Positions 1-64,000 of a stretch of 64,000 nucleotides of DNA are shown here, one piece after another (positions within the stretch are counted from its first letter, which is position 1; the number at the start of each line of letters is the position of its first letter). Source of the DNA: Methanotrichaceae archaeon (lineage in GTDB: Archaea > Halobacteriota > Methanosarcinia > Methanotrichales > Methanotrichaceae); NCBI GenBank assembly GCA_963754945.1, contig CAVWIG010000039.1, positions 1 to 64,000 of the forward strand. Direction: 5' to 3'. The notes beneath the pieces were generated by a model. The model had not been told where the DNA came from. It saw only the letters and a list, made by a program, of their open reading frames with translations, and did no database searches. The translations under genes were made by a program, and so were the position numbers.

Positions 1-790
1 TTCCATTCACCAATCGATGCTGTTTTCCACTCCATTGATGATAGACTAGGCTCATATTTTTAGCATATGGCTTGTCCAACGTCGTATCGTCAATAACCAA
101 GAAACCATTTTGAGGCTGAACAATATCCTTTACCTCATTCCACAACGTATCCGTATCTGGAGGCTGTCTTTGTAGAAGACGGGTAAATGCATCATGCGAT
201 GGACTATTTTCTCCTACTGGCTGGCACCTTGCAGCCTCAGTACAGGTAAAAACATCTACTGATGCTATCAGAAAGTGAATATAATCAAGATCATCGCACT
301 TGGAAGGATTCAAGTTCAGCCCTATCCCATTTATTTGTTGGTATTAATATAGCATATGCAATATAAGAAGATTCTGCCAAGTGCGTAAGTCCTAATTCCA
401 TTCACCAATCGATGCTGTTTTCCACTCCATTGATGATAGACTAGGATCATATTTTTAGCATATGGCTTGTCCAACGTCGTATCGTCAATAACCAAGAAAC
501 CATTTTGAGGCTGAACAATATCCTTTACCTCATTCCACAACGTATCCGTATCTGGAGGCTGTCTTTGTAGAAGACGGGTAAATGCATCATGCGATGGACT
601 ATTTTCTCCTACTGGCTGGCACCTTGCAGCCTCAGTACAGGTAAAAACATCTACTGATGCTATCAGAAAGTGAATATAATCAAGATCATCGCACTTGGAA
701 GGATTCAAGTTCAGCCCTATCCCATTTATTTGTTGGTATTAATATAGCATATGCAATATAAGAAGATTCTGCCAAGTGCGTAAGTCCTAA
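1..790. repeat. Head-to-tail tandem duplication of a 395-bp IS701-family end plus transposase 5' fragment (1-395, 396-790; may extend left of the window)
   Basis: Sequence at 1 recurs at 396; each unit ends in GCCAAGTGCGTAAGTCCTAA (minus strand TTAGGACTTACGCAC, IS701-like terminus). Confidence 0.9.
396..708 (-). pseudogene. IS701-family transposase N-terminal fragment (second identical copy at 1-313)
   Basis: SHDAFTRLL and LVIDDTTLDKPYA...WSGK motifs; ORF runs into the next unit's end sequence after LVNGI. Confidence 0.85.
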
Positions 791-2160
791 TCTTAAAAAA
801 CGATAATTATTTTAAGTGATATTTGCTAGGGTCCTTAGTGCTGATGTTTATAAATCGTTGATTAAGACCAATTCCGTTAGGAGCTAGTTAGGGTTTGAAG
901 AGATAACGATCGTGATGCCGTACAGAAGGGTGGGATGGGAAATGAGTTTGATAAAAATTGGACTGGAAGCCACGAGAGAGGACCTACGCGAAGAGCTATT
1001 GGCGCATCCTTGTAGGTATTTCTTTATTCTGGTTACAGACAATCGAACAGCCCTTTGTATTCGTACATGCAACTGTAGAGGGGAGAACTTGCAGTCCCAC
1101 GTGGTTGACGGCTTAACGCCCAATTCGGCCGGAAATCTGGTCTCCCTCTTTGAGGAGGATCTCAAGGTTGTCGTCGTGGATCGGAATAAATCCACCGAGA
1201 TTATCAGATGGCGATGAGCTATTTTCAATCTCACCGGATATCGCCGAAAGGATCAGGATTCTGCCGGGTTTTGTAGACTGGATAATCTCTGCAGTCCTGA
1301 CAGGAGACCGCAATATTATCATCAATCCCATCTCATGGGCTAAATAAAGGCCTATGTTCCCCGGGCATAGGTAAAATGATTTCCTTGCCATCTATCCAAT
1401 ATTGAATAGTTCCGAATGTCGCGAGGGATCTAAGTTCTATTTCCTTCATAGATTAGGCCGATAAATGTTGTTTTGGTACTTTTCAGGCTACTCAATATCC
1501 TTTTCCTGTCCGGACGAATCTGAGTAGCATGAGAGATTACGTCGTGGCCGTGGACTGTTGCTTTAATAGATTGGTCTCTAGCAGCCGGTTTATAATACAA
1601 GATCATTAATTATTTTATTTGATGATAATAATAAACGATGACTGATTTGCACGTCCATCGTCGTAAACCGCAAAATGTATATTCGTTTAATGTCGCAGTT
1701 ATATATTGGCAAAAGTCGAAACTCATTTCGTTCCCACTTCCTAATACCCTTGACTTTTGCCACCCCTCCTAGTCGTCGTTTAAATTGCATGATCCGCTGT
1801 AATTCAGAATTAGGTATGTGTGAGCTTAACTTAGAAAAAATATATTAGCCGTCGCTTGGAAATGCATCAACCACTCTGTTTTTCTTTCAGCTCCTTTTTG
1901 ATTCTCTCCAGTCCGTTGGTAGTCCGAGTCCTTTCCTGTGATCCCTGGAAAACGCCTCCCAATTTCTACAACAGAATCTCAAGCGATCGAATGGCATCCG
2001 CAAATTTGGAAATAGATAAAGCATCATGATCTAGTACGCTTGAAGAATGACTCAGAGTAGATCAACTTTATTGACGAGTAATACGTACTGAGATATCAAT
2101 TCGATACCAGCTCTTTATAAAGGCGCAAATCTCTTACAACCATCTAATCAAGACGACGAA

Positions 2161-2859
2161 ATGAAGAGGTGTTGCAGCATTACAAATGTGATTGAGCTGA
2201 TGGATATAGAGAAAACTTACCGCATCGGCGATGTCGAGTATCCGGTCCTAAAAGGAATAAACTTGAACATCGAGCATGGCGAGTTCATAGCCCTCATGGG
2301 CCCCTCCGGCAGCGGCAAGTCCACGCTCATGAACATCGTAGGGTGCCTGGACAGGGCGACGAGGGGTAAATTTCTGCTTCTGGACAAAGATGTAAGTGAA
2401 GCCTCAGATGACGAACTCGCCCAGATAAGGAGAGAAGAGCTGGGGTTCATCTTTCAAACCTTCAATCTCATTGGCAGAATCTCCGTCTTGAAGAATGTTG
2501 AGATGCCCATGGTTCTAAGCGAGATCCCTCGAGAGCAAAGAAGGGTTCGGGCTTTGGAGCTTCTCAGGTCAGTAGGTCTGGAGCATCGGGTCGATTTCGG
2601 CCCTACCAACATCTCCGGCGGAGAACGCCAGAGGGTAGCTATAGCCCGGGCTCTGGCCAACGACCCCAAGATCATAATTGCAGATGAGCCAACTGGAAAC
2701 CTCGACCTGAAAAGCAGCGATGAGGTCATGAATATTATGAAGAAACTACACGACGAAGGTCGGACCATCATTATGGTAACCCACAACCCAGAGATAACAG
2801 AGAATTGTGATAGAGTCATTAGGCTCAGAGACGGACGCATCCTGGGGGAAGCATCTTGA
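2161..2859 (+). CDS. ABC transporter ATP-binding protein (LolD/MacB type)
   Basis: GPSGSGKST Walker A, ISGGERQRVAIARAL signature, IIADEPT Walker B, VTHN; true start may be slightly downstream. Confidence 0.95.
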   Translation: MKRCCSITNVIELMDIEKTYRIGDVEYPVLKGINLNIEHGEFIALMGPSGSGKSTLMNIVGCLDRATRGKFLLLDKDVSEASDDELAQIRREELGFIFQTFNLIGRISVLKNVEMPMVLSEIPREQRRVRALELLRSVGLEHRVDFGPTNISGGERQRVAIARALANDPKIIIADEPTGNLDLKSSDEVMNIMKKLHDEGRTIIMVTHNPEITENCDRVIRLRDGRILGEAS

Positions 2860-3722
2860 GGCCTATTCCGGTTCTAGTCTTCTTAGCACTATTTCTAGCG
2901 CCAGCTTCTGCTTCATACATCTACCACATTCCCGTCAACGTCCAGTCTTCGACCGAACCGACGGTATTAATGCCTGGAGATACGGCAGTCCTCTCAATCG
3001 ACCTGCAAAATGGTGCTGCTCAGTACGGTGCAGGCGCTGAGACTCTGGCCGGAACTCTATCCACTCCCATAAATGGGACCACCTTGCGAGGAACGAGCGG
3101 GATATCTGTCGCCAGCCCTGATTACAAAGACATCGGAATGATTGGGCCGACCGATAAGATTACTCTTTATTACAAGATCAAGGCAGCAAATAACATCTCT
3201 AACGCTAACGGGACTTACTTCATGGATTTTGGAGTCTCAGGTGGATATGATTTGGTCCAGATAAACCGAGAGATCCCCGTTAAGGTTGATTCGTCCGCTG
3301 TGAGCATAGCGCGTGCCGATGTTCCTACCAAACCGAGCATAAACCTGAACGTGGCCAATCCCAGAGCGAACACGGTCAATGCGGTAACCATAGTTCCTTC
3401 CGCCTCCGGAATCAGGTTCTCGCCCGATCAATACTACATAGGAACCATGGACCCTGATGAGGTCTTTACCATAAGCTTCGGCATCGATTCTGATAATCCG
3501 GCCATGCCAATCAACAGGCCGGTAAATCTCAGCTTTGTTGCAAAGTTCAAGAACGGAGACACCTGGCATGAATCAGGAGCTTATGTTACCAGTTATACGC
3601 CTCCCAAAGACAACTCCAGACAGAACGGCTATTTGTTGCCAGCAGGAGTTGGTGCCCTTGTATTGATAGCAGTCGGGGCCTATCTGTACAGGCGCAAGAG
3701 GATGTCGAGCAAACCGGAGTAA
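2856..3722 (+). CDS. Secreted, C-terminally membrane-anchored COG1361/S-layer-like Ig-domain protein
   Basis: Signal peptide, YYIGTMDPDEVFT motif, C-terminal TM followed by RRKR; between ABC ATPase and permease. Confidence 0.75.
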   Translation: MRPIPVLVFLALFLAPASASYIYHIPVNVQSSTEPTVLMPGDTAVLSIDLQNGAAQYGAGAETLAGTLSTPINGTTLRGTSGISVASPDYKDIGMIGPTDKITLYYKIKAANNISNANGTYFMDFGVSGGYDLVQINREIPVKVDSSAVSIARADVPTKPSINLNVANPRANTVNAVTIVPSASGIRFSPDQYYIGTMDPDEVFTISFGIDSDNPAMPINRPVNLSFVAKFKNGDTWHESGAYVTSYTPPKDNSRQNGYLLPAGVGALVLIAVGAYLYRRKRMSSKPE

Positions 3723-3758
3723 AATTGTGGGAGTTTTCAAAATAATCCAGGAGGCCGT

Positions 3759-4982
3759 ATGAAGTTACCTGATATGCTGGAGTACATTGCTGTCGGCTTT
3801 AAGGCTGACAGGTTCAAGACTCTTATGTCCTCCTTAGGAATAATCATCGGGGTTATGGCAATCGTTGTGATGCTGTCTGTTGGAGAGGGTCTGTACTCAG
3901 GGGTCTCATCCCAATTCAGCGCCCTCAACCTCGATGTGATCCGTGTTATACCTGGCACATTCAACTTCGGCCCGGCTGCCCAGCCAAGCTTTAGGACTCC
4001 TCAAGAGCCCGCCAAGTTCACAGATAAAGACACCAAAGCACTAGAGAACATCGTAGGAATAAAGACAGTTGCACCAGAAACTTCGTCCAACGTTGTAATC
4101 CACTTCAGAGACAAAAACGCTTCGGCTAGTATCACGGGAGTAGACCCAAAGAAAGAAGACGATGTGAAGAGTAAAATTGCGTTGGGACGATTCCTTACCG
4201 ATTCGGATTACAAATCCATTGTGGTTGGCAGCGGGATTTCAAACGGGCTCTTCAGGATGGACATCACTCCCGGAAATAAGATAAGGCTGTACTATCAGGA
4301 TCGCTACATGGACTTCAAGGTTGTGGGAGTCCTCCAGGAGCAGCAGCAGACGTCCTTTGGAGGTCCAGGCAACAATCAAAACACCCAGATGTACATAACT
4401 CACAAGGCCATGAAGGAATTGCTGGGCAGGGATAACTACTATTATGGAACCTTCAGGGTGACCGTCGAGGATCCTGCCCAAATAGATGACGTAATTGCCA
4501 GGATCAAACTCGACCTACAGAGGTACCATAAGAACGAGGCGTATGACGCCACAACCGCCCGGGATTTGCTCTCGTCACTGATGAGCATACTTACAATGGT
4601 CAAGTATGCTCTGGGTGGCATAGGTGCCATATCATTGGTCGTTGGGGGCATAGGGATCGCCAACGTCATGATGCTCACGGTGAAGGAACGAATTCGTGAG
4701 ATAGGAGTCATGAAAGCCCTTGGCGCGACTATGCGGGATATCAGGGTTCAATACCTGCTTGAGGCGGGAGTTCTGGGAACAGTTAGCAGCCTCATCGGCA
4801 TAGCTCTGGGAGTGACAGTTTCGACGGCAATAGGATCTTTGGCTGGATTACCTTCGGCTATAACGCTACAGTCTATAATGATAGGACTGCTTTTCGGAGC
4901 ATTGACGACTGTCATAGCAGGCGTCTATCCAGCAAACAAGGCTGCAAAGCTGGATCCCATCGAAGCATTGCGGGCGGAATAA
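3759..4982 (+). CDS. ABC transporter permease (MacB/FtsX family)
   Basis: LGIIIGVMAIV, GGIGIANVMMLTVKERIREIGVMKALGA, YPANKAAKLDPIEALR. Confidence 0.95.
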   Translation: MKLPDMLEYIAVGFKADRFKTLMSSLGIIIGVMAIVVMLSVGEGLYSGVSSQFSALNLDVIRVIPGTFNFGPAAQPSFRTPQEPAKFTDKDTKALENIVGIKTVAPETSSNVVIHFRDKNASASITGVDPKKEDDVKSKIALGRFLTDSDYKSIVVGSGISNGLFRMDITPGNKIRLYYQDRYMDFKVVGVLQEQQQTSFGGPGNNQNTQMYITHKAMKELLGRDNYYYGTFRVTVEDPAQIDDVIARIKLDLQRYHKNEAYDATTARDLLSSLMSILTMVKYALGGIGAISLVVGGIGIANVMMLTVKERIREIGVMKALGATMRDIRVQYLLEAGVLGTVSSLIGIALGVTVSTAIGSLAGLPSAITLQSIMIGLLFGALTTVIAGVYPANKAAKLDPIEALRAE

Positions 4983-5608
4983 ACTGTGGATAGGGACCAA
5001 CTAGCGAAAACGTACTCAGTGGTCCCTTATTCCATCGGTTCTGATGATAGTTACGCCTATGCCTTCCTCGTAAAACGCTTGCCAGTATATTCCTCCAGGT
5101 AGCAAACAATAGGATACTATAAAAACATTAGAAAATAGTTACTCGGCATCGAGGCCAACGACCTCTATCCTTAGCACTTCGGTTACCTCCGTCCCCTTGC
5201 CTTCAAGAAGCGAAGGGTCACATTTACCATCTACCATGTCTTTCGTCCCTTCGCTCCTCCATTCATCGACTAAGCTTGCCACATAAGGAAGCCAGCATCA
5301 ACGATATATCAGAGATACAAAATATTCAGACATTTTGATCTTTCTTCCTGGCCAGTTCCTCAAGATAGGATTGGTGCATACTTCATCTCTGTGCGTGCCC
5401 TCAATCTGCTACGCTCCATTTTGCCGTCGTTGTTGGCAAGGATTCCATAGTATACGATCATGCGGAGACTGTGAGGGGCCTGTCATTTCCAAACTGCCAA
5501 CAATGAATTTTTTTAAGATTTGTACTATATAGGTTCTTGATTTGTGCCAAAAGAATTAAATGATATCAACCATATACTTATTGTAAAAATTGGAATTCGG
5601 AAGGAAAT

Positions 5609-5881
5609 ATGGCGACTTATGTAATTGAGTTACCGCATACCGATGCGGACTGTCTCAGGGCTTTGGATGAAATGGCGGGGAAGGGGTCTAAGCTGTTGCC
5701 CAAGGTACATTGGGGTTGCAAGGTAGGCGTTCATAATGGTTGGGCTATCGTCGATGCTGATAGCGAATCTGCGGTTCGAGAATTGATAGGCTCTCCGTTT
5801 ATGCAGAGCAAGGCGCGCATAACCAAGGTGGAAACGTTTACCGAAAAGGATATCGAGGCGTTCCATAAGATGAAGAAGTAA
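5609..5881 (+). CDS. Small conserved-looking hypothetical protein (90 aa)
   Basis: Purine-rich RBS-like leader; PHT...C and WGC...H.GW motifs; T-rich tract after stop. Confidence 0.7.
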   Translation: MATYVIELPHTDADCLRALDEMAGKGSKLLPKVHWGCKVGVHNGWAIVDADSESAVRELIGSPFMQSKARITKVETFTEKDIEAFHKMKK

Positions 5882-6069
5882 TTTTCTTTCTCATCTAGAA
5901 GAAAGCGTTCATGAAGGTGAATAGGATTGGAACATGAAGAAAATGTAGGCAAACTGGATTTCTTGGAGGAGATGCAGAAATCTTCCGATAATCTTACTAT
6001 TGAGAGATCTATATTTAGTGTCTCATAGTACCAACCCTTTAAATATAAACAGAACCTAGGAGGTTAATT

Positions 6070-6825
6070 ATGTCTCAGACAATCAGATGGTTTGCTTTAG
6101 GAATAGCTCTGTTAGTTCTGCTCACGCTGGTATCGGCCCAGTCTCCGAGCACTTTAGTTGCCAATCCGAGTTCCGGATTGGTTCAAAGCGATGCTTCGCA
6201 ATATTCGCAGTTTTATCAAATGATCTCTGGACCAGCTCCAAGCAACAAAATCTCTGCACCTGAACAATATGACATCGCAGGTCACACTCCAAATACTGTC
6301 TACTTGACGATGCAGAATCAAGCAGTACCATACTCTCGATACCAAGCAAACACGAACAATTCAGGGAACACCCTATGGATTCAAGGGGCAACGGACTGGG
6401 CACAGTATGCAGTTGTACCACAAGGATCGACTGTGTCGCTCGTAGCGATCTCCCATGTAGAAGGGATTGGGAACCTCAACTTCAAGGATTATGACGGGCA
6501 GATGTACAATTACAACTTCTACTTCTACCCCGATAATAAGCTAACCTTCTATGCTGCAAATCCAGGAAGGTATGTTCTGTCCTTTGCCAGCGGGAATATG
6601 TCAAGTAATGCAGTCGTCATAGATGTAACGGGCGTATATACACCCGCCAGCAATAACCTGCCGACGCCGGTTACGTATTATTCCGCGTACAACAATCCTT
6701 ACGTCTACAACCCTCAAGCAGCACTGGACCTTGCAGACATAGCAAGAGCAAACGAGAAATTGTATGGCAATAATATCAATAGCTGGTACTTCGGGCAATA
6801 CTCATGGCTAAATGCACCCTATTAG
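6070..6825 (+). CDS. Secreted Tyr/Asn-rich protein, paralog of 9861..10820
   Basis: GGAGG RBS, signal peptide, shared VPYS.YQAN/LWIQ/VPQG/FYFYP/LTFYA domain, C-terminal WLNAPY. Confidence 0.85.
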   Translation: MSQTIRWFALGIALLVLLTLVSAQSPSTLVANPSSGLVQSDASQYSQFYQMISGPAPSNKISAPEQYDIAGHTPNTVYLTMQNQAVPYSRYQANTNNSGNTLWIQGATDWAQYAVVPQGSTVSLVAISHVEGIGNLNFKDYDGQMYNYNFYFYPDNKLTFYAANPGRYVLSFASGNMSSNAVVIDVTGVYTPASNNLPTPVTYYSAYNNPYVYNPQAALDLADIARANEKLYGNNINSWYFGQYSWLNAPY

Positions 6826-6944
6826 TTGAATGAGTATGAAAATTAAATCCTTTTTTATTTTATAATATCATATTTTTTGCATAATAGGTTCATTCATTGT
6901 CCAAGATGGACCACGTCGGGAAGAGTTATACATGATAGAAATAG

Positions 6945-7075
6945 TTACTTCAAGGATTTCCGCCGTAGCCCTCCTCGCGTCCATCATGCTTTGGCCACCG
7001 GCTTCTTCGACCTCTCATTCACCTGCGCAATCTCTCACTTCATCTTGGATGTGATTACGGCTTCGATCCCGACTC
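6945..7075 (-). pseudogene. Relic of a Ku (NHEJ) protein C-terminus
   Basis: Reads IEAVITSKMK*EIAQVNERSKKPVAK...SLK* with stop and frameshifts; homologous to 13968-14168. Confidence 0.55.
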
Positions 7076-7103
7076 AATTTTAGATTCTTCAGCTTTATGC
7101 GCT

Positions 7104-7436
7104 TTATTTTCCCAGAGAACTCCAATCATATCTGCTCAGTGCAGGTTGAAAGTCTGACTGCGATGGAGTCTCCATCCTTGACTCATTCACATCTGCTTGA
7201 AAAAACGATCTCTGGAGTCCAGAAACGTTCATTTGTGTTTGATTTGTGATGTTCATTTGCCTTGTTACATTCGTCAGATTGATGATATTCGTTTGATTCG
7301 TTATATTCTTGGCCGCTATACTACCAAGAATGATGACTTTGCCCTCAGGACGGCTTAGTTGTTCCACACTTGACGCCATGCCGATAACGAAAATGAGAAA
7401 CACGACGCGAATTAGTAATCTCATAATTCTCACCAA
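7104..7436 (-). CDS. Small secreted N-X-T/S sequon-rich protein
   Basis: Hydrophobic N-terminus; NIT, NQT, NLT, NVT repeats. Confidence 0.7.
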   Translation of the reverse strand: MVRIMRLLIRVVFLIFVIGMASSVEQLSRPEGKVIILGSIAAKNITNQTNIINLTNVTRQMNITNQTQMNVSGLQRSFFQADVNESRMETPSQSDFQPALSRYDWSSLGK

Positions 7437-7608
7437 TATTCAGTGCGACTTGCGCTAAACCTTATTTCTAGGTCAACCCATTTAAGGATGTGGGCCCTGT
7501 CTCCAAAACGGTTTTGACGTGTCAATAGTCACAAATTCATTGATATTGCAAGCTACACTTAGCGTCATATGGCTGCACTTTTCAGTCACGGGCCTGGTCG
7601 TTCAGGAG

Positions 7609-8031
7609 CTAATATGATGAATCTTTGAGTGCGCTCTTTATTTCATTCGCGTTGCCATTGGATACGTTCTTGGTGTCTCTTTGCATCTCTTCGACCTGCT
7701 GAAGCACTTCAGATTCAATTTTCTTTCCTTCATTTGTCGTGTTATCAGTCACATTAATCGTGTTATTGGTTGTATTTTTTGGTTTAGTGGTTATATTTGT
7801 TAAATTCATGGTTACACTAGTTACGTTCTTGGTCTCATTTGTCGTGTTCTGCGGCATAGTTATGTTCTGGGCCATGCTGGTCATGTTCTTAGTTGTGTTC
7901 GTCATATTCACAGATTTGGTGACATTGATGTTCTCATTTCCGGCAAAAGCTACGCTCAAATAGAACGATAGCAGGATAGCCAAAATCGTTATCGTACCAA
8001 CTTTTATGGAGTTTTTCATTTCATCCCTCAA
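7609..8031 (-). CDS. Secreted Asn/Thr-rich protein with about 15 N-glycosylation sequons
   Basis: Signal peptide ending AFA; repeated N-X-T. Confidence 0.75.
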   Translation of the reverse strand: MRDEMKNSIKVGTITILAILLSFYLSVAFAGNENINVTKSVNMTNTTKNMTSMAQNITMPQNTTNETKNVTSVTMNLTNITTKPKNTTNNTINVTDNTTNEGKKIESEVLQQVEEMQRDTKNVSNGNANEIKSALKDSSY

Positions 8032-8471
8032 TGTTTTTTTATGATGGTAGCGGCTTAGATATAAGGGTTTCTTGATAGTGATTTAATCCTTAGTTAGCCC
8101 GCAAGGCTACTAAAGCATAGCGGCCACGGCTTATGCCCTGGTTGGACGATTATATTGCAAGCCAGTGCAGTGAGAGAGTTGGCTAAGGTGCTGAAGTGGT
8201 GTGCCCTGGAGCTCATGTTAGGAGAAGCAGACAGGCCATATTAGAGGCGCAAGTGACCTTCGGCCCGTCCAAGCGCACATGCTGTAAAATACCTTTCAGG
8301 CCGCATCTCTTGCCTTTTGCCGGACCTGGTGGACCTTATCCGGAGTTATTCGGAGTAGCCACTATTATTTCGATCCCAGTTGCTTGAGGTTCTCAAGGAT
8401 TTAGTGTAGATTCTCACAAAAAACTTTTTAAAGTTTAGCAGCAGAATGAGGATCGATGTAGGAGGAAATCG

Positions 8472-9521
8472 ATGCATAACATGTTAAGCAGATCAATGAC
8501 GGGAAGCTTAATTGCAGTAGCAGGATTTGCGGTTTTGTTTGCGATGATAGTGCCAGTGGGAGCAAATGAGGTTCGTGGCCAGGTTACTAATCTCGGAGTT
8601 CCGGAATTCACTTGGAACAACGTCAGCTTCCCCGGTTTCTATTATGATTTGGACAACAACCTCGGAGCGGAGCAGCTTACATTTAGGCTGTCGAATGTTG
8701 GGGCGGACAGGGATGCTGCAACTCTCAGCGACCAACCCAAAGATAATGGCAGCAGGGGGATAACCTATACCACTCAAGCCCAAACATTAGGCTTCTCCTT
8801 CGCTCCTTGGGGTCTATATGATATTATTGGTTTCCTTGGCGATGATTACTTCGCCGCATACGATCCCACAGTAACTTCGGACGTTACTAACGCTAGCGAG
8901 TCTGTAGCCTTCTTATACGATATGTCCAAAAACACGAATCTAATGGCCGACGAGCAGATCAGTAAGGTCCTAATGGACGACGATACAGAACAGACCATCA
9001 CAGCTACCAATCCACTTAAACTGGAAGAGGGCTATAGTTTAGCCATCAAATCTGTTGATGTCAAAGGAAACAAAGTCTCCCTGGAATTGTCTAAGAACGG
9101 GCAGGTCGTTGATGATAAAGTCGTTCAACCATCCATCACCAACTCCAAGTTGAAAGACCAGACCTATTACTACAAGACCAGCATCGGAGGCACCAAGGAC
9201 ATTATACAAATAGCAGTTCATTTCAAGAACGCATATGCAGGCTCTGATACCAACATTGCGACCGTCGACGGGGAGTTCCAGATGTCCGATAATGTGACCA
9301 CACTAAAGCCTTCTCAGCGATATGGGAAGATGTCCATTAAGAAGGTCGACCCAACCAGCATGACCATCACCATGGACAACAAGGACAACCAGATTACCCT
9401 CGGGAATAACATGGATATACCGCTAATGGGCAAAATCCATATTAGGACTGCGAATCAGGACCCAATAGATGCCGCTAACCCGCTCAGGTACTACCTCTAT
9501 TCAGAAGAGCCGTGTTCTTGA
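8472..9521 (+). CDS. S-layer protein domain-containing protein (Methanosarcinales DUF1608 type, single repeat)
   Basis: EVRG, FTW..SFPGFYYDLDNNLGAE, IGFLG..YFAAY, LKLEEGYSL, LRYY motifs. Confidence 0.9.
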   Translation: MHNMLSRSMTGSLIAVAGFAVLFAMIVPVGANEVRGQVTNLGVPEFTWNNVSFPGFYYDLDNNLGAEQLTFRLSNVGADRDAATLSDQPKDNGSRGITYTTQAQTLGFSFAPWGLYDIIGFLGDDYFAAYDPTVTSDVTNASESVAFLYDMSKNTNLMADEQISKVLMDDDTEQTITATNPLKLEEGYSLAIKSVDVKGNKVSLELSKNGQVVDDKVVQPSITNSKLKDQTYYYKTSIGGTKDIIQIAVHFKNAYAGSDTNIATVDGEFQMSDNVTTLKPSQRYGKMSIKKVDPTSMTITMDNKDNQITLGNNMDIPLMGKIHIRTANQDPIDAANPLRYYLYSEEPCS

Positions 9522-9860
9522 TGAGGCGATTTTTCCTGATCCATTTTTAGAGAAGTGCAGACTTCTCTGGACAGGTACGTAAGGATCAAAATGATGCATG
9601 AGCTAGAAATAGTTGTTCTGACAATAGCCGAACAGTAATATTAACTGGAAAATAGAGAAAGCCGCAAGGCCTGACCAGCCTTAAAGCATATCACTCCTGC
9701 TCTTGCCCTCCTAATTTTGGCTGACGTTCTTAGCAATAGATGGATAACTCGGATGACAAGGCTTGTCCACGATTGAAGCTGAATAGAAATAAGGAGGGAG
9801 GCAAAAATCAAATGATGTAGGGAGGACAAAAGAGGTATATCGACTTTTGCCTCGACAACC

Positions 9861-10820
9861 CTAAGGTGCATTAAGCCATGGGTAGTTCGAATCGTACCAA
9901 TTACGTCCACCCCAAAATCGAGGCCAATGCCTTCCAAACTCGTAGTACGAATATTGAGGCCCTGGATAATAGTAGCTCTGAAGGTAGTAGTTTGGTGTCA
10001 GGTAATTATATGGTCCATAATAATTATATGGTGTTGGATAACATTGTGGAGGCACGTAAGCTATCACATTTATTGTCACTTGGTTGCTTGCCTGGCCGTT
10101 TATATTGACAGATAGCGTGTGCTGCCCGATTGTGTCTGCATAGAAGGTTAGCATACTGTTGGGATAGAAGTAGAAGCTGGAGTTATACGCTGCTCCATTA
10201 AGGATCTCACTGAGGTAGCCACCAGCACCATTGGGAGAGACTGCTATGAGTGTTACCGTCGCACCCTGAGGAACTTCAACATACTGTGTCCAGCTCCCGG
10301 CTTCTTGTATCCACAGGGAGGGAACGACTGCATTATTGGCATTAGCCTGGTATTGCGAGTAGGGCACTGATTTCTGCTGGGTGCCGAGGTAGACAATCGT
10401 TGGTGTCTTGCCTATAATCGCTGTTTGTGCTGGAGCACTAATGTGGGTACTTAGAGCCGATACTGTTGGTATGGTATAGTACTGAGCTGCGCTCTCTGTT
10501 ATGATGCGCCCAACTGATGGACTGTGCACGGATATACCCGATGCGAGGAAGAGATTAGACATCTCCTTGGCCTTGGCGAATGCGGCCTCAGATTCATTAG
10601 TGCGACCCAGAGCCTTTAGGGCAACGCCTTTGTTGTACCAGGCATTATCATAATTTGGTTTTAGCTGGATGGCTTGATCATATGCCTGAATGGCTTCAAT
10701 GTATTTGCCCTGGCTAGTTAGAGAATCTCCTTTATTGAACCAGTCTGCGGCGGTCTGCTGACATTGGGCTGATGTCATCAGTACCAGCAGAATAATGAAA
10801 GCTGTGCAGATCGATCTCAT
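9861..10820 (-). CDS. Secreted TPR protein with the domain shared with 6070..6825
   Basis: Signal peptide, TPRs (WFNKG..AIQAYDQAI..AWYNKG), shared domain, Tyr/Pro tail ending WLNAP. Confidence 0.88.
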   Translation of the reverse strand: MRSICTAFIILLVLMTSAQCQQTAADWFNKGDSLTSQGKYIEAIQAYDQAIQLKPNYDNAWYNKGVALKALGRTNESEAAFAKAKEMSNLFLASGISVHSPSVGRIITESAAQYYTIPTVSALSTHISAPAQTAIIGKTPTIVYLGTQQKSVPYSQYQANANNAVVPSLWIQEAGSWTQYVEVPQGATVTLIAVSPNGAGGYLSEILNGAAYNSSFYFYPNSMLTFYADTIGQHTLSVNINGQASNQVTINVIAYVPPQCYPTPYNYYGPYNYLTPNYYLQSYYYPGPQYSYYEFGRHWPRFWGGRNWYDSNYPWLNAP

Positions 10821-10978
10821 AAGATTGAGAAGCGCTATGAGATGATATATATTTGTTTGTAGTTTTCGGCCAGCAACAGGGATGGGTGGCTGCCCACTGC
10901 AATCAATGATTTGTCCCGGACTACATCTCTATATAGGTTCCCGCAGCAACATACAATATCTAGGCAGGAGGGTTAGAT

Positions 10979-11536
10979 GTGAGGAAAATTCATCGATTGT
11001 CTTTATTGCTGATATTAGTCCCGGCTTTGATGTTCATCGAATCAGCCATGCTTGCCGGGGTGAGATGCGATGATTGGCCAGGCGATCCTATCCAGGCCGC
11101 GTCGGATGAAGCCGGATGGAGATCTGACATCTATTATTTCATGAATTATGATAATTGCAATAATGTCAACTCGGTCTGTGTAGCCAACAACCCCACCTTC
11201 GTATCTAACCAAACAATTGGTAATGGCACTACGAATTATCCGCTTGCAAGCGCCAACAAGCTCTATTTGGCAGGTTCCTACGAACAGGCCGCAGAATCAT
11301 ATGCCAAAGCAGTTAACCTTGAACCATCTCTATCAGAGGGTTGGCTCAATCTGGGAAACTCCCTGTACTATCTGGGTAAATATCAGGCTTCACTGAATGC
11401 CTATGATGCTTTACTGAAGCTTAAACCCCAGAATACAGATGCTTTAGCTGGCAAGAGCCTGGCACTCTTGGCTCTGAACAAAACTAGTGGATCTAATATA
11501 TCCGCCATTACGCCCAGCACGGTGCAAGGACCCTAA
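10979..11536 (+). CDS. Secreted TPR protein, paralog of 22992..23612
   Basis: GGAGG RBS, signal peptide, GSYEQAAESYAKAV..SEGWLNLGNSLYYLG. Confidence 0.85.
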   Translation: MRKIHRLSLLLILVPALMFIESAMLAGVRCDDWPGDPIQAASDEAGWRSDIYYFMNYDNCNNVNSVCVANNPTFVSNQTIGNGTTNYPLASANKLYLAGSYEQAAESYAKAVNLEPSLSEGWLNLGNSLYYLGKYQASLNAYDALLKLKPQNTDALAGKSLALLALNKTSGSNISAITPSTVQGP

Positions 11537-11662
11537 CTTGCGAATCTTGGCTCACCAAAATACAAGTGAAGGAAAGATCGGCGAACCAGTGATAGTGGGA
11601 ACTATCCTTCCTATGCATATGTTGAATCCTCTATCGAGGAAGAGGCATACACAATATGAGAG

Positions 11663-12040
11663 GTGTGGATGAAGATGAATGCTAAAGGTCTTGCAACAAC
11701 TACACTGGCAGTATTGCTCCTATGGTGGATAGTCGCTTCAGCAGCAGATGTGGGTCCATCTACCGTTCCCGATAACACTATCTACGGCCATATCTTTGAT
11801 GCCCAGACAAAGAAGCCTTTACCATCCGCATTATTATATTGTCTGACTTGCGCTCCGAGTATGACAGATAGCAAAGGTTACTATGAATTTGGGCGATTCT
11901 TCTCTGCATTGACAACTTATACTATCGATTGCCATAAGGAAGGATATCGAACATTTAGCAGAACAGTTACCACGGGCCTACAAGGCAAAGCCGAAGTCGA
12001 CTTTTACCTTCAGCCTGAGACGAAACCCAACCCAGAGTAG
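11663..12040 (+). CDS. Secreted carboxypeptidase-regulatory-like (transthyretin-fold) domain protein
   Basis: IYGHIFDAQTKKPLPSA..TDSKGYYEF..KEGY..VDFYLQP pattern. Confidence 0.75.
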   Translation: MWMKMNAKGLATTTLAVLLLWWIVASAADVGPSTVPDNTIYGHIFDAQTKKPLPSALLYCLTCAPSMTDSKGYYEFGRFFSALTTYTIDCHKEGYRTFSRTVTTGLQGKAEVDFYLQPETKPNPE

Positions 12041-12349
12041 CCTTCAGTACCTCTGGATTACTGATTTGGATTTATTATGGCGAGATCGTTAGCTAGAACA
12101 GTGCATCTTATAGAAGCTGTTAGTGGCAATACCTAAAAAATACTGAGCTTTGAGGGAAGCTGCCTAAAATACGGTCACCAATCAAAGCTCTTCAAGCGTC
12201 TCGATGCCGACCTTCTTGACAATGGGCTTCCAGATCTTTGCAGGCATTCTCGCCAACCTCTAACGGTCAGGATCGGCCGTGATTGGACCTCCCCGGCCTT
12301 CCAGCACTATCTATATACCTTCAGATTCCGATTCACAGTTGGTGATCCA

Positions 12350-13063
12350 TTGAGACGAATACGCTTGGTAATAACGCTGCTATGTTGTGTGACTCTCTGT
12401 TTCGGTGTTACAGCTGTAAATACGCCGGTTAAAATAGGGATAAACGAGGTACAATCCGGTTTAGTGGGTGTCAATGCACCTATCGCAAATAATGCCCCGG
12501 CTGCAAATCCGCCAGCAAAAGCCGCAGTCGCTCCGTCACAAGTCCCGCAGGAAAACGTTATTGTATTGGAACAAGATAGCGGGACGAACCTGACAAAAAT
12601 GAATATCACGTTTACAATTTCACCCACTTACGGTTCGGCACAGGCAGTAAGGTTCACTCCGCCAAAGTCCGGCTGGAATCTGGAAAATATCTTAGTAATG
12701 GCCACCGATAACTGGAATGCGACCAGCAAAGAGCAGCCTAAACCGTTGCCTTTTACAATCGAGATCCGCGATGCTAACCTTACGCTGCTTTACCATTATG
12801 AAGGGATTCAGTTGCCATACTTCACCAATAGCAACGGGGTAAGAATGGCGGCTATAGATGTGCCTCTCATGTCCATGAAGGGAGACTTCTTCGTTTGTTT
12901 CTATGGCTATGGGTCCATTTCACTCGCAGCCGAACTACAGAATGCTACGGGAAACTCCTATTACTACGATGAACGGGCAGCTCAGCTATATCGCGGTGTG
13001 GTGCCATTGAGAAACAATCAGACTACTACTGTGAACTGGCTCATAAGAGTCGCAGGACAATAA
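12350..13063 (+). CDS. Secreted hypothetical protein
   Basis: Signal peptide, Ala/Pro linker, beta-rich domain (AQAVRFTPP...NWLIRVAG). Confidence 0.75.
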   Translation: MRRIRLVITLLCCVTLCFGVTAVNTPVKIGINEVQSGLVGVNAPIANNAPAANPPAKAAVAPSQVPQENVIVLEQDSGTNLTKMNITFTISPTYGSAQAVRFTPPKSGWNLENILVMATDNWNATSKEQPKPLPFTIEIRDANLTLLYHYEGIQLPYFTNSNGVRMAAIDVPLMSMKGDFFVCFYGYGSISLAAELQNATGNSYYYDERAAQLYRGVVPLRNNQTTTVNWLIRVAGQ

Positions 13064-13387
13064 GCACCCTTGGAACATAAAAGATGTAGCCGTCACTAAG
13101 GCCGAAAACGCTATTGGTTGAAGCTCAAATTGCAGACCTAAGTAGTATGAGGTCGCAGCTTGGGCTTCCAAGTTTACACCGGCTGGGGTTTTCCCCAGGA
13201 CCGTCCTGAGAAAGGCATGGATTTCTCCGAGTTGTTCGATGCGGGATAGTTGCCGCACACTATCCACGATATCCCAGCTCTTGTCCTTAGCGATGGCGTA
13301 TCGTGTGCGTAGGTCCATCTTCGAGCATATTACGCAAAAAAGATTTGAGTATACTAAAATTCAGTGCAAAAAGTAAACTCGATAAGG

Positions 13388-13840
13388 TTATAGTTTCTGA
13401 CTCTTAACTCCACCAAGCGAGACAGTTGCGCCACTCCTAACTCCGCCAAGGTTGACAATTGCACCACTGGTGACTTTGGCAGCATTATAAATCCCACAGG
13501 AGGATATCAAATTACACTGAAATTCCCATAGCGGCAGCGAAGTGTTAGCACCATTATTAACTGTGCCAACAGGATAAACGCTAGCTCCATATCCGCCAAC
13601 AGAATAAGCTTTAGCACCATTATTGGTTGTGCCAACAGGATAAACGTTAGCACCATATTCACCAACAGGATAAACGCTAGCACCATTATTGATTATTCCA
13701 AGTGGAGCTGCCCCAATGTTTCCTTTAATTCCAATCCCGCTAGACGACTGCCCGATTGCATACGAACAACAAATCAATATCATGATCAAAACCATGAATA
13801 TCGTTTTCGCCTGTTTCATGATTTCACTTCCCTCCTTCAA
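13388..13840 (-). CDS. Secreted Gly-rich repeat protein
   Basis: Signal peptide; repeats GA(S/N)VYPVG and A(I/T)V(N/S)LGGV. Confidence 0.7.
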   Translation of the reverse strand: MKEGSEIMKQAKTIFMVLIMILICCSYAIGQSSSGIGIKGNIGAAPLGIINNGASVYPVGEYGANVYPVGTTNNGAKAYSVGGYGASVYPVGTVNNGANTSLPLWEFQCNLISSCGIYNAAKVTSGAIVNLGGVRSGATVSLGGVKSQKL

Positions 13841-13967
13841 GAATTATTCTCTTAGATTCACTGACAATATAAAAGAGTTCTGGCGAGATCGATGCCAAAT
13901 CCCTGATAAGTCTATGAAGCCAGAGGCACAATCCATTTGGTGGCCATTGTTTTCCTACTGGCTGTTC

Positions 13968-14168
13968 GCTTCAAAGATTCCGCCGTAGCCCCTCAGCGCC
14001 TCCATCATGCTCTTGGCCACAGGCTTCTTTTGGCCTCTCCTCTTTCACATCTAAGATGAAAGGAGAGGTTGCGCAGGTGAAATCAGGGCCTCTATCCTTT
14101 CCTTGTAGCCGTCATTATATTCTCTGAGGTCTAAGTCCTTCGTCATCTTGTCCGCAATCATGGTCATT
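13968..14168 (-). pseudogene. Relic of a Ku protein C-terminus with an internal micro-inversion
   Basis: DKMTKDLDLREYNDGYKERIEALI...KKPVAKSMMEALR..AESLK; SKMKGEVAQVK segment lies on the opposite strand. Confidence 0.65.
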
Positions 14169-14427
14169 TAGAGGATTATGAGTATCCTCCAAAGATCAAT
14201 CTTTGGTCTTAATTTTCATATAAAACCCACATGATTCGGTGACTCATACATGGAGAATGAAAATCGATATCGTGCGTGACATTTTCATGGGAAAATGATA
14301 TCAACAAACGCATTACCTTCGCCTCGCACCCAGATCGCCCTTTAATCCGTCGTTCATCCAGCTCATAATATGAACTTCGATCTACTCCCTTCCGTCTCCT
14401 CCGGCCCAGGTCCTTCAATGCCCTGAT

Positions 14428-14515
14428 GATTCAAGTTCAGCCCTATCCTATTTATTTGTTGGTATTAATATAGCATATGCAATATAAGAAGATTCTGCCA
14501 AGTGCGTAAGTCCTA
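14428..14515 (-). mobile_element. Isolated ~88-bp IS701-family end, same element as 1-790
   Basis: Near-identical to 702-789 (GATTCAAGTTCAGCCCTATCC...GTGCGTAAGTCCTA). Confidence 0.9.
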
Positions 14516-14768
14516 CTACATTGAGTTTTGTTTCTTTCATTGCTGACCCTATTATCTTTGCGCGATCAAAAGAAGGTAACAATCCAGTAGGGTGACCGGC
14601 CAGCCTAAGCATTCTTAGGATTGGGCTTAAGGACCCAAACTATTGCGCTCTTCGGAATACGACTGTGGTTGGACTGTGGATGGTCTCTGTTGGGCTAAGG
14701 TGCAGCTCAGGAATTAACAAGGAATTGGGAAACCCTTATATGTTATCTCTGCATGAGTGGTTTCGCCT

Positions 14769-14836
14769 GGGGCCATAGGGTAGCCTGGTATCCTACGAGA
14801 CTGGGGGTCTTGCTATCGGTGATTTGAACGCCGATA
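14769..14836 (+). pseudogene. Disrupted tRNA-Pro(GGG): intact 5' acceptor strand, D and anticodon arms; T-loop inverted; 3' acceptor strand missing
   Basis: GGGGCCATAGGGTAGCCTGGTATCCTA-CGAGA-CTGGGGG-TCTTG, then CGGTG-ATTTGAA-CGCCG; no TGGCCCC follows; TATA-like CTTATA about 30 bp upstream. Confidence 0.85.
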
Positions 14837-14932
14837 CCGAATTCGCTAAGACCGCCACTTTCCAAAGGCTATGTTTTAACGATTACATATAAAAATCTTG
14901 TTGATAAGAAAACACAATCTTGTAGGGCTCAT

Positions 14933-15766
14933 TCAAGTGTACGATAAGATGTCTTTCACTATTCGCCCAATCGGTGAGGTCGCCGTATAGTCTTCAATCG
15001 GAAAGTTGAGCTTGGGTTTAGCCGCATCTATACCTAGGTATTTGATGGCACCTCTGTCAACAGCTCGAGCTGCTTCCACTTGGTCATCGAAGTTTCCTAG
15101 ATAAATCAAATGATAGTTGACTCTAATCCCAGCAATCCATTTTTTATCCCTACGGCTCCAAGATACATCATAGAACCGACTTGTTTTTTGCTTCATTTTG
15201 CGAAGCAATTTCTCCTCTGGTTTTACTTGTTGTGGAAGTTGGACAGTTGTTGCCGGAACAATGCCCCACGGAAAGTTTAGTCGAGCGAATTCTCCATCGT
15301 ATTCTATCGAAGCACTATCATACGCGAAAGCAGCCTCTATCTCATCGTCGAAATACTCGGAATGAACACACTGCCCGTTGAACCATTTCTGCACTTTCCA
15401 TTTTTGTTTTTCGCAACTCCATGCGACACCCTTGTACTCGCTCGACGATTGAATACCTTTGCGCACGCATTTCTTTTTTGAATTTACGCTCTGTTGCCGA
15501 TCATCCGCGAGTCGTAGGCTCGACCTTCTGTTGTCTAACGTGTCGCCGTTGATGTGGTCAACCTCTTCGCCGGGTAATAGCTGACGACCGAGCTTGCGCT
15601 CTATGATGACCCTGTGCATTTGTATTACCCTATTCTTCTGCCCAACAAAGCGCACAGAGCGCTCTGCATAGCCCTCACCGTAGTACCACTTCCTCTCCGC
15701 TAGTTCGGCATCTTCGTCATCGATTAATGTGGTCTTCCCTTGGGTGAGCGTAACTTCGATTGCCAT
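14933..15766 (-). CDS. HNH endonuclease with two C-terminal AP2 DNA-binding domains (phage-type)
   Basis: MHRVI..EVDHINGDTLDNRRSSLR; AP2-1 YKGVAW..W..FDDEIEAAFAYD..LNFP; AP2-2 VSWSRRDKKWIAGI..YLGNFDDQVEAARAVD..LNFP. Confidence 0.9.
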   Translation of the reverse strand: MAIEVTLTQGKTTLIDDEDAELAERKWYYGEGYAERSVRFVGQKNRVIQMHRVIIERKLGRQLLPGEEVDHINGDTLDNRRSSLRLADDRQQSVNSKKKCVRKGIQSSSEYKGVAWSCEKQKWKVQKWFNGQCVHSEYFDDEIEAAFAYDSASIEYDGEFARLNFPWGIVPATTVQLPQQVKPEEKLLRKMKQKTSRFYDVSWSRRDKKWIAGIRVNYHLIYLGNFDDQVEAARAVDRGAIKYLGIDAAKPKLNFPIEDYTATSPIGRIVKDILSYT

Positions 15767-15819
15767 GTGAGATATCTATATATTACCGATCTATTTTTTA
15801 AAAAGGTTGTGACGGCGTG

Positions 15820-15990
15820 TTACGCACCTTTCGCCATGCCTTCTTGAAAAGCCTGCTGATCTTCGTCTCTTGCCCAAGCCGTGCGCTTCAGGTACTCCAG
15901 TTTTGTTATATGTCCTCTTTGGTACTCCGCGTTCCAGTAGCACCAACAGGCAGCGGCTGCACCATCAGTCAGCTTTTTTCCCTCAACCAT
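15820..15990 (-). CDS. Small hypothetical protein (56 aa) of the putative integrated element
   Basis: ATG overlaps the end of the upstream ORF; co-directional with RHH and HNH genes. Confidence 0.5.
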   Translation of the reverse strand: MVEGKKLTDGAAAACWCYWNAEYQRGHITKLEYLKRTAWARDEDQQAFQEGMAKGA

Positions 15991-16192
15991 CCTTCTTGAT
16001 CTCCGCTGCCTTCTCTGCTGCATCGATCTTCGCTGTTTGTATATCGAACCAGCGCATCACCTCGTTGCAAAGTGCGTCGACGTTCAGCTCTCCCTCTCCG
16101 CCCACAAAGCTTGCGGAGTCGAGAGTAAGCTGGATCGGCTTCCTGCCTTTATAGTACAACTCGTTTTTTGCTATGTCCGACATTATGCTCAT
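15983..16192 (-). CDS. Small hypothetical protein (69 aa) of the putative integrated element
   Basis: Starts about 10 bp after the reconstituted RHH stop codon. Confidence 0.55.
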   Translation of the reverse strand: MSIMSDIAKNELYYKGRKPIQLTLDSASFVGGEGELNVDALCNEVMRWFDIQTAKIDAAEKAAEIKKDG

Positions 16193-16257
16193 GATTGGTA
16201 TCCTATTCTTTTTTCGCTTTGTCTTCTTTCATTAGTTGCGTTAATGCGTATACAATA

Positions 16258-17542
16258 GAGAGTTTCGAAAAACTAATCAATCGAAATACTTATATACTAT
16301 TAATACTATAATATAATGCATGAGGACTCTCATTGATTTTGCCATTCGAGCAGAATATGCTCGAGTAAAAGCCCTCGGAGATGATCTATCCGAGATCGGA
16401 TCGTTGATCAATTGGGAGCGTTTCAGATTTTTGGAACCATTGATATACAAAAATAAAACTAGCCGCGGAGGTCGTCCGAACATTGACATCGTGATTATGG
16501 TGAAAGCTCTCGTAATTCAGCATTGGTTTGGTCTAACAGATCCAGAACTGGAGCGACAGGTTGCGGATAGGATCTCTTTTCGTATTTTCCTTGGCACCAC
16601 TGAAGTAATTCCTGATTTCAGCACAGTTTGGCTATTCCGTGAACGTTTGATTAAGTGCGACGTATACGATGATCTTTGGAATGAGCTTCAAAGGCAGCTC
16701 GATGAGATGGGGTTTACTGTAAAGAATGGCACTATCCAGGATGCAACCTTCATAACTTCGGACCCAGGTCGGAAGAGGAACAAGAAAGACGAGCAAGGCG
16801 GGGACAAAAAGGAAGGTCAAGATTCCGAAGCCACCAGTACGAGCCTGAATCAGGAGTTTGATAAAGAGCTAATTGGTATTTCAAATAATATTATTGATGA
16901 CAAGGCCAAACCACAGAGACTCGAAGAAGAGCCAATAAATGAGGGAAGTTGGGCAAAAAAGGGTGTCAAATCCTTTTTCGGATATAAAGGTCATATCTCA
17001 ATCGATACCAATTACCACCTTATCAGATATTTTGAGACTACAACTGCTTCTGTACACGATAGTCAGGTAGATCTTGGAATTGAAGGGCTACCACGTTACG
17101 CCGATAAGGGATATGATGGTGCAAAAACTCGAGGATATGATGCAGCCATGAAAAAAGCTACAAGAGGTCACAAGCTTGGAATCATAGATCTTCTGAGGAA
17201 TAAGAGAATCAGTAAAACGCGATCGCACATCGAAAGATGCTTCGCTGTTATGAAGCGGGGGCATAAGGGAGCACATGTTTATGTAACAACTGTCGCAAGA
17301 GCTGGAGTAAAATTCATGATGAATTCGGTCGTTTACAACCTGGAACAGTTGAAATATTTAGTGCATAAACAAACAGCCTAGCGGAAGCTCTCTAAAAAAG
17401 CGCAAAAATTAGAAACAACAAGGTAAATTGAAATCTAATAAGCCAATTTAGGGGTGAAATATGCTAAAAAACCACTATAAAGATTGAAAATATTAACGCA
17501 AGAATTTAAGGCTTCATTAACCAACACTAAATCGAAACCCTC
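16258..17542 (+). mobile_element. IS5-family insertion sequence
   Basis: TIRs GAGAGTTTCGA / TCGAAACCCTC; 4-bp TSD AATA (16254-16257, 17543-17546). Confidence 0.92.
16320..17381 (+). CDS. IS5-family transposase
   Basis: GGRP, DRISFRIFLG..PDFST, IQDAT, FGYKGH, YADKGY, IERCFAVMKR. Confidence 0.95.
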   Translation: MRTLIDFAIRAEYARVKALGDDLSEIGSLINWERFRFLEPLIYKNKTSRGGRPNIDIVIMVKALVIQHWFGLTDPELERQVADRISFRIFLGTTEVIPDFSTVWLFRERLIKCDVYDDLWNELQRQLDEMGFTVKNGTIQDATFITSDPGRKRNKKDEQGGDKKEGQDSEATSTSLNQEFDKELIGISNNIIDDKAKPQRLEEEPINEGSWAKKGVKSFFGYKGHISIDTNYHLIRYFETTTASVHDSQVDLGIEGLPRYADKGYDGAKTRGYDAAMKKATRGHKLGIIDLLRNKRISKTRSHIERCFAVMKRGHKGAHVYVTTVARAGVKFMMNSVVYNLEQLKYLVHKQTA

Positions 17543-17695
17543 AATAGCGTGGCTGCGAGTGGCAAATCGATTGTCTGCTATTTCTTTGTCCATCCACGTT
17601 ATCTGGTCATCATCAAGCGTCACCGACACTTGGATTTTCTTTTTCTGGCTCATTATTGCATCTCTTTGCAGCCTATAGCATATAAGCTTTACCTG

Positions 17696-17736
17696 TTACA
17701 TATGTAATTATATGATAACATCATATAGGATGTTAT
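17696..17736. promoter_or_regulatory. Palindromic operator-like sites between the divergent RHH operon and small ORFs
   Basis: TTACATATGTAA (17696-17707) and ATAACATC-N6-GATGTTAT (17715-17736). Confidence 0.45.
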
Positions 17737-17872
17737 GACAATGAAATACCCCGTAGAACACGAAGGCAAGACCACCTTCGTGACAGTTCCAGAAGATGAT
17801 GAGCCAACAACGTGGGCAGGCGGCGGAAATGGTCCTGTTCTTCCCAGAGGACAAGCCGAAAAAAAGGAGTGA
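17735..17872 (+). CDS. Small hypothetical protein (45 aa, MTMKYPVEHEGKTTFVTVPEDD...)
   Basis: Manual translation; divergent from RHH; below the ORF-track cutoff. Confidence 0.45.
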   Translation: MTMKYPVEHEGKTTFVTVPEDDEPTTWAGGGNGPVLPRGQAEKKE

Positions 17873-17877
17873 TTAAC

Positions 17878-18187
17878 ATGGGCAGTCAGAACTTATTCTG
17901 ATGGTATCAGCCGAGATGCACACGTATACGGCGATAACGTATACTTCAGCGACGGTCAGGGCTGCGACACGATCTGGTTCACGACCGTTCCAGAGGCTAG
18001 AAAATTCCTTAAAAGGATCGTCTACAGGTACAGATTCGGAGGTCATGAAAGTGGCTTGTGTGGGTGCTGCCAATGCCATTTTTCCTACTCCGATAAGGAT
18101 AACTGGAACAAAACTAAACAGTATATGTGCGACTGTTGGAAGGAGAACATCAAGAAAGAAGTAGCGTTGGGCATGGCGGTGGTTTGA
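17878..18187 (+). pseudogene. Cys-rich ~100-aa protein with a probable 1-nt frameshift at codon 2
   Basis: RBS AGGAGTGA then ATGGGCAGTC; deleting one G opens MAVRTYSDG...LCGCCQCHF...YMCDCW...MAVV*. Confidence 0.45.
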
Positions 18188-18265
18188 GAATGACAGTAGA
18201 ATATATCAGTCCGGTTGAGACACGCTGGCATAAGCTTTTTTGATATACGATGCAAATAATTCTCT

Positions 18266-18808
18266 ATGACCCACTCAGATGATGCAAGAATTGCATGGGA
18301 CAGGAAGGAAGAGGGCGATGAACTTTTCGAGAAGGGAAATTTCGAAGGAGCCATCGAGTGCTATAGCAAAGCTCTAGGACTGTTTCCACGAGATCCGGAT
18401 CTCTGGAATGTGAAGGGTATGGCTCTAAGTAAGCTAAAGAGGTATGATGAGGCTATCAAGTCTTATGATGTAGCTATCGAGCATTATCCCAAGGAGACAA
18501 TTGTCTGGATCAACAAAGGTGTAGCTCTCAACAATGCGGGCAAGCAAATCGAAGCCATTAGATGTTTCGATATAGTGATAGATATCGATCCTCAAGACGC
18601 GGATGCATGGTGTCAGAAGGGCGTGTCTTTTGGTCTTTTAAAGTGGTTCGAAGAAGCATTAGAGTGTTTCGAGACTTCAATTGACATCAACTCTCACCAC
18701 GCAAGTGCCTGGTACAACAAGGGCATCACTCTCTTGAAGCTTAAACGTGATAACGAGGCTGGTGATGCATTAGAAAGGGCCAGGGAATTGGGCTTCAGCA
18801 AGTGTTAG
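18266..18808 (+). CDS. Tetratricopeptide repeat protein
   Basis: About five TPRs with W.(N/V)KG..L...A..C(Y/F) periodicity. Confidence 0.92.
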   Translation: MTHSDDARIAWDRKEEGDELFEKGNFEGAIECYSKALGLFPRDPDLWNVKGMALSKLKRYDEAIKSYDVAIEHYPKETIVWINKGVALNNAGKQIEAIRCFDIVIDIDPQDADAWCQKGVSFGLLKWFEEALECFETSIDINSHHASAWYNKGITLLKLKRDNEAGDALERARELGFSKC

Positions 18809-18815
18809 CTCGTGA

Positions 18816-19235
18816 GTGAATAGAGATATGGAGTCCAGCACCTTTGATGTAGTACCAAAACGTAAGCGCATCAATGTATTCAAGGTCGGCAAGCTTTGGC
18901 TTTTCAAGCAGTTCTTCGATAACCGTGCATTATTCGATGCGTTGCTGGACCATTACAACAAGGATCTGTACCGGTTCGAGTTCAAATCCACCGGCGCGAG
19001 AAACAACGCCCTCAAGCTCCTGGAACGGAACGACTTCGACTACGATCTGGTGGAGGACCTGAAGGGCTACGTGGTCAAGCTGCCCAAGTTCGCCAAGTAT
19101 GCACAGATCCTGAAGAACTCCGTGGCTTTTAAGGAGACAGCAACCGAGCGGATATTCCTGATGAAGGACCAGGCTGCGGTCGAGGAGGCGGTGGACTTGG
19201 GCGCTAAAATATTTGAAGGCGATGTAGCCTTCTGA
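18816..19235 (+). CDS. Hypothetical protein
   Basis: 139-aa ORF with coding-like codon usage; converges on the regulator gene. Confidence 0.75.
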   Translation: MNRDMESSTFDVVPKRKRINVFKVGKLWLFKQFFDNRALFDALLDHYNKDLYRFEFKSTGARNNALKLLERNDFDYDLVEDLKGYVVKLPKFAKYAQILKNSVAFKETATERIFLMKDQAAVEEAVDLGAKIFEGDVAF

Positions 19236-19237
19236 GG

Positions 19238-19594
19238 TTATGCAGAGCTTAACTCCTTCAGCCTCTGGATGGCCTGCATAGTCCTGGTGGCCTCGCTGTT
19301 TTTCTCCACTTCATAGTGCTGTATGATCTTCTCGATTGGTACTCGGAGCTTGTAGATTTTCATGGGCCGACCTTTTCCCTCGGCTTTAACTTCGCGTTCA
19401 TCGATCCAGTTGTTTTGGCGTAGTGTACGCATTGCTATGCTCACTTCTGGCTGCCTCAGGTTGGTTCCCGTCTCGATCTCCCTGGAGGTTGCCTCGTTCG
19501 TGTTTGCGAGATAAGTTATCAGCCCGGCCACATTTCTTGGTACATTTAGGCTTCTAAGTGCATCGATGAATTCCAGATCCTTTTCGTCCAGCAC
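19238..19594 (-). CDS. Winged-helix transcriptional regulator (ArsR-like, COG4738 type); 5' end possibly degenerate
   Basis: SREIE..LRQPEVSIAMRTL..KGKGRPMKIY. Confidence 0.85.
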   Translation of the reverse strand: MLDEKDLEFIDALRSLNVPRNVAGLITYLANTNEATSREIETGTNLRQPEVSIAMRTLRQNNWIDEREVKAEGKGRPMKIYKLRVPIEKIIQHYEVEKNSEATRTMQAIQRLKELSSA

Positions 19595-19946
19595 CTAACA
19601 GTGGTTTGTCTTATTATAATCTCTCTCTCTTTATAGATATCTTAGTACCATATAAATATTTTCTTTAAAACAGGCTTATCTAAAAGCGAACTTGAGGCTC
19701 GACTTCAATTTGCTCGGTGTAGATCGTGTGACTCCCATATAACCAAAACCGATTTATTCGCCAATTGTCTATGCTGCATTGGGTAAAAGTCGATAATGAA
19801 GCCCCCTCCCACGATTTCCTACTTGGCCGAGTAACCTCAGCAGAATTTCGGGCTAATAGGAAAAAGCTGGCAGATAAGATAGAGCTTGCACACCTCGATC
19901 CAACGAAGAAGGTTTCGATGCCATCGAACTTGAAGGTTTAACAATC

Positions 19947-20251
19947 ATGAGAACTAAGGTATTGATAATGTCGTCTTTGCTTCTGCTTGCTTTCTTTGCT
20001 AATAGATCCATCTCAATAGATTGGAACAATCCAGAATACTACCAATCAGTTGATGATTTGCTTTCAAGCGGCAATGGATATGGTCCCAGTTTAACTCAAC
20101 AAGCCCAAGCTGCAAGGACAGCCGAGATGGGACAGCCTGGGGAGGACATTCTGAGCGTGCCTTTCGGTAATAATTCATCCTCTGGAGCAAGCACTCCCCA
20201 GCAATCCAGAATTCAGGAACAGAACCAAAATATCGCAACTCAGTCAGTTGC
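19947..20251 (+). pseudogene. Secreted protein truncated by IS701 insertion
   Basis: Signal peptide; ORF runs into the IS TIR at 20252. Confidence 0.65.
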
Positions 20252-21661
20252 CTGTACTTTCCAACTTTTTCGTATATTTATAATATCATCAGATTAAATT
20301 AGAATATAAATTTAATAAAAAAAATAAAAAGTAAGGGTTTTATACTAGGATCAAATTCTCTCTTTTGGGAGTAGAATGATCAAAATAATAAAGGTACCAT
20401 TACAATTAGAGCCGTTCTTGAATGAATTTCAGGATCTTTTTACGAAACCGAGTTATGGATCGTTTCGAGATTTGTGTGGAGCGTTAAGCGTGTGTGATAA
20501 ATCCAAGACCGTTTCCAACCTTTGTGATACTATGGCCGAATGTAGGAAAGGAAAAAAAGCACGCTCTTCGTACAATTGGTTCTTTAGCGATGCGAATTGG
20601 GACGAGGATGAAGTTGCTCAACGCAAAGTGGACCTTTTTATTGAGAAATTATGTTTAAAAGAAAATGATAGAATGTTGTTAATAATTGATGACACATACA
20701 ATGAGAAGGAAGGAACTCAAACGGAAGGTGTAGGAAAATTTTATGATCATAGTAAAGAAACCTACATTTGGGGTAACAATTTTGTTACCTCTGTTATCCA
20801 ATCCAAAGGATTATTCATACCACATAAAGCTAAGATGTATATCAAGAATGATGACGAAAATGAGAATTTTAGAACAAAAATGGAGATTGCCTTGGACGAG
20901 ATCATTGAACCATTAGAAGTACCAAAAAGCATGGACCTTTATATCGTTTTCGATAGCTGGTGGTTTTCTTCTGATCTCTTTAACAAGTGTCTCAAATTAG
21001 GGCATAATATAGTCTGCCAAATCAAATCTGATAAGAAAATCAGGATAAATAAGGACATGTGTTTTCAGGTTAGAGACTTAGCAAACCAAATTGAGGATAA
21101 GTATTTTATTAAGACAACTATTAGTGTTCGGGGCAAAAAGAAGACCTACTATGCATTTGAAAAGAAGGTAGTCATAGACAAGGTAGGCGAAGTTAAACTT
21201 GTAGTCTCAAAGAGAAAAAAGGAGAGCACTACAAAATATTTTATAAGCACTAATGAATCGCTTTCGTCGAAAGAAATACTCTCAATTTACGAGGATAGAT
21301 GGGATATCGAGACGGCCCACAGAGAGACAAATCAAAAATTAGGATTCAAAGATTACCAATTAAGAGAAAAACAATCAATTGAAAGATTTATTCAGCTAGT
21401 CTTCTCAGTATGGACTGCGATTCTCTTATGGGAAATAGACAATCCGCCATCTGGGGACGGTTCAAATCCAAGAACTATGGGCGACATGATCGACCTAGTA
21501 AAAATGCAAGCATTAGGTGAAACATTTGAATATGTGCTGATGTATTTTAATATACCCGTACCGGAAGGCGGATTGCTTTATATACTCAGAAGCATGGGAT
21601 TGAAAATATAATTTGATATAATTTAGAAAATATAAATAAAGGAGAAACTTGGAAAGTACAG
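20252..21661 (+). mobile_element. IS701-family insertion sequence
   Basis: TIRs CTGTACTTTCCAA / TTGGAAAGTACAG; no matching TSD. Confidence 0.9.
20376..21611 (+). CDS. IS701-family DDE transposase
   Basis: LIIDDT, VFDSWW, YEDRWDIETAHRETNQKLG. Confidence 0.93.
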   Translation: MIKIIKVPLQLEPFLNEFQDLFTKPSYGSFRDLCGALSVCDKSKTVSNLCDTMAECRKGKKARSSYNWFFSDANWDEDEVAQRKVDLFIEKLCLKENDRMLLIIDDTYNEKEGTQTEGVGKFYDHSKETYIWGNNFVTSVIQSKGLFIPHKAKMYIKNDDENENFRTKMEIALDEIIEPLEVPKSMDLYIVFDSWWFSSDLFNKCLKLGHNIVCQIKSDKKIRINKDMCFQVRDLANQIEDKYFIKTTISVRGKKKTYYAFEKKVVIDKVGEVKLVVSKRKKESTTKYFISTNESLSSKEILSIYEDRWDIETAHRETNQKLGFKDYQLREKQSIERFIQLVFSVWTAILLWEIDNPPSGDGSNPRTMGDMIDLVKMQALGETFEYVLMYFNIPVPEGGLLYILRSMGLKI

Positions 21662-22030
21662 TACTACTATGTAGTGATTGGGCTGGGATACAGTCTTACC
21701 CCTATACTCCCTTTTATGACTGACCCCGGCCATTCCTTCTAATCTTGCTTGGTTCGGTGGGCCAAGCTCAGCTAAGCTCTCTTCCTTCTTGTTGACGAAA
21801 CCGATAGCATTGAAGACATATGCACGAAATCCTCCAAAAGCACGTATATATATATAAACGTGGTTTTGGAGAAAAAGCTGCATATGTCCTTATAGATAGC
21901 GATTTTTCTGGCAGAGCGGCGGTTGGTCAGGACTTTGGGCGCTATGATCAAAGGGGCTGGGTTGCCTGTGATGAGAGGCAGAAAGAGGAAGGCCATAAGT
22001 TCTGGTATAATGCATACTGGAAGACTGAAC

Positions 22031-22310
22031 CCCACATTCCGCACTTTGACTTTCAAAATCGAGTAATTCCATTGCTAACGATTTTTGAATATAACTATAA
22101 TTTTTATTATTTATATCTATCGATATTTAGTGCTGAACATCCTCACATTTTCGGCCAAAGGAATTCTGACAACATATGTCTGATTAAAAAATCAACGGAA
22201 TGCAAAATACTAAAATTGAAAATTCTTAATAAATTTAAATAATTATATCAAACTAACTAAATCGATAGCTGCAAAAATATGAATTGGTGACTCGAAGTGC
22301 GGAATGTGGG
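22031..22310. mobile_element. 280-bp MITE with IS1634-like ends
   Basis: 16-bp TIR CCCACATTCCGCACTT / AAGTGCGGAATGTGGG; 6-bp TSD CTGAAC; AT-rich interior. Confidence 0.85.
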
Positions 22311-22496
22311 CTGAACTAGCGAGAAATAATAATTCTAACGATTTATAGAACCTCTATCCATCTTAGTTAGTGATGAGCTGAGCAACTATTTCGGCAAATA
22401 TAAAGATCCCTCAGTCTTACCGTACCACGTCTTTATATTCGCTCAAATTCAATACATGAATTAACTGAGAGGAAAAAACTCTCATGGAGGGACAAT

Positions 22497-22754
22497 ATGA
22501 GAAATCTAGTCCTATGCGGCTTAATCCTTTTGACATTAGCCTTGAATTGCGAAGCAATGGCTCCAGTACAGCTAGGTGGAAGCAACGGTCAGGCCATTTT
22601 AGACCAAGTATCGAGTCCAGGACAAATCCTTAATCTATCTACAAATACTGGTCTTTTGAATTTGGGGAACATTCCGAGTGGTTATGCGCTAAATCAATCC
22701 GGAATATTGGACCCCCTCGAGACCGCATTATATGATTGGACCCCTGGAATCTGA
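22497..22754 (+). CDS. Small secreted protein (85 aa), paralog of 62547..62804
   Basis: GGAGG RBS; LALNCEA signal, PVQL.GSNGQAIL, GNIP.GY.LN.SG, WTPGI. Confidence 0.85.
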   Translation: MRNLVLCGLILLTLALNCEAMAPVQLGGSNGQAILDQVSSPGQILNLSTNTGLLNLGNIPSGYALNQSGILDPLETALYDWTPGI

Positions 22755-22991
22755 AAATCATTGCTGGAGGAGCAGGCAAAAATCGTGCGTCCATTTCTGC
22801 CCCCCAAAAATCAATTGACTTTTGTCTCCTTCTTTTCATCCGAAAGAAAACCCAAACGAAGGCTCATTAAAGTATTCATAGGTAGAAGCTTCGAAAAATC
22901 GTGAGATGGGGGTCAGGAAAGGCGCTCAACCACAATCAATATACCGTATCCATGAAATATAATGATTAGAGCACTATGGGGGTAAGGAGGG

Positions 22992-23612
22992 TTGGATGTG
23001 ATGACAATTCATCGATTATCTTTTTTGGTGATCTTAGCCTTGACTTGCATATTTATGGAACCGGCTTGGGTCACGGGTCAAGGATGGAGCGGTTATGGCT
23101 ACAATTGGCCGTATTGCTATCCACAAAGTCAGGCAGATTATGAGCAACACATGTGGGACATCCAAACATATTATTTCCTAAACCAGTATGATCCCTATGT
23201 CGGGCCTGCGTATAGTCAACCTCGATATAACACGCCTGCTTATAACATACCCACAAACAGGGCCGTACCCACATACACGGCCGCATATAGTTCGCCTTCT
23301 TCATACAATACGCCTGCCTATAACCAAAGTGTAGTCAATGGCAACGCTACTTACTGGCTCAACGAAGCAAATGTGTCCTACCTTACCGGTTCCTACGAAC
23401 AAGCCGCTGAATCATACGCCAAAGCAGTCAACGCTGATCCATCTTTGTCAGAGGGCTGGCTCAACCTGGGTAACTCCCTATACTATCTGGGTAGATATCA
23501 GGCGTCACTGAATGCCTATAGTGCTTTGCTTAAGCTTGACCCACAGAATGTAGATGCTTTAGCTGACAAGAGCCAGGCACTCTTGGCCCTAAACAAAACT
23601 GGCGGATCCTGA
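22992..23612 (+). CDS. Secreted TPR protein with Tyr/Pro-rich N-region, paralog of 10979..11536
   Basis: Near-identical TPR block; YNTPAYN repeats. Confidence 0.85.
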   Translation: MDVMTIHRLSFLVILALTCIFMEPAWVTGQGWSGYGYNWPYCYPQSQADYEQHMWDIQTYYFLNQYDPYVGPAYSQPRYNTPAYNIPTNRAVPTYTAAYSSPSSYNTPAYNQSVVNGNATYWLNEANVSYLTGSYEQAAESYAKAVNADPSLSEGWLNLGNSLYYLGRYQASLNAYSALLKLDPQNVDALADKSQALLALNKTGGS

Positions 23613-23933
23613 GATTACCGCCAGCCTAGGCTCAAGTGGTCTAGCCCCTCGTTTCCACGGAAATTGATCCTGTCCAAGCCTCCAGTGTTCTCTGGCTCTT
23701 CTGCGCTTTTGGATAAGCTTTCGAAATAAGCTTCGTCGTAGCTCTGAAGCTCCACATTAAAGAGAATACCCAGTCTGCAATCTCTAGTCCGGTCCAGCCA
23801 GGTAATGAGCTGAGCAACTATCTCGGCAATATGAAGATCCTCTGTCTGCATACCACGTCTTTATATTCGCTCAAATTCATGCATGAAATTAAGTGATAGG
23901 ATTAAACTCTCATGAGGGAAAATATGAGGAATC

Positions 23934-25119
23934 TAGTGCACCATAACATTAATTTTGCAAATTAATATAATGCCTGTTTAGCTTTAATCTTGCATCATTC
24001 TTCGTGAATTTCCATCTTACAGTAGTTTTTTTTGCGTTACGTTCTTGTGCCCACACCGAAGCCTCTTTGGTTAAAGTATCGATGTCTCCAATCCGACGAT
24101 CGAGGCATTGCTTCGATAGGGCTGAGAGTTCTATCTCAGCCATGTTGAGCCAGCTACCTTTCTTTGGCGTATAATAATATTCGAACTCCTTAGCCAGCTC
24201 AAACGCCTCTTCAGGCGCAAAAGCATTATAAAATGAGCCTGAAGTATGCGTATTGAGATTATCCTGGACCAATCGAATGGATTCTACACCTGGATATTGC
24301 TGGGTAAGTTCTTTCATGAAATGGGCGTAGTCCACCCTTGTCCTGTGCTCCATGACACGAATCATTCTTTTTCCTGCATGAAGATCAAAAGCAATAAGGA
24401 TGCAACATGTCCCGTTACGGACGTATTCATAATGCACCTTCTTCGGACTGCCTGGTTTCATGGGTATAGGCACTAAGACATCGCCTATCAGTTGGCATGG
24501 CCTCTCGTCGAAACAAACCACAGGATGCCTCGGATCATATGGTTGCTCGTACAGAGTTAATACATTTTCCATGTTCCAGATATATTCGCTCGTCATGCTC
24601 CCTATGCACCATCGCTGTTTGAGCCATGGCTTTATTTCATTTTTTTTAACGCTCTGCAAACGCTCATTCCTGAGATCGAGTCCACTTCCCCCAGCTCAAC
24701 AAGCTTGTCGGCCAATAGATTCAGCGTCCATCTCGATCTGCCTTCAGGCGGATCTGAGCAAGCAATGCCGGTCAGTTTAGCCTCAACTCGTGCATCTATC
24801 TTCGGAGGCGCTCCACTGCGAGATCTTTCATTCAATGCAGATTCCAGGCCACCCTCGAAATATCTCTTTCTTATCCTCACTATTGTCGTTCTGCTCGCCT
24901 TCAATGCATCAATGATCTCCGCATCGGATTGCCCTCCATCGGCCAGGAGCAGTATTCTTGCGCGAGTTAAACTCCTTGCAGACGACTTCCCACGACGGAT
25001 GTACTGGTTCAACTCTTCTCGTTCTTTCTCTTCCAGTTTCACACAGAATTTTGTTTTTCTTGCCACGATCTATATTCTAGACCTTTTATAAGATTTAAAA
25101 CTTGCGTTATGGTGCACTA
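23934..25119 (-). mobile_element. IS630-family insertion sequence
   Basis: Ends TAGTGCACCATAAC / GTTATGGTGCACTA with flanking TA. Confidence 0.92.
23949..25066 (-). CDS. IS630 transposase in two frames (orfA 24632-25066 HTH; orfB 23949-24659 DDE), probable programmed -1 frameshift
   Basis: RARILLLA, GAPPKI, CFDE, LVQDNLNTH, SWLNMAEIE; A8 run at the frame junction (~24640-24647). Confidence 0.9.
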
Positions 25120-25683
25120 GATTTTGTGGATAAAAATGTTAAAATTATTGATACTCTGAAACACGAGAAATTCAATATTTATATACAATTGATAAAATTA
25201 TCCTTTAAGAATTTCTACGATATATTGGATAAAATTGGGTTTTTTATAAATGATTACTTAAAATTAAACATTCCCGACAAAAATGTTGATTTTAGAAAAG
25301 TATGGTATTCAAATGTTAAAAAGAAAACGATAAATAATAAAATTCTAAATACCCATAATTATAGTCTTAATGCTCTATTCGATTTACATAAAGAACTCGA
25401 AGATGGCATTTACGTAGAACTAAGAACGATCAGGAATGCACTAACTCATAGGTTTATTAGTATTAGGTCGTTCAAAAACAAGGGTGATATTGAGTCTTTG
25501 ACCGAAGAACAACTTTTTAATCGGACTTTAGAACTCGCAGAATTAACTAGAAACGCAATTATTTATCTATTAAGTTTCGTGGATGCAGAAGAAAATAAGA
25601 AGGAAAAGAATTCAGCAAAGAAATTACTGCTATTGCCTGCGTTTGAAGTCCCAGATCATTTAAAGAGATTCGGAGGATTCTAA
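25120..25683 (+). pseudogene. C-terminal HEPN domain (LA2681-like), N-terminus removed at the IS630 boundary
   Basis: FYDILDKIGFFINDY, LNALFDL, RNALTH (R-X4-H); very AT-rich. Confidence 0.75.
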
Positions 25684-25840
25684 TAGACCAATTATTGGTG
25701 GCGCTACTTACTGGAATTAGAAAAGCGACTTCTAGGAGTACTTGATCAAAGCACAGCGAAAAGATACAACGCAGAATTCTTCAGCCTCGTTCAGCAAATT
25801 AATATAAATTGAACCAGAAGTATAGCAGGAAGTTGGTACT

Positions 25841-26086
25841 ATGCCAGAGCTTGAGGACAAGATCAAAGAGCTGCCTCCGGATCTCCGCCAGGAGGTAGAG
25901 GATTTCGTTCAATTTTTGATAGAGAATCAGAGAATCGCATCAGAATGCCAAGACGCCCCTTGAAGTTGGACTGGAGAAGCGCGCTAGAAGACATGAAAGA
26001 CGAATACACATCCGTTGAGCTGCAGCATAAGATCTCCGAATGTAGGACCGAGGAGGATGTATCTTCTTGATACCAATATCCTTTAG
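25841..26086 (+). pseudogene. Decayed DUF2281 antitoxin (frameshifted) plus 9-codon VapC/PIN stub
   Basis: KELPPDLRQEVEDFVQFL / LDWRSALEDMKDEYTSVELQHK; overlapping MYLLDTNIL* at 26057-26086. Confidence 0.7.
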
Positions 26087-26464
26087 TGCTTCGATTGCCG
26101 ATAATTTGCATATAACCAAAACTACGTCCTTGCCCTCTGACGTTCTCTCCACATGCATCCAGTCATTCGCCGTCCAAAACTTCGCAGAATTGATAGATAT
26201 ACTCTCGCCTGGCCACGCTTGGATAGGCCCAGCCAAGCTCGACAGCAGCTTCAGATCCGATGATCTTCTCTTTTAAACCAAAAGCTCGGTAACGGGCTGC
26301 ATCGATGTATGTAGTTAAGCGTATCTAAAGAAGAGTTTATTTCTGGAACTTGACCAACGTCCGGTGAGAAAGACACACCGGCACTACACTATTGCCGCGT
26401 TCGCCAAATTGATATAATTGGAACCGGGTATATAGACCGAGTTGGTATTACGTCAGAGACGCAT

Positions 26465-27421
26465 TTGGAGAAGTTCATTTCGCTAATTCCAGCCCCATAT
26501 TATTTAGGATGGCTTCTCTTCGCAGCGATTTTCTTTTCGATCTCCTGTCTCGTTTTGATGCTATTTGAAAAATCACTCGCGTACGTCGATGGCTTTCTAA
26601 TCATTTCAGCCATTATCGGCCTGCAGGGAACGGCCATTAATTGGGCACACAATAGAATAAAGTCTTTTTATGACATTCTCCCTAACATCGTGAATCTGCC
26701 GAGGGAAACGATAATATGGTCCTTCGAGAAGCAGGAGGACGATATATTCGACGATAAAAAAATGGTCATTTTCGCAAGCATCTTTATCATTTTCGTCCAT
26801 ATTTCCGGTATTGATTACCATGCTGTCTCATTTAGTTCAAGTATTTCAGATATCATTTTTAAATTGGGATATTATTTTGCCGTCTACATCGAAGGAGCTG
26901 GTTTGTATATCTTGATAATGACTGCCTGGACAGTACATAGAATAGGGAAGCTGCCATTGCAAGTCAACGCTCTGTTTTCAGATTTCCACGCTATCGGGAT
27001 GCTGTACTCGAAGTTCACCATATATGCAGCAAGCGCCTACGTTATGTGGGGCATTTTCCATATGATTGTGCCCCCTCAGTTTTCTTCTTTGAAGATGATA
27101 TTGTGGTTCTCAAGCTTTGCAATCTTGCTTTTTGCTTACTTCATCCTGCCTCAGGTCAGCATTCACAGGATGATGACCTCCACTAAAAAAGAAAAAATTG
27201 AGATGTTTTCATCCCAGATGAGCGCAGCTTTGGAGGAGCCCTTTAGAGTCCCAAATAAAGAAAACGCTTTGTATTTGAAAGACATGTTATCAGTCCAAAA
27301 CCAATTGAATCAAATGTGCGATTGGCCTTTTGGTACCTATGAGCTATTACAAATAGCTTTGATCCTAATTATTCCATTGATTGTTGTCTTGCTAGAGATA
27401 TTCTACGGAATTATAAAATAA
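26465..27421 (+). CDS. Multi-pass membrane hypothetical protein
   Basis: About 7 hydrophobic segments; C-terminal WPF motif. Confidence 0.8.
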   Translation: MEKFISLIPAPYYLGWLLFAAIFFSISCLVLMLFEKSLAYVDGFLIISAIIGLQGTAINWAHNRIKSFYDILPNIVNLPRETIIWSFEKQEDDIFDDKKMVIFASIFIIFVHISGIDYHAVSFSSSISDIIFKLGYYFAVYIEGAGLYILIMTAWTVHRIGKLPLQVNALFSDFHAIGMLYSKFTIYAASAYVMWGIFHMIVPPQFSSLKMILWFSSFAILLFAYFILPQVSIHRMMTSTKKEKIEMFSSQMSAALEEPFRVPNKENALYLKDMLSVQNQLNQMCDWPFGTYELLQIALILIIPLIVVLLEIFYGIIK

Positions 27422-27440
27422 CAATGTTGATTTTATCGTA

Positions 27441-27580
27441 ATACCCACAGCTCTGCTGTGGGGATGAAGTGCATAATCCAGCTTGGGAACTGATCAGCTA
27501 ATATGTTTCCGTCTTCATGCGGCGGCGCCTCGCATGCCCCGTCAGCTCTGCTGCGGGGTGCGCCGCCGCTCGTTTGACTT
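27441..27580. mobile_element. IS200/IS605-type non-autonomous palindromic element
   Basis: Hairpin CCCACAGC-TCT-GCTGTGGG followed by GATGAAGTG; nested hairpin GCGGCGGCGC..GCGCCGCCGC then TTTGAC; same layout as 63261-63578. Confidence 0.6.
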
Positions 27581-27806
27581 AGATCATACGATAATAGTTG
27601 ATAGTACTCGATAAACTCTTTTGTCGTCGTTTCTATTCATTGAGAATGAGGCTAATGGTTTTTTCGGGCATTATATAATCATAAACCTTGGAGGGCACTG
27701 CTGAATTATCGGTGAACTGTATTGGGAAAAACTGTTGAATCTGAGGTGCTGAATCGGTGGGTTTTTGCATGCGTTAATGTTACTACTCGGGATTCATTGG
27801 TAAGAC

Positions 27807-28202
27807 TCAAGTTTTCTGTTTAGACTTCCATGCATACCAGACAATCAGCGCCGAAGCCACAACTGCAGAAAGCGTCATTAGTGCCCCTCCCCAATATGCA
27901 GACTGTGCCGCATCAACTACGCCAACGAACCAAAGGACGGCAAAGACTGCGCCCACAATGATGTTTACCCGGCGATTCATCGAATCCTTCAAGGTCAGGG
28001 ACAGGAAAGCCATCACCAATGGAACCAACATTAGGGTTGCAAAGAGCAGTATCAGTTCAGGTCCTATTTTCTGTCCTTCTGCAACTCCTGCCATTAGCTG
28101 CGCTATTATACCTGGCTCCATAAGCACCAGTATCTGGTGAGCCAAAACGGCAATTGCTGCAAAGAGCCAAAGCACTGAAATCTTTATCTTCCAATCATCC
28201 AA
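27807..28202 (-). CDS. Small four-TM membrane protein (DUF6326-like)
   Basis: KIKISVLW..., PLVMAFLSLTL..NR.VNIIVG, LIVWYAWK. Confidence 0.75.
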   Translation of the reverse strand: MDDWKIKISVLWLFAAIAVLAHQILVLMEPGIIAQLMAGVAEGQKIGPELILLFATLMLVPLVMAFLSLTLKDSMNRRVNIIVGAVFAVLWFVGVVDAAQSAYWGGALMTLSAVVASALIVWYAWKSKQKT

Positions 28203-28574
28203 AATCTTCCGTCCCCTTATAGCGGTGTCTCAATATCTGAGATTATCACGGTATATAAACTTCATGCCTACGGTGTTTTTCTGTTGCAAAAGTCGGCAGT
28301 CTGTTTGCAAAAGTAGTCGAGAAAATAAGGTCTTGAAACAAAGCCAGTTATATGACCTGTGGTAATTTTTAGATTATACTTCGAAGCTTGCAGCTTGCAA
28401 CTTGGACTTGTTATCGCATATGGTCTAAATCTAAAGATAACATGCGGGGGGACGGATATCCGAACATTATTTCTAGTAAATCATTAATTTAGTATGACAT
28501 TAGTATGATATTAGTACGATAATTCTTTGTTAAATTTTTTGGCCCTATAGTCAAGCTTTTTATCCATCATCCGA

Positions 28575-29921
28575 ATGCCTATGAATAGAGGAATCCCCTT
28601 GGAAGAGTTTCATAAAAAGTCCTGCATCGAGCGTTGTCTTCGGTCTGATAAAAGAGATGACACAAACCTCCTTGAAGGGCTAGACATAGAGTACGATCTG
28701 ACAGTTATCGGAGCAGGACCCTCCGGGCTTTTCTGTGCCATCAATTCCAGTCAAAAGGGAAAGAATACCCTCATCCTGGAAAAGAATGAATCACCGGGGC
28801 ATAAATTGCTGATCTCAGGCCAAGGGCAGTGCAATATAACAAACGAGTCAGAAATTCAGACATTCCTCGAACACTACGGCGAACATGGCCGATTTTTGCG
28901 CCCCGCCATCCTGGGGTTCACAAACCTCGATCTAATCCGATTTTTCGAAGATAGAGGGCTGGCTATGATCCGGGATAAAAGAGGCAAGATCTTCCCGGAA
29001 ACACATCGATCAAGGGATGTGCTGGAAGTCCTGATCAGGGAATGCGAGGCCAATGGTGTTCGTATATGCTACAATCAGGTCGTGAGATCGATAACTAAAG
29101 CAGAAGACAAATTCAATGTGCACTGCATAGATTGTACATATCTATCCTCTGACCTTGTCATCGCTACCGGAGGATGCTCTTATCCAGCAACGGGCTCAAA
29201 TGGTGACGGATATAAATTTGCCAGAGACTTAGGCCATAGCATCGCCGAGGTCGGGCCGGCACTGACGCCTGTTTTCATAAAGGATTATCCTTTCAGAGAT
29301 TTGGCCGGGCTCTCCTTCCTGGAAATGGATATATCCCTCTATCGCCATAAGAAGATCAGGGACCAGAGGGGAGATATTTTGTTCACGCATCAGGGACTTT
29401 CAGGACCGGGCATTCTCGACTTATCCAGGTATATCAGACCGGCAGATACTTTGAAGCTCTCCTTTGTGCCAGCGGAAAAAAGGGGCGAACTAGGGGAATG
29501 GTTACAGAATAGAGCTCGATCGGATGGTGGAGTTGGACTAAGATCAATACTATCGAGCCTGCCCAACACAGTGCCTCTTTCCCCTAAATTGATAAAGAAA
29601 ATCCTGGAGATATCAGGTATTGCCGCAGACTTGAGCTTGGCTCATCTGACCCGGGAGATGCGAACGCACCTCATCGACAATTTGACCGGCTTACCACTGG
29701 TCGTTTCTGAACTAGGCGGATTTGATATATCCATGGTCACCAGGGGTGGAGTTGAATTGCATCAAGTCAATCCGAAGACGATGGAATCGAGGCTTGTCAA
29801 GAGATTATATCTGATTGGCGAAGTGCTGGACGTGGATGGAGATTCTGGTGGCTATAATCTGCAAGCAGCATTTTCAACAGGCATGCTATCTGCCAGAAGT
29901 ATTAAAAATAATTGGACATAA
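28575..29921 (+). CDS. HI0933/BaiN family NAD(P)/FAD-dependent oxidoreductase
   Basis: GAGPSG, KLLISGQGQCNITN, ATGG.SYP.TGS.GDG, LFTH.GLSGP, GGYNLQAAFSTG; true start may be downstream. Confidence 0.93.
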   Translation: MPMNRGIPLEEFHKKSCIERCLRSDKRDDTNLLEGLDIEYDLTVIGAGPSGLFCAINSSQKGKNTLILEKNESPGHKLLISGQGQCNITNESEIQTFLEHYGEHGRFLRPAILGFTNLDLIRFFEDRGLAMIRDKRGKIFPETHRSRDVLEVLIRECEANGVRICYNQVVRSITKAEDKFNVHCIDCTYLSSDLVIATGGCSYPATGSNGDGYKFARDLGHSIAEVGPALTPVFIKDYPFRDLAGLSFLEMDISLYRHKKIRDQRGDILFTHQGLSGPGILDLSRYIRPADTLKLSFVPAEKRGELGEWLQNRARSDGGVGLRSILSSLPNTVPLSPKLIKKILEISGIAADLSLAHLTREMRTHLIDNLTGLPLVVSELGGFDISMVTRGGVELHQVNPKTMESRLVKRLYLIGEVLDVDGDSGGYNLQAAFSTGMLSARSIKNNWT

Positions 29922-30004
29922 ATTTAATAATTGGAATTTGACTGCCATTGGGCGGGCAAATTCTCTGGATATCTGGAGATGATGGCGATCAGGGTATTGT
30001 TTTG

Positions 30005-30047
30005 AATACCCCGCTGCTCTGCTGCAGGATGCGCCTTTTTGACTTAG
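30005..30047. repeat. Collapsed remnant of the IS200-type element seen at 27441
   Basis: AATACCCCGCTGCTCTGCTGCAGG..GCGCC..TTTGACTTAG. Confidence 0.5.
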
Positions 30048-30109
30048 AGTTTTTATTTTAGATTATGATTTATTCTAATGTTACCGATATCCAGATCGAA
30101 TTGTATCGA

Positions 30110-32161
30110 TCATTCATAAGATTCGCTATTTAAGACCGCTTTCAGTTCCTCCATATTTATAGGCTTGCATAGATAACCGTCCATGCCGGCATCAAGACAT
30201 TTCTCCCTATCACCTGCAATTGCATGGGCGGTTAAGGCCAAGATCCTGGGACTGCCTGACGGCCAGAGCCTGCGTATTTCTTTGGTGGCCTCCAGGCCAT
30301 CCATTTCTGGCATCTGGACATCCATAAGGATCAGATCGTAGGATTGGCGTTCTAGTGCCTGGAGAACCTCCCGGCCGTTAGCCACTGAATCGGCATTATA
30401 TCCCAGCTTCTTGAGCATTAGAACGGCCATCCTCCGGTTGACAGGGTTGTCCTCGGCAAGGAGAATGCGCAGATCCTTAGCTGCTTTGGATTTATCCTGG
30501 AGTGTCGAGGCTGGTAACGCCATCTCGGATGGACCTGCAAATGCATCAGCACGAACTGTGAAGTGAAAGGTGCTGCCCTTGCCTTCCTCACTCTCGAACC
30601 AGATCCTCCCGCCCATGAGCTCCACCAGCTTCTTGCTTATGGCCAGTCCTAGACCGGTTCCGCCATATTTTCTCGATGTGGAGGCGTCGGCCTGAGAAAA
30701 GGGCAGGAATAACTTTCCACTGGTTTCCCGAGATATGCCTATCCCAGTATCTCTGACTGAGAAGTGTATCTCATAGCCACCATCCGGAAGTTCAGACACC
30801 AATGCCCTAACCTCAATCTCGCCATCCTCGGTGAACTTCACGGCGTTGGAGAGCAAATTGACCAGTACCTGTCGAATCCTTGAAGCATCGCACACCATCG
30901 TTTCTGGGATGCAGCCTTCTGTTCTATAGTGAAGTTTCAGGCCTTTATCCGAGGCCTGGGAGGAGATTAGGTTCAGGCCTTCCTCGATGCAGGACTGTAA
31001 GCGAAAGGGCTGGCGTTCCAGCTCGATCTTTCCTTTCTCTATCTTTGAGAAGTCAAGGATATCGTTTATAATGGCTAGCAGGGCATGACCGCTGTTCCTA
31101 ATGGTTTCGAGATATTCTTTTTGCTCCCCACTGAGGTCGGTCTCCAAAATGAGGCCGGTCATTCCTATAACGGCGTTCATGGGTGTTCGGATCTCATGGC
31201 TCATATTTGCCAGGAAATCGGATTTTGCCTTCGCCGCAGCCTCTGCTGCCTCCTTAGCCCGGACCAGGTCATCCTCGATGTGTTTGCGCTCTGTTATATC
31301 CAGAACGGTTCCCACAACGGCAGGCTTGGACTCGAATGCAGTCATCGATCCAAAAACCTCTATATCGACAAAATCCCCTTTCTTTGTCAGCCCTCTGATC
31401 TCATAGTAAAGGGAGTCAATTACGCCTGCGAGTTTCTTTTGAAGTCCTTCTTCAACCTTAGGCCAATCCTCAGGCAGAACTATGTCCTTTGGTCCCATTT
31501 TGAGGGTCATTTCCTCAACATTATATCCAAAAATCCCCGCGAACCTAGGATTGACGTATTTGAATTTCCAGTCCTGAACGATATATACACCGACCGGCGA
31601 CTTCTCTGCCAGTCCCCTGAATTTGTTCTCGGATTCCTTCAATGATTGCTCGGTTCGTTTACGCTCGGAGATGTCAAGGAAGATTCCCCTAAGCCCAACA
31701 GTCTGACCTTCTTTGACTATGGGTATTGAGTAGGCTATAGCTGGAAATGTGCTGCCGTCTTTCTTTTGCAATCGGTACTCTCGCACTTGCGGGTTTCCTT
31801 GCAGTGCCAGATTGATATCGTTATTGACCAACTCTCTTTCTTCCTGGACAACGACATTTTGGATGTTCAAGCCTGCCGACAAATCATCAGGAATATACCC
31901 TAATAATTGGCGGCCAAAAGGGTTAATGAATACTACATTGCCAAAGGCGTCCAACTCGAATACGGTCTGAGGCAACTGGACTGTCAGCTCCCGATATTTC
32001 CGCTCGCTATCCTTTAGTCCTTTCTTTGTGCCGGATCGCTGTCTGATGTTCAAAGCAGAGATGATTATTAGACCAAGGACCATGGAGAGGAGCATGGTAG
32101 CTAGCGCAAGGATCAAGGGGCTATACTGTTCATCAAATTGAAGGCTGAACATCGCTCTCAC
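30110..32161 (-). CDS. Hybrid sensor histidine kinase/response regulator with two PAS domains
   Basis: TM, 2x [38 protein letters not shown] (LAEDN, LMDVQMP, KP). Confidence 0.95.
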
Positions 32162-32576
32162 ACCAGCATATCTTAGAAAGGAACTGAAAGGCGGCTAGAA
32201 CTTCTTGATGATAGGCCCCCATGCACTCTGTCCCGCCGTTCACTCGGGAGCTGTCTTGCGAGTAGCAGTTAAGGACAAGAACCCGGGTCCTCCCATCTCT
32301 TGTCCTTGCTGATGTCGCTCTCTCACTTCCCGAGACCAGGAAGCAACCGACCGTATAAAGGCCTCTGCAACCTGGAGAAGCCAGCATATTGCCATCTCCG
32401 GATTCTAACTGTGTGCACTGCCATCAAAATTGCATATCCCAAGCATCCATTCAGATTGGACTGACCGACTCGGCCGCGATTAGACTTTGGATAAGCCGGT
32501 CATATCGATATTTTAATCTAAGTTGTTGCGTGATCTGCAGTATGTTTCGCTACATCGTCTTATTGTTCACTTGCTC

Positions 32577-33833
32577 CTAAATAATGCCCTTTAGCAGCTC
32601 GGTAGGGTTTATCAGCCCCAAACGCTGCCAGATGATGTAGATCCCCAAGAAGGTTCCCGCCAGGGCCCCGACGTTTGCCATAGCTGCGACCAGTATGACC
32701 TTGAAGAACCGGTTCTTCATCATGTCGTCAAAGGACTCAACATCGGCCAGCTTCTTGATGTCCGAAACCGTGGGCTTGCGCTTCCAGGCTTCTACCATTC
32801 CGGCAAACCATCCCGCACCGGCAAATGGAACCAGGTTGGTCATCCAGGCCATCAACAGTGCAGTCAAAGCCGACAGCGGATGTCCGCGAGCAATAACTAC
32901 TCCCAGACAGCTCAGCACTCCGTGGACTACAAACCATATCCCGAAGGCCAACAGTAGATTCTGGCTGGAGTAGCCTTTTGAAAGGATCAACCCGATGGTT
33001 GCTAACATGATAAGAACCATCGCTGCTCCGAAGACCCTCACAAAAGTGATCTTCTTTTTGGGCTTCTCGCTGAGCATTTCTATCGTCGGGATCGACTCCG
33101 GGTGGGCCAGGAGTTTCGTTATTCCCTCCTTGTGGCCCGCGCCTACAACAGCCAGAACCTTTCCTTCCTTTGAGAGCCGGTACAGGTTCTTGGCAATGTA
33201 AGCGTCTCTCTCGTCAACGAGAACATTGGCCGCTGCTGGAGAAACTTTGCGGAACTCCGAGATCATCTGGGATACTACGTCGTCCTGGGTGATGGTTTCT
33301 ATATCGATTTCCTCCTTGTCCCCCATGCCCAGGGCAGCTGGCGCTAAGGCAAAGACAAGCTTGATCTTGTCTATTATTCCCATGGCCGACCAGAAGCGTT
33401 GGATGGTTATGCCTACATCTCGATCCACCAGGGCGACTTTTGCCCCTGTCCTCTGGGCAGTTTCGATGGCAGCCAGCATCTCAGAGCCGGGCTTGACTCC
33501 CATCTCTTCCCCGATCTTCTTCTGGATGTAGGCCAGGAACATCTGGACAAGCAGGAAGTAGAGCTTCTGACCGCTGAGAAGCTCGCTTATCTTTATTTCC
33601 CGCTCTTCCTCATGGCCTGTCAGGGCCCTGTACCGACCTGGACATAGCTCCACTGCTACTATGTCTGGCCTGAGTTCTTCTATGGCTTTAGTGACCTCTT
33701 GAACGCTCTTTTCCGATACGTGAGCGGTTCCCACGATCACTATCTCGTGGGGTTCGCCTGAAGGCTGACCCAGACCAACCATGGGCTGGCATATGGGTGC
33801 AACCGTCTCTTTCTTGTCCTCTGAATTCTCCAA
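32577..33833 (-). CDS. TraB/GumN family (pheromone-shutdown-like) protein
   Basis: VGTAHVS, VAVELC, PGSEM, DRDV, ERD, VVGAGH, C-terminal TMs. Confidence 0.93.
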   Translation of the reverse strand: MENSEDKKETVAPICQPMVGLGQPSGEPHEIVIVGTAHVSEKSVQEVTKAIEELRPDIVAVELCPGRYRALTGHEEEREIKISELLSGQKLYFLLVQMFLAYIQKKIGEEMGVKPGSEMLAAIETAQRTGAKVALVDRDVGITIQRFWSAMGIIDKIKLVFALAPAALGMGDKEEIDIETITQDDVVSQMISEFRKVSPAAANVLVDERDAYIAKNLYRLSKEGKVLAVVGAGHKEGITKLLAHPESIPTIEMLSEKPKKKITFVRVFGAAMVLIMLATIGLILSKGYSSQNLLLAFGIWFVVHGVLSCLGVVIARGHPLSALTALLMAWMTNLVPFAGAGWFAGMVEAWKRKPTVSDIKKLADVESFDDMMKNRFFKVILVAAMANVGALAGTFLGIYIIWQRLGLINPTELLKGII

Positions 33834-34122
33834 ATTGACTACCTCTCGGAGATTTCCCTATCAGCGCGGAATTTCAGGCTCTGACAAGGTCCTCCTGGAG
33901 ACAAACTCCAACAGATTGCCGTGTTCGTCACTTAGCCTGATTTCAATCTCGTTCATCGCATTTATGAAGCAGTTAACATCTCCCCATGGGTTCGATTACA
34001 TATAGCTTTTTGGTCAATGTTCCAACATCGTGCAATCCCAATACACCGGGATTCTGTTTGTTCCATCCTTTTGATCGATAGGAAATCTTGCTATCATCAA
34101 TTACGCAAGTTCGCTGCACTGC

Positions 34123-35529
34123 CTAATCAAACCTGGATTCCTTCCCTCTTATGACCGACATAACTCCTGCTATGGCAAGCAGTATCAAGGATGCCCAAAG
34201 CGCAGAGTCCATTCCTGTTATGAACTCTTTTGAAAGCCCGCCGGCGAGGTTGGTTGTACCAATGAATATCTCGAAGGCATCGGACCTGGGAATTGACGCT
34301 GATGCTACCGAGATCGCCAGCACAAAACTACCCAAGATGCCGATGTTTTGCAGTGTTCTAAGGAGGCCGGATATGCTCCCATACGATCCTGTCCGCGCAC
34401 TGGCCATCACGGCACTGTTGTTTGCCGGATAGAACATCGAGGTTCCAATACCGGAAATAGCTGAAGCTATAAGCACGACGTAAATTGAGGTGTTCTGTCC
34501 AAGCGTCAGATAAACCAGAATTGCAAACCCAAGCATCACTATTCCAGTGCTGGCTATTATTCTTGCACCATAGCGGTCTGATAACTTTCCCATCAAAGGA
34601 CTGAGAATGCTACCCACTACATAGCCTGGTATCAGCAGGAGGGAGGCGTCTAGCGGAGATAGCCCTCTCACACCCTGGAGGTACATGATTATCAGGAATA
34701 CAACTGAAAGAAACCCTAAGGACATAAAGAAGGCAGCTAGGATAGAGTACTTGAGAACCCTATCGCTGAACGCTCTGAGATCAAGCATAGGACTTGTCGA
34801 CCTCATCTCATAGAATATGAATAGGGGAACGGTTATCGCTCCAAGTGTCATCATTACTAAATTGAAAGAGTTTAGGCCCTGCCCTGCATAGTCCACAGCT
34901 CCGAAAGATAAGAACGAAAGGGACCCAGCCAGCAGCGACATTCCAACCAAGTCCAGGCTTGTCTTGACCTGCTCGACGTCTTTCAGATAAATTATTCCTA
35001 GAATCACCGCAGCTATCCCGATGGGAATGTTGATGAAGAAGATGTACTCCCATCCAAGAAAGGTTGTGATCAATCCCCCTAACACGATGCCGATCATTGC
35101 CCCGGCGGTCCAGCCAAGGGAGTTGTAACCGAATGCAGTTCCTCTCTCGTTTCTGGGAAACACATCAGCAATTATTGCACCGCTATTCGATTGCAGAAGC
35201 GATCCACCGATGGCCTGCACGGCCCTGAATAGTATCAGCAACTGAATATTTGAGGCAATACCACAAAGAACTGATCCTATTGTGAATATTGCGAATCCTG
35301 CATTGAACATTTTGCTTCTTCCGTAAAGGTCTCCGATCCTACCGAAGGGGGTTGTGGTCACGGCAGTGACGAGAAGATAGATTAGAATTGTCCAGATCGT
35401 AGTAGCGATATCGGAGTGAAACCCTGCTGCTATTGCCGGGAATGCGAGTATTACAATAGTGCTGTCCAGGGCTCCCATTAGAGTACCCAATACTAAGACA
35501 AACAGCACTATGGTCTGCTTGGAGTTCAC
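34123..35529 (-). CDS. MFS transporter, DHA2 (EmrB/QacA) type
   Basis: LDSTIV..AFP, GRIGDLYGR, RAVQAIGG, IFFINIPIG; about 14 TMs. Confidence 0.93.
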   Translation of the reverse strand: MNSKQTIVLFVLVLGTLMGALDSTIVILAFPAIAAGFHSDIATTIWTILIYLLVTAVTTTPFGRIGDLYGRSKMFNAGFAIFTIGSVLCGIASNIQLLILFRAVQAIGGSLLQSNSGAIIADVFPRNERGTAFGYNSLGWTAGAMIGIVLGGLITTFLGWEYIFFINIPIGIAAVILGIIYLKDVEQVKTSLDLVGMSLLAGSLSFLSFGAVDYAGQGLNSFNLVMMTLGAITVPLFIFYEMRSTSPMLDLRAFSDRVLKYSILAAFFMSLGFLSVVFLIIMYLQGVRGLSPLDASLLLIPGYVVGSILSPLMGKLSDRYGARIIASTGIVMLGFAILVYLTLGQNTSIYVVLIASAISGIGTSMFYPANNSAVMASARTGSYGSISGLLRTLQNIGILGSFVLAISVASASIPRSDAFEIFIGTTNLAGGLSKEFITGMDSALWASLILLAIAGVMSVIRGKESRFD

Positions 35530-35629
35530 TAGAAGGACAATTCTGCCCAGAGGGTATTAAATTATCGCACGACTGCGAAAGGATTTAATGCATCATCGAT
35601 GCTATTGCCAAAATGCAGGGATGACATAG

Positions 35630-36541
35630 ATGAAGAAGCCTTTATTGGTGGGATTGCTCGTAGTTGTCGCCATCACTGCATTTGTTGGCCTTCAATCGCT
35701 TTCGGAAAACAAGCAAGATTGGCGTGTAACCAGCGATGGACTATTGGACTATTCACCATCCGTACCCGAATATCAGTTGAAACAGATTGTTACTTCAAAC
35801 GACTCCACGCTGTACGAAGTCAGATTCACAAGCAGAGATACGCAGATAGCGGGCCTCCTGAGAATGCCTCCAATTAAGCAGGAGGACAAAGAAAAACAGA
35901 GTAACGGCATCCCCAGCATAGTACTGCTCCCCGGCGCAACGGTGACAAAAGAAAGAGAACAAGGCGTTGCAAAATATCTGTGTAGCCTCGGCTTTGCGAT
36001 TATCACTCTTGATCAGCGCAACCTGGGCGCTACCGATATGCAGGGCGACCTACAGATGTTTCTGAAGGGCATCGAGCCTACAGAGCACAAAATGGTGCAT
36101 GATGCTCTTGCAGCCGCCGAGGTCCTCAGGAATCAGCCCAGAATTGATCCCAATCGCATATTATACGTCGGGGAGAGCAATGGCGGACGCTTTGCGATTA
36201 TTGCCTGTGCTCTTGACCCAAAGGCTTGCGGTGTGATTGCCATAAGCACTTCCGGCTATGGAATAGATGCTGCGATCACATCAGGAGTGCTGAAGGACCA
36301 GGACACGATTCGGTTCTACAAATCAATTGACCCGGAGACGTACCTTTCAAAAATTCCTCCCAGGAAGCTGGTGATGTTTCATTCGATCAACGATCCTGTT
36401 ATTCCTTACGAGTACGCAAATAGTACTTACGAAAAGGCGCTCCCGCCTAAGGATTTCTACACAGTAAAATGTCAAATGCATGGCCACTGCACGGATATGG
36501 ATGCGGCTCTCGAGAAAGAGCTCACGAACATGGTTAAGTGA
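35630..36541 (+). CDS. Membrane-anchored alpha/beta hydrolase
   Basis: GESNGG nucleophile elbow, DPVIP, C-terminal HGH. Confidence 0.85.
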   Translation: MKKPLLVGLLVVVAITAFVGLQSLSENKQDWRVTSDGLLDYSPSVPEYQLKQIVTSNDSTLYEVRFTSRDTQIAGLLRMPPIKQEDKEKQSNGIPSIVLLPGATVTKEREQGVAKYLCSLGFAIITLDQRNLGATDMQGDLQMFLKGIEPTEHKMVHDALAAAEVLRNQPRIDPNRILYVGESNGGRFAIIACALDPKACGVIAISTSGYGIDAAITSGVLKDQDTIRFYKSIDPETYLSKIPPRKLVMFHSINDPVIPYEYANSTYEKALPPKDFYTVKCQMHGHCTDMDAALEKELTNMVK

Positions 36542-36779
36542 CTCTAATGGGATGAATGGATCGCGATATTTGAGACTATTCTTAAAGTGGATTATTTTAA
36601 AAGTGGAATATTCTTGATTGGAATATTCTTAATGTTGAATACCAAACGAACCGACTATATGGATTCCCGGAAGGGTTGGGACCAAAATTCCAACAGCACT
36701 TTGAAGAGCTGCATTTAAGTGCAACCCGGTCCAAGAATATACGTCGTTGATCTTATAACGAAACAGGGATGGCGGACAC

Positions 36780-37223
36780 ATGGGCGATGGGGACATAAGG
36801 ATAGAGCTTGTGAATTTCTGGGAGGAAGAGCAGATAGTCGAGCTCTACCGGTCGGAAGGCTGGTGGAAGGACTTTATGGATAAATCAGGGATACCAGATT
36901 TGATCCGAGGGAGCTATCTGTTTGCCCTGGCGATCGATATCTCGACCGGCAAGCCCATTGGAATGGGCCGAGTGATCTCTGATGGGATCGCTGACGCCTA
37001 TATTCAGGACCTGGTGGTCCTTCCTGAGTGGAGGAAGAAAAATGCCGGTGGTATGATCGTATCTGCGCTAATAGAACAATGCGTCTCCAATGGTATATCA
37101 TGGATTGGCTTGATCGCACAGCCCGGCACAGATGCGTTCTACAGGTCCATTGGGTTCGAACCCATGGCAGGCCATGTGCCAATGCTTTACCACGGAGGAA
37201 GGGGAAATGTTGGAAGCAACTGA
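36780..37223 (+). CDS. GNAT family N-acetyltransferase
   Basis: IGMGRVISDG..AYIQDLVVLPEWR..G, FYRSIGF. Confidence 0.9.
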   Translation: MGDGDIRIELVNFWEEEQIVELYRSEGWWKDFMDKSGIPDLIRGSYLFALAIDISTGKPIGMGRVISDGIADAYIQDLVVLPEWRKKNAGGMIVSALIEQCVSNGISWIGLIAQPGTDAFYRSIGFEPMAGHVPMLYHGGRGNVGSN

Positions 37224-38115
37224 TTTCAAACCCGTTTCGCTAAGCGACAGGGAGCGTTTTATAAAACACTATGAGCGTTTTCCGCAGGTTCATAGCGATA
37301 ATACCTTCACCAATATGGTGTGTTGGAACCATTATGCGCATTACAGGTATGCTTACATCCGAGGCAGCATAGTTCTTTCCACAACCTTAGATGGAAGGAC
37401 ACGCTATCGTCCACCAATTGGGCCGCATAATCCCGATTTGCTTCTGGACATCATGAGGTTGGCAACCAAAAGCAACGACGACCTCCCGTTCTTGATCCTT
37501 GACCCGGAAACAAAAGAATGGATCTCAGAGTTGTATCCGGATTTAGAGCTATATCCTGAGCGAAAATATTTTGACTACGTATACCGTGCTTCTGACCTTG
37601 CCGAACTGCCCGGCAAGAGATACATCACCATCAGGCACCAATTGAATCAATTCCAGCGTACTTGTTCGCCTGTAGTTGAGCCAATTACAAGAGATAGTGT
37701 CGAAGATGTCTTGGATTTCCTGGACAAGTGGTGCGATTGGAAAGACTGCAATTCGGATCCCGTGCTCGCAAACGAAAAAGAAGCCGTACTTTTCGCGATA
37801 GCCAATTACGATGAGCTGAAGCTATCAGGCCTTGTTATTAGAGTGGAAGGCAAAGTTGGAGCAATGTCAATCTTTGAAGGTCTCAATAAAGACACTGCGT
37901 TGGTCCACTTCGAGAAGGGCCTCCCGGACTGCAAAGGGATTTATAGAGCCATCAACGCCGAGACCGCCCGAATCCTGGCTAGGCACTATGTTTACATCAA
38001 CAGGGAGAGCGATATGGGAGTAGCCGGGATAAGAGAGGCCAAGATGAGGTATCATCCAGATCACATGGTTGAAGTGCATTTTGCAAAGAGGGAAGAGCTG
38101 GAGAGGGTGATCTGA
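37207..38115 (+). CDS. DUF2156 family protein (aminoacyl-tRNA-dependent transferase fold)
   Basis: FDYVY..DL.ELPG, VHFEKG, INRESDMG..GIREAK..YHP; start overlaps the GNAT gene. Confidence 0.85.
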   Translation: MLEATDFKPVSLSDRERFIKHYERFPQVHSDNTFTNMVCWNHYAHYRYAYIRGSIVLSTTLDGRTRYRPPIGPHNPDLLLDIMRLATKSNDDLPFLILDPETKEWISELYPDLELYPERKYFDYVYRASDLAELPGKRYITIRHQLNQFQRTCSPVVEPITRDSVEDVLDFLDKWCDWKDCNSDPVLANEKEAVLFAIANYDELKLSGLVIRVEGKVGAMSIFEGLNKDTALVHFEKGLPDCKGIYRAINAETARILARHYVYINRESDMGVAGIREAKMRYHPDHMVEVHFAKREELERVI

Positions 38116-38289
38116 TTTCTCGTTCGTTGAGGCTAAGCGATTATAAAAGCGGCATCAGCCATGTCCCGTCACCTCGACTAGTATAGCGATTCCAAATTAA
38201 CTTAGCAATGAATGGCCTTTGAAGCATGCTTTTTCATTGCACGTCAAATTTGGAAGCTATGCACTAGAATCACAAAAGAGGGCACAAGT

Positions 38290-38763
38290 TCACTCACCCT
38301 TGCCCTGACCGGCTTTGGCTTGCAAGTTCTGATAAGCTTCACGTGCTAGTGAGCTCACGTCTAAGCCCAGTTCCCTCCCAACTAGGAGCACCACAGCCTC
38401 CAGGTCAACAAGGCCTTTGAGGGAGTCCTGCTTATCGTTGGCCAAAGCTATAACCTCTTTCTTGCTCATCCCTGTCTTGGCGGTGATGAGCCTTATCCCC
38501 TTCTCCAAAATCCCCTCTTCGACTGAAGGCTTGAACCCCAGGGGGATCTCTACCGCGACAGTGTCGTGAGAGGCATGAACCATCTCTCCTTCCAAGCGGA
38601 CCAATCCATCCGCCTCGGCTTCGCGTAGAAGGGCCCTCACCTTATCCGGCGGGCCCCATTTGAGGTCCAGAGACAGGGCAAAGATGAAGTCGCTTATCTT
38701 CAGGCTCTCCTTTCCGCGCTTCTTGAAAGGAGTGGCTACCAGATAGGCTTTTTCGCGATCCAA
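38290..38763 (-). CDS. DUF2240 family archaeal protein
   Basis: VATPFKKRG..FIFALSLDLKW.PP, VEIPLGFKP. Confidence 0.85.
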   Translation of the reverse strand: MDREKAYLVATPFKKRGKESLKISDFIFALSLDLKWGPPDKVRALLREAEADGLVRLEGEMVHASHDTVAVEIPLGFKPSVEEGILEKGIRLITAKTGMSKKEVIALANDKQDSLKGLVDLEAVVLLVGRELGLDVSSLAREAYQNLQAKAGQGKGE

Positions 38764-38944
38764 GAAACCACCAGCAAATATATGTCTTTAAATGCCATGA
38801 CGGCACATATAGCTATCCATGGTACCTCCGGGTTCCGGTCATGCAAATTTATTTATCGCTTCAAGAATACTGTTTTATAGCTTGATAAATAACTCTAGAA
38901 AAATCTTAAATGCGAAAACGGCGTTTGTCATAGCGTGGTGTTAG

Positions 38945-40528
38945 ATGAGGCTGAGCATTCCAATAATTATCCTGTTCCTACTGTCAGGGGCAGCCGCTGC
39001 ACAGATATCCTCGGACAGAGAGAGGTTTGACATAGAGCTACACCCCGGCGAGGTCCAGGAAAAAATCCTTACACTGACCAACACTGGAGACTCACCAATA
39101 TCGGAGATCTCAAAGACATCTATTGGGGGTGATGCCAAGGACCTCATATATCTGGACATGCCCGATCCCAAGATCCTGGCCCCACAAGACAAAGAAGAGA
39201 TAAAGATCTTCTTCGCCATTCCCCCAGAGACTGAACCAGGGACTTACACCGGGTTCATGTATTTGATCGACAGCTCGCCGCCATCCATGCCATTGGTGGT
39301 AGAATTTCATATCGATGTAATAAAACAGGAAAGCTACGGCCTCAGTCTGTCCATCAACGACGCTAAGATGGCTTCAACCACTGCCAAGGCCGACGAATCT
39401 GCGAAGCTAGACCTTGTGATCAGGAACACGGGCCAGTTCAGGGATGTGGCATCCATAAATTCGTCTTCACTCCCTTCGGGTTGGATGGTCAGCCTCATGG
39501 AAGGAGACAACGAGGTCACCCTTCCATACGACGTGCCCCTTGCGCCAGGCACAAGCCACGGTATGAAGCTGAAGATTATTTCTGCTAACCCCGGCCAGAT
39601 GGGTCTCGTGAACATCACTGCCATGTCAATGGGGAATAGGTCCAAAATCTCTACGGCCCAGGCTTCTGTCCAATTTGGCATAGCTATAAGGGCGTACAAA
39701 GCCAATATCGATGTACCTGAGAAGTTGGTGGTCAACAGGACATACGATGGCGCTTTCAGCATAGAGCTCGGCGTAAAGGAAACTATTAAGGTGGGAGTGT
39801 TCACCCCGCCAAACCTGATGGTAATACCTTTGACCCAGGTTATCTCGGTTAGCCCGGATGCGGCTGGAGTGGCGAACTTCACGTTGCTAGCAAACCAACC
39901 CGGAAATTATCCAGTTCTGTTCAAGGCTGTGGACTCGAATGGAATACCCCTGCCGGATGAAATGACCACGGTAACGACAATAGAGCCTTCTGGCACAGCA
40001 ATGCTCACCGCGGACTCTTTCCTTTACAGGACTCTAGCGTCTCTAGCCAGGTTGGATAACCGGTCAATACCGGAAATACTGATCTCCCCCACGGGGCTTA
40101 ACGAGAAGGATAGAGAGAGCCTGTTATCGTACACTCAAGTGTTAATTCTGGGCAATGAGTCCATAGTCCCCTCGGAGGCGGAGAGGTCCCTGGCAGACGT
40201 GCCAAATGTCACTAGGATAGGAGGGACGAACATCGGCGAGATGTCCTGGCGCTTCATTTCGGAGATGTGGAAGAACGGGGCAACCGGTGTAATCGTCTCC
40301 ACACCAAAGGACAATGATGTCTTCAAAGCATACCAGGAGGCCAGAATGCAAGACTTCCCGCTAGTGATCTGCGATTCTCCCATGACAAATACAACAAGAT
40401 CGATAATCCAGGACTTTGCCAAGCGCAGAACACGCCTTTCCCAGGCTCTAATAGTGGGCAGGGTCCCAGAAGATACCTTGAAGGCCCTAAAGGATTTGGG
40501 TATTTCCGTTAAAGAGGTGGCACAGTGA
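38945..40528 (+). CDS. Secreted Ig-like multidomain protein with cell-wall-binding-repeat-2-like C-terminus
   Basis: Signal peptide; LTNTG/IRNTG Ig motifs; VLILGNESIVP..VTRIGG; stop overlaps the next start. Confidence 0.75.
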   Translation: MRLSIPIIILFLLSGAAAAQISSDRERFDIELHPGEVQEKILTLTNTGDSPISEISKTSIGGDAKDLIYLDMPDPKILAPQDKEEIKIFFAIPPETEPGTYTGFMYLIDSSPPSMPLVVEFHIDVIKQESYGLSLSINDAKMASTTAKADESAKLDLVIRNTGQFRDVASINSSSLPSGWMVSLMEGDNEVTLPYDVPLAPGTSHGMKLKIISANPGQMGLVNITAMSMGNRSKISTAQASVQFGIAIRAYKANIDVPEKLVVNRTYDGAFSIELGVKETIKVGVFTPPNLMVIPLTQVISVSPDAAGVANFTLLANQPGNYPVLFKAVDSNGIPLPDEMTTVTTIEPSGTAMLTADSFLYRTLASLARLDNRSIPEILISPTGLNEKDRESLLSYTQVLILGNESIVPSEAERSLADVPNVTRIGGTNIGEMSWRFISEMWKNGATGVIVSTPKDNDVFKAYQEARMQDFPLVICDSPMTNTTRSIIQDFAKRRTRLSQALIVGRVPEDTLKALKDLGISVKEVAQ

Positions 40529-43500
40529 AGCTGCTAATTGTTTTCCTAATAGCTGCCCTTCTAGTAACATCGTCAGAAGCTCAACTGGAGAGAGGCGTCA
40601 AAGGAAGCATAGAGGATGCTGTCCTGGTAGGTGCAGACGACTGGCACGGCCCCGTCGCTGCAACTCCGCTTGCAATATGGTCGCAGGATAATGGAACAGT
40701 AAAAAAGCCGCTATTGATCCTGCCTAAAGACGTTCGCTCTGGTGACCGGCTTGGTTGGGTTGAGCAGAGTGACCTGGACAGGTACGGAGCTGTGCCGGTC
40801 CTCCGCACGCTGGAGGCAGGGAATGTAACAGCCATCATAGTTCATGGAAGCGGAGATCTTGCCAAGAGCCTTGTTGAGACTGCTCATAAGGACGGAATCA
40901 AGGTCTACATCACAGCTACCCTGGAGCTACCCGACAATCCCGGTCTAAAGGCTGATGATATAAGGCACCTAACTGTGGCCAGCAATGTCACTTCCGCTGC
41001 GCAATCGTCGTTCCTGAGTGAAATAGGCCTCTCGGTTCCTTTACAGAGCCAATCCAATGTTGATCCGAAGAGGCTTCAGAAACAATCGGACCAGGAAAAC
41101 GGCAGCTACTTCTGTCCTGTGAACCCGGACGTTAGAGATGAGCTATACAACAATATCGAGAAGCTCATAGAGGACTACAAGGTGGATGGAGTAGTCCTTT
41201 ACAACTTCGGGTTCCAGGATGAGAACTACTGCTTCTGCGATTTCTGCAAAGAGAAGTTCTACAAAGATACAGGCATAGACCTAACTAAGATCTACTCCAG
41301 CAGCTACAACCTAGAGCGCTGGAAGCAGTGGAAGCAAGAGCAGGTTCTGGACTTGGTCCGAGAGGCCAAGAACATAACCACTGACCTTGGACCAGTGAAA
41401 CTGGGGGTAGCTATCGGCAACCCCTTCGACAGAAGCCAGGGTTACAACTACGCAGACATATCTAAGATAGCCGACTTCACCGTCATCTCACCAGTATCTG
41501 CGGCCGATGTGAAGCTGGCCTCTGGCATGACCGATAAGCAGGTTTACGTCAGGCTGAGCAATGACTATGTAGAGTACACCCTGTCTGCCCAGAATGTGGA
41601 AGGCGCAGTTAAGTACATAGAAGACGTGACTTCTGCGGGGGCTACAGGACTCGCTTACGAGTACAACGTCGTTTATACACCCCTGTGGTCTGAGCTCGAG
41701 CCGCCCTCAAACTCCGCCAAGTGGCTGCTCGAACAGCTCGGTGGAAGGACTCTGGGCCTGGGCAACGTATCCTGGAAGTGCGACTCCAATATAAATGCGA
41801 ATAACCCTTACGAGCTGGCACAAAAGATAAGCGAGAAATGGAAAAGCTCTCCTGGAGCTGTAATCGTTGGAGATAATTACACCACAGGGTTAAGGGCTTC
41901 GACTCTTGCCTCATACCTAAACTGGCCTGTTCTATTCACGGGAAAGGACCTGCCCAAGGAGACAGGCTCTGCTCTCAAGAATCTGGGCGCAAAAGAGGTT
42001 GTTATAGAGGGGGAGATATCCGGTAACGCAAGGTCCAACTTGAGCCAGATGAATCTCTCCCTGATTGATGATCGCGGAGACCTCCTGCTGAGGGAGATGA
42101 AGGCCAGAGGATTCAGCCCTAACTCAGTCGTTCTGACCAACTCCCATGATCTATCACTTCTTCCACCCATTCCAAAGCCTGAGTTCAAGAGGGCAAAGGT
42201 CGGTGACATCCTTGTCGATATTGACATTAACCCGGCAAAGATACCCGCTGAGAGAGCCGGTGAGATTGTCCGGCTGAACATAACCTTAACCAACGCCAAT
42301 ACCGATGTTGCCAAGGATGTCCAGTTAGTCGACCTATTCCCCAGCGGCAAACTCCTACGCTGGCCTAAAGCGAGTACAGGCAAGGTAAATATCACAGATC
42401 CATACACGAGAGAAGAGTCCAAGCCGCTCAATGCGTTCACGGATGGCTCTCTTCTCGTCTGGAACCTGGATAAGCTCGAGTCGGATAAAACTGCAAGCTT
42501 GGCCCTGGAGGTAGAGGTACTCTATCCCATGGATGCAGGCTGGATACAGCGGTTGGACAGCGGAATCTCCGTCACGTACAGCAACTTGGAACAGAATGTC
42601 ACTGCAGAGAGGAAGGACGACTGGCCAATTACCAACATCACTTATCCGAGTGCCATGCCGGTAGGTGTGGCCAATGTTTCTTGGAATGTGGAAAAAGACT
42701 CCAGTTTCACGGCACTCAACATCTATACACCAGAGGGAAGAGCCGGGTCGAAGATGATCACCGATACAGCTTCGGGAAAGAGGTATCACGCACATTTGCC
42801 TCTTCTGGAGCCAGGGACGTGGAAGTTCAACATCGAATCTGGGGACGGTTATACTCACAAAACCGAGAACTATACCATCGATGTTATGTCTAACGTTCCT
42901 GTGTTGAACGTGACCGCCTTTCCCCATACCAAGGTTCCCAGGCTGTCTATGGTGGCAGCCATGGCTGCTGCTTCAAGGCAGGGAATACTCTATGACGTGG
43001 CCAAGGACCCTCAGGAAGTAGAGCCTCTGAAAGAGGAGAGACTCCTAAAGGACGCAGTGGAGAAGATGAAGATCTCGCCACAATATCTGACAGTGGTTGG
43101 TGATCCGGGTTCTCTTCCTTTCATATCCACGGGAATGAAGCAGAACCTCACCGATATGATCAGCTATGACGTCTACAGGGACTACCAGCTAAAGATGGAC
43201 GATGAAAACTACAGTGAAGTTGCCGTTGGAAGGATTGTGGCTCTGAGCGTCTACGATGCCTCTCAGCTCCTGGCCAGGACCATGGCCTACGACAGGCTCG
43301 TGGGTCAGTGGAAGAATAAGGCGCTGGTCATATCCTCGCCGCCTCTGGATTTCCCGCAGAGCCCGACGGGCATCAGCGTAGCAGGCTACTTGAATGACGC
43401 AGGCGAGTTGGTAAAGAGTCTGCGCTGGGAGGAGGCTACCTATCAGGAGGTAACATCTCAGATGAACAACGGCCAGAACATAGTGTATTTCTACCATCAC

Positions 43501-44907
43501 GGTGCAGAGAATGCCTGGCAGCTCTCCTACTGGTCGATGATGGACTCTGCTATGGATGAAGCCCAGGTAAAACAGCTCACCTTATCACCCCAGACGACAA
43601 CGACAGAAGCCTGCATAACCGCGCGCCTGAAGGGGTTCACCATAAACATCAGCGGAACGCAGATGTATGTGCCCATGAGGCTTGATGATTCCATCGCCCT
43701 TGCCTTCATAAGGGCCGGGGCAGTAAACTACATCGGGCCGTCATCGTTATCCTGGATCTTCCTTTCAGAAGATCAATCCAAGAGGTTTTATCAGGCACTA
43801 ACCTACGAGAACGCCACAGTAGGGCAGGCTCAGGTCAAAGCCAACAACCTCTACCGCTTGAAGCTCGACGGTGCGGATAACATCAAGGATATAAATGCTT
43901 ACGATGAGCAGCTACCCAGTTGGGACACCTCCATTCAGGGAATATTCAACGAGACGTCTAACATGAACGTAATAATCGGTGACCCTGCTTTCAGGCCTGC
44001 CCTGCCAAACACACCGCCTCTGCCCTATACTACACACGTGACGACTTCTAACCAGTCTAATCAAAGCATTGGGAATAAAACAAATATTCAGACATCCACT
44101 GTTCAGGCATCGATTAAGCCTACCTCCGACGGTGCTACCAACTGGGTTTATTGGGTCCAGACCGAGACCACTGACGGTAAGCTCCAGCTAAACGCGCCCC
44201 CGGCACTCATTGGAGAGGTCCTTCTCCCCAAGGATGCTGAGAAGATAGTAGTAAAGGAGAACGGCCAAGCTGTCTGGCACGATGAAGAGATCCTCGGATT
44301 GAAAAAGCGAGTCTCCTGGCCAGTAGTAAGGCCCAGGCTTAACGAGACCAGGACCTTCTCGGTCGAGTACAGGGTCGTGCCTGGCCAGGTCCAGTTCATA
44401 AATGTCACCCCAGGATGGAATGCAGTTTCACTCTACCTGAAACCAAAGGATTCATCGCTCTACAAATACCTAGAAGACAAGCCATATCGGGGAGTCTTTG
44501 TTCCTTCTGGCGAAGGCTGGACGTTCAACATGAAAGACTCCAGTGCAAAGAACATCAGCAGCCTAGAGCCGGGAAGAGGCTATCTTATAGACAGCTCCGG
44601 CAACTTCACCATCGAGATCCACGGAAAGTCGGTGGAGTTCCCTTATCGTCTGGCTCTCAACAAAGGTTGGAACATGATAGGTGTTCCCTTCAATGCGACC
44701 ATCGGCACAAATAATTTAACAGTGAGCGCCGAACACAAGAGATACAGCTATTCTCAAGCCGTAGATAAGGGAATAATTTCCGCCTTCTTGTGGAGCTATG
44801 ACGGCACGGAATGGAGCTATCTGGCCAAGAACGATACCTTAGTTCCTGGAAAAGCTTACATGATCGAGGCAACCAGCGATTGCAAATTGGAGTTCAGCAG
44901 CGGATGA
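40525..44907 (+). CDS. 1460-aa secreted protein: GH-like barrel, CWB2-like, Ig/DUF11-like and C25 (gingipain-like) peptidase regions
   Basis: CPVNPDVR, YKVDGVVL, YCFCDFCKEKF; LTVVGD, VAVGRI, YHHG, EACITA, IIGDPA; C-terminal GWN repeats. Confidence 0.75.
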   Translation: MKLLIVFLIAALLVTSSEAQLERGVKGSIEDAVLVGADDWHGPVAATPLAIWSQDNGTVKKPLLILPKDVRSGDRLGWVEQSDLDRYGAVPVLRTLEAGNVTAIIVHGSGDLAKSLVETAHKDGIKVYITATLELPDNPGLKADDIRHLTVASNVTSAAQSSFLSEIGLSVPLQSQSNVDPKRLQKQSDQENGSYFCPVNPDVRDELYNNIEKLIEDYKVDGVVLYNFGFQDENYCFCDFCKEKFYKDTGIDLTKIYSSSYNLERWKQWKQEQVLDLVREAKNITTDLGPVKLGVAIGNPFDRSQGYNYADISKIADFTVISPVSAADVKLASGMTDKQVYVRLSNDYVEYTLSAQNVEGAVKYIEDVTSAGATGLAYEYNVVYTPLWSELEPPSNSAKWLLEQLGGRTLGLGNVSWKCDSNINANNPYELAQKISEKWKSSPGAVIVGDNYTTGLRASTLASYLNWPVLFTGKDLPKETGSALKNLGAKEVVIEGEISGNARSNLSQMNLSLIDDRGDLLLREMKARGFSPNSVVLTNSHDLSLLPPIPKPEFKRAKVGDILVDIDINPAKIPAERAGEIVRLNITLTNANTDVAKDVQLVDLFPSGKLLRWPKASTGKVNITDPYTREESKPLNAFTDGSLLVWNLDKLESDKTASLALEVEVLYPMDAGWIQRLDSGISVTYSNLEQNVTAERKDDWPITNITYPSAMPVGVANVSWNVEKDSSFTALNIYTPEGRAGSKMITDTASGKRYHAHLPLLEPGTWKFNIESGDGYTHKTENYTIDVMSNVPVLNVTAFPHTKVPRLSMVAAMAAASRQGILYDVAKDPQEVEPLKEERLLKDAVEKMKISPQYLTVVGDPGSLPFISTGMKQNLTDMISYDVYRDYQLKMDDENYSEVAVGRIVALSVYDASQLLARTMAYDRLVGQWKNKALVISSPPLDFPQSPTGISVAGYLNDAGELVKSLRWEEATYQEVTSQMNNGQNIVYFYHHGAENAWQLSYWSMMDSAMDEAQVKQLTLSPQTTTTEACITARLKGFTINISGTQMYVPMRLDDSIALAFIRAGAVNYIGPSSLSWIFLSEDQSKRFYQALTYENATVGQAQVKANNLYRLKLDGADNIKDINAYDEQLPSWDTSIQGIFNETSNMNVIIGDPAFRPALPNTPPLPYTTHVTTSNQSNQSIGNKTNIQTSTVQASIKPTSDGATNWVYWVQTETTDGKLQLNAPPALIGEVLLPKDAEKIVVKENGQAVWHDEEILGLKKRVSWPVVRPRLNETRTFSVEYRVVPGQVQFINVTPGWNAVSLYLKPKDSSLYKYLEDKPYRGVFVPSGEGWTFNMKDSSAKNISSLEPGRGYLIDSSGNFTIEIHGKSVEFPYRLALNKGWNMIGVPFNATIGTNNLTVSAEHKRYSYSQAVDKGIISAFLWSYDGTEWSYLAKNDTLVPGKAYMIEATSDCKLEFSSG

Positions 44908-44961
44908 GGCGGGCCTGCCTCATTTTCCCGTTTTGGCATTTCAGGCTGTTTCTGCCCTTTT

Positions 44962-45885
44962 TTATTTTTTCTTTTGCCTTATTGTCCTGTGAAGTTCCAT
45001 CATCGTCTCTCGGTGGAGGGATGCCATGACGTCTCCCAGAATTCCTATCAAGAAGAGCTGGAAGCCCACGATGATCAGAATCGCGGTCAGAATGGTTAGA
45101 GGAATGTGATTTATGCGCCCGTTGACCCAGTCCATGAGTACATATAAGCCAATCAGAAATCCGGCAGCGCCAAAGATTGAACCAATCAGCCCGAAGTAGA
45201 AAATGGGGTTCTGGGTCTTTGCCATCCTGTAGATTGTAAGTATTATCTTAAGCCCATCCCGAAAAGGGTTCAGCTTGGTCTTGGTCCCTTTTGGCCTGGT
45301 ACGATAGGTTATGGGCAGCTCTACTATACGCAGGCCTTTCTTGACGCTTTCGATGGTCATCTCCGACTCGATCTCGAATCCGGGCATGTTGAGATCCAAG
45401 GATCGCAATCCTTCGGTTGTAAAAGCCCGGTAGCCGGATAGGATGTCGGCCAGGCGAACACCGTATATGATTCCGAAGAAGTGGTTGATGATCCTGTTAC
45501 CGAACATGTTCAGCCGCTTGAGAGCCCCACCCTCCAGGTTACCGAACCTGTTTCCTATAACGTGATCCGCTCTACCATTTATAACCGGATTGAGGAGCAG
45601 GTTTACCTCGGAAGGGAGGTATGTTCCATCCCCGTCTATTAGCACAACGTAGTCCTCATCGATCAGGTCGAAGGCCTCTTTCAAGGCCCGGCCTTTTCCG
45701 GTTCCGCTCTGCACTTTAACCCTCGCTCCTGTCAGTCTCGCCTTCTCCACAGTACCATCGGTGCTGTGGCCGTCTATGACCAGGATCTTCTCAAATCCGA
45801 GGGCTTGGAAGTCTTTTATTACTGACTCGATGGACTCCTCTTCGTTGAGGGTTGGGATCAGAATGCACACGTCTTCGTAGCTCAA
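44962..45885 (-). CDS. aglJ: GT2 glycosyltransferase, S-layer N-glycosylation AglJ-like
   Basis: LIPTLNEE, IDGHSTD, IDGDGTY, DILSGYRAF, FEIESEM, TKLNPFRDG, two C-terminal TMs. Confidence 0.8.
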   Translation of the reverse strand: MSYEDVCILIPTLNEEESIESVIKDFQALGFEKILVIDGHSTDGTVEKARLTGARVKVQSGTGKGRALKEAFDLIDEDYVVLIDGDGTYLPSEVNLLLNPVINGRADHVIGNRFGNLEGGALKRLNMFGNRIINHFFGIIYGVRLADILSGYRAFTTEGLRSLDLNMPGFEIESEMTIESVKKGLRIVELPITYRTRPKGTKTKLNPFRDGLKIILTIYRMAKTQNPIFYFGLIGSIFGAAGFLIGLYVLMDWVNGRINHIPLTILTAILIIVGFQLFLIGILGDVMASLHRETMMELHRTIRQKKK

Positions 45886-45990
45886 TGCCGTTCAGCTCTG
45901 CACAATGGATCGCGAATAATGTGATAGAAGAAGGATTCTGATGCGATAAATAGGTTCCTTAGACACAAAAGATTTGCCTAACCCTGCTCA

Positions 45991-47337
45991 TCATAGGGCT
46001 GGATTCTTTGCAGCCTGTCTTATGATCTTCTCATACTTTTCCACCAGTTCCTTCAGGTCGTCGCCTTCAGTTTCAACGGACAAGCGTATCAGCGGTTCCG
46101 TGTTGGATGGCCGGATCAGGATGCTGTAGGTATCTGTGGTTATCTTCAGTCCGTCTGTGTTGTCAGGATTCATTGAAGCTAGCTTTTCTCCAAGAACCTT
46201 CATAACTGCTGAAGGATCAACCTTGTCCATCCTCATGCTCAACTGACGGTATGGGTAGTCTGGTATCAGGTCTGCCAGCTCGGAGAGCTTCTGGCCTTCG
46301 GATATAATCTCTCCCAGTGCGAGGCTCATGGCGAAGGGATCGTCGGAGTATTGGAACTCTGGCATGAAGAAGTGGCCACTCCTCTCCACGCCTAGGACCG
46401 CGCCGGAGTTCTTGACGGTGTTGGCCACATAGACGTCTCCAACTCGTTCTCTCTGGACTCTTATGCCCTCTGGGATCAGCTCTCGCTCCAGGATCATTGA
46501 GCAGTCGAAGCCGGAGATGACCAGATCGCCAGGGCTGTGCCTCCGGAGGGCCAGGATTATGGCTACCTTTTCTGGCGGCAACACCCGGCCTTTATCATCG
46601 ATGACTATGCCCCTGTCGGCATCGGGATCAAAGCCAACCCCGTAATCAGCTCCCTGATCTACGACAGCTTTGCACGCACCTTGAAGGGTTTCTTCCGTGG
46701 GACTGGGCCCTCTTCCCGGAAAGCTGCCGTCCATCTTACCGTTGATCATGACAGGGTCGAAGCCGAGCTTTTCGTACAGAGGTCCGATGATGCAGGCAGA
46801 GCCGTTTCCTGTGTCCAGAACGACTCTGAGCTGATGCCTCAATTCCAGCTTCTCTCCAACGTACTCAGCATATCTTTCGACTGCGGCTGCAGGGTTATAA
46901 TCGGCAACCTGGCCGCTGCCGGAGAGGAAGTTGCCATCAGTGTAGAACCTCATTATGTCAGTTTCTCGATAGAGAAGACCGTAGCCGTCTTCGGTCCGAA
47001 AGCGGACTCCGTTGTACTCAGGTGGATTGTGCGACGCGGAAATGTAAGCCGCAGCATTTCGAACGTTGGCCCAGGTTACATAGCTGAGGATGGATATGGG
47101 AATAATACCGTAGCTGTCCACGGAGCATCCCGTGGATAGAACACCTTCCAAGAACGATTTCTGTAAAGAAGGACCTGAGACACGGGTGTCTCTTCCTAAA
47201 GAGATCCTTCCGCCGTCGATGTAAGATCCAAATGCCTGGCCGACTCGTCTGACGCTCCCTTCTGTGAGTTCGTCCCCGTAAACACCCCTGACATCGTACG
47301 CCCTGAAGATGGTCACAGCTATTCGGTACTTCGACAA
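45991..47337 (-). CDS. Phosphomannomutase/phosphoglucomutase
   Basis: FRAYDVRG, SASHNPPEYNG, FDPDADR, RPSNTEP. Confidence 0.93.
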   Translation of the reverse strand: MSKYRIAVTIFRAYDVRGVYGDELTEGSVRRVGQAFGSYIDGGRISLGRDTRVSGPSLQKSFLEGVLSTGCSVDSYGIIPISILSYVTWANVRNAAAYISASHNPPEYNGVRFRTEDGYGLLYRETDIMRFYTDGNFLSGSGQVADYNPAAAVERYAEYVGEKLELRHQLRVVLDTGNGSACIIGPLYEKLGFDPVMINGKMDGSFPGRGPSPTEETLQGACKAVVDQGADYGVGFDPDADRGIVIDDKGRVLPPEKVAIILALRRHSPGDLVISGFDCSMILERELIPEGIRVQRERVGDVYVANTVKNSGAVLGVERSGHFFMPEFQYSDDPFAMSLALGEIISEGQKLSELADLIPDYPYRQLSMRMDKVDPSAVMKVLGEKLASMNPDNTDGLKITTDTYSILIRPSNTEPLIRLSVETEGDDLKELVEKYEKIIRQAAKNPAL

Positions 47338-47385
47338 GGTATAAAATAGTTTTCCGAAAAAAGACCGGAAAAACCCTAACGACCT

Positions 47386-47664
47386 TCAGGGCTGGTTGGT
47401 GAGGGTTATCTCCATGGAGGATATGTTGATGCTCTTGCCCTGCTCGTCAACAACGCTCTCCGTTCCTATGGTAATGTCTTTGATCTTAAGGTTCGGCATG
47501 AACTTGTTCCTGGAGATCTCGGCTGTGTCAACAGCCCTGGAAATGGCTCTTCCCCTGGCCTTCAGGGTGACGTCAGCGACTTGTTTGTTGAATTGTGTCA
47601 TCAGTGCCAGAACATAGTTCATTACTGGCTTGGAACCAATGAAAATCGTAGTGTTCTCGGTCAT
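47386..47664 (-). CDS. albA: DNA/RNA-binding protein Alba
   Basis: IFIGSKPVMNYV, LKARGRAISRAVD. Confidence 0.95.
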   Translation of the reverse strand: MTENTTIFIGSKPVMNYVLALMTQFNKQVADVTLKARGRAISRAVDTAEISRNKFMPNLKIKDITIGTESVVDEQGKSINISSMEITLTNQP

Positions 47665-47698
47665 AATGTAATCCTGCCATTTTATACATGCTTGGTTA

Positions 47699-48469
47699 TT
47701 AATGCTTTCCATCCATTGACTTTCCGAAGGCGAAGTTATGCCTGACTGCTTCTATCTTGACTCGGACTTTTTCACCCAACTTCGCACCCTTGACGAATAC
47801 AGCAAAGCCGTCTATCAGCGCTATTCCGTCCCCGGATCTTCCAAGGGATTCGATTTGCAGCTCGTATACATCCCCAATCTTAACAGGGCCGCAAATAAGC
47901 TTCTTTCCTATGATGTAGGTCTCCGCACTCTCCTTTCTGGACGCAGCCGGGGAGTGGGCCTGGGACTTTTCGAACTCCCTCTTGGCCTCGGCTAGGTAAT
48001 CGAGGAAAGTGTCCCCCTGAAAGACCTTCACCAGGAAGTTGCCACCGGGTTTTAGCACCGATCTAGCAACTCTCAGGGCAGATCTGGCCAGGTCTATCGA
48101 TCTGGAGTGATCCACGTCCCAGGCTCCGGACAGGTTCGGCGCTGCGTCACAGATAACAACATCAGCGCGCTCACCTATGGCTCCTTTTATCAGATCCAGG
48201 GTTTCGTCCTTTGTTATGTCGGCCTTGAAGGTAAGTACTCCTGGAATAGGGGCGATCTTCTCCAGGTCAACTCCCACGACCGTTCCGCCAGACAGCTCCT
48301 TGGCCACCTGGAGCCACCCTCCCGGGGCTGCCCCTAGATCAACCACAGAGTCACCTTTTTTGATGAGGTGGAACTTCTCGTTTATCTGGAGGAGCTTGTA
48401 TGCCGAGCGCGCACGGTAACCCTCCTCCTTCGCTAATCTGTAGTAGTGATCCTTCTGGTTCCTGGCCAT
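47699..48469 (-). CDS. rlmE: 23S rRNA Um2552 methyltransferase RlmE/FtsJ with C-terminal TRAM domain
   Basis: GYRARSAYKL, DLGAAPGGW, KVFQG, ASRKES; TRAM GDGIA. Confidence 0.95.
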   Translation of the reverse strand: MARNQKDHYYRLAKEEGYRARSAYKLLQINEKFHLIKKGDSVVDLGAAPGGWLQVAKELSGGTVVGVDLEKIAPIPGVLTFKADITKDETLDLIKGAIGERADVVICDAAPNLSGAWDVDHSRSIDLARSALRVARSVLKPGGNFLVKVFQGDTFLDYLAEAKREFEKSQAHSPAASRKESAETYIIGKKLICGPVKIGDVYELQIESLGRSGDGIALIDGFAVFVKGAKLGEKVRVKIEAVRHNFAFGKSMDGKH

Positions 48470-48596
48470 CTACCGGAACACCACCGCGAGAAAAGATATA
48501 TCTTTGCATTCCTTTCCTGCCTTTACGAGGACGTCATCAACTTAAGCAGTTGGGTAGGGTAAAGGTTAAATCATTTCAAAGGATTATTCTACCCTA

Positions 48597-49145
48597 ATGA
48601 TGCGAAAGATATTATATTTATCTGCCAGTATCTTGATATTGGGGATCTTCATAGGTATCAGTATGGCAGAAAATACTACGGGGACAGGGACGACCAAAGT
48701 ATTGTTGAACACAAATATGGGGAATATCACCATTCAGCTTTACGACGACATGCCCATCACAACTGGCAACTTCAAGACGCTGGTCGAGAAGAGGTTCTAC
48801 GATGGGACGATCTTCCACAGGGTGATCGATGGGTTCATGATCCAGGGAGGAGACCCCACTGGAACTGGAACCGGCGGTCCAGGCTACAATATAAAGGACG
48901 AGTTCACCGACCACAACAAGAACGATCGCGGAACGATTGCCATGGCGAATGCCGGACCGAACACGGGCGGAAGCCAGTTCTTCATCAACCTCGTAGACAA
49001 CAACTATCTGGACAAGATGCATCCCGCCTTTGGGAAAGTTGTGGATGGCATGAACGTCGTCGACGCGATCGGAAGGATAAAGACCGACGCGCAGGATAGG
49101 CCAGTGTCGGTGGTTAAGATAATCACCGCCAAAGTGGTCTCTTAA
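48597..49145 (+). CDS. Cyclophilin-type peptidyl-prolyl isomerase, secreted
   Basis: FHRVIDGFMIQGGD, AMANAGPNTGGSQFFI; signal peptide. Confidence 0.95.
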   Translation: MMRKILYLSASILILGIFIGISMAENTTGTGTTKVLLNTNMGNITIQLYDDMPITTGNFKTLVEKRFYDGTIFHRVIDGFMIQGGDPTGTGTGGPGYNIKDEFTDHNKNDRGTIAMANAGPNTGGSQFFINLVDNNYLDKMHPAFGKVVDGMNVVDAIGRIKTDAQDRPVSVVKIITAKVVS

Positions 49146-49336
49146 ATCTTTTTTTGCACTGAAGACGGTCGCCAGTTTGGACTGGGGATTTGGATTATAA
49201 CGACAGACGATGTTCACTTCCATTATCCTCGCGACTGCAAGCGAGCTTCTTTGTAGTCCTCAATCAACACAGTTCATTAAACTTGTAGATCAAGGACTCC
49301 AAAACCATATATATCTGTGCATACATACACAGATAC

Positions 49337-49555
49337 ATGGCGTCCAAGACAATTTCCATAAGGGATGACGTATATAAATCGCTCAGAGATGCTAGACGGG
49401 AAGAGGAGAGCTTCAGCGATGTCATAGGAAGATTGCTTAAGAAAGACAAAACAGACTTATCTGAGTACTTCGGTTCCCTCAAGGATAACCCATTGTTGGA
49501 CGATCTTGAAAAAGATTCGCGAAAGATAAGACAGATGGCGAGGCCTAGAACTTGA
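49337..49555 (+). CDS. vapB: VapB antitoxin
   Basis: KTISIRDDVY..L..ESFSDVI.RL. Confidence 0.88.
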   Translation: MASKTISIRDDVYKSLRDARREEESFSDVIGRLLKKDKTDLSEYFGSLKDNPLLDDLEKDSRKIRQMARPRT

Positions 49556-49935
49556 TAGTCTTAGATACCAGCGCTCTGATCGACCTGTTTAGAGGCGGGG
49601 AGGAGATTCAGAAAGCATTGGGAGGCGATGTTGCGTCGACAGTCGTCAACTATCACGAGATCTTCGCGGGAATAAAGCATCATAAAGCAAAGGCCGAAGA
49701 TAAATTCTTCAGGAGATTCTTTTCGGATATCAAGATTTTAGACTTGAATCTCATTGCTGCCGAAAGGTCGAGTGAGATTGCCGGAAGGCTTCTTAGCCTT
49801 GGGACTGCTGTCAATTCAGTCGACGTTCTGATAGCTGGAATCGCTGTGGCGAACGGTGCCGAGACTCTGATTACAAGGGATAGAGATTTCGAGTCTATTG
49901 CTAAAGTGACTGAACTAGATATAAACGTATATTGA
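49552..49935 (+). CDS. vapC: VapC PIN-domain toxin
   Basis: VLDTSALID, D.LIAGIA, LITRDRDF; overlaps vapB stop. Confidence 0.92.
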   Translation: MIVLDTSALIDLFRGGEEIQKALGGDVASTVVNYHEIFAGIKHHKAKAEDKFFRRFFSDIKILDLNLIAAERSSEIAGRLLSLGTAVNSVDVLIAGIAVANGAETLITRDRDFESIAKVTELDINVY

Positions 49936-49985
49936 TTGTTTTATAATTAGCAAAACGAGGATCGTCTCTCAAGCTTGTTTTTGGT

Positions 49986-50462
49986 CTACATCTTCGCTTC
50001 GCTCTTTATCAGCTCAGCATTCAATATGATCCCCTTCCAGGTGTGCATGCTCAGGGAGAGCAGCATGCCCACGACTTTGCCGTTCTGGACCACGGGCGTT
50101 CCGCTGTCGCCGGGCCCCGGAGGGTTTCCGGGCTGAAGCGCCACGTAGGCAATGGACCAGGACACGTCTGATATCCTGCAGCCCATCCTTGTGCGGGCAT
50201 TCACAAGCTCCGCGTCGCCAAGCTGTGGCTTGCCGAGGTCGGTAGGTTCGCAGGAGGAAAAGACCGGAAATATCGCCATGTCGATTCCAGCGCCGTAGCG
50301 GATTACCTTGCTCTGCTGGTTGCCAATCCGAAGAGTATCAGTCCCAGCATAGTGGAAGATATGTGTGGGGGCGACTCCAGCATAGGCTTTGCCCCAGGGC
50401 ACGAAAGCGGCCACTACGCCGCCTGTATTGCCTGCCAGGAAGAAATCGCCTGCTTTAAGCAT
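49986..50462 (-). CDS. Small trypsin-like serine protease-fold protein
   Basis: PTHIF, DMAIF, PGDSGTPV..VVGM. Confidence 0.6.
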   Translation of the reverse strand: MLKAGDFFLAGNTGGVVAAFVPWGKAYAGVAPTHIFHYAGTDTLRIGNQQSKVIRYGAGIDMAIFPVFSSCEPTDLGKPQLGDAELVNARTRMGCRISDVSWSIAYVALQPGNPPGPGDSGTPVVQNGKVVGMLLSLSMHTWKGIILNAELIKSEAKM

Positions 50463-50537
50463 GGCCTATGGGTTTGCGCTTTAAATGTAATTAGGTTTTG
50501 GGCCAATCCTTTTATTCTTTCTTTGCATTTTCCGTCC

Positions 50538-51437
50538 ATGCCATCCCTTTCCGTCGATGTCGGCGGTCTTACCCTGCATAATCCAGTTATGCTTGCCGCT
50601 GGCATCCTGGGCACTACAGGCGCATCTCTTCGTCGTGCAGCACAGGCAGGCGCGGGCGGTGTTGTCACCAAATCCATTGGAAGCGTTCCTCGCCCAGGCC
50701 ACCCCGGGCCGAACATCGTTTCTGTGGACTGCGGCCTTCTGAACGCAATGGGCCTTCCCAATCCCGGTTACAAAGACTTCCAGGAGGAGATCGACATCGC
50801 TAGGGTTGACGGCGTGCCTGTCGTGGCCAGCATCTTCGGCTCCAGCGCTGCTGAGTTCGCAAGAATTGCTCGCGGCCTTAAAGCAGACGCCTTTGAGCTG
50901 AACCTGTCCTGCCCTCATGCCGAAAAATACGGCTCGGAGCTTGGCCGCTATCCGGATCTGGTGGAGAGCGTGACGGGAGCTGTGAAGGCCAACGCTGACG
51001 TTCCTGTGTGGGTCAAGCTCACGCCCAACACTGCAGACATCGTTGAGCTGGGCAGAGCAGCACAAGCCGGCGGAGCCGATGCAGTGGTTGCAATAAATAC
51101 CCTGAAGGCCATGGCGATAGACATCGAAACTGGGTACCCCATCCTTGGTAACCGATTCGGCGGTCTGTCCGGCCAGGCGGTCAAGCCCGTAGCCGTTCGG
51201 TGTGTCTACGAGCTTTCTTCAAACCTGGATATCCCAGTTGTAGGCGTTGGAGGGGTCTCGTCCTGGGAAGATGCCGTCGAGATGATCATGGCTGGTGCAA
51301 AGGCTGTCCAGGTTGGCACCGCACTCCACAAGGGATACGACGTCTTCAGGGAGATCACTGAAGGGCTGTCCGGATACCTGGAAAGGAAATCGCTAACTTT
51401 TGACGAACTGTGCGAAATGGCGGTGAGACGATCATGA
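50538..51437 (+). CDS. pyrD: Dihydroorotate dehydrogenase (family 1B) catalytic subunit
   Basis: NPVMLAAG, NAMGLPNPG, ELNLSCPH, VKLTPN, GGLSG. Confidence 0.95.
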   Translation: MPSLSVDVGGLTLHNPVMLAAGILGTTGASLRRAAQAGAGGVVTKSIGSVPRPGHPGPNIVSVDCGLLNAMGLPNPGYKDFQEEIDIARVDGVPVVASIFGSSAAEFARIARGLKADAFELNLSCPHAEKYGSELGRYPDLVESVTGAVKANADVPVWVKLTPNTADIVELGRAAQAGGADAVVAINTLKAMAIDIETGYPILGNRFGGLSGQAVKPVAVRCVYELSSNLDIPVVGVGGVSSWEDAVEMIMAGAKAVQVGTALHKGYDVFREITEGLSGYLERKSLTFDELCEMAVRRS

Positions 51438-52204
51438 GGCCCCTTAATGCAGTCATCCAGGAGGTCCGATCAGAAGCAACGGCTATCAGGACATTTTGTT
51501 TCGATCTCGACCTGGACCCAGCCCCCGGCCAGTATGCCATGCTATGGGTAAGAGGCGTGGACGAGATCCCCATGAGCTTCTCGGGAGAGAACACTATAAC
51601 AGTGAATGCCGTCGGTGATGCCACAAACGCCCTCTTCGGGCTAGGGGCAGGCAGCAGCGTCGGCCTGCGGGGACCTCTGGGCAATGGCTTTGTCCTGCGT
51701 GGCAAAAAGATATTGCTCATCGGCGGCGGTGTAGGGGTTGCGCCTCTGTCGTTCCTGGGCGAGCAGGCAAAGAACGCGGGGATAAGTGTTACCTCCCTCG
51801 TAGGCTTCCGGTCGTCGGAGGACATGATCTTCCGTTCCCGCTTCCAGAACCTGGGAGATGTCATCCTCACGACCGACGACGGTTCCTCGGGCATTCATGG
51901 CCGGGTTGCGGTCGGATTGAAAGATCTGGACCTGTCCGAGTTCAGCCAGATTTATCTGTGTGGGCCCGAGCTGATGATGTGGGACATAATTTCCAGAGCG
52001 CAGGACCATGCGGGCAGGATCCAGGCATGCATCAACAGGTACTTCAAATGCGCCATAGGAATCTGCGGTTCCTGCTGCCTGGACCCAGACGGCACAAGGG
52101 TCTGCGTGGAGGGGCCTGTTGTAATGGCCGACCGATTGTTGAACCGCGAGTTTGGCAGGTACAGGAGAGGGCAGTCGGGTAGCAAGGGACAGTGCAGGAG
52201 TTAA
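51434..52204 (+). CDS. pyrK: Dihydroorotate dehydrogenase electron transfer subunit
   Basis: PGQYAM, GPLGNGF, GGGVG.AP, CGPE.MM, CAIGICGSC, VCVEGPV. Confidence 0.93.
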   Translation: MRPLNAVIQEVRSEATAIRTFCFDLDLDPAPGQYAMLWVRGVDEIPMSFSGENTITVNAVGDATNALFGLGAGSSVGLRGPLGNGFVLRGKKILLIGGGVGVAPLSFLGEQAKNAGISVTSLVGFRSSEDMIFRSRFQNLGDVILTTDDGSSGIHGRVAVGLKDLDLSEFSQIYLCGPELMMWDIISRAQDHAGRIQACINRYFKCAIGICGSCCLDPDGTRVCVEGPVVMADRLLNREFGRYRRGQSGSKGQCRS

Positions 52205-52205
52205 G

Positions 52206-52928
52206 ATGATAGTCAGATTTAGATTGGACGGCAGAGTTCGAGGCGGCTCGCTCAGCCTTGAGGACAGTCGTATCGTTTCCGGTGGCGAGGTGCTGGCTAT
52301 AGAGGATGTCGAGTTGCTTGCTCCGTGCTGCCCAAGCAAGATAGTCTGCGTCGGCCTGAACTATGTGGAGCACGCCAAAGAGCTAAAGATGAAGCTTCCA
52401 GAGGAGCCCATACTCTTCTTTAAGCCGCCATCTGCCGTCATCGGCCCGGGAGCGGAGATAGTCGCGCCCAAATCGAGCGAGAGGGTTGACTATGAAGGCG
52501 AGCTTGGAGTCGTGATAGGCAAACGCTGCAAGGCCATAGCCGCTGATGAGGCCAAGAAATACGTTCTGGGTTATACCTGCTTCAACGACGTCACAGCTCG
52601 CGACCTCCAGCAGAAGGACGGCCAGTGGACGCGCGCCAAGAGCTTCGACACCTTCGCTCCCTTTGGGCCTTGGATTGCAAACATCGATCCATCCGACGCT
52701 GATATCAAGACCCGTGTCAATGGCGAGGTCAAGCAAAGTTCCAATACCTCTGACCTGATATTCGGCGTTCCAAAGCTGATCGAATTCATCAGCAACGTCA
52801 TGACCCTTGAGCCGGGGGACGTTATCGCCACGGGAACACCGCCAGGGGTGGGCCGTCTGGAGAAGGGAGACGTGGTGGAGGTAGAGATAGAGGGGATAGG
52901 TGTGCTGAAAAATCGGGTAGCACTCTAA
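52206..52928 (+). CDS. Fumarylacetoacetate hydrolase family protein
   Basis: KIVCVGLNY..H, DYEGEL, NDVTARD, KSFDTF, TGTP.GVG. Confidence 0.95.
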   Translation: MIVRFRLDGRVRGGSLSLEDSRIVSGGEVLAIEDVELLAPCCPSKIVCVGLNYVEHAKELKMKLPEEPILFFKPPSAVIGPGAEIVAPKSSERVDYEGELGVVIGKRCKAIAADEAKKYVLGYTCFNDVTARDLQQKDGQWTRAKSFDTFAPFGPWIANIDPSDADIKTRVNGEVKQSSNTSDLIFGVPKLIEFISNVMTLEPGDVIATGTPPGVGRLEKGDVVEVEIEGIGVLKNRVAL

Positions 52929-53085
52929 AGAATTTGTTGCTCGCGAATATGGCCAACTTGAAGACTGTAGACAGGTTTAAAGATCTCTCTTGGGGACCTT
53001 TTCAAAACCTCATTAGAATGTCTTCTCCAGTCAACAATGCGCCCAAAAGGTCGCCTTATTCGCCCTATCATTGCTTGATATGAGT

Positions 53086-53814
53086 TCAACCCTTTTCAGA
53101 AGGATCAATAGAATCAAGGAAGCCAACAAATTGTCCGTGATCGGTCTGGATATCATTCGACCTTCCTGTTCGGGCAATCCTGCCTTTGACCAGAACGGCA
53201 AACCTATTCGCCAGCCTCTGGCACTCTGGCATGTTGTGGCTGGCAATAATCACCGTCATTCCGCTATGAGCCAGACGCCCAATAAGATCGTCTATAGCGG
53301 AAGCGCTCTTGGGGTCTAGGTTAGCGGTAGGCTCATCCAGCAGCAAGACCTCGGGCTTAATTACCATGGCTCTGGCCAGAGCAATCCGCTGCATCTCTCC
53401 TCCTGAAAGAGTGGTAGCACTCCTGGATTCGTACCCCGAGAGGCCTACATCCTCTATAGTATGGAGAACATCATCTCTGGAATTTCCTTTGCCTCTTACC
53501 TTTAACCCATATGCGACATTTTCGTAAACGCTTCTGCTGAACATGACCGGCTTCTGGAAGACCATGGCCATTCTCCTGCGGACCAGGAGCTTTTCCCTTG
53601 AAGAAAGTCGACAGATATCTTCGTCATGGAAAAATATGCTACCCCTCGTAGGCTGATCTAGCATATCGATATGTCGCAGCAAAGTTGTCTTTCCAGAACC
53701 AGTTGGACCGATCAGGGCAAGGACTTTTCCTTTCTCTACATCCAGGTTTATATTATTCAAGATCTCCGACCTTCCAAAGCACTTGTAAAGCCCCTTTATC
53801 TCTATCAGAGCCAT
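53086..53814 (-). CDS. tupC: Tungstate ABC transporter ATP-binding protein
   Basis: GPTGSGKTT, MVFQKP, LSGGEMQR, LDEPTANLDP; operon context. Confidence 0.85.
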   Translation of the reverse strand: MALIEIKGLYKCFGRSEILNNINLDVEKGKVLALIGPTGSGKTTLLRHIDMLDQPTRGSIFFHDEDICRLSSREKLLVRRRMAMVFQKPVMFSRSVYENVAYGLKVRGKGNSRDDVLHTIEDVGLSGYESRSATTLSGGEMQRIALARAMVIKPEVLLLDEPTANLDPKSASAIDDLIGRLAHSGMTVIIASHNMPECQRLANRFAVLVKGRIARTGRSNDIQTDHGQFVGFLDSIDPSEKG

Positions 53815-53816
53815 TT

Positions 53817-54503
53817 CTATCTCCCTTGAATCCGGTTCAATAGAAGGTTAACCGCCAGAGAGATGGATATGAGTATTATCCCCAAGGCCATGGACAGCTC
53901 CAGGTCTCCCATGGATGTCTCCAGGGAGATGGCGGTGGTCAGCACTCTTGTATATCCACGAATGTTTCCGCCGATCATCATAGCCACGCCTACCTCTGAC
54001 AGGGCTCGTCCGAATCCCAAGAGGATGGCCGCAATGACGGCTACCTTTGCCTCCTTCATGATCGTGAATATGACCTGTAGATCGGTTGCTCCCAGGGATA
54101 CGGCCGTCTCCCTTATCTGCACGCTTACGCCGCCCAGGGCGGAGATGGTGAGGCCGATCATAATGGGAGTTATGAGTATCGTCTGGCCGATGATCATCCC
54201 TCCTGGACTGAAGAGAAGGCCCAGGCTGCCAAGTGGTCCTGACCTGGATAGAAGCAGAAATACCAACAGGCCTACTGTCACTGTGGGGAGGCTATAGAAG
54301 GTTTGTATTAAATTTATAAGCGCTCTTTTTCCCCGAAAATTGTGAAACTGAATGATTCCGCCGATGGGTATGTCGATCAGGGAGGCAATAAGAACGGATG
54401 TCAGGGAGATGGTAAGAGATCTGGCGGTGATCTCCACAACCTGTGGATCGAGGGCCAATATTAGCTGTATGGCCCTGATGAAGCCCGCCGAGATCTCATC
54501 CAA
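53817..54503 (-). CDS. tupB: Tungstate ABC transporter permease
   Basis: LLSRSGPLG.LGLLF, FGRALSEVG..MMIGGNI..TRVLTTAI. Confidence 0.9.
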   Translation of the reverse strand: MDEISAGFIRAIQLILALDPQVVEITARSLTISLTSVLIASLIDIPIGGIIQFHNFRGKRALINLIQTFYSLPTVTVGLLVFLLLSRSGPLGSLGLLFSPGGMIIGQTILITPIMIGLTISALGGVSVQIRETAVSLGATDLQVIFTIMKEAKVAVIAAILLGFGRALSEVGVAMMIGGNIRGYTRVLTTAISLETSMGDLELSMALGIILISISLAVNLLLNRIQGR

Positions 54504-54519
54504 CCCATTTCACCCTAAT

Positions 54520-55440
54520 TCAAGCTGCTGCACAGGAGGCATTGGTAGGAACAGCGCACTCAGCCGAGGAGCATCCTATCTTATCGCAATTTCCAGCCGC
54601 TGGGAAGAACAATGGTTGGCCATATTTATCCTTTCCAAAGTCAGCTATTAACTTCTGCCCTTCTGCTGAGACGAGGTAATTTATAAACTGGTTCGCCGCC
54701 TCACAATTAACTCCCGGATGTTTTTTGGGGTTAATTGCCATCGCCACGTAGACGTTCAAAAGGTCATTCCCTCCTTCGATCAAGGGCACAAGACTCAGAT
54801 TGCCACGGTATGCCATATATGTGCCTGTATCGCTGAGCGTATAGGCTGACTTCTCATTTGTCAGCATGAGTGTTGCACCCATTCCACTTCCTGCATCTAT
54901 ATACCAGGGGCCTGAGTTGTTGACCTTCGAGTAGTTGTAACCTGCATTCTTCCAGAGTAGCTGCTCCCTCGCCTGGGTGCCGGAGTTGTCTCCTCGTGAG
55001 ACGAACTTGACATTCTTTGGATCCGCTTTACCCTTCGCCATTATGACCTTCAGAGCCTGTGTTGCATTCATCCCCTTTATGCCAGCGGGATCATTCTTAG
55101 GCCCGACAATGACAAAATAGTTGTATGCTATACACCTTCTCTGCAATCCATCTCCGTCCTGGATGAATTTTAGTTCACGAGCCTTGTCGTGGATCATTAA
55201 AAGGTCGACATCTCCACGCTGTCCGTATTGAATGGCAATCCCAGTTCCGCCTGAGACTATACTCACGGATGCGTTGTACTTATCTTCGTACTTTCCTTGC
55301 AGGAAATCAAGTAGACCAGTATCATAAAGACTGGTTGTAGTTGCTATTTTGAGCCTGCTAGTATCTGCTGCCCCGACTGCTGTACAGAGCACTGCCAGCG
55401 CCAAGAGCAACATCGATATCTTGAGGACTTTTCCCTCCAT
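54520..55440 (-). CDS. tupA: Tungstate ABC transporter substrate-binding protein
   Basis: ATTTS..DTGL, FVSRGDNSGT, YTLSD. Confidence 0.9.
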   Translation of the reverse strand: MEGKVLKISMLLLALAVLCTAVGAADTSRLKIATTTSLYDTGLLDFLQGKYEDKYNASVSIVSGGTGIAIQYGQRGDVDLLMIHDKARELKFIQDGDGLQRRCIAYNYFVIVGPKNDPAGIKGMNATQALKVIMAKGKADPKNVKFVSRGDNSGTQAREQLLWKNAGYNYSKVNNSGPWYIDAGSGMGATLMLTNEKSAYTLSDTGTYMAYRGNLSLVPLIEGGNDLLNVYVAMAINPKKHPGVNCEAANQFINYLVSAEGQKLIADFGKDKYGQPLFFPAAGNCDKIGCSSAECAVPTNASCAAA

Positions 55441-55726
55441 ATCAAATCACGAGGTTAACACTGTAGCTTACCATAAAAAGGTTATGTCAACACAGTTGAA
55501 TAGAAAACGAAGCAAATAGCGTGAACAAAACTGGCGCGCCCACCAAGTTGAAAAAATGTTACATCATACTCCATTGCTTCGATCACTCTAGGATCGGATT
55601 GCATCTGAGACTGGTGATCGAATAGGGAGCGATGTATTACGCATACTAGGTCCTTCTGGCGGATAATAGTGACAGCCTGGCCGGAAATGTTGAACAAGGC
55701 GGTAGATACCGCCATATTCTTGAGGA

Positions 55727-56629
55727 TCAGAATACTAACTGACCGGTGCCGTAAAGCTCTTCAGCCACTTTCCCTAGCGACTCGCCCTTTATTTCGCCAC
55801 CGTAATCCGGAAGAGTGGCTATTCGCTTGCTGCTGTACATCCTCTGAAGCTCCTCGATGTATCCAGTTTGCGACGACTTCTTCTGATGACAGTAGTCGCA
55901 GTCGCAGCCCCGAATGACGTGATTGATCACAATAGAATCCACGTGCACGCCATGAGACTCCACAGTCTGGATCAGTCGCTCAGTCTCCATTACCGCTGCC
56001 TTTTCAGGGATTGTTACAACGGTGATGGTGGCAATCTCGGGGTCTAACAGAGCGTTTCTCATAGTCTCAGCTTTGATCCTCATGGACCTGACCTCGTTCA
56101 GGATAGCATCCCCAAAACCAGGCTCAAGCATATTAAGAACGCTCATCCACTTGTTCCTGACGCCCAAGACCCTGGTGACAAAACTTGTAGTTATGGAGGG
56201 CAGCTGGAGCAGGGGGAGCACCATGGCAGTGGGGGCCGAATCGATCACTACGACATCGTACTTCTTTTCCACGTAAACGTCGTTCAGCTTGTCCATGAAG
56301 ATGAGCTCGCTTACCCCCGGCATGGAGCCAAAGTCATCGGGCTTGATCTCTACCTCGAAGAGGCCGAAGAGAGCAGTCAGCATGTTCTTGTATCTTCTGA
56401 AGAAGTTCTTCGACTCCTCCTTCAGGTCGGGCTCGTAGGCGTGTAGGTGCTCGCCTATCTCCTTGGGCTGGCTTCCCAGTTCGACGTCGAAGATATCGGA
56501 TAACGAGTGGGCAGGGTCCATGGAGAATGCCAACGTCTCTTTTCCATGACGCGATGCCCAGATCCCTGTTGAGGCGGAGCAGACGCTCTTGCCCACGCCA
56601 CCTTTTCCTGCCACGTAGATAAGTCTCAT
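55727..56629 (-). CDS. ArsA/GET3-family ATPase
   Basis: GKGGVGKS, DPAHSLSD, DSAPT, C-terminal CDYC. Confidence 0.92.
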   Translation of the reverse strand: MRLIYVAGKGGVGKSVCSASTGIWASRHGKETLAFSMDPAHSLSDIFDVELGSQPKEIGEHLHAYEPDLKEESKNFFRRYKNMLTALFGLFEVEIKPDDFGSMPGVSELIFMDKLNDVYVEKKYDVVVIDSAPTAMVLPLLQLPSITTSFVTRVLGVRNKWMSVLNMLEPGFGDAILNEVRSMRIKAETMRNALLDPEIATITVVTIPEKAAVMETERLIQTVESHGVHVDSIVINHVIRGCDCDYCHQKKSSQTGYIEELQRMYSSKRIATLPDYGGEIKGESLGKVAEELYGTGQLVF

Positions 56630-56860
56630 AGAGTACAGTCACCGGAAACAGATTTACAATTTTCGCCCGTCCTTCCCGTCCTTCCTCATCTACTCCACCT
56701 CCACCACTGCCTTACGAGCATCTTGGCTTGTCCCATTGGCCAACTAAGTGGGCAGTTATTGTATTGCCAGGAGCAGATTGCCTAGTGCAAAGCATTAATA
56801 TGGCTTCGGATGATCCTGCTAAAAAATCATGTTTACTGGATTTGCAGTTGAGGAAGGGTC

Positions 56861-58051
56861 ATGAAGAGAAATATCAAGGTTGAACGCCTTAATCAAAAGC
56901 CGATAGAGCAGCAGGAGATAGAGCTGGTAGAACGCAAGGGGATAGGCCATCCAGACAGCGTCGCCGATGGCCTGGCTGAGTCCATCAGCCGCGCTCTTTG
57001 CCAGGAGTACCTTGATAGGTTCGGGGCCGTGCTCCACCACAACACGGACAAGACCCAGATAGTTGCCGGTAGGTCTCATCCGGCTTTTGGAGGCGGCGAG
57101 GTTATCTGTCCGCTCTATATTCTGCTCACCGGAAGGGCTACAAGGGTATTCAATGGAGTGGAGATACCTGTAGACACGATAGCCATCAAGGCTGCAAGAA
57201 AACTTCTGACCGAATCCCTCTCCAACCTGGACATCAACAACCAGCTAATCCTTGACGCCAAGATAGGCATGGGCTCATCGGACCTGCGCGATGTCTTCAG
57301 CAGGGATGTCCCATCCGCCAACGATACGTCCTTCGGCGTAGGCTACGCGCCCCTCTCGGAGACGGAGACCATAGTCTACAACACCGAACGAGAGCTTATG
57401 AACCTCAAGAAGAGGATTCCTGCCATTGGTGAGGACATCAAGGTCATGGGAATGCGAGAAGGAGACACGATCAACCTCACAATAGCCTGTGCCATGGTGG
57501 ACAGGCACCTTGCGGACATCAACCAGTACTTGGAGACCAAGAACGAGATAGTCCAGCACATCACCGATTATGCCGCTCAGTTTACATCACGGAAGATCAA
57601 CGCCCAGATGAATGTGGCGGACAACGTTGAGGCAGGATCTGTTTACATCACAGTCACAGGAACCTCGGCGGAGATGGGCGACGACGGCGCAGTTGGGCGT
57701 GGGAATAGGGCAAACGGTCTCATCACTCCCAACCGGCCCATGAGCCTCGAAGCCACCTGCGGCAAGAACCCCATCAACCACGTTGGTAAGCTCTACAACC
57801 TGCTTGCTATGGCAGCAGCAAAACAGATAGCGGAAGAGGTAAAGGGCATAGACGAGGCCTACATCAAGATCCTATCCCAGATCGGCAAGCCCGTGGACCA
57901 GCCGCACATAGCGAGCATTCAGGTTGTTCCAAAGGAAGGTGCAGACTTCGCAAAGGTCCAGTCAGGGGCTACTGAGATCCTGGACGATTGGCTTGCAAAC
58001 ATACCCAAGCTGCAGCAGATGCTGTTCAAGGGAGAGCTCAGCACCTACTGA
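56861..58051 (+). CDS. mat: Archaeal S-adenosylmethionine synthetase
   Basis: [42 protein letters not shown]. Confidence 0.96.
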
Positions 58052-58156
58052 GCTTATTATTAATATTATCCTTAATTCATATTTTTAGATATTAAATCGA
58101 AACTTCGCTAATTTATGAGCAAAACAGGTAATCCGATTTTTGTAATTCGATGATCA

Positions 58157-58228
58157 AGCCAAGGTCCGGAGTCGAACCGGATTGGTATTGCTCTGCAGGC
58201 AATTGCGTGGCCGTTCCGCCACCTTGGC
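58157..58228 (-). tRNA. tRNA-Cys(GCA)
   Basis: GCCAAGG acceptor, ATTGC-CTGCAGA-GCAAT anticodon arm, TCCGG-TTCGACT-CCGGA T arm, U73. Confidence 0.95.
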
Positions 58229-58415
58229 AAACTCCAACTTTGAGCAGCACTCTTAAGCTGACTGTTCAGCAGGCACCTCAGCCCTATCGTCCAAGCACGC
58301 TATAAAGGTTTGGGTTAATGCAATTTATGGAGTGGCAAGAACACCAGCTGAAGAAGCCGCAGAGGACGGCAGCGTCACCACGGATGAGCCGCCACCATAA
58401 TCCTTTTCTATTTCG

Positions 58416-58886
58416 TTGTTTGAAAGCACATTAATGCTCAAGCGGGCCAGGATCATAGCCGACTTCCAGTTCGGCAGGGGCGCAGGAGATGCGCTATTTC
58501 CGGAGGATACAACCTATAAGCTCTCCAACACTCGCCGGCTCAGGTATCTTTACGCAGGAGACGAGCGCATTGCCACTGTCCGGGCGAATGACGGGTTGCT
58601 GACGCTGAGCATGCTTGGTGCCGGGCGTCTGCATGCCCTTTTTGCATCACCGAGGCTGAGGGTCACAGTCTCCGAAGATGCCGCGCCCTTCGTGGTCAAA
58701 GGCGGCAATGTCTTTGCCAAACACGTACTGAGCATGGACCCAACAATTCGAGCTGAAGAAGAAGTCCTTGTAGTGGACGCGCAGGATAATCTGTTGGCCA
58801 CCGGCAAGGCAATCCTGGCTCCGGAGGAGATGCAGCAGATCAAGCGCGGAACTGCAGTCGAGACCAGGAAGGCAGCCGAGCACTGA
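58416..58886 (+). CDS. PUA-domain protein (archaeosine TGT C2+PUA-like)
   Basis: IADFQFG.GAG, R.NDG.LTL, G.NVFAKHV, EEVLVVD. Confidence 0.88.
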   Translation: MFESTLMLKRARIIADFQFGRGAGDALFPEDTTYKLSNTRRLRYLYAGDERIATVRANDGLLTLSMLGAGRLHALFASPRLRVTVSEDAAPFVVKGGNVFAKHVLSMDPTIRAEEEVLVVDAQDNLLATGKAILAPEEMQQIKRGTAVETRKAAEH

Positions 58887-58956
58887 TCTGATTCCATCCT
58901 TGCATATTCGTTATCCAATTTCATCCATATTCATCTAATATATATTATTCACATAT

Positions 58957-60121
58957 TTATCTGCCAAGAGCTGAGATGCTTCTGAAGCGCTCTACTGCCT
59001 CGGTTATGGATCTGGCAACGTAGTCCACGTCTTCTTCAGTGTTGGATCTTCCCATGGTTATCCGCAGAGATCCGTGACACTCCTCAGGCTTCAGGCCCAG
59101 AGACATCAGGACGTGGCTGGGCTCCAGCTTTTTGGATGAACAGGCCGATCCGGTGGAAACTGCTATGCCCTTGGAGTCCAGGAAGAGCAGGAGAGATTCG
59201 CCCTCGACGTACCGAAATCCGAAGTTGAGGTTGCCGGGAAGGCGCTTTTCCATCGTACCATTTATCCAGGCGTCTTTTACGCTATCAAGGACCATCTTGG
59301 CCAGTTTATCCCGGAGATCTGTCAGCCTCTTGGCCTCGGATGCCATCTCTTGACTTGCCAGGTCAGCCGCACGGGCCAGGCCCACTATTCCCGCAACGTT
59401 CTCCGTTCCGGACCTCAGGCCGCGCTCGTGTCCTCCTCCCTGAACGATGCTGTCCAACCTGGTGCCTTTCCGTACATAAAGAGCGCCAACACCTTTGGGC
59501 CCGTAAAGCTTGTGGGCGGAGACGGAAAGAAGGTCCAGGCCCATATCATTGACATCGATTGGAAGCTTGCCGGCTGTCTGAACGGCATCTGTGTGGAAGA
59601 AGACATCCTTCTGCTGCGGCGATCTCTCCTATCTCCTTCAGAGGCTGGATTGTGCCGATCTCGTTGTTGGCGTGCATGACGGAGATCAGAACTGTCTCCT
59701 TCTTTATGGCCGACTCCACGGTTCCTGGATCGACCAGGCCGTCTTTGGTGACTGGAAGATATGTCACCTCGAACCCCTGGGTTTCCAGCTTCCTACAGGT
59801 TTCAAGGATTGCAGGATGCTCTACAGAGGAGGTTATGATGTGGTTCCCTAATCCTTTCTCTTTGCTCCGGGGGACGATGCCCTTCAGGGCGAGATTGTCC
59901 GACTCAGTCCCGCCGCTGGTGAAGATGATCTCCTCCGGCTGCGCACCTAGCAGGGACGCCACCTTCGCTCTGCTCTCCTCAAGCGCTTCCTTTGCCTCCA
60001 GGCCGAAGCTGTGCAGGCTGGAGGCGTTGCCGAACTTCTCTCCGAAGTAGGGCAGCATCGCCTCCAGAACTTCGGGTGCCACAGGCGTAGTGGCCGAATG
60101 GTCCATGTAGATCCGTTTCAT
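58957..60121 (-). pseudogene. iscS: Cysteine desulfurase IscS/NifS split by a single frameshift near 59610
   Basis: YMDHSATTP, FTSGGTESDN, ANNEIGT in one frame; HTDAVQ, SAHK.YGPKG, GSACSS in another. Confidence 0.88.
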
Positions 60122-60249
60122 CCCAGGTTATTACTGCATAAGGATGGTAAATAACTGGCGAATAAGACAACCTCAAGAATCAAAGAATTGGTTGCAGTGG
60201 ATGCGTTACGAGCTAAGAAGAAACTATAAGTATTCTACAGCCAGACGCT

Positions 60250-60513
60250 GTGTCCATGAATATATCCATCCCACTTTTTTCCATCCCGCTATTGGCCTCG
60301 GCTGTTCTAATTTTACTAGGCTTCCTGGTGACGCCCTTCTTGGTTAGGTTAGGCGTGATCGGCATCGGTGCAGGAAGCGTAATCCTCGGATTAGTGGCCA
60401 TAAAAGACTTTCCCAATGGCTTAGAGCTCCAAACTATTGTGCTTTTCGGAATAACGACTGTGGTTGGGTTGTGGATGATCTCTGTAGGGCTGAAAGAGCA
60501 GCACAGGAATTAG
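60250..60513 (+). CDS. Small three-TM membrane protein
   Basis: Three hydrophobic segments. Confidence 0.6.
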   Translation: MSMNISIPLFSIPLLASAVLILLGFLVTPFLVRLGVIGIGAGSVILGLVAIKDFPNGLELQTIVLFGITTVVGLWMISVGLKEQHRN

Positions 60514-60823
60514 CAGGGAATTCAGCAAGTGCTATTAATCACGTAAGTTAGATCAGTTGCCTAGGATTTTGGTGTCTTCTGTCTCTATAAGGTTCGCGAA
60601 CCTTACATCTCTGGTCCCGTTCTCTTTCTACAGGTCCCGCAGTATTTGTGCTCTCTTCTGCACTTTAGCCAATCTTTAGCGGCATTTAGTAATTGTGGAT
60701 CATAGTTTTCTCTGCAAAAATTATACGTGAAAAAAGGATAACTAAATATTCAATACTAAAGTGTAGCTACTGGATTTCATGTTTATGAGCATTCAGCCAT
60801 TGCATCATTAAGGATAGGGGTTC

Positions 60824-61162
60824 TTAACCTTGAGAATTGCAAGGGCATCCACCACTCGAATTATCTGCTTTAGATGACTTTGGCGCGTCTGAAGTTGCGC
60901 TATTCGGGTCCAATAGCATGGTTGAGGCTGTAGTCGAATCGGTCATTTCTTTGGTTTCGTTCATGAGCCGGCTTAGGTTTACGTTTATGGATACGTTTCT
61001 TACATCGGCTTTATTAGTTGGGATGGTTAAGCTTGCATTGGTTATGTTCAAACGGTTGGTTGCATTGACTTTTGCAATTGCTTCTTTCTCTCCAACGACT
61101 ATACCAAACCAAATAGTCGCAAAGAGTAAGATTAACATTCCAAATTTTATGAACTTATCCAT
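60824..61162 (-). CDS. Secreted sequon-rich protein with C-terminal GGCPCN
   Basis: GGTG RBS, signal peptide, NAT/NIT/NAS/NVS/NLS/NET. Confidence 0.7.
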
Positions 61163-61449
61163 TTCAACACCAGTAATTCGATTAACGATTTATAAGAATT
61201 TAGCTTTTTCCTTTTCCTAAAGAAAGGACATGGGTTAATCAGGCAGAATATGAAGGACGATTCCAAACGGAACTGTTTCGCCGATCTTCCTTCCAATGTA
61301 TTCTGGTGATTTTGGTGATCCAAGATCTTGGACCCCGCACTGCACTTCCTAAGACAAATAAAGAAAAGAGGCAGGTTTCAGCCTCTTCAAGAGCCCTATT
61401 TCTTATGCCAAAAAAAGCATTGGGATAGGTTCTAAAGTTTCAGTATATT

Positions 61450-61950
61450 CTAAGACATCGTTGTATTCAGAGGTTGAGTTGTATTAACTGGATTGGTCGC
61501 GTTCTGAGGTTTAGTCCCATTAAAAGGTGCAGTTACGACCTCTGGCTCAGCTCTATTCAGGGGTTTGGTTATAACCAATGGTATAGTCCGATTTAATGGA
61601 TTATTCACCACAGTGGGAGTATTTAGTTCTTGAGGTATGATTGAGACTGATGGCTTGGTTTGATCTAGCTGTATGGTTGTTCTTTCAGCGTTCAAACTAC
61701 CAAGTGCAGTTGGGGTAGGGAGCTGTCCGCTGAAAAGCCCTTTTCCTTGATTAGTCCCCTCAGATGGCAACACTCCCGAGAATAGGGCGATTGGTTGCCC
61801 TACAGAAGGTATCACACCTGAAAATGAACCTATGGGCTGCACTACGGGCGTTGTTCCTGTTGCCATGATTCCTGGCATAGAGAACAGCATGGCAACTGCG
61901 ATTAGTAGTATGCATTCAAGAATAGATGGTATCTTTATCAATCCACTCAC
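61450..61950 (-). CDS. Secreted Pro/Thr/Asn-rich repeat protein
   Basis: Signal peptide; FSG..P x3; PLN.T repeats. Confidence 0.7.
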   Translation of the reverse strand: MSGLIKIPSILECILLIAVAMLFSMPGIMATGTTPVVQPIGSFSGVIPSVGQPIALFSGVLPSEGTNQGKGLFSGQLPTPTALGSLNAERTTIQLDQTKPSVSIIPQELNTPTVVNNPLNRTIPLVITKPLNRAEPEVVTAPFNGTKPQNATNPVNTTQPLNTTMS

Positions 61951-62546
61951 CTCTTCGTGCCATTATTTCTCAGGATATTAATCTTTCTCTAGGCGGTGCG
62001 GGATCCGTCACCAGAAGTCACAGAAGATCTAAAAATCTAAAAAAAACGCCCTGCGGAGGTGCTAATTGTCGTTACAGGTCTACCTGTGAGCTCTGCCAAC
62101 ACCCATGGGTCTTGGTACATGTTGCTTAAGCGGTACCATTGGTGATTATAGAGATAAAACCAATTCCTATCGGGGGTCCTTGATGAAACGTTCATTGATT
62201 CTAATTGCGATCCTGACATTATGTTCCATTGTCCAGTCAGATTCGCTAGATTTTCAGAATTTTGGAGACGATTTTGGCAACTATCTTCCCATTATTTCCG
62301 GCTATCTTGTATGAATTTGGATTACCGCACCGTTGAAGGATCAATTGTGGAATTATTCGGTTCCCTGGTATTGTTCAGGAACACAACGCATGGGGCCCTT
62401 TCCTGTCAGAGCAATTTGCATTTTTGTGGGTCAAATTTGTGAGTCAAATCTCAATACAGGTCATAGGCGTTTAGTGATGCCTGATATCAACCTAAGAATG
62501 GACTCACTACTTTTGCCTGACTACCCGTTGAGCTTAGTAGTGATTT

Positions 62547-62804
62547 TCAGATACCAGGGGTCCAATTCCCATAATCATTTGATAAATCGGTCAATAATCC
62601 TGATTTATTTAGCGAATATCCCATCGGAATGTTACCCCAATTCCAAAGGCCAGTATTTGTTGATGTGTTATTGGTTTGTATCGACCCTGCTATTTGGCTC
62701 AAAATGGCTTGGCCGTTGCTTCCACTTAGCTGAACTGGCGTAGTTGCTTCGCAATTCAAGGCTAGTGCCATAAGGATTAAGAAGCATATTACAAGATTTC
62801 TCAT
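62547..62804 (-). CDS. Small secreted protein (85 aa), paralog of 22497..22754
   Basis: MRNLV..LALNCEA..PVQL.GSNGQAIL..WTPGI; conserved upstream leader. Confidence 0.85.
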   Translation of the reverse strand: MRNLVICFLILMALALNCEATTPVQLSGSNGQAILSQIAGSIQTNNTSTNTGLWNWGNIPMGYSLNKSGLLTDLSNDYGNWTPGI

Positions 62805-63052
62805 ATCTTGTCCCACATGAGAGTTTTAATCCTCTCAGTTAATTTCATGGATAGAATTTGAACGAATATAAAGATGTGGTGCGGCATAGCTGAGGGATAT
62901 GCTGCACAAAGGATGATCAATTATACCATTTAGAACATATCAAGGTAATTTTAATTGTTAAAAACATTTAAATAACATCGGATACATTAGATTGTTGTTC
63001 AGGTTATTTGATATCCAAAAAGAAGTGATATGACATCTGCCACGGAGAAGAA

Positions 63053-63208
63053 ATGGAGGAATCTAAAATGGAAGGCATGAAAAATTTGTGGGAGCATCTC
63101 AGCGAAGATAAGAAGAAAGCGTTGATGAAAGCGAAATTGGATATGAAGATGAAGAAGGTGCAAGCCAAGCTGGATTTCCTGAAGGAATTGCAGAAACTCT
63201 TAGGGTAA
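63053..63208 (+). CDS. Small Lys/Met-rich helical protein (51 aa)
   Basis: Manual translation MEESKMEGMKNLWEHLSEDKKKALMKAKLDMKMKKVQAKLDFLKELQKLLG*; GGAG upstream. Confidence 0.55.
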   Translation: MEESKMEGMKNLWEHLSEDKKKALMKAKLDMKMKKVQAKLDFLKELQKLLG

Positions 63209-63260
63209 GGATGGAATCAAGAAGCTTCGAGCATAGAGATGTTTCGAAACTTTTTATTAC

Positions 63261-63578
63261 ATCGGGAGCGCGGAGGGTCACGTATACCCCGACCTTCAGG
63301 TCGGGGATGAAGTGAACCCTCGCCCCTTTTGGGGGTGGAAATCTATTATGTTCAAATGGCAAATTCCTTCGATCCGTTGGAAATGTGACTGCTGACGCAA
63401 TCAGCACAACAATAAGGATTCTCAGGGGAAACCGAAGCAAAGTATCAATCGTGCAGACCAAGGAGATCAGGGCAACGAAGACTCGACGATTTCTGGATTC
63501 CATAAAACCGGGCGTGAGGGCGTGCGGCCCGAAGCATACCCCATCCTTTAGGGTGGGGTGGCCGCACGCAGTTTGATT
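63261..63578 (+). mobile_element. IS200-family internal-deletion derivative (hairpin ends plus tnpA C-terminal relic)
   Basis: Nested hairpins CCCCGACC-TTCA-GGTCGGGG and ACCCCATCC-TTTA-GGGTGGGGT; interior reads GKFLRSVGNVTADAI. Confidence 0.75.
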
Positions 63579-63714
63579 AAGTAATTCCTAATTTAGTCTG
63601 TCACAATCAGCTATACACTTATAATTATATTAAATAAAATGAAAGCCCTTTGGATTTCCGAAATCATGCCATCGGTTGAAGATGCTCTCACGAGTTTCCT
63701 TTCCCTGGCCATAC

Positions 63715-63864
63715 TCAGAGACTATCTATGAAAGCATCTAGCTCTTCGTCGCTTGTAATTCGCCTTCCTTTGCCCAGTTTGTACTGCTCCCAAGCTTCAT
63801 CAACACCCTTAAGGCAGTCCTCTTCTGGGCGGTTTGCTGAATCCTTTCTTATTACAGCGGCCAT
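63715..63864 (-). CDS. Small antitoxin-like protein (49 aa)
   Basis: Manual translation MAAVIRK...LKGVDEAWEQYKLGKGRRITSDEELDAFIDSL*, resembling RelB-type C-termini. Confidence 0.45.
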   Translation of the reverse strand: MAAVIRKDSANRPEEDCLKGVDEAWEQYKLGKGRRITSDEELDAFIDSL

Positions 63865-64000
63865 TCTGATCAACCCATTAAAATACGCGGCAACATTATA
63901 AATGTTGCTGACTAGCTTGTATCGCTAGCTTTTAAGTATATAAAGCAATCCGCCATCCGGTACGGGCAAATTAAAATACGCCATTACATATTCAACTGTT

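Follow-up and report, generated by a model that had tools for sequence, protein, structure and literature searches.

The sequence at 14769-14836 is probably the junction that a defective, provirus-like integrative element forms at its attachment site, and not a tRNA gene rearranged in place. The element looks like a member of a family whose tyrosine integrase crosses over within the anticodon loop of tRNA-Pro(GGG) and in which the segment that would restore the tRNA has decayed; the site resembles an attP-like arrangement or the joint of tandem elements. From left to right it comprises the integrase side, a captured host flank, a promoter, tRNA positions 1-43, a hairpin and the other arm of the element (Table 1). 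The window (the whole stretch of 64,000 nucleotides analysed) is contig C39 of an archaeal assembly, G000 (2.97 Mb in 54 contigs, 87.7% complete), and the host of the broken gene is a Methanothrix-like archaeon.

Table 1. Features of the window, with one comparison element from contig C21 of the same assembly
Feature	Position	Strand	Basis or remark
Repeat- and IS-rich island	12247-26200		between two syntenic blocks; dispersed repeats, dozens of copies in G001/G002
Dispersed-repeat copy truncating integrase remnant	14428-14516	.	many scattered matches in G001/G002
Probable tyrosine integrase remnant, first 13 codons (MKETKLNVVGLTH)	14503-14541	-	weak evidence
Integrase-proximal arm (P-arm) motif	14555-14585	+	25/30 bases identical to G005:C62 provirus arm
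15-nt direct repeat	left 14578-14592, right 14913-14927	+	13/15 identical; exact 15-mer in L047
R1, diverged second copy of host upstream flank	14624-14726	+	about 86% identical to R2
Promoter TTATATG and leader	14727-14768 (box 14736-14742)	+	sequence homology
tRNA-Pro(GGG) positions 1-43	14769-14812	+	93-98% identity to relatives' intact genes
C plus 8-7-8 hairpin TATCGGTG-ATTTGAA-CGCCGATA	14813-14836	+	T-arm look-alike, loop reversed
Inverted look-alike of anticodon loop and 3' stem, AGTGGCGGTCTTAG (native ACTGGGGGTCTTG)	14846-14859	-	pairs with 14803-14812 around hairpin
Element left arm (P' arm) ending in TATAAAAA	14857-14895	+	homologous to G001 attL flank
HNH_3 + AP2 endonuclease gene (phage-type HNH)	14933-15766	-	Pfam; phrog_99, E 5.5e-45
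IS5-like transposase	16320-17381		within island
ISC1217-like transposase	20376-21611		within island
IS630-like transposase, frameshifted	23949-25066		within island
HEPN_LA2681 gene	25102-25683		within island
R2, native upstream flank of tRNA-Pro(GGG)	60418-60522	+	alignment with G001, G002, window 60340-60760
Canonical gene-restoring element, same integrase family	C21:18320-33266		14.8 kb at tRNA-Leu(TAG); 57-bp direct repeat
Integrase of the C21 element	C21:32229-33080
HNH/AP2 homologue of the C21 element	C21:23217-23711

A tRNA-Pro(GGG) gene that stops at position 43

The tRNA part reads GGGGCCA TA GGGT AGCCTGGTA TCCT A CGAGA CTGGGGG TCTTG and comprises the acceptor 5' strand, the D arm and the anticodon arm, with anticodon GGG. 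A first-pass annotation had described these parts behind a TATA-like promoter, and direct reading of 14736-14812 agrees with it. In eight relatives the end of the intact gene is ...TCTTG TGAC CGGCG TTCAAAT CGCCG TGGCCCC A, and after position 43 these genes and environmental contigs read TGACCGGCG. In the window, TGAC of the native gene is replaced by CTAT in the four bases preceding the stem, and TGGCCCC by ATACCGA in the seven bases after the hairpin. The native DNA therefore stops at position 43 (14812, junction 43/44), not in the T loop.

Neither ARAGORN nor Rfam, even at E <= 10, called a tRNA at 14769-14836, and of the complete cloverleaf only positions 1-43 are present, with no 3' acceptor strand. 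That strand had already been reported as absent. By eye, neither TGGCCCC nor a G-U-tolerant equivalent occurs in 14813-15000, and a T-arm-like motif followed by TGGCCCC is found nowhere in the 2.97-Mb assembly. An intron or a permuted tRNA was considered and rejected; the only plus-strand TGGCCCC in the window lies at 39177, inside coding-like sequence.

The promoter and the tRNA part form a module with a repeated left boundary at 14726/14727. Homology to the orthologous metagenome contig L047 and to record 4 of sequencing run X1 begins at 14726, and R2 changes to other DNA at the corresponding point. Uncompensated changes have accumulated in the tRNA part: A28G in G000 (A in all relatives), A7G in the related genome G002, and G36A in L047, which turns the anticodon into GGA. 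From its sequence, the tRNA fragment looks unconstrained.

A T-arm-like hairpin with a reversed loop

Position 43 is followed by a single C (14813) and then by TATCGGTG (14814-14821), ATTTGAA (14822-14828) and CGCCGATA (14829-14836). The two arms form eight pairs, one of them T.G, and the loop is an exactly reversed T loop, as the first-pass annotation had noted. The reverse complement of the hairpin equals the T arm of the relatives at 16/17 bases, and the hairpin is spaced from the anticodon stem as a native T arm would be. A search with the T-arm 17-mer, allowing up to two mismatches, gave one match in the 64-kb window (minus strand, 14817-14833, one mismatch) and matches in 0/100 shuffles. 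The T stem of the relatives aligns as CGGCG/CGCCG, so it is not unrelated to the hairpin arms. From the 16/17 identity and the position we infer that the hairpin may derive from a T arm. The 4 and 7 bases flanking it are wholly unlike the native ones, which would be odd for simple decay and counts against such descent.

Beyond the hairpin lie, in order, CCGAATTCG, then CTAAGACCGCCACT (14846-14859), and then an A+T-rich stretch ending in TATAAAAA (14888-14895). The whole of 14803-14860 folds as a nested hairpin (-24.1 kcal/mol, z -4.16; 0/200 shuffles as stable), in which outer 11-nt inverted repeats, GGGGGTCTTGC and GCTAAGACCGCC, enclose the 33 nt of 14813-14845. Inverting either the ATTTGAA loop or this 33-nt segment yields no tRNA.

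Several other readings of the hairpin and its surroundings were discarded. As a minus-strand tRNA or 3' half it would lack an acceptor or D arm, and its stem would acquire a C.A mismatch. An inverted, degenerate copy of the promoter and 5' tRNA in 14834-14908 is marginal, with 118/3000, 174/3000 or 27/3000 shuffles reaching its score depending on the scoring. A scan of viral contigs for the hairpin pattern gave 0 matches, and matches in L044 (a Marinimicrobium scaffold from a genome collection) and L050 (a metagenome) have unrelated flanks and were taken as chance palindromes.

The junction in other records

The same junction was seen in seven records, always in one orientation: G000, G002/L045, the metagenome contigs L046, L047, L048 and L049, and X1 record 7. 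The G002 junction is 98% identical over 86 nt. A 167-nt Logan contig from X1 shows 0 differences over 14783-14949, and the hairpin is identical in G002 and L046-L049. The junction, which recurs in G002, L046-L049 and the X1 contig, is not a misassembly, an objection that had been raised at the outset. Contigs L046, L048 and L049 are near-identical to G002, and all may represent one population. Evidence on orientation and junction from the four runs X1-X4 rests on contigs; in the low-depth contigs of X2-X4, 14832-14950 is uncovered, which says nothing firm about absence.

Between G000 and L047 the arm is identical at 107/107 positions (14813-14919), compared with 36/40 for the promoter and leader, 42/44 for the tRNA part and 749/821 for the HNH ORF. 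The G002 arm is identical at 81/82 positions (14813-14894). Such conservation of the arm reflects constraint or recent homogenisation. The G002-type records carry the junction without the HNH gene and have an IS after 14894.

Four combinations of flanks were found. The host flank is joined to the flipped arm in G002, L046, L048 and L049, which is an attL arrangement, the G002-type flank being the native chromosomal one. The integrase side is joined to the flipped arm in G000 and L047, and to an intact 3' part in X2 record 9, a 1286-nt contig that joins 14516-14812 (7 differences) to it. Finally, the host flank adjoins an intact gene in the relatives. These would be the combinations that recombination through a shared core predicts. 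The unitigs of X1 and X2 are not phaseable, and we infer the attR reading of the contigs from these two runs.

Flanking DNA: arms, a probable integrase remnant and repeats

The upstream flank occurs twice in the window, as R1 beside the fragment and as R2 at the native locus. The order at the native locus is SAM synthetase, tRNA-Cys and others, then flank R2. No promoter or tRNA gene follows R2; from 60523 the DNA resembles the inserted element of G001, a genome of the same genus. The ORFs past R2 (60837-63503) have no Pfam or PHROG match. The tRNA-Cys(GCA) at 58157-58228 was called by ARAGORN and by an Rfam-based genome search (51.3 bits), but not by the window-wide Rfam scan at the gathering threshold.

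The first-pass annotation had proposed looking for a nearby tyrosine integrase. The window contains no integrase ORF, by tblastn of the contig or by Pfam, and what can be seen is a 13-codon stretch that is a probable, weakly evidenced remnant, together with the arm motif. L047 encodes MRGSRLNV (8 codons only) at the same place, and the attR-adjacent integrases of the family begin MRGTRIKIDW (G005) and MRSMFKINW (G001). At the repeat copy (14428-14516), which truncates the remnant, every run shows a high summed depth of contigs, some of which diverge at 14515/14516. The arm motif matches the stretch of G005:C62 between integrase start and attR with a score of 30, reached by 0/1500 random genomic segments.

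On the other side of the hairpin, 14857-14895 matches the left-junction flank of G001. The two segments point the same way with respect to the tRNA 5' part and lie at similar distances from it; 0/500 shuffles, 3/3000 random genomic 120-mers and 2/492 GC-matched segments reached the local score of 28. Since the orientation is shared, the element was not inserted backwards. Both arm homologies are short, 30-39 nt, and the contig surroundings of 14769-14836 are strongly rearranged, with many repeats; these points count against reading the site as an element junction, as do the lack of an integrase ORF in the window, of a partner site in G000 or G002 and of viral genes to the right of the HNH gene, and the negative scans of viral contigs. 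A direct-repeat or arm likeness to the attR arms of G001 and G019 was rejected as not significant, 33-1104 of 1500 controls reaching the scores.

The 15-nt direct repeat brackets the block formed by R1, promoter, tRNA fragment, hairpin and arm. Among 9 loose matches in the genome, only these two copies have common flanks. A related motif, ACAATCC, recurs in the integrase-proximal arms of G005 elements.

The HNH/AP2 gene is intact and 91% identical in L047, with homologues in 8/105 genomes of the family. To its right lie transposases and chromosomal genes, without viral genes by Pfam or PHROGs. The original description of virus-like genes following the fragment thus holds for one endonuclease gene and fails for the transposases after it. 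An internally deleted HNH/AP2 copy is present at C34:27660-27860 of G000, where the N-terminal 17 codons run straight into the final ~50 codons (69% identity with the window protein).

Integrase elements at tRNA genes in the family

Integration into tRNA genes is well known, and cases in G001, G005 and G019 bear out the suggestion that tRNA-Pro(GGG) is targeted by tyrosine integrases in this family. In G001 the 5' part of the gene stops after ACTGGGG on contig C199. Its 3' part starts with ACTGGGG on contig C19; ~140 nt away is an ORF, truncated where the contig ends, that corresponds to the N-terminus of the G005 integrase. In G005 a phage-like insert of 18 kb encodes a primase-helicase and a P2 GpU-like protein and has two Phage_integrase genes. 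The insert is flanked by a 31-bp repeat that corresponds to tRNA positions 29-60 and ends exactly at the T loop 3' end; neither copy is an intact gene. Partial tRNA 3' copies also adjoin integrase starts in G019 and on G005:C84, and the integrase lies ~100-140 nt from attR in G001, G005 and G019.

Left junctions in these elements fall at position 37 (G001), 43 (G000/G002) and 60 (G005), and right junctions at positions 10, 26, 29 and 31. What all att variants seen have in common is a single segment of the anticodon loop, ACTGGGG (positions 31-37). Across the related elements the boundary between tRNA and foreign DNA lies at or 3' of the crossover stem-loop, as in an att junction. The integrases of the relatives have the Pfam Phage_integrase domain and an N-terminal SAM-like domain, and they lie beside the att site and do not span it. 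At the site itself G000 has only the probable 13-codon remnant and the arm motif, compared with full integrases in G005 and a partial one in G001. Elsewhere in G000, integrases of the same family adjoin 57- and 64-nt tRNA-Leu 3' copies that rebuild the gene, the 14.8-kb C21 element being canonical in this respect. No relative was found in an integrase-based scan of viral contigs, and no free element in the viral-contig scans. We found no paper that links Methanothrix, provirus, integrase and tRNA.

The relevant passages of PMC8371274 describe a Campbell-model anticodon stem-loop class of att sites, among the tRNA att sublocation classes of Williams 2002 as summarised there. The elements considered here resemble that class in their tRNA target, in the shared 7-nt anticodon loop region (the classical overlap region of tRNA att sites, according to the same passages), in the partial tRNA copies that flank them and in the ~100-140 nt between integrase gene and attR in G001, G005 and G019. 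Those passages also state, for all events, that integration reconstitutes an intact tRNA gene. In contrast to this rule, the element-borne match goes no further than position 37 in G001, 43 in G000/G002 and 60 in G005:C62, and the junctions are not intact genes.

A further comparison is offered by the pTN3-like integrases, which use the 5' half of a tRNA gene as attB (Cossu et al. 2017, cited in PMC8371274). The integrase-side module likewise includes the promoter and the 5' half. In run X2 this side continues into an intact 3' part, and expression of the gene would start from element-side DNA. The pTN3 integrases belong to the SSV 'suicidal' type, in which attP lies within the int ORF, and in this the site at 14769-14836 differs: six-frame translation of 14560-14960 revealed no ORF running across the tRNA part.

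The missing 3' part and the supply of tRNA-Pro(GGG)

The first-pass annotation had called for an assembly-wide search for the reciprocal junction and for an intact tRNA-Pro(GGG), and neither was found. No second copy of 14769-14812 exists in the 87.7% complete G000 assembly, and neither G000 nor G002 showed a partner site bearing the tRNA 3' part; in the latter the native downstream gene is present without any such part. The proline tRNAs of G000 (40 Rfam hits, 37 ARAGORN calls in all) are limited to Pro(TGG) and Pro(CGG). In G000, G001, G002 and G005 (completeness 88, 99, 93 and 99%) the search for an intact tRNA-Pro(GGG) yielded junction fragments only. Because 52% of the proline codons in 488 long ORFs of G000 are CCC or CCT, an unassembled intact copy in that genome is a real possibility. 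Contigs with the native continuation past 14812 are present in all four runs X1-X4, and intact alleles occur in environmental contigs.

Alternative explanations

That a tRNA gene here meets mobile DNA and is left broken rather than restored was foreseen by the first-pass annotation, and on this point it was right. Its mechanism seems quite improbable: an integrase would have crossed over within the T loop of 7 nt while the element, or part of it, was wrongly oriented, and the hairpin would be the recombinase core. The 8-7-8 geometry does resemble a tyrosine-recombinase core, the palindromic T stem would let an inverted copy offer the same arms, and the G005 repeat ends at the T loop 3' end. 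Against these points, CTAT in place of TGAC puts the end of native DNA 4 nt before the T stem, the flanks on both sides of the hairpin are foreign, and ACTGGGG in the anticodon loop is all that the att variants share. Proper recombination between inverted sites would, moreover, preserve the orientation of the overlap. Backward integration is contradicted by the arm at 14857-14895, which is oriented as in G001, whose integrase and attR are canonical. The further idea that tRNA integrity is toggled by a reversible DNA switch is close to refuted. Inverted repeats of 8 bp, with others of 11 bp outside them, do flank short invertible stretches, but all seven records show one orientation, neither inverted form has a 3' acceptor strand, and the window has no invertase or integrase ORF, nor is there a recombinase gene adjoining the site. 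Strand-changing joints were not seen in the run contigs, a weak point as only contigs were used. A site-specific inversion switch, for which both orientations and an adjacent recombinase would be expected, was rejected with the same caution about contigs. A parallel is provided by plastid non-coding DNA, where small hairpin loops undergo 'flip-flop' inversions that are polymorphic in orientation among close relatives. As there, the stems are intact inverted repeats and the loop between them is an exact reverse complement; unlike there, all 7 records share one orientation and the DNA outside the stem is non-native too.

Two other accounts give the hairpin a different origin or a role. An HNH/AP2 homing-type endonuclease could have cut the tRNA gene, after which misrepair, by fold-back or by a template switch in the palindromic T arm, reversed the hairpin and lost the 3' part while the endonuclease gene stayed beside its former target; we consider this unlikely. 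The hairpin does have an HNH_3+AP2 gene ~100 nt away that is intact in both G000 and L047, homologues of this gene are as sporadic as expected of selfish endonuclease genes, 14803-14860 is a nested palindrome, and the reverse complement of 14834-14908 is weakly collinear with promoter and 5' tRNA (27-174 of 3000 shuffles reach the score). However, G002-type records have the junction and lack the gene, the other HNH/AP2 copies of G000 (C21, C34) are not beside hairpin-bearing tRNA fragments, fold-back would keep the loop native relative to the 5' part, and the arm homology to the G001 provirus is left unaccounted for. Alternatively, the site might encode a working RNA, either a split-tRNA 5' half joined in trans or a promoter-driven RNA of tRNA half plus hairpin that the element uses. 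The promoter is intact, 14813-14894 is conserved above the adjacent coding gene, a T-run at 14876-14879 could terminate a ~110-nt transcript, and the fold of 14803-14860 is unusually stable. This account is nevertheless very improbable: the 3' half is absent from G000 and G002, no bulge-helix-bulge partner can be defined, the L047 anticodon is GGA, and there is no Rfam match at E <= 10. An archaeal split tRNA in particular was rejected, as the G001 3' part is preceded by an ACTGGGG repeat and not by an anticodon complement.

A probable defective element and its possible consequences

The attachment-site reading brings together the observed junction position, arm homologies, fixed orientation and missing 3' half, and a possible order of events follows. 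The host flank R1 may have been captured when an aberrant excision carried attL along. Lambda gal/bio specialised transduction is an aberrant excision of this kind, in which host DNA is carried with the phage. The likeness, suggested by the arrangement, is that host DNA (R1, promoter and 5' tRNA) lies between element arms; unlike the lambda case, no free element was found. The 8-7-8 hairpin would be the start of the element's other arm and a remnant of a tRNA-like, gene-rebuilding segment that has lost its variable region and acceptor strand and whose T loop has become reversed. The reversal may have come about by stem-arm recombination, by inversion of the 33 nt between the 11-nt repeats, or by copying of the T arm from the other strand. 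With neither variable region nor acceptor strand in the rebuilding segment, integration or recombination with this arm would leave a dead tRNA 5' half behind a live promoter.

In the family the rebuilding segment is seen in four extents, which would be stages of its decay: full, reaching to the T loop, reaching to the anticodon stem with a reversed T-arm hairpin, and reaching to the anticodon loop only. A broader and doubtful proposition is that Methanothrix-type proviruses let the tRNA-rebuilding part of att decay, that lysogeny knocks out tRNA-Pro(GGG), and that the 82-107-nt arm is a functional module. If it were true, tRNA-Pro(GGG), the reader of about half of proline codons, would be lost on lysogeny, and these archaea would decode CCC and CCU without a GGG tRNA. 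The arm with its nested palindrome would then be a recombination or regulatory site, or the source of an abundant RNA of tRNA half and hairpin made from the orphaned tRNA promoter.

A 'flipped' tRNA piece can be part of an element arm, then, and need not record an inversion. Several related elements at one tRNA gene fail to rebuild it, in contrast to the stated rule. If the loss of the gene is real and not an assembly gap, it would bear on proline decoding in archaea and on how much att-site decay is tolerated by a still-mobile element.
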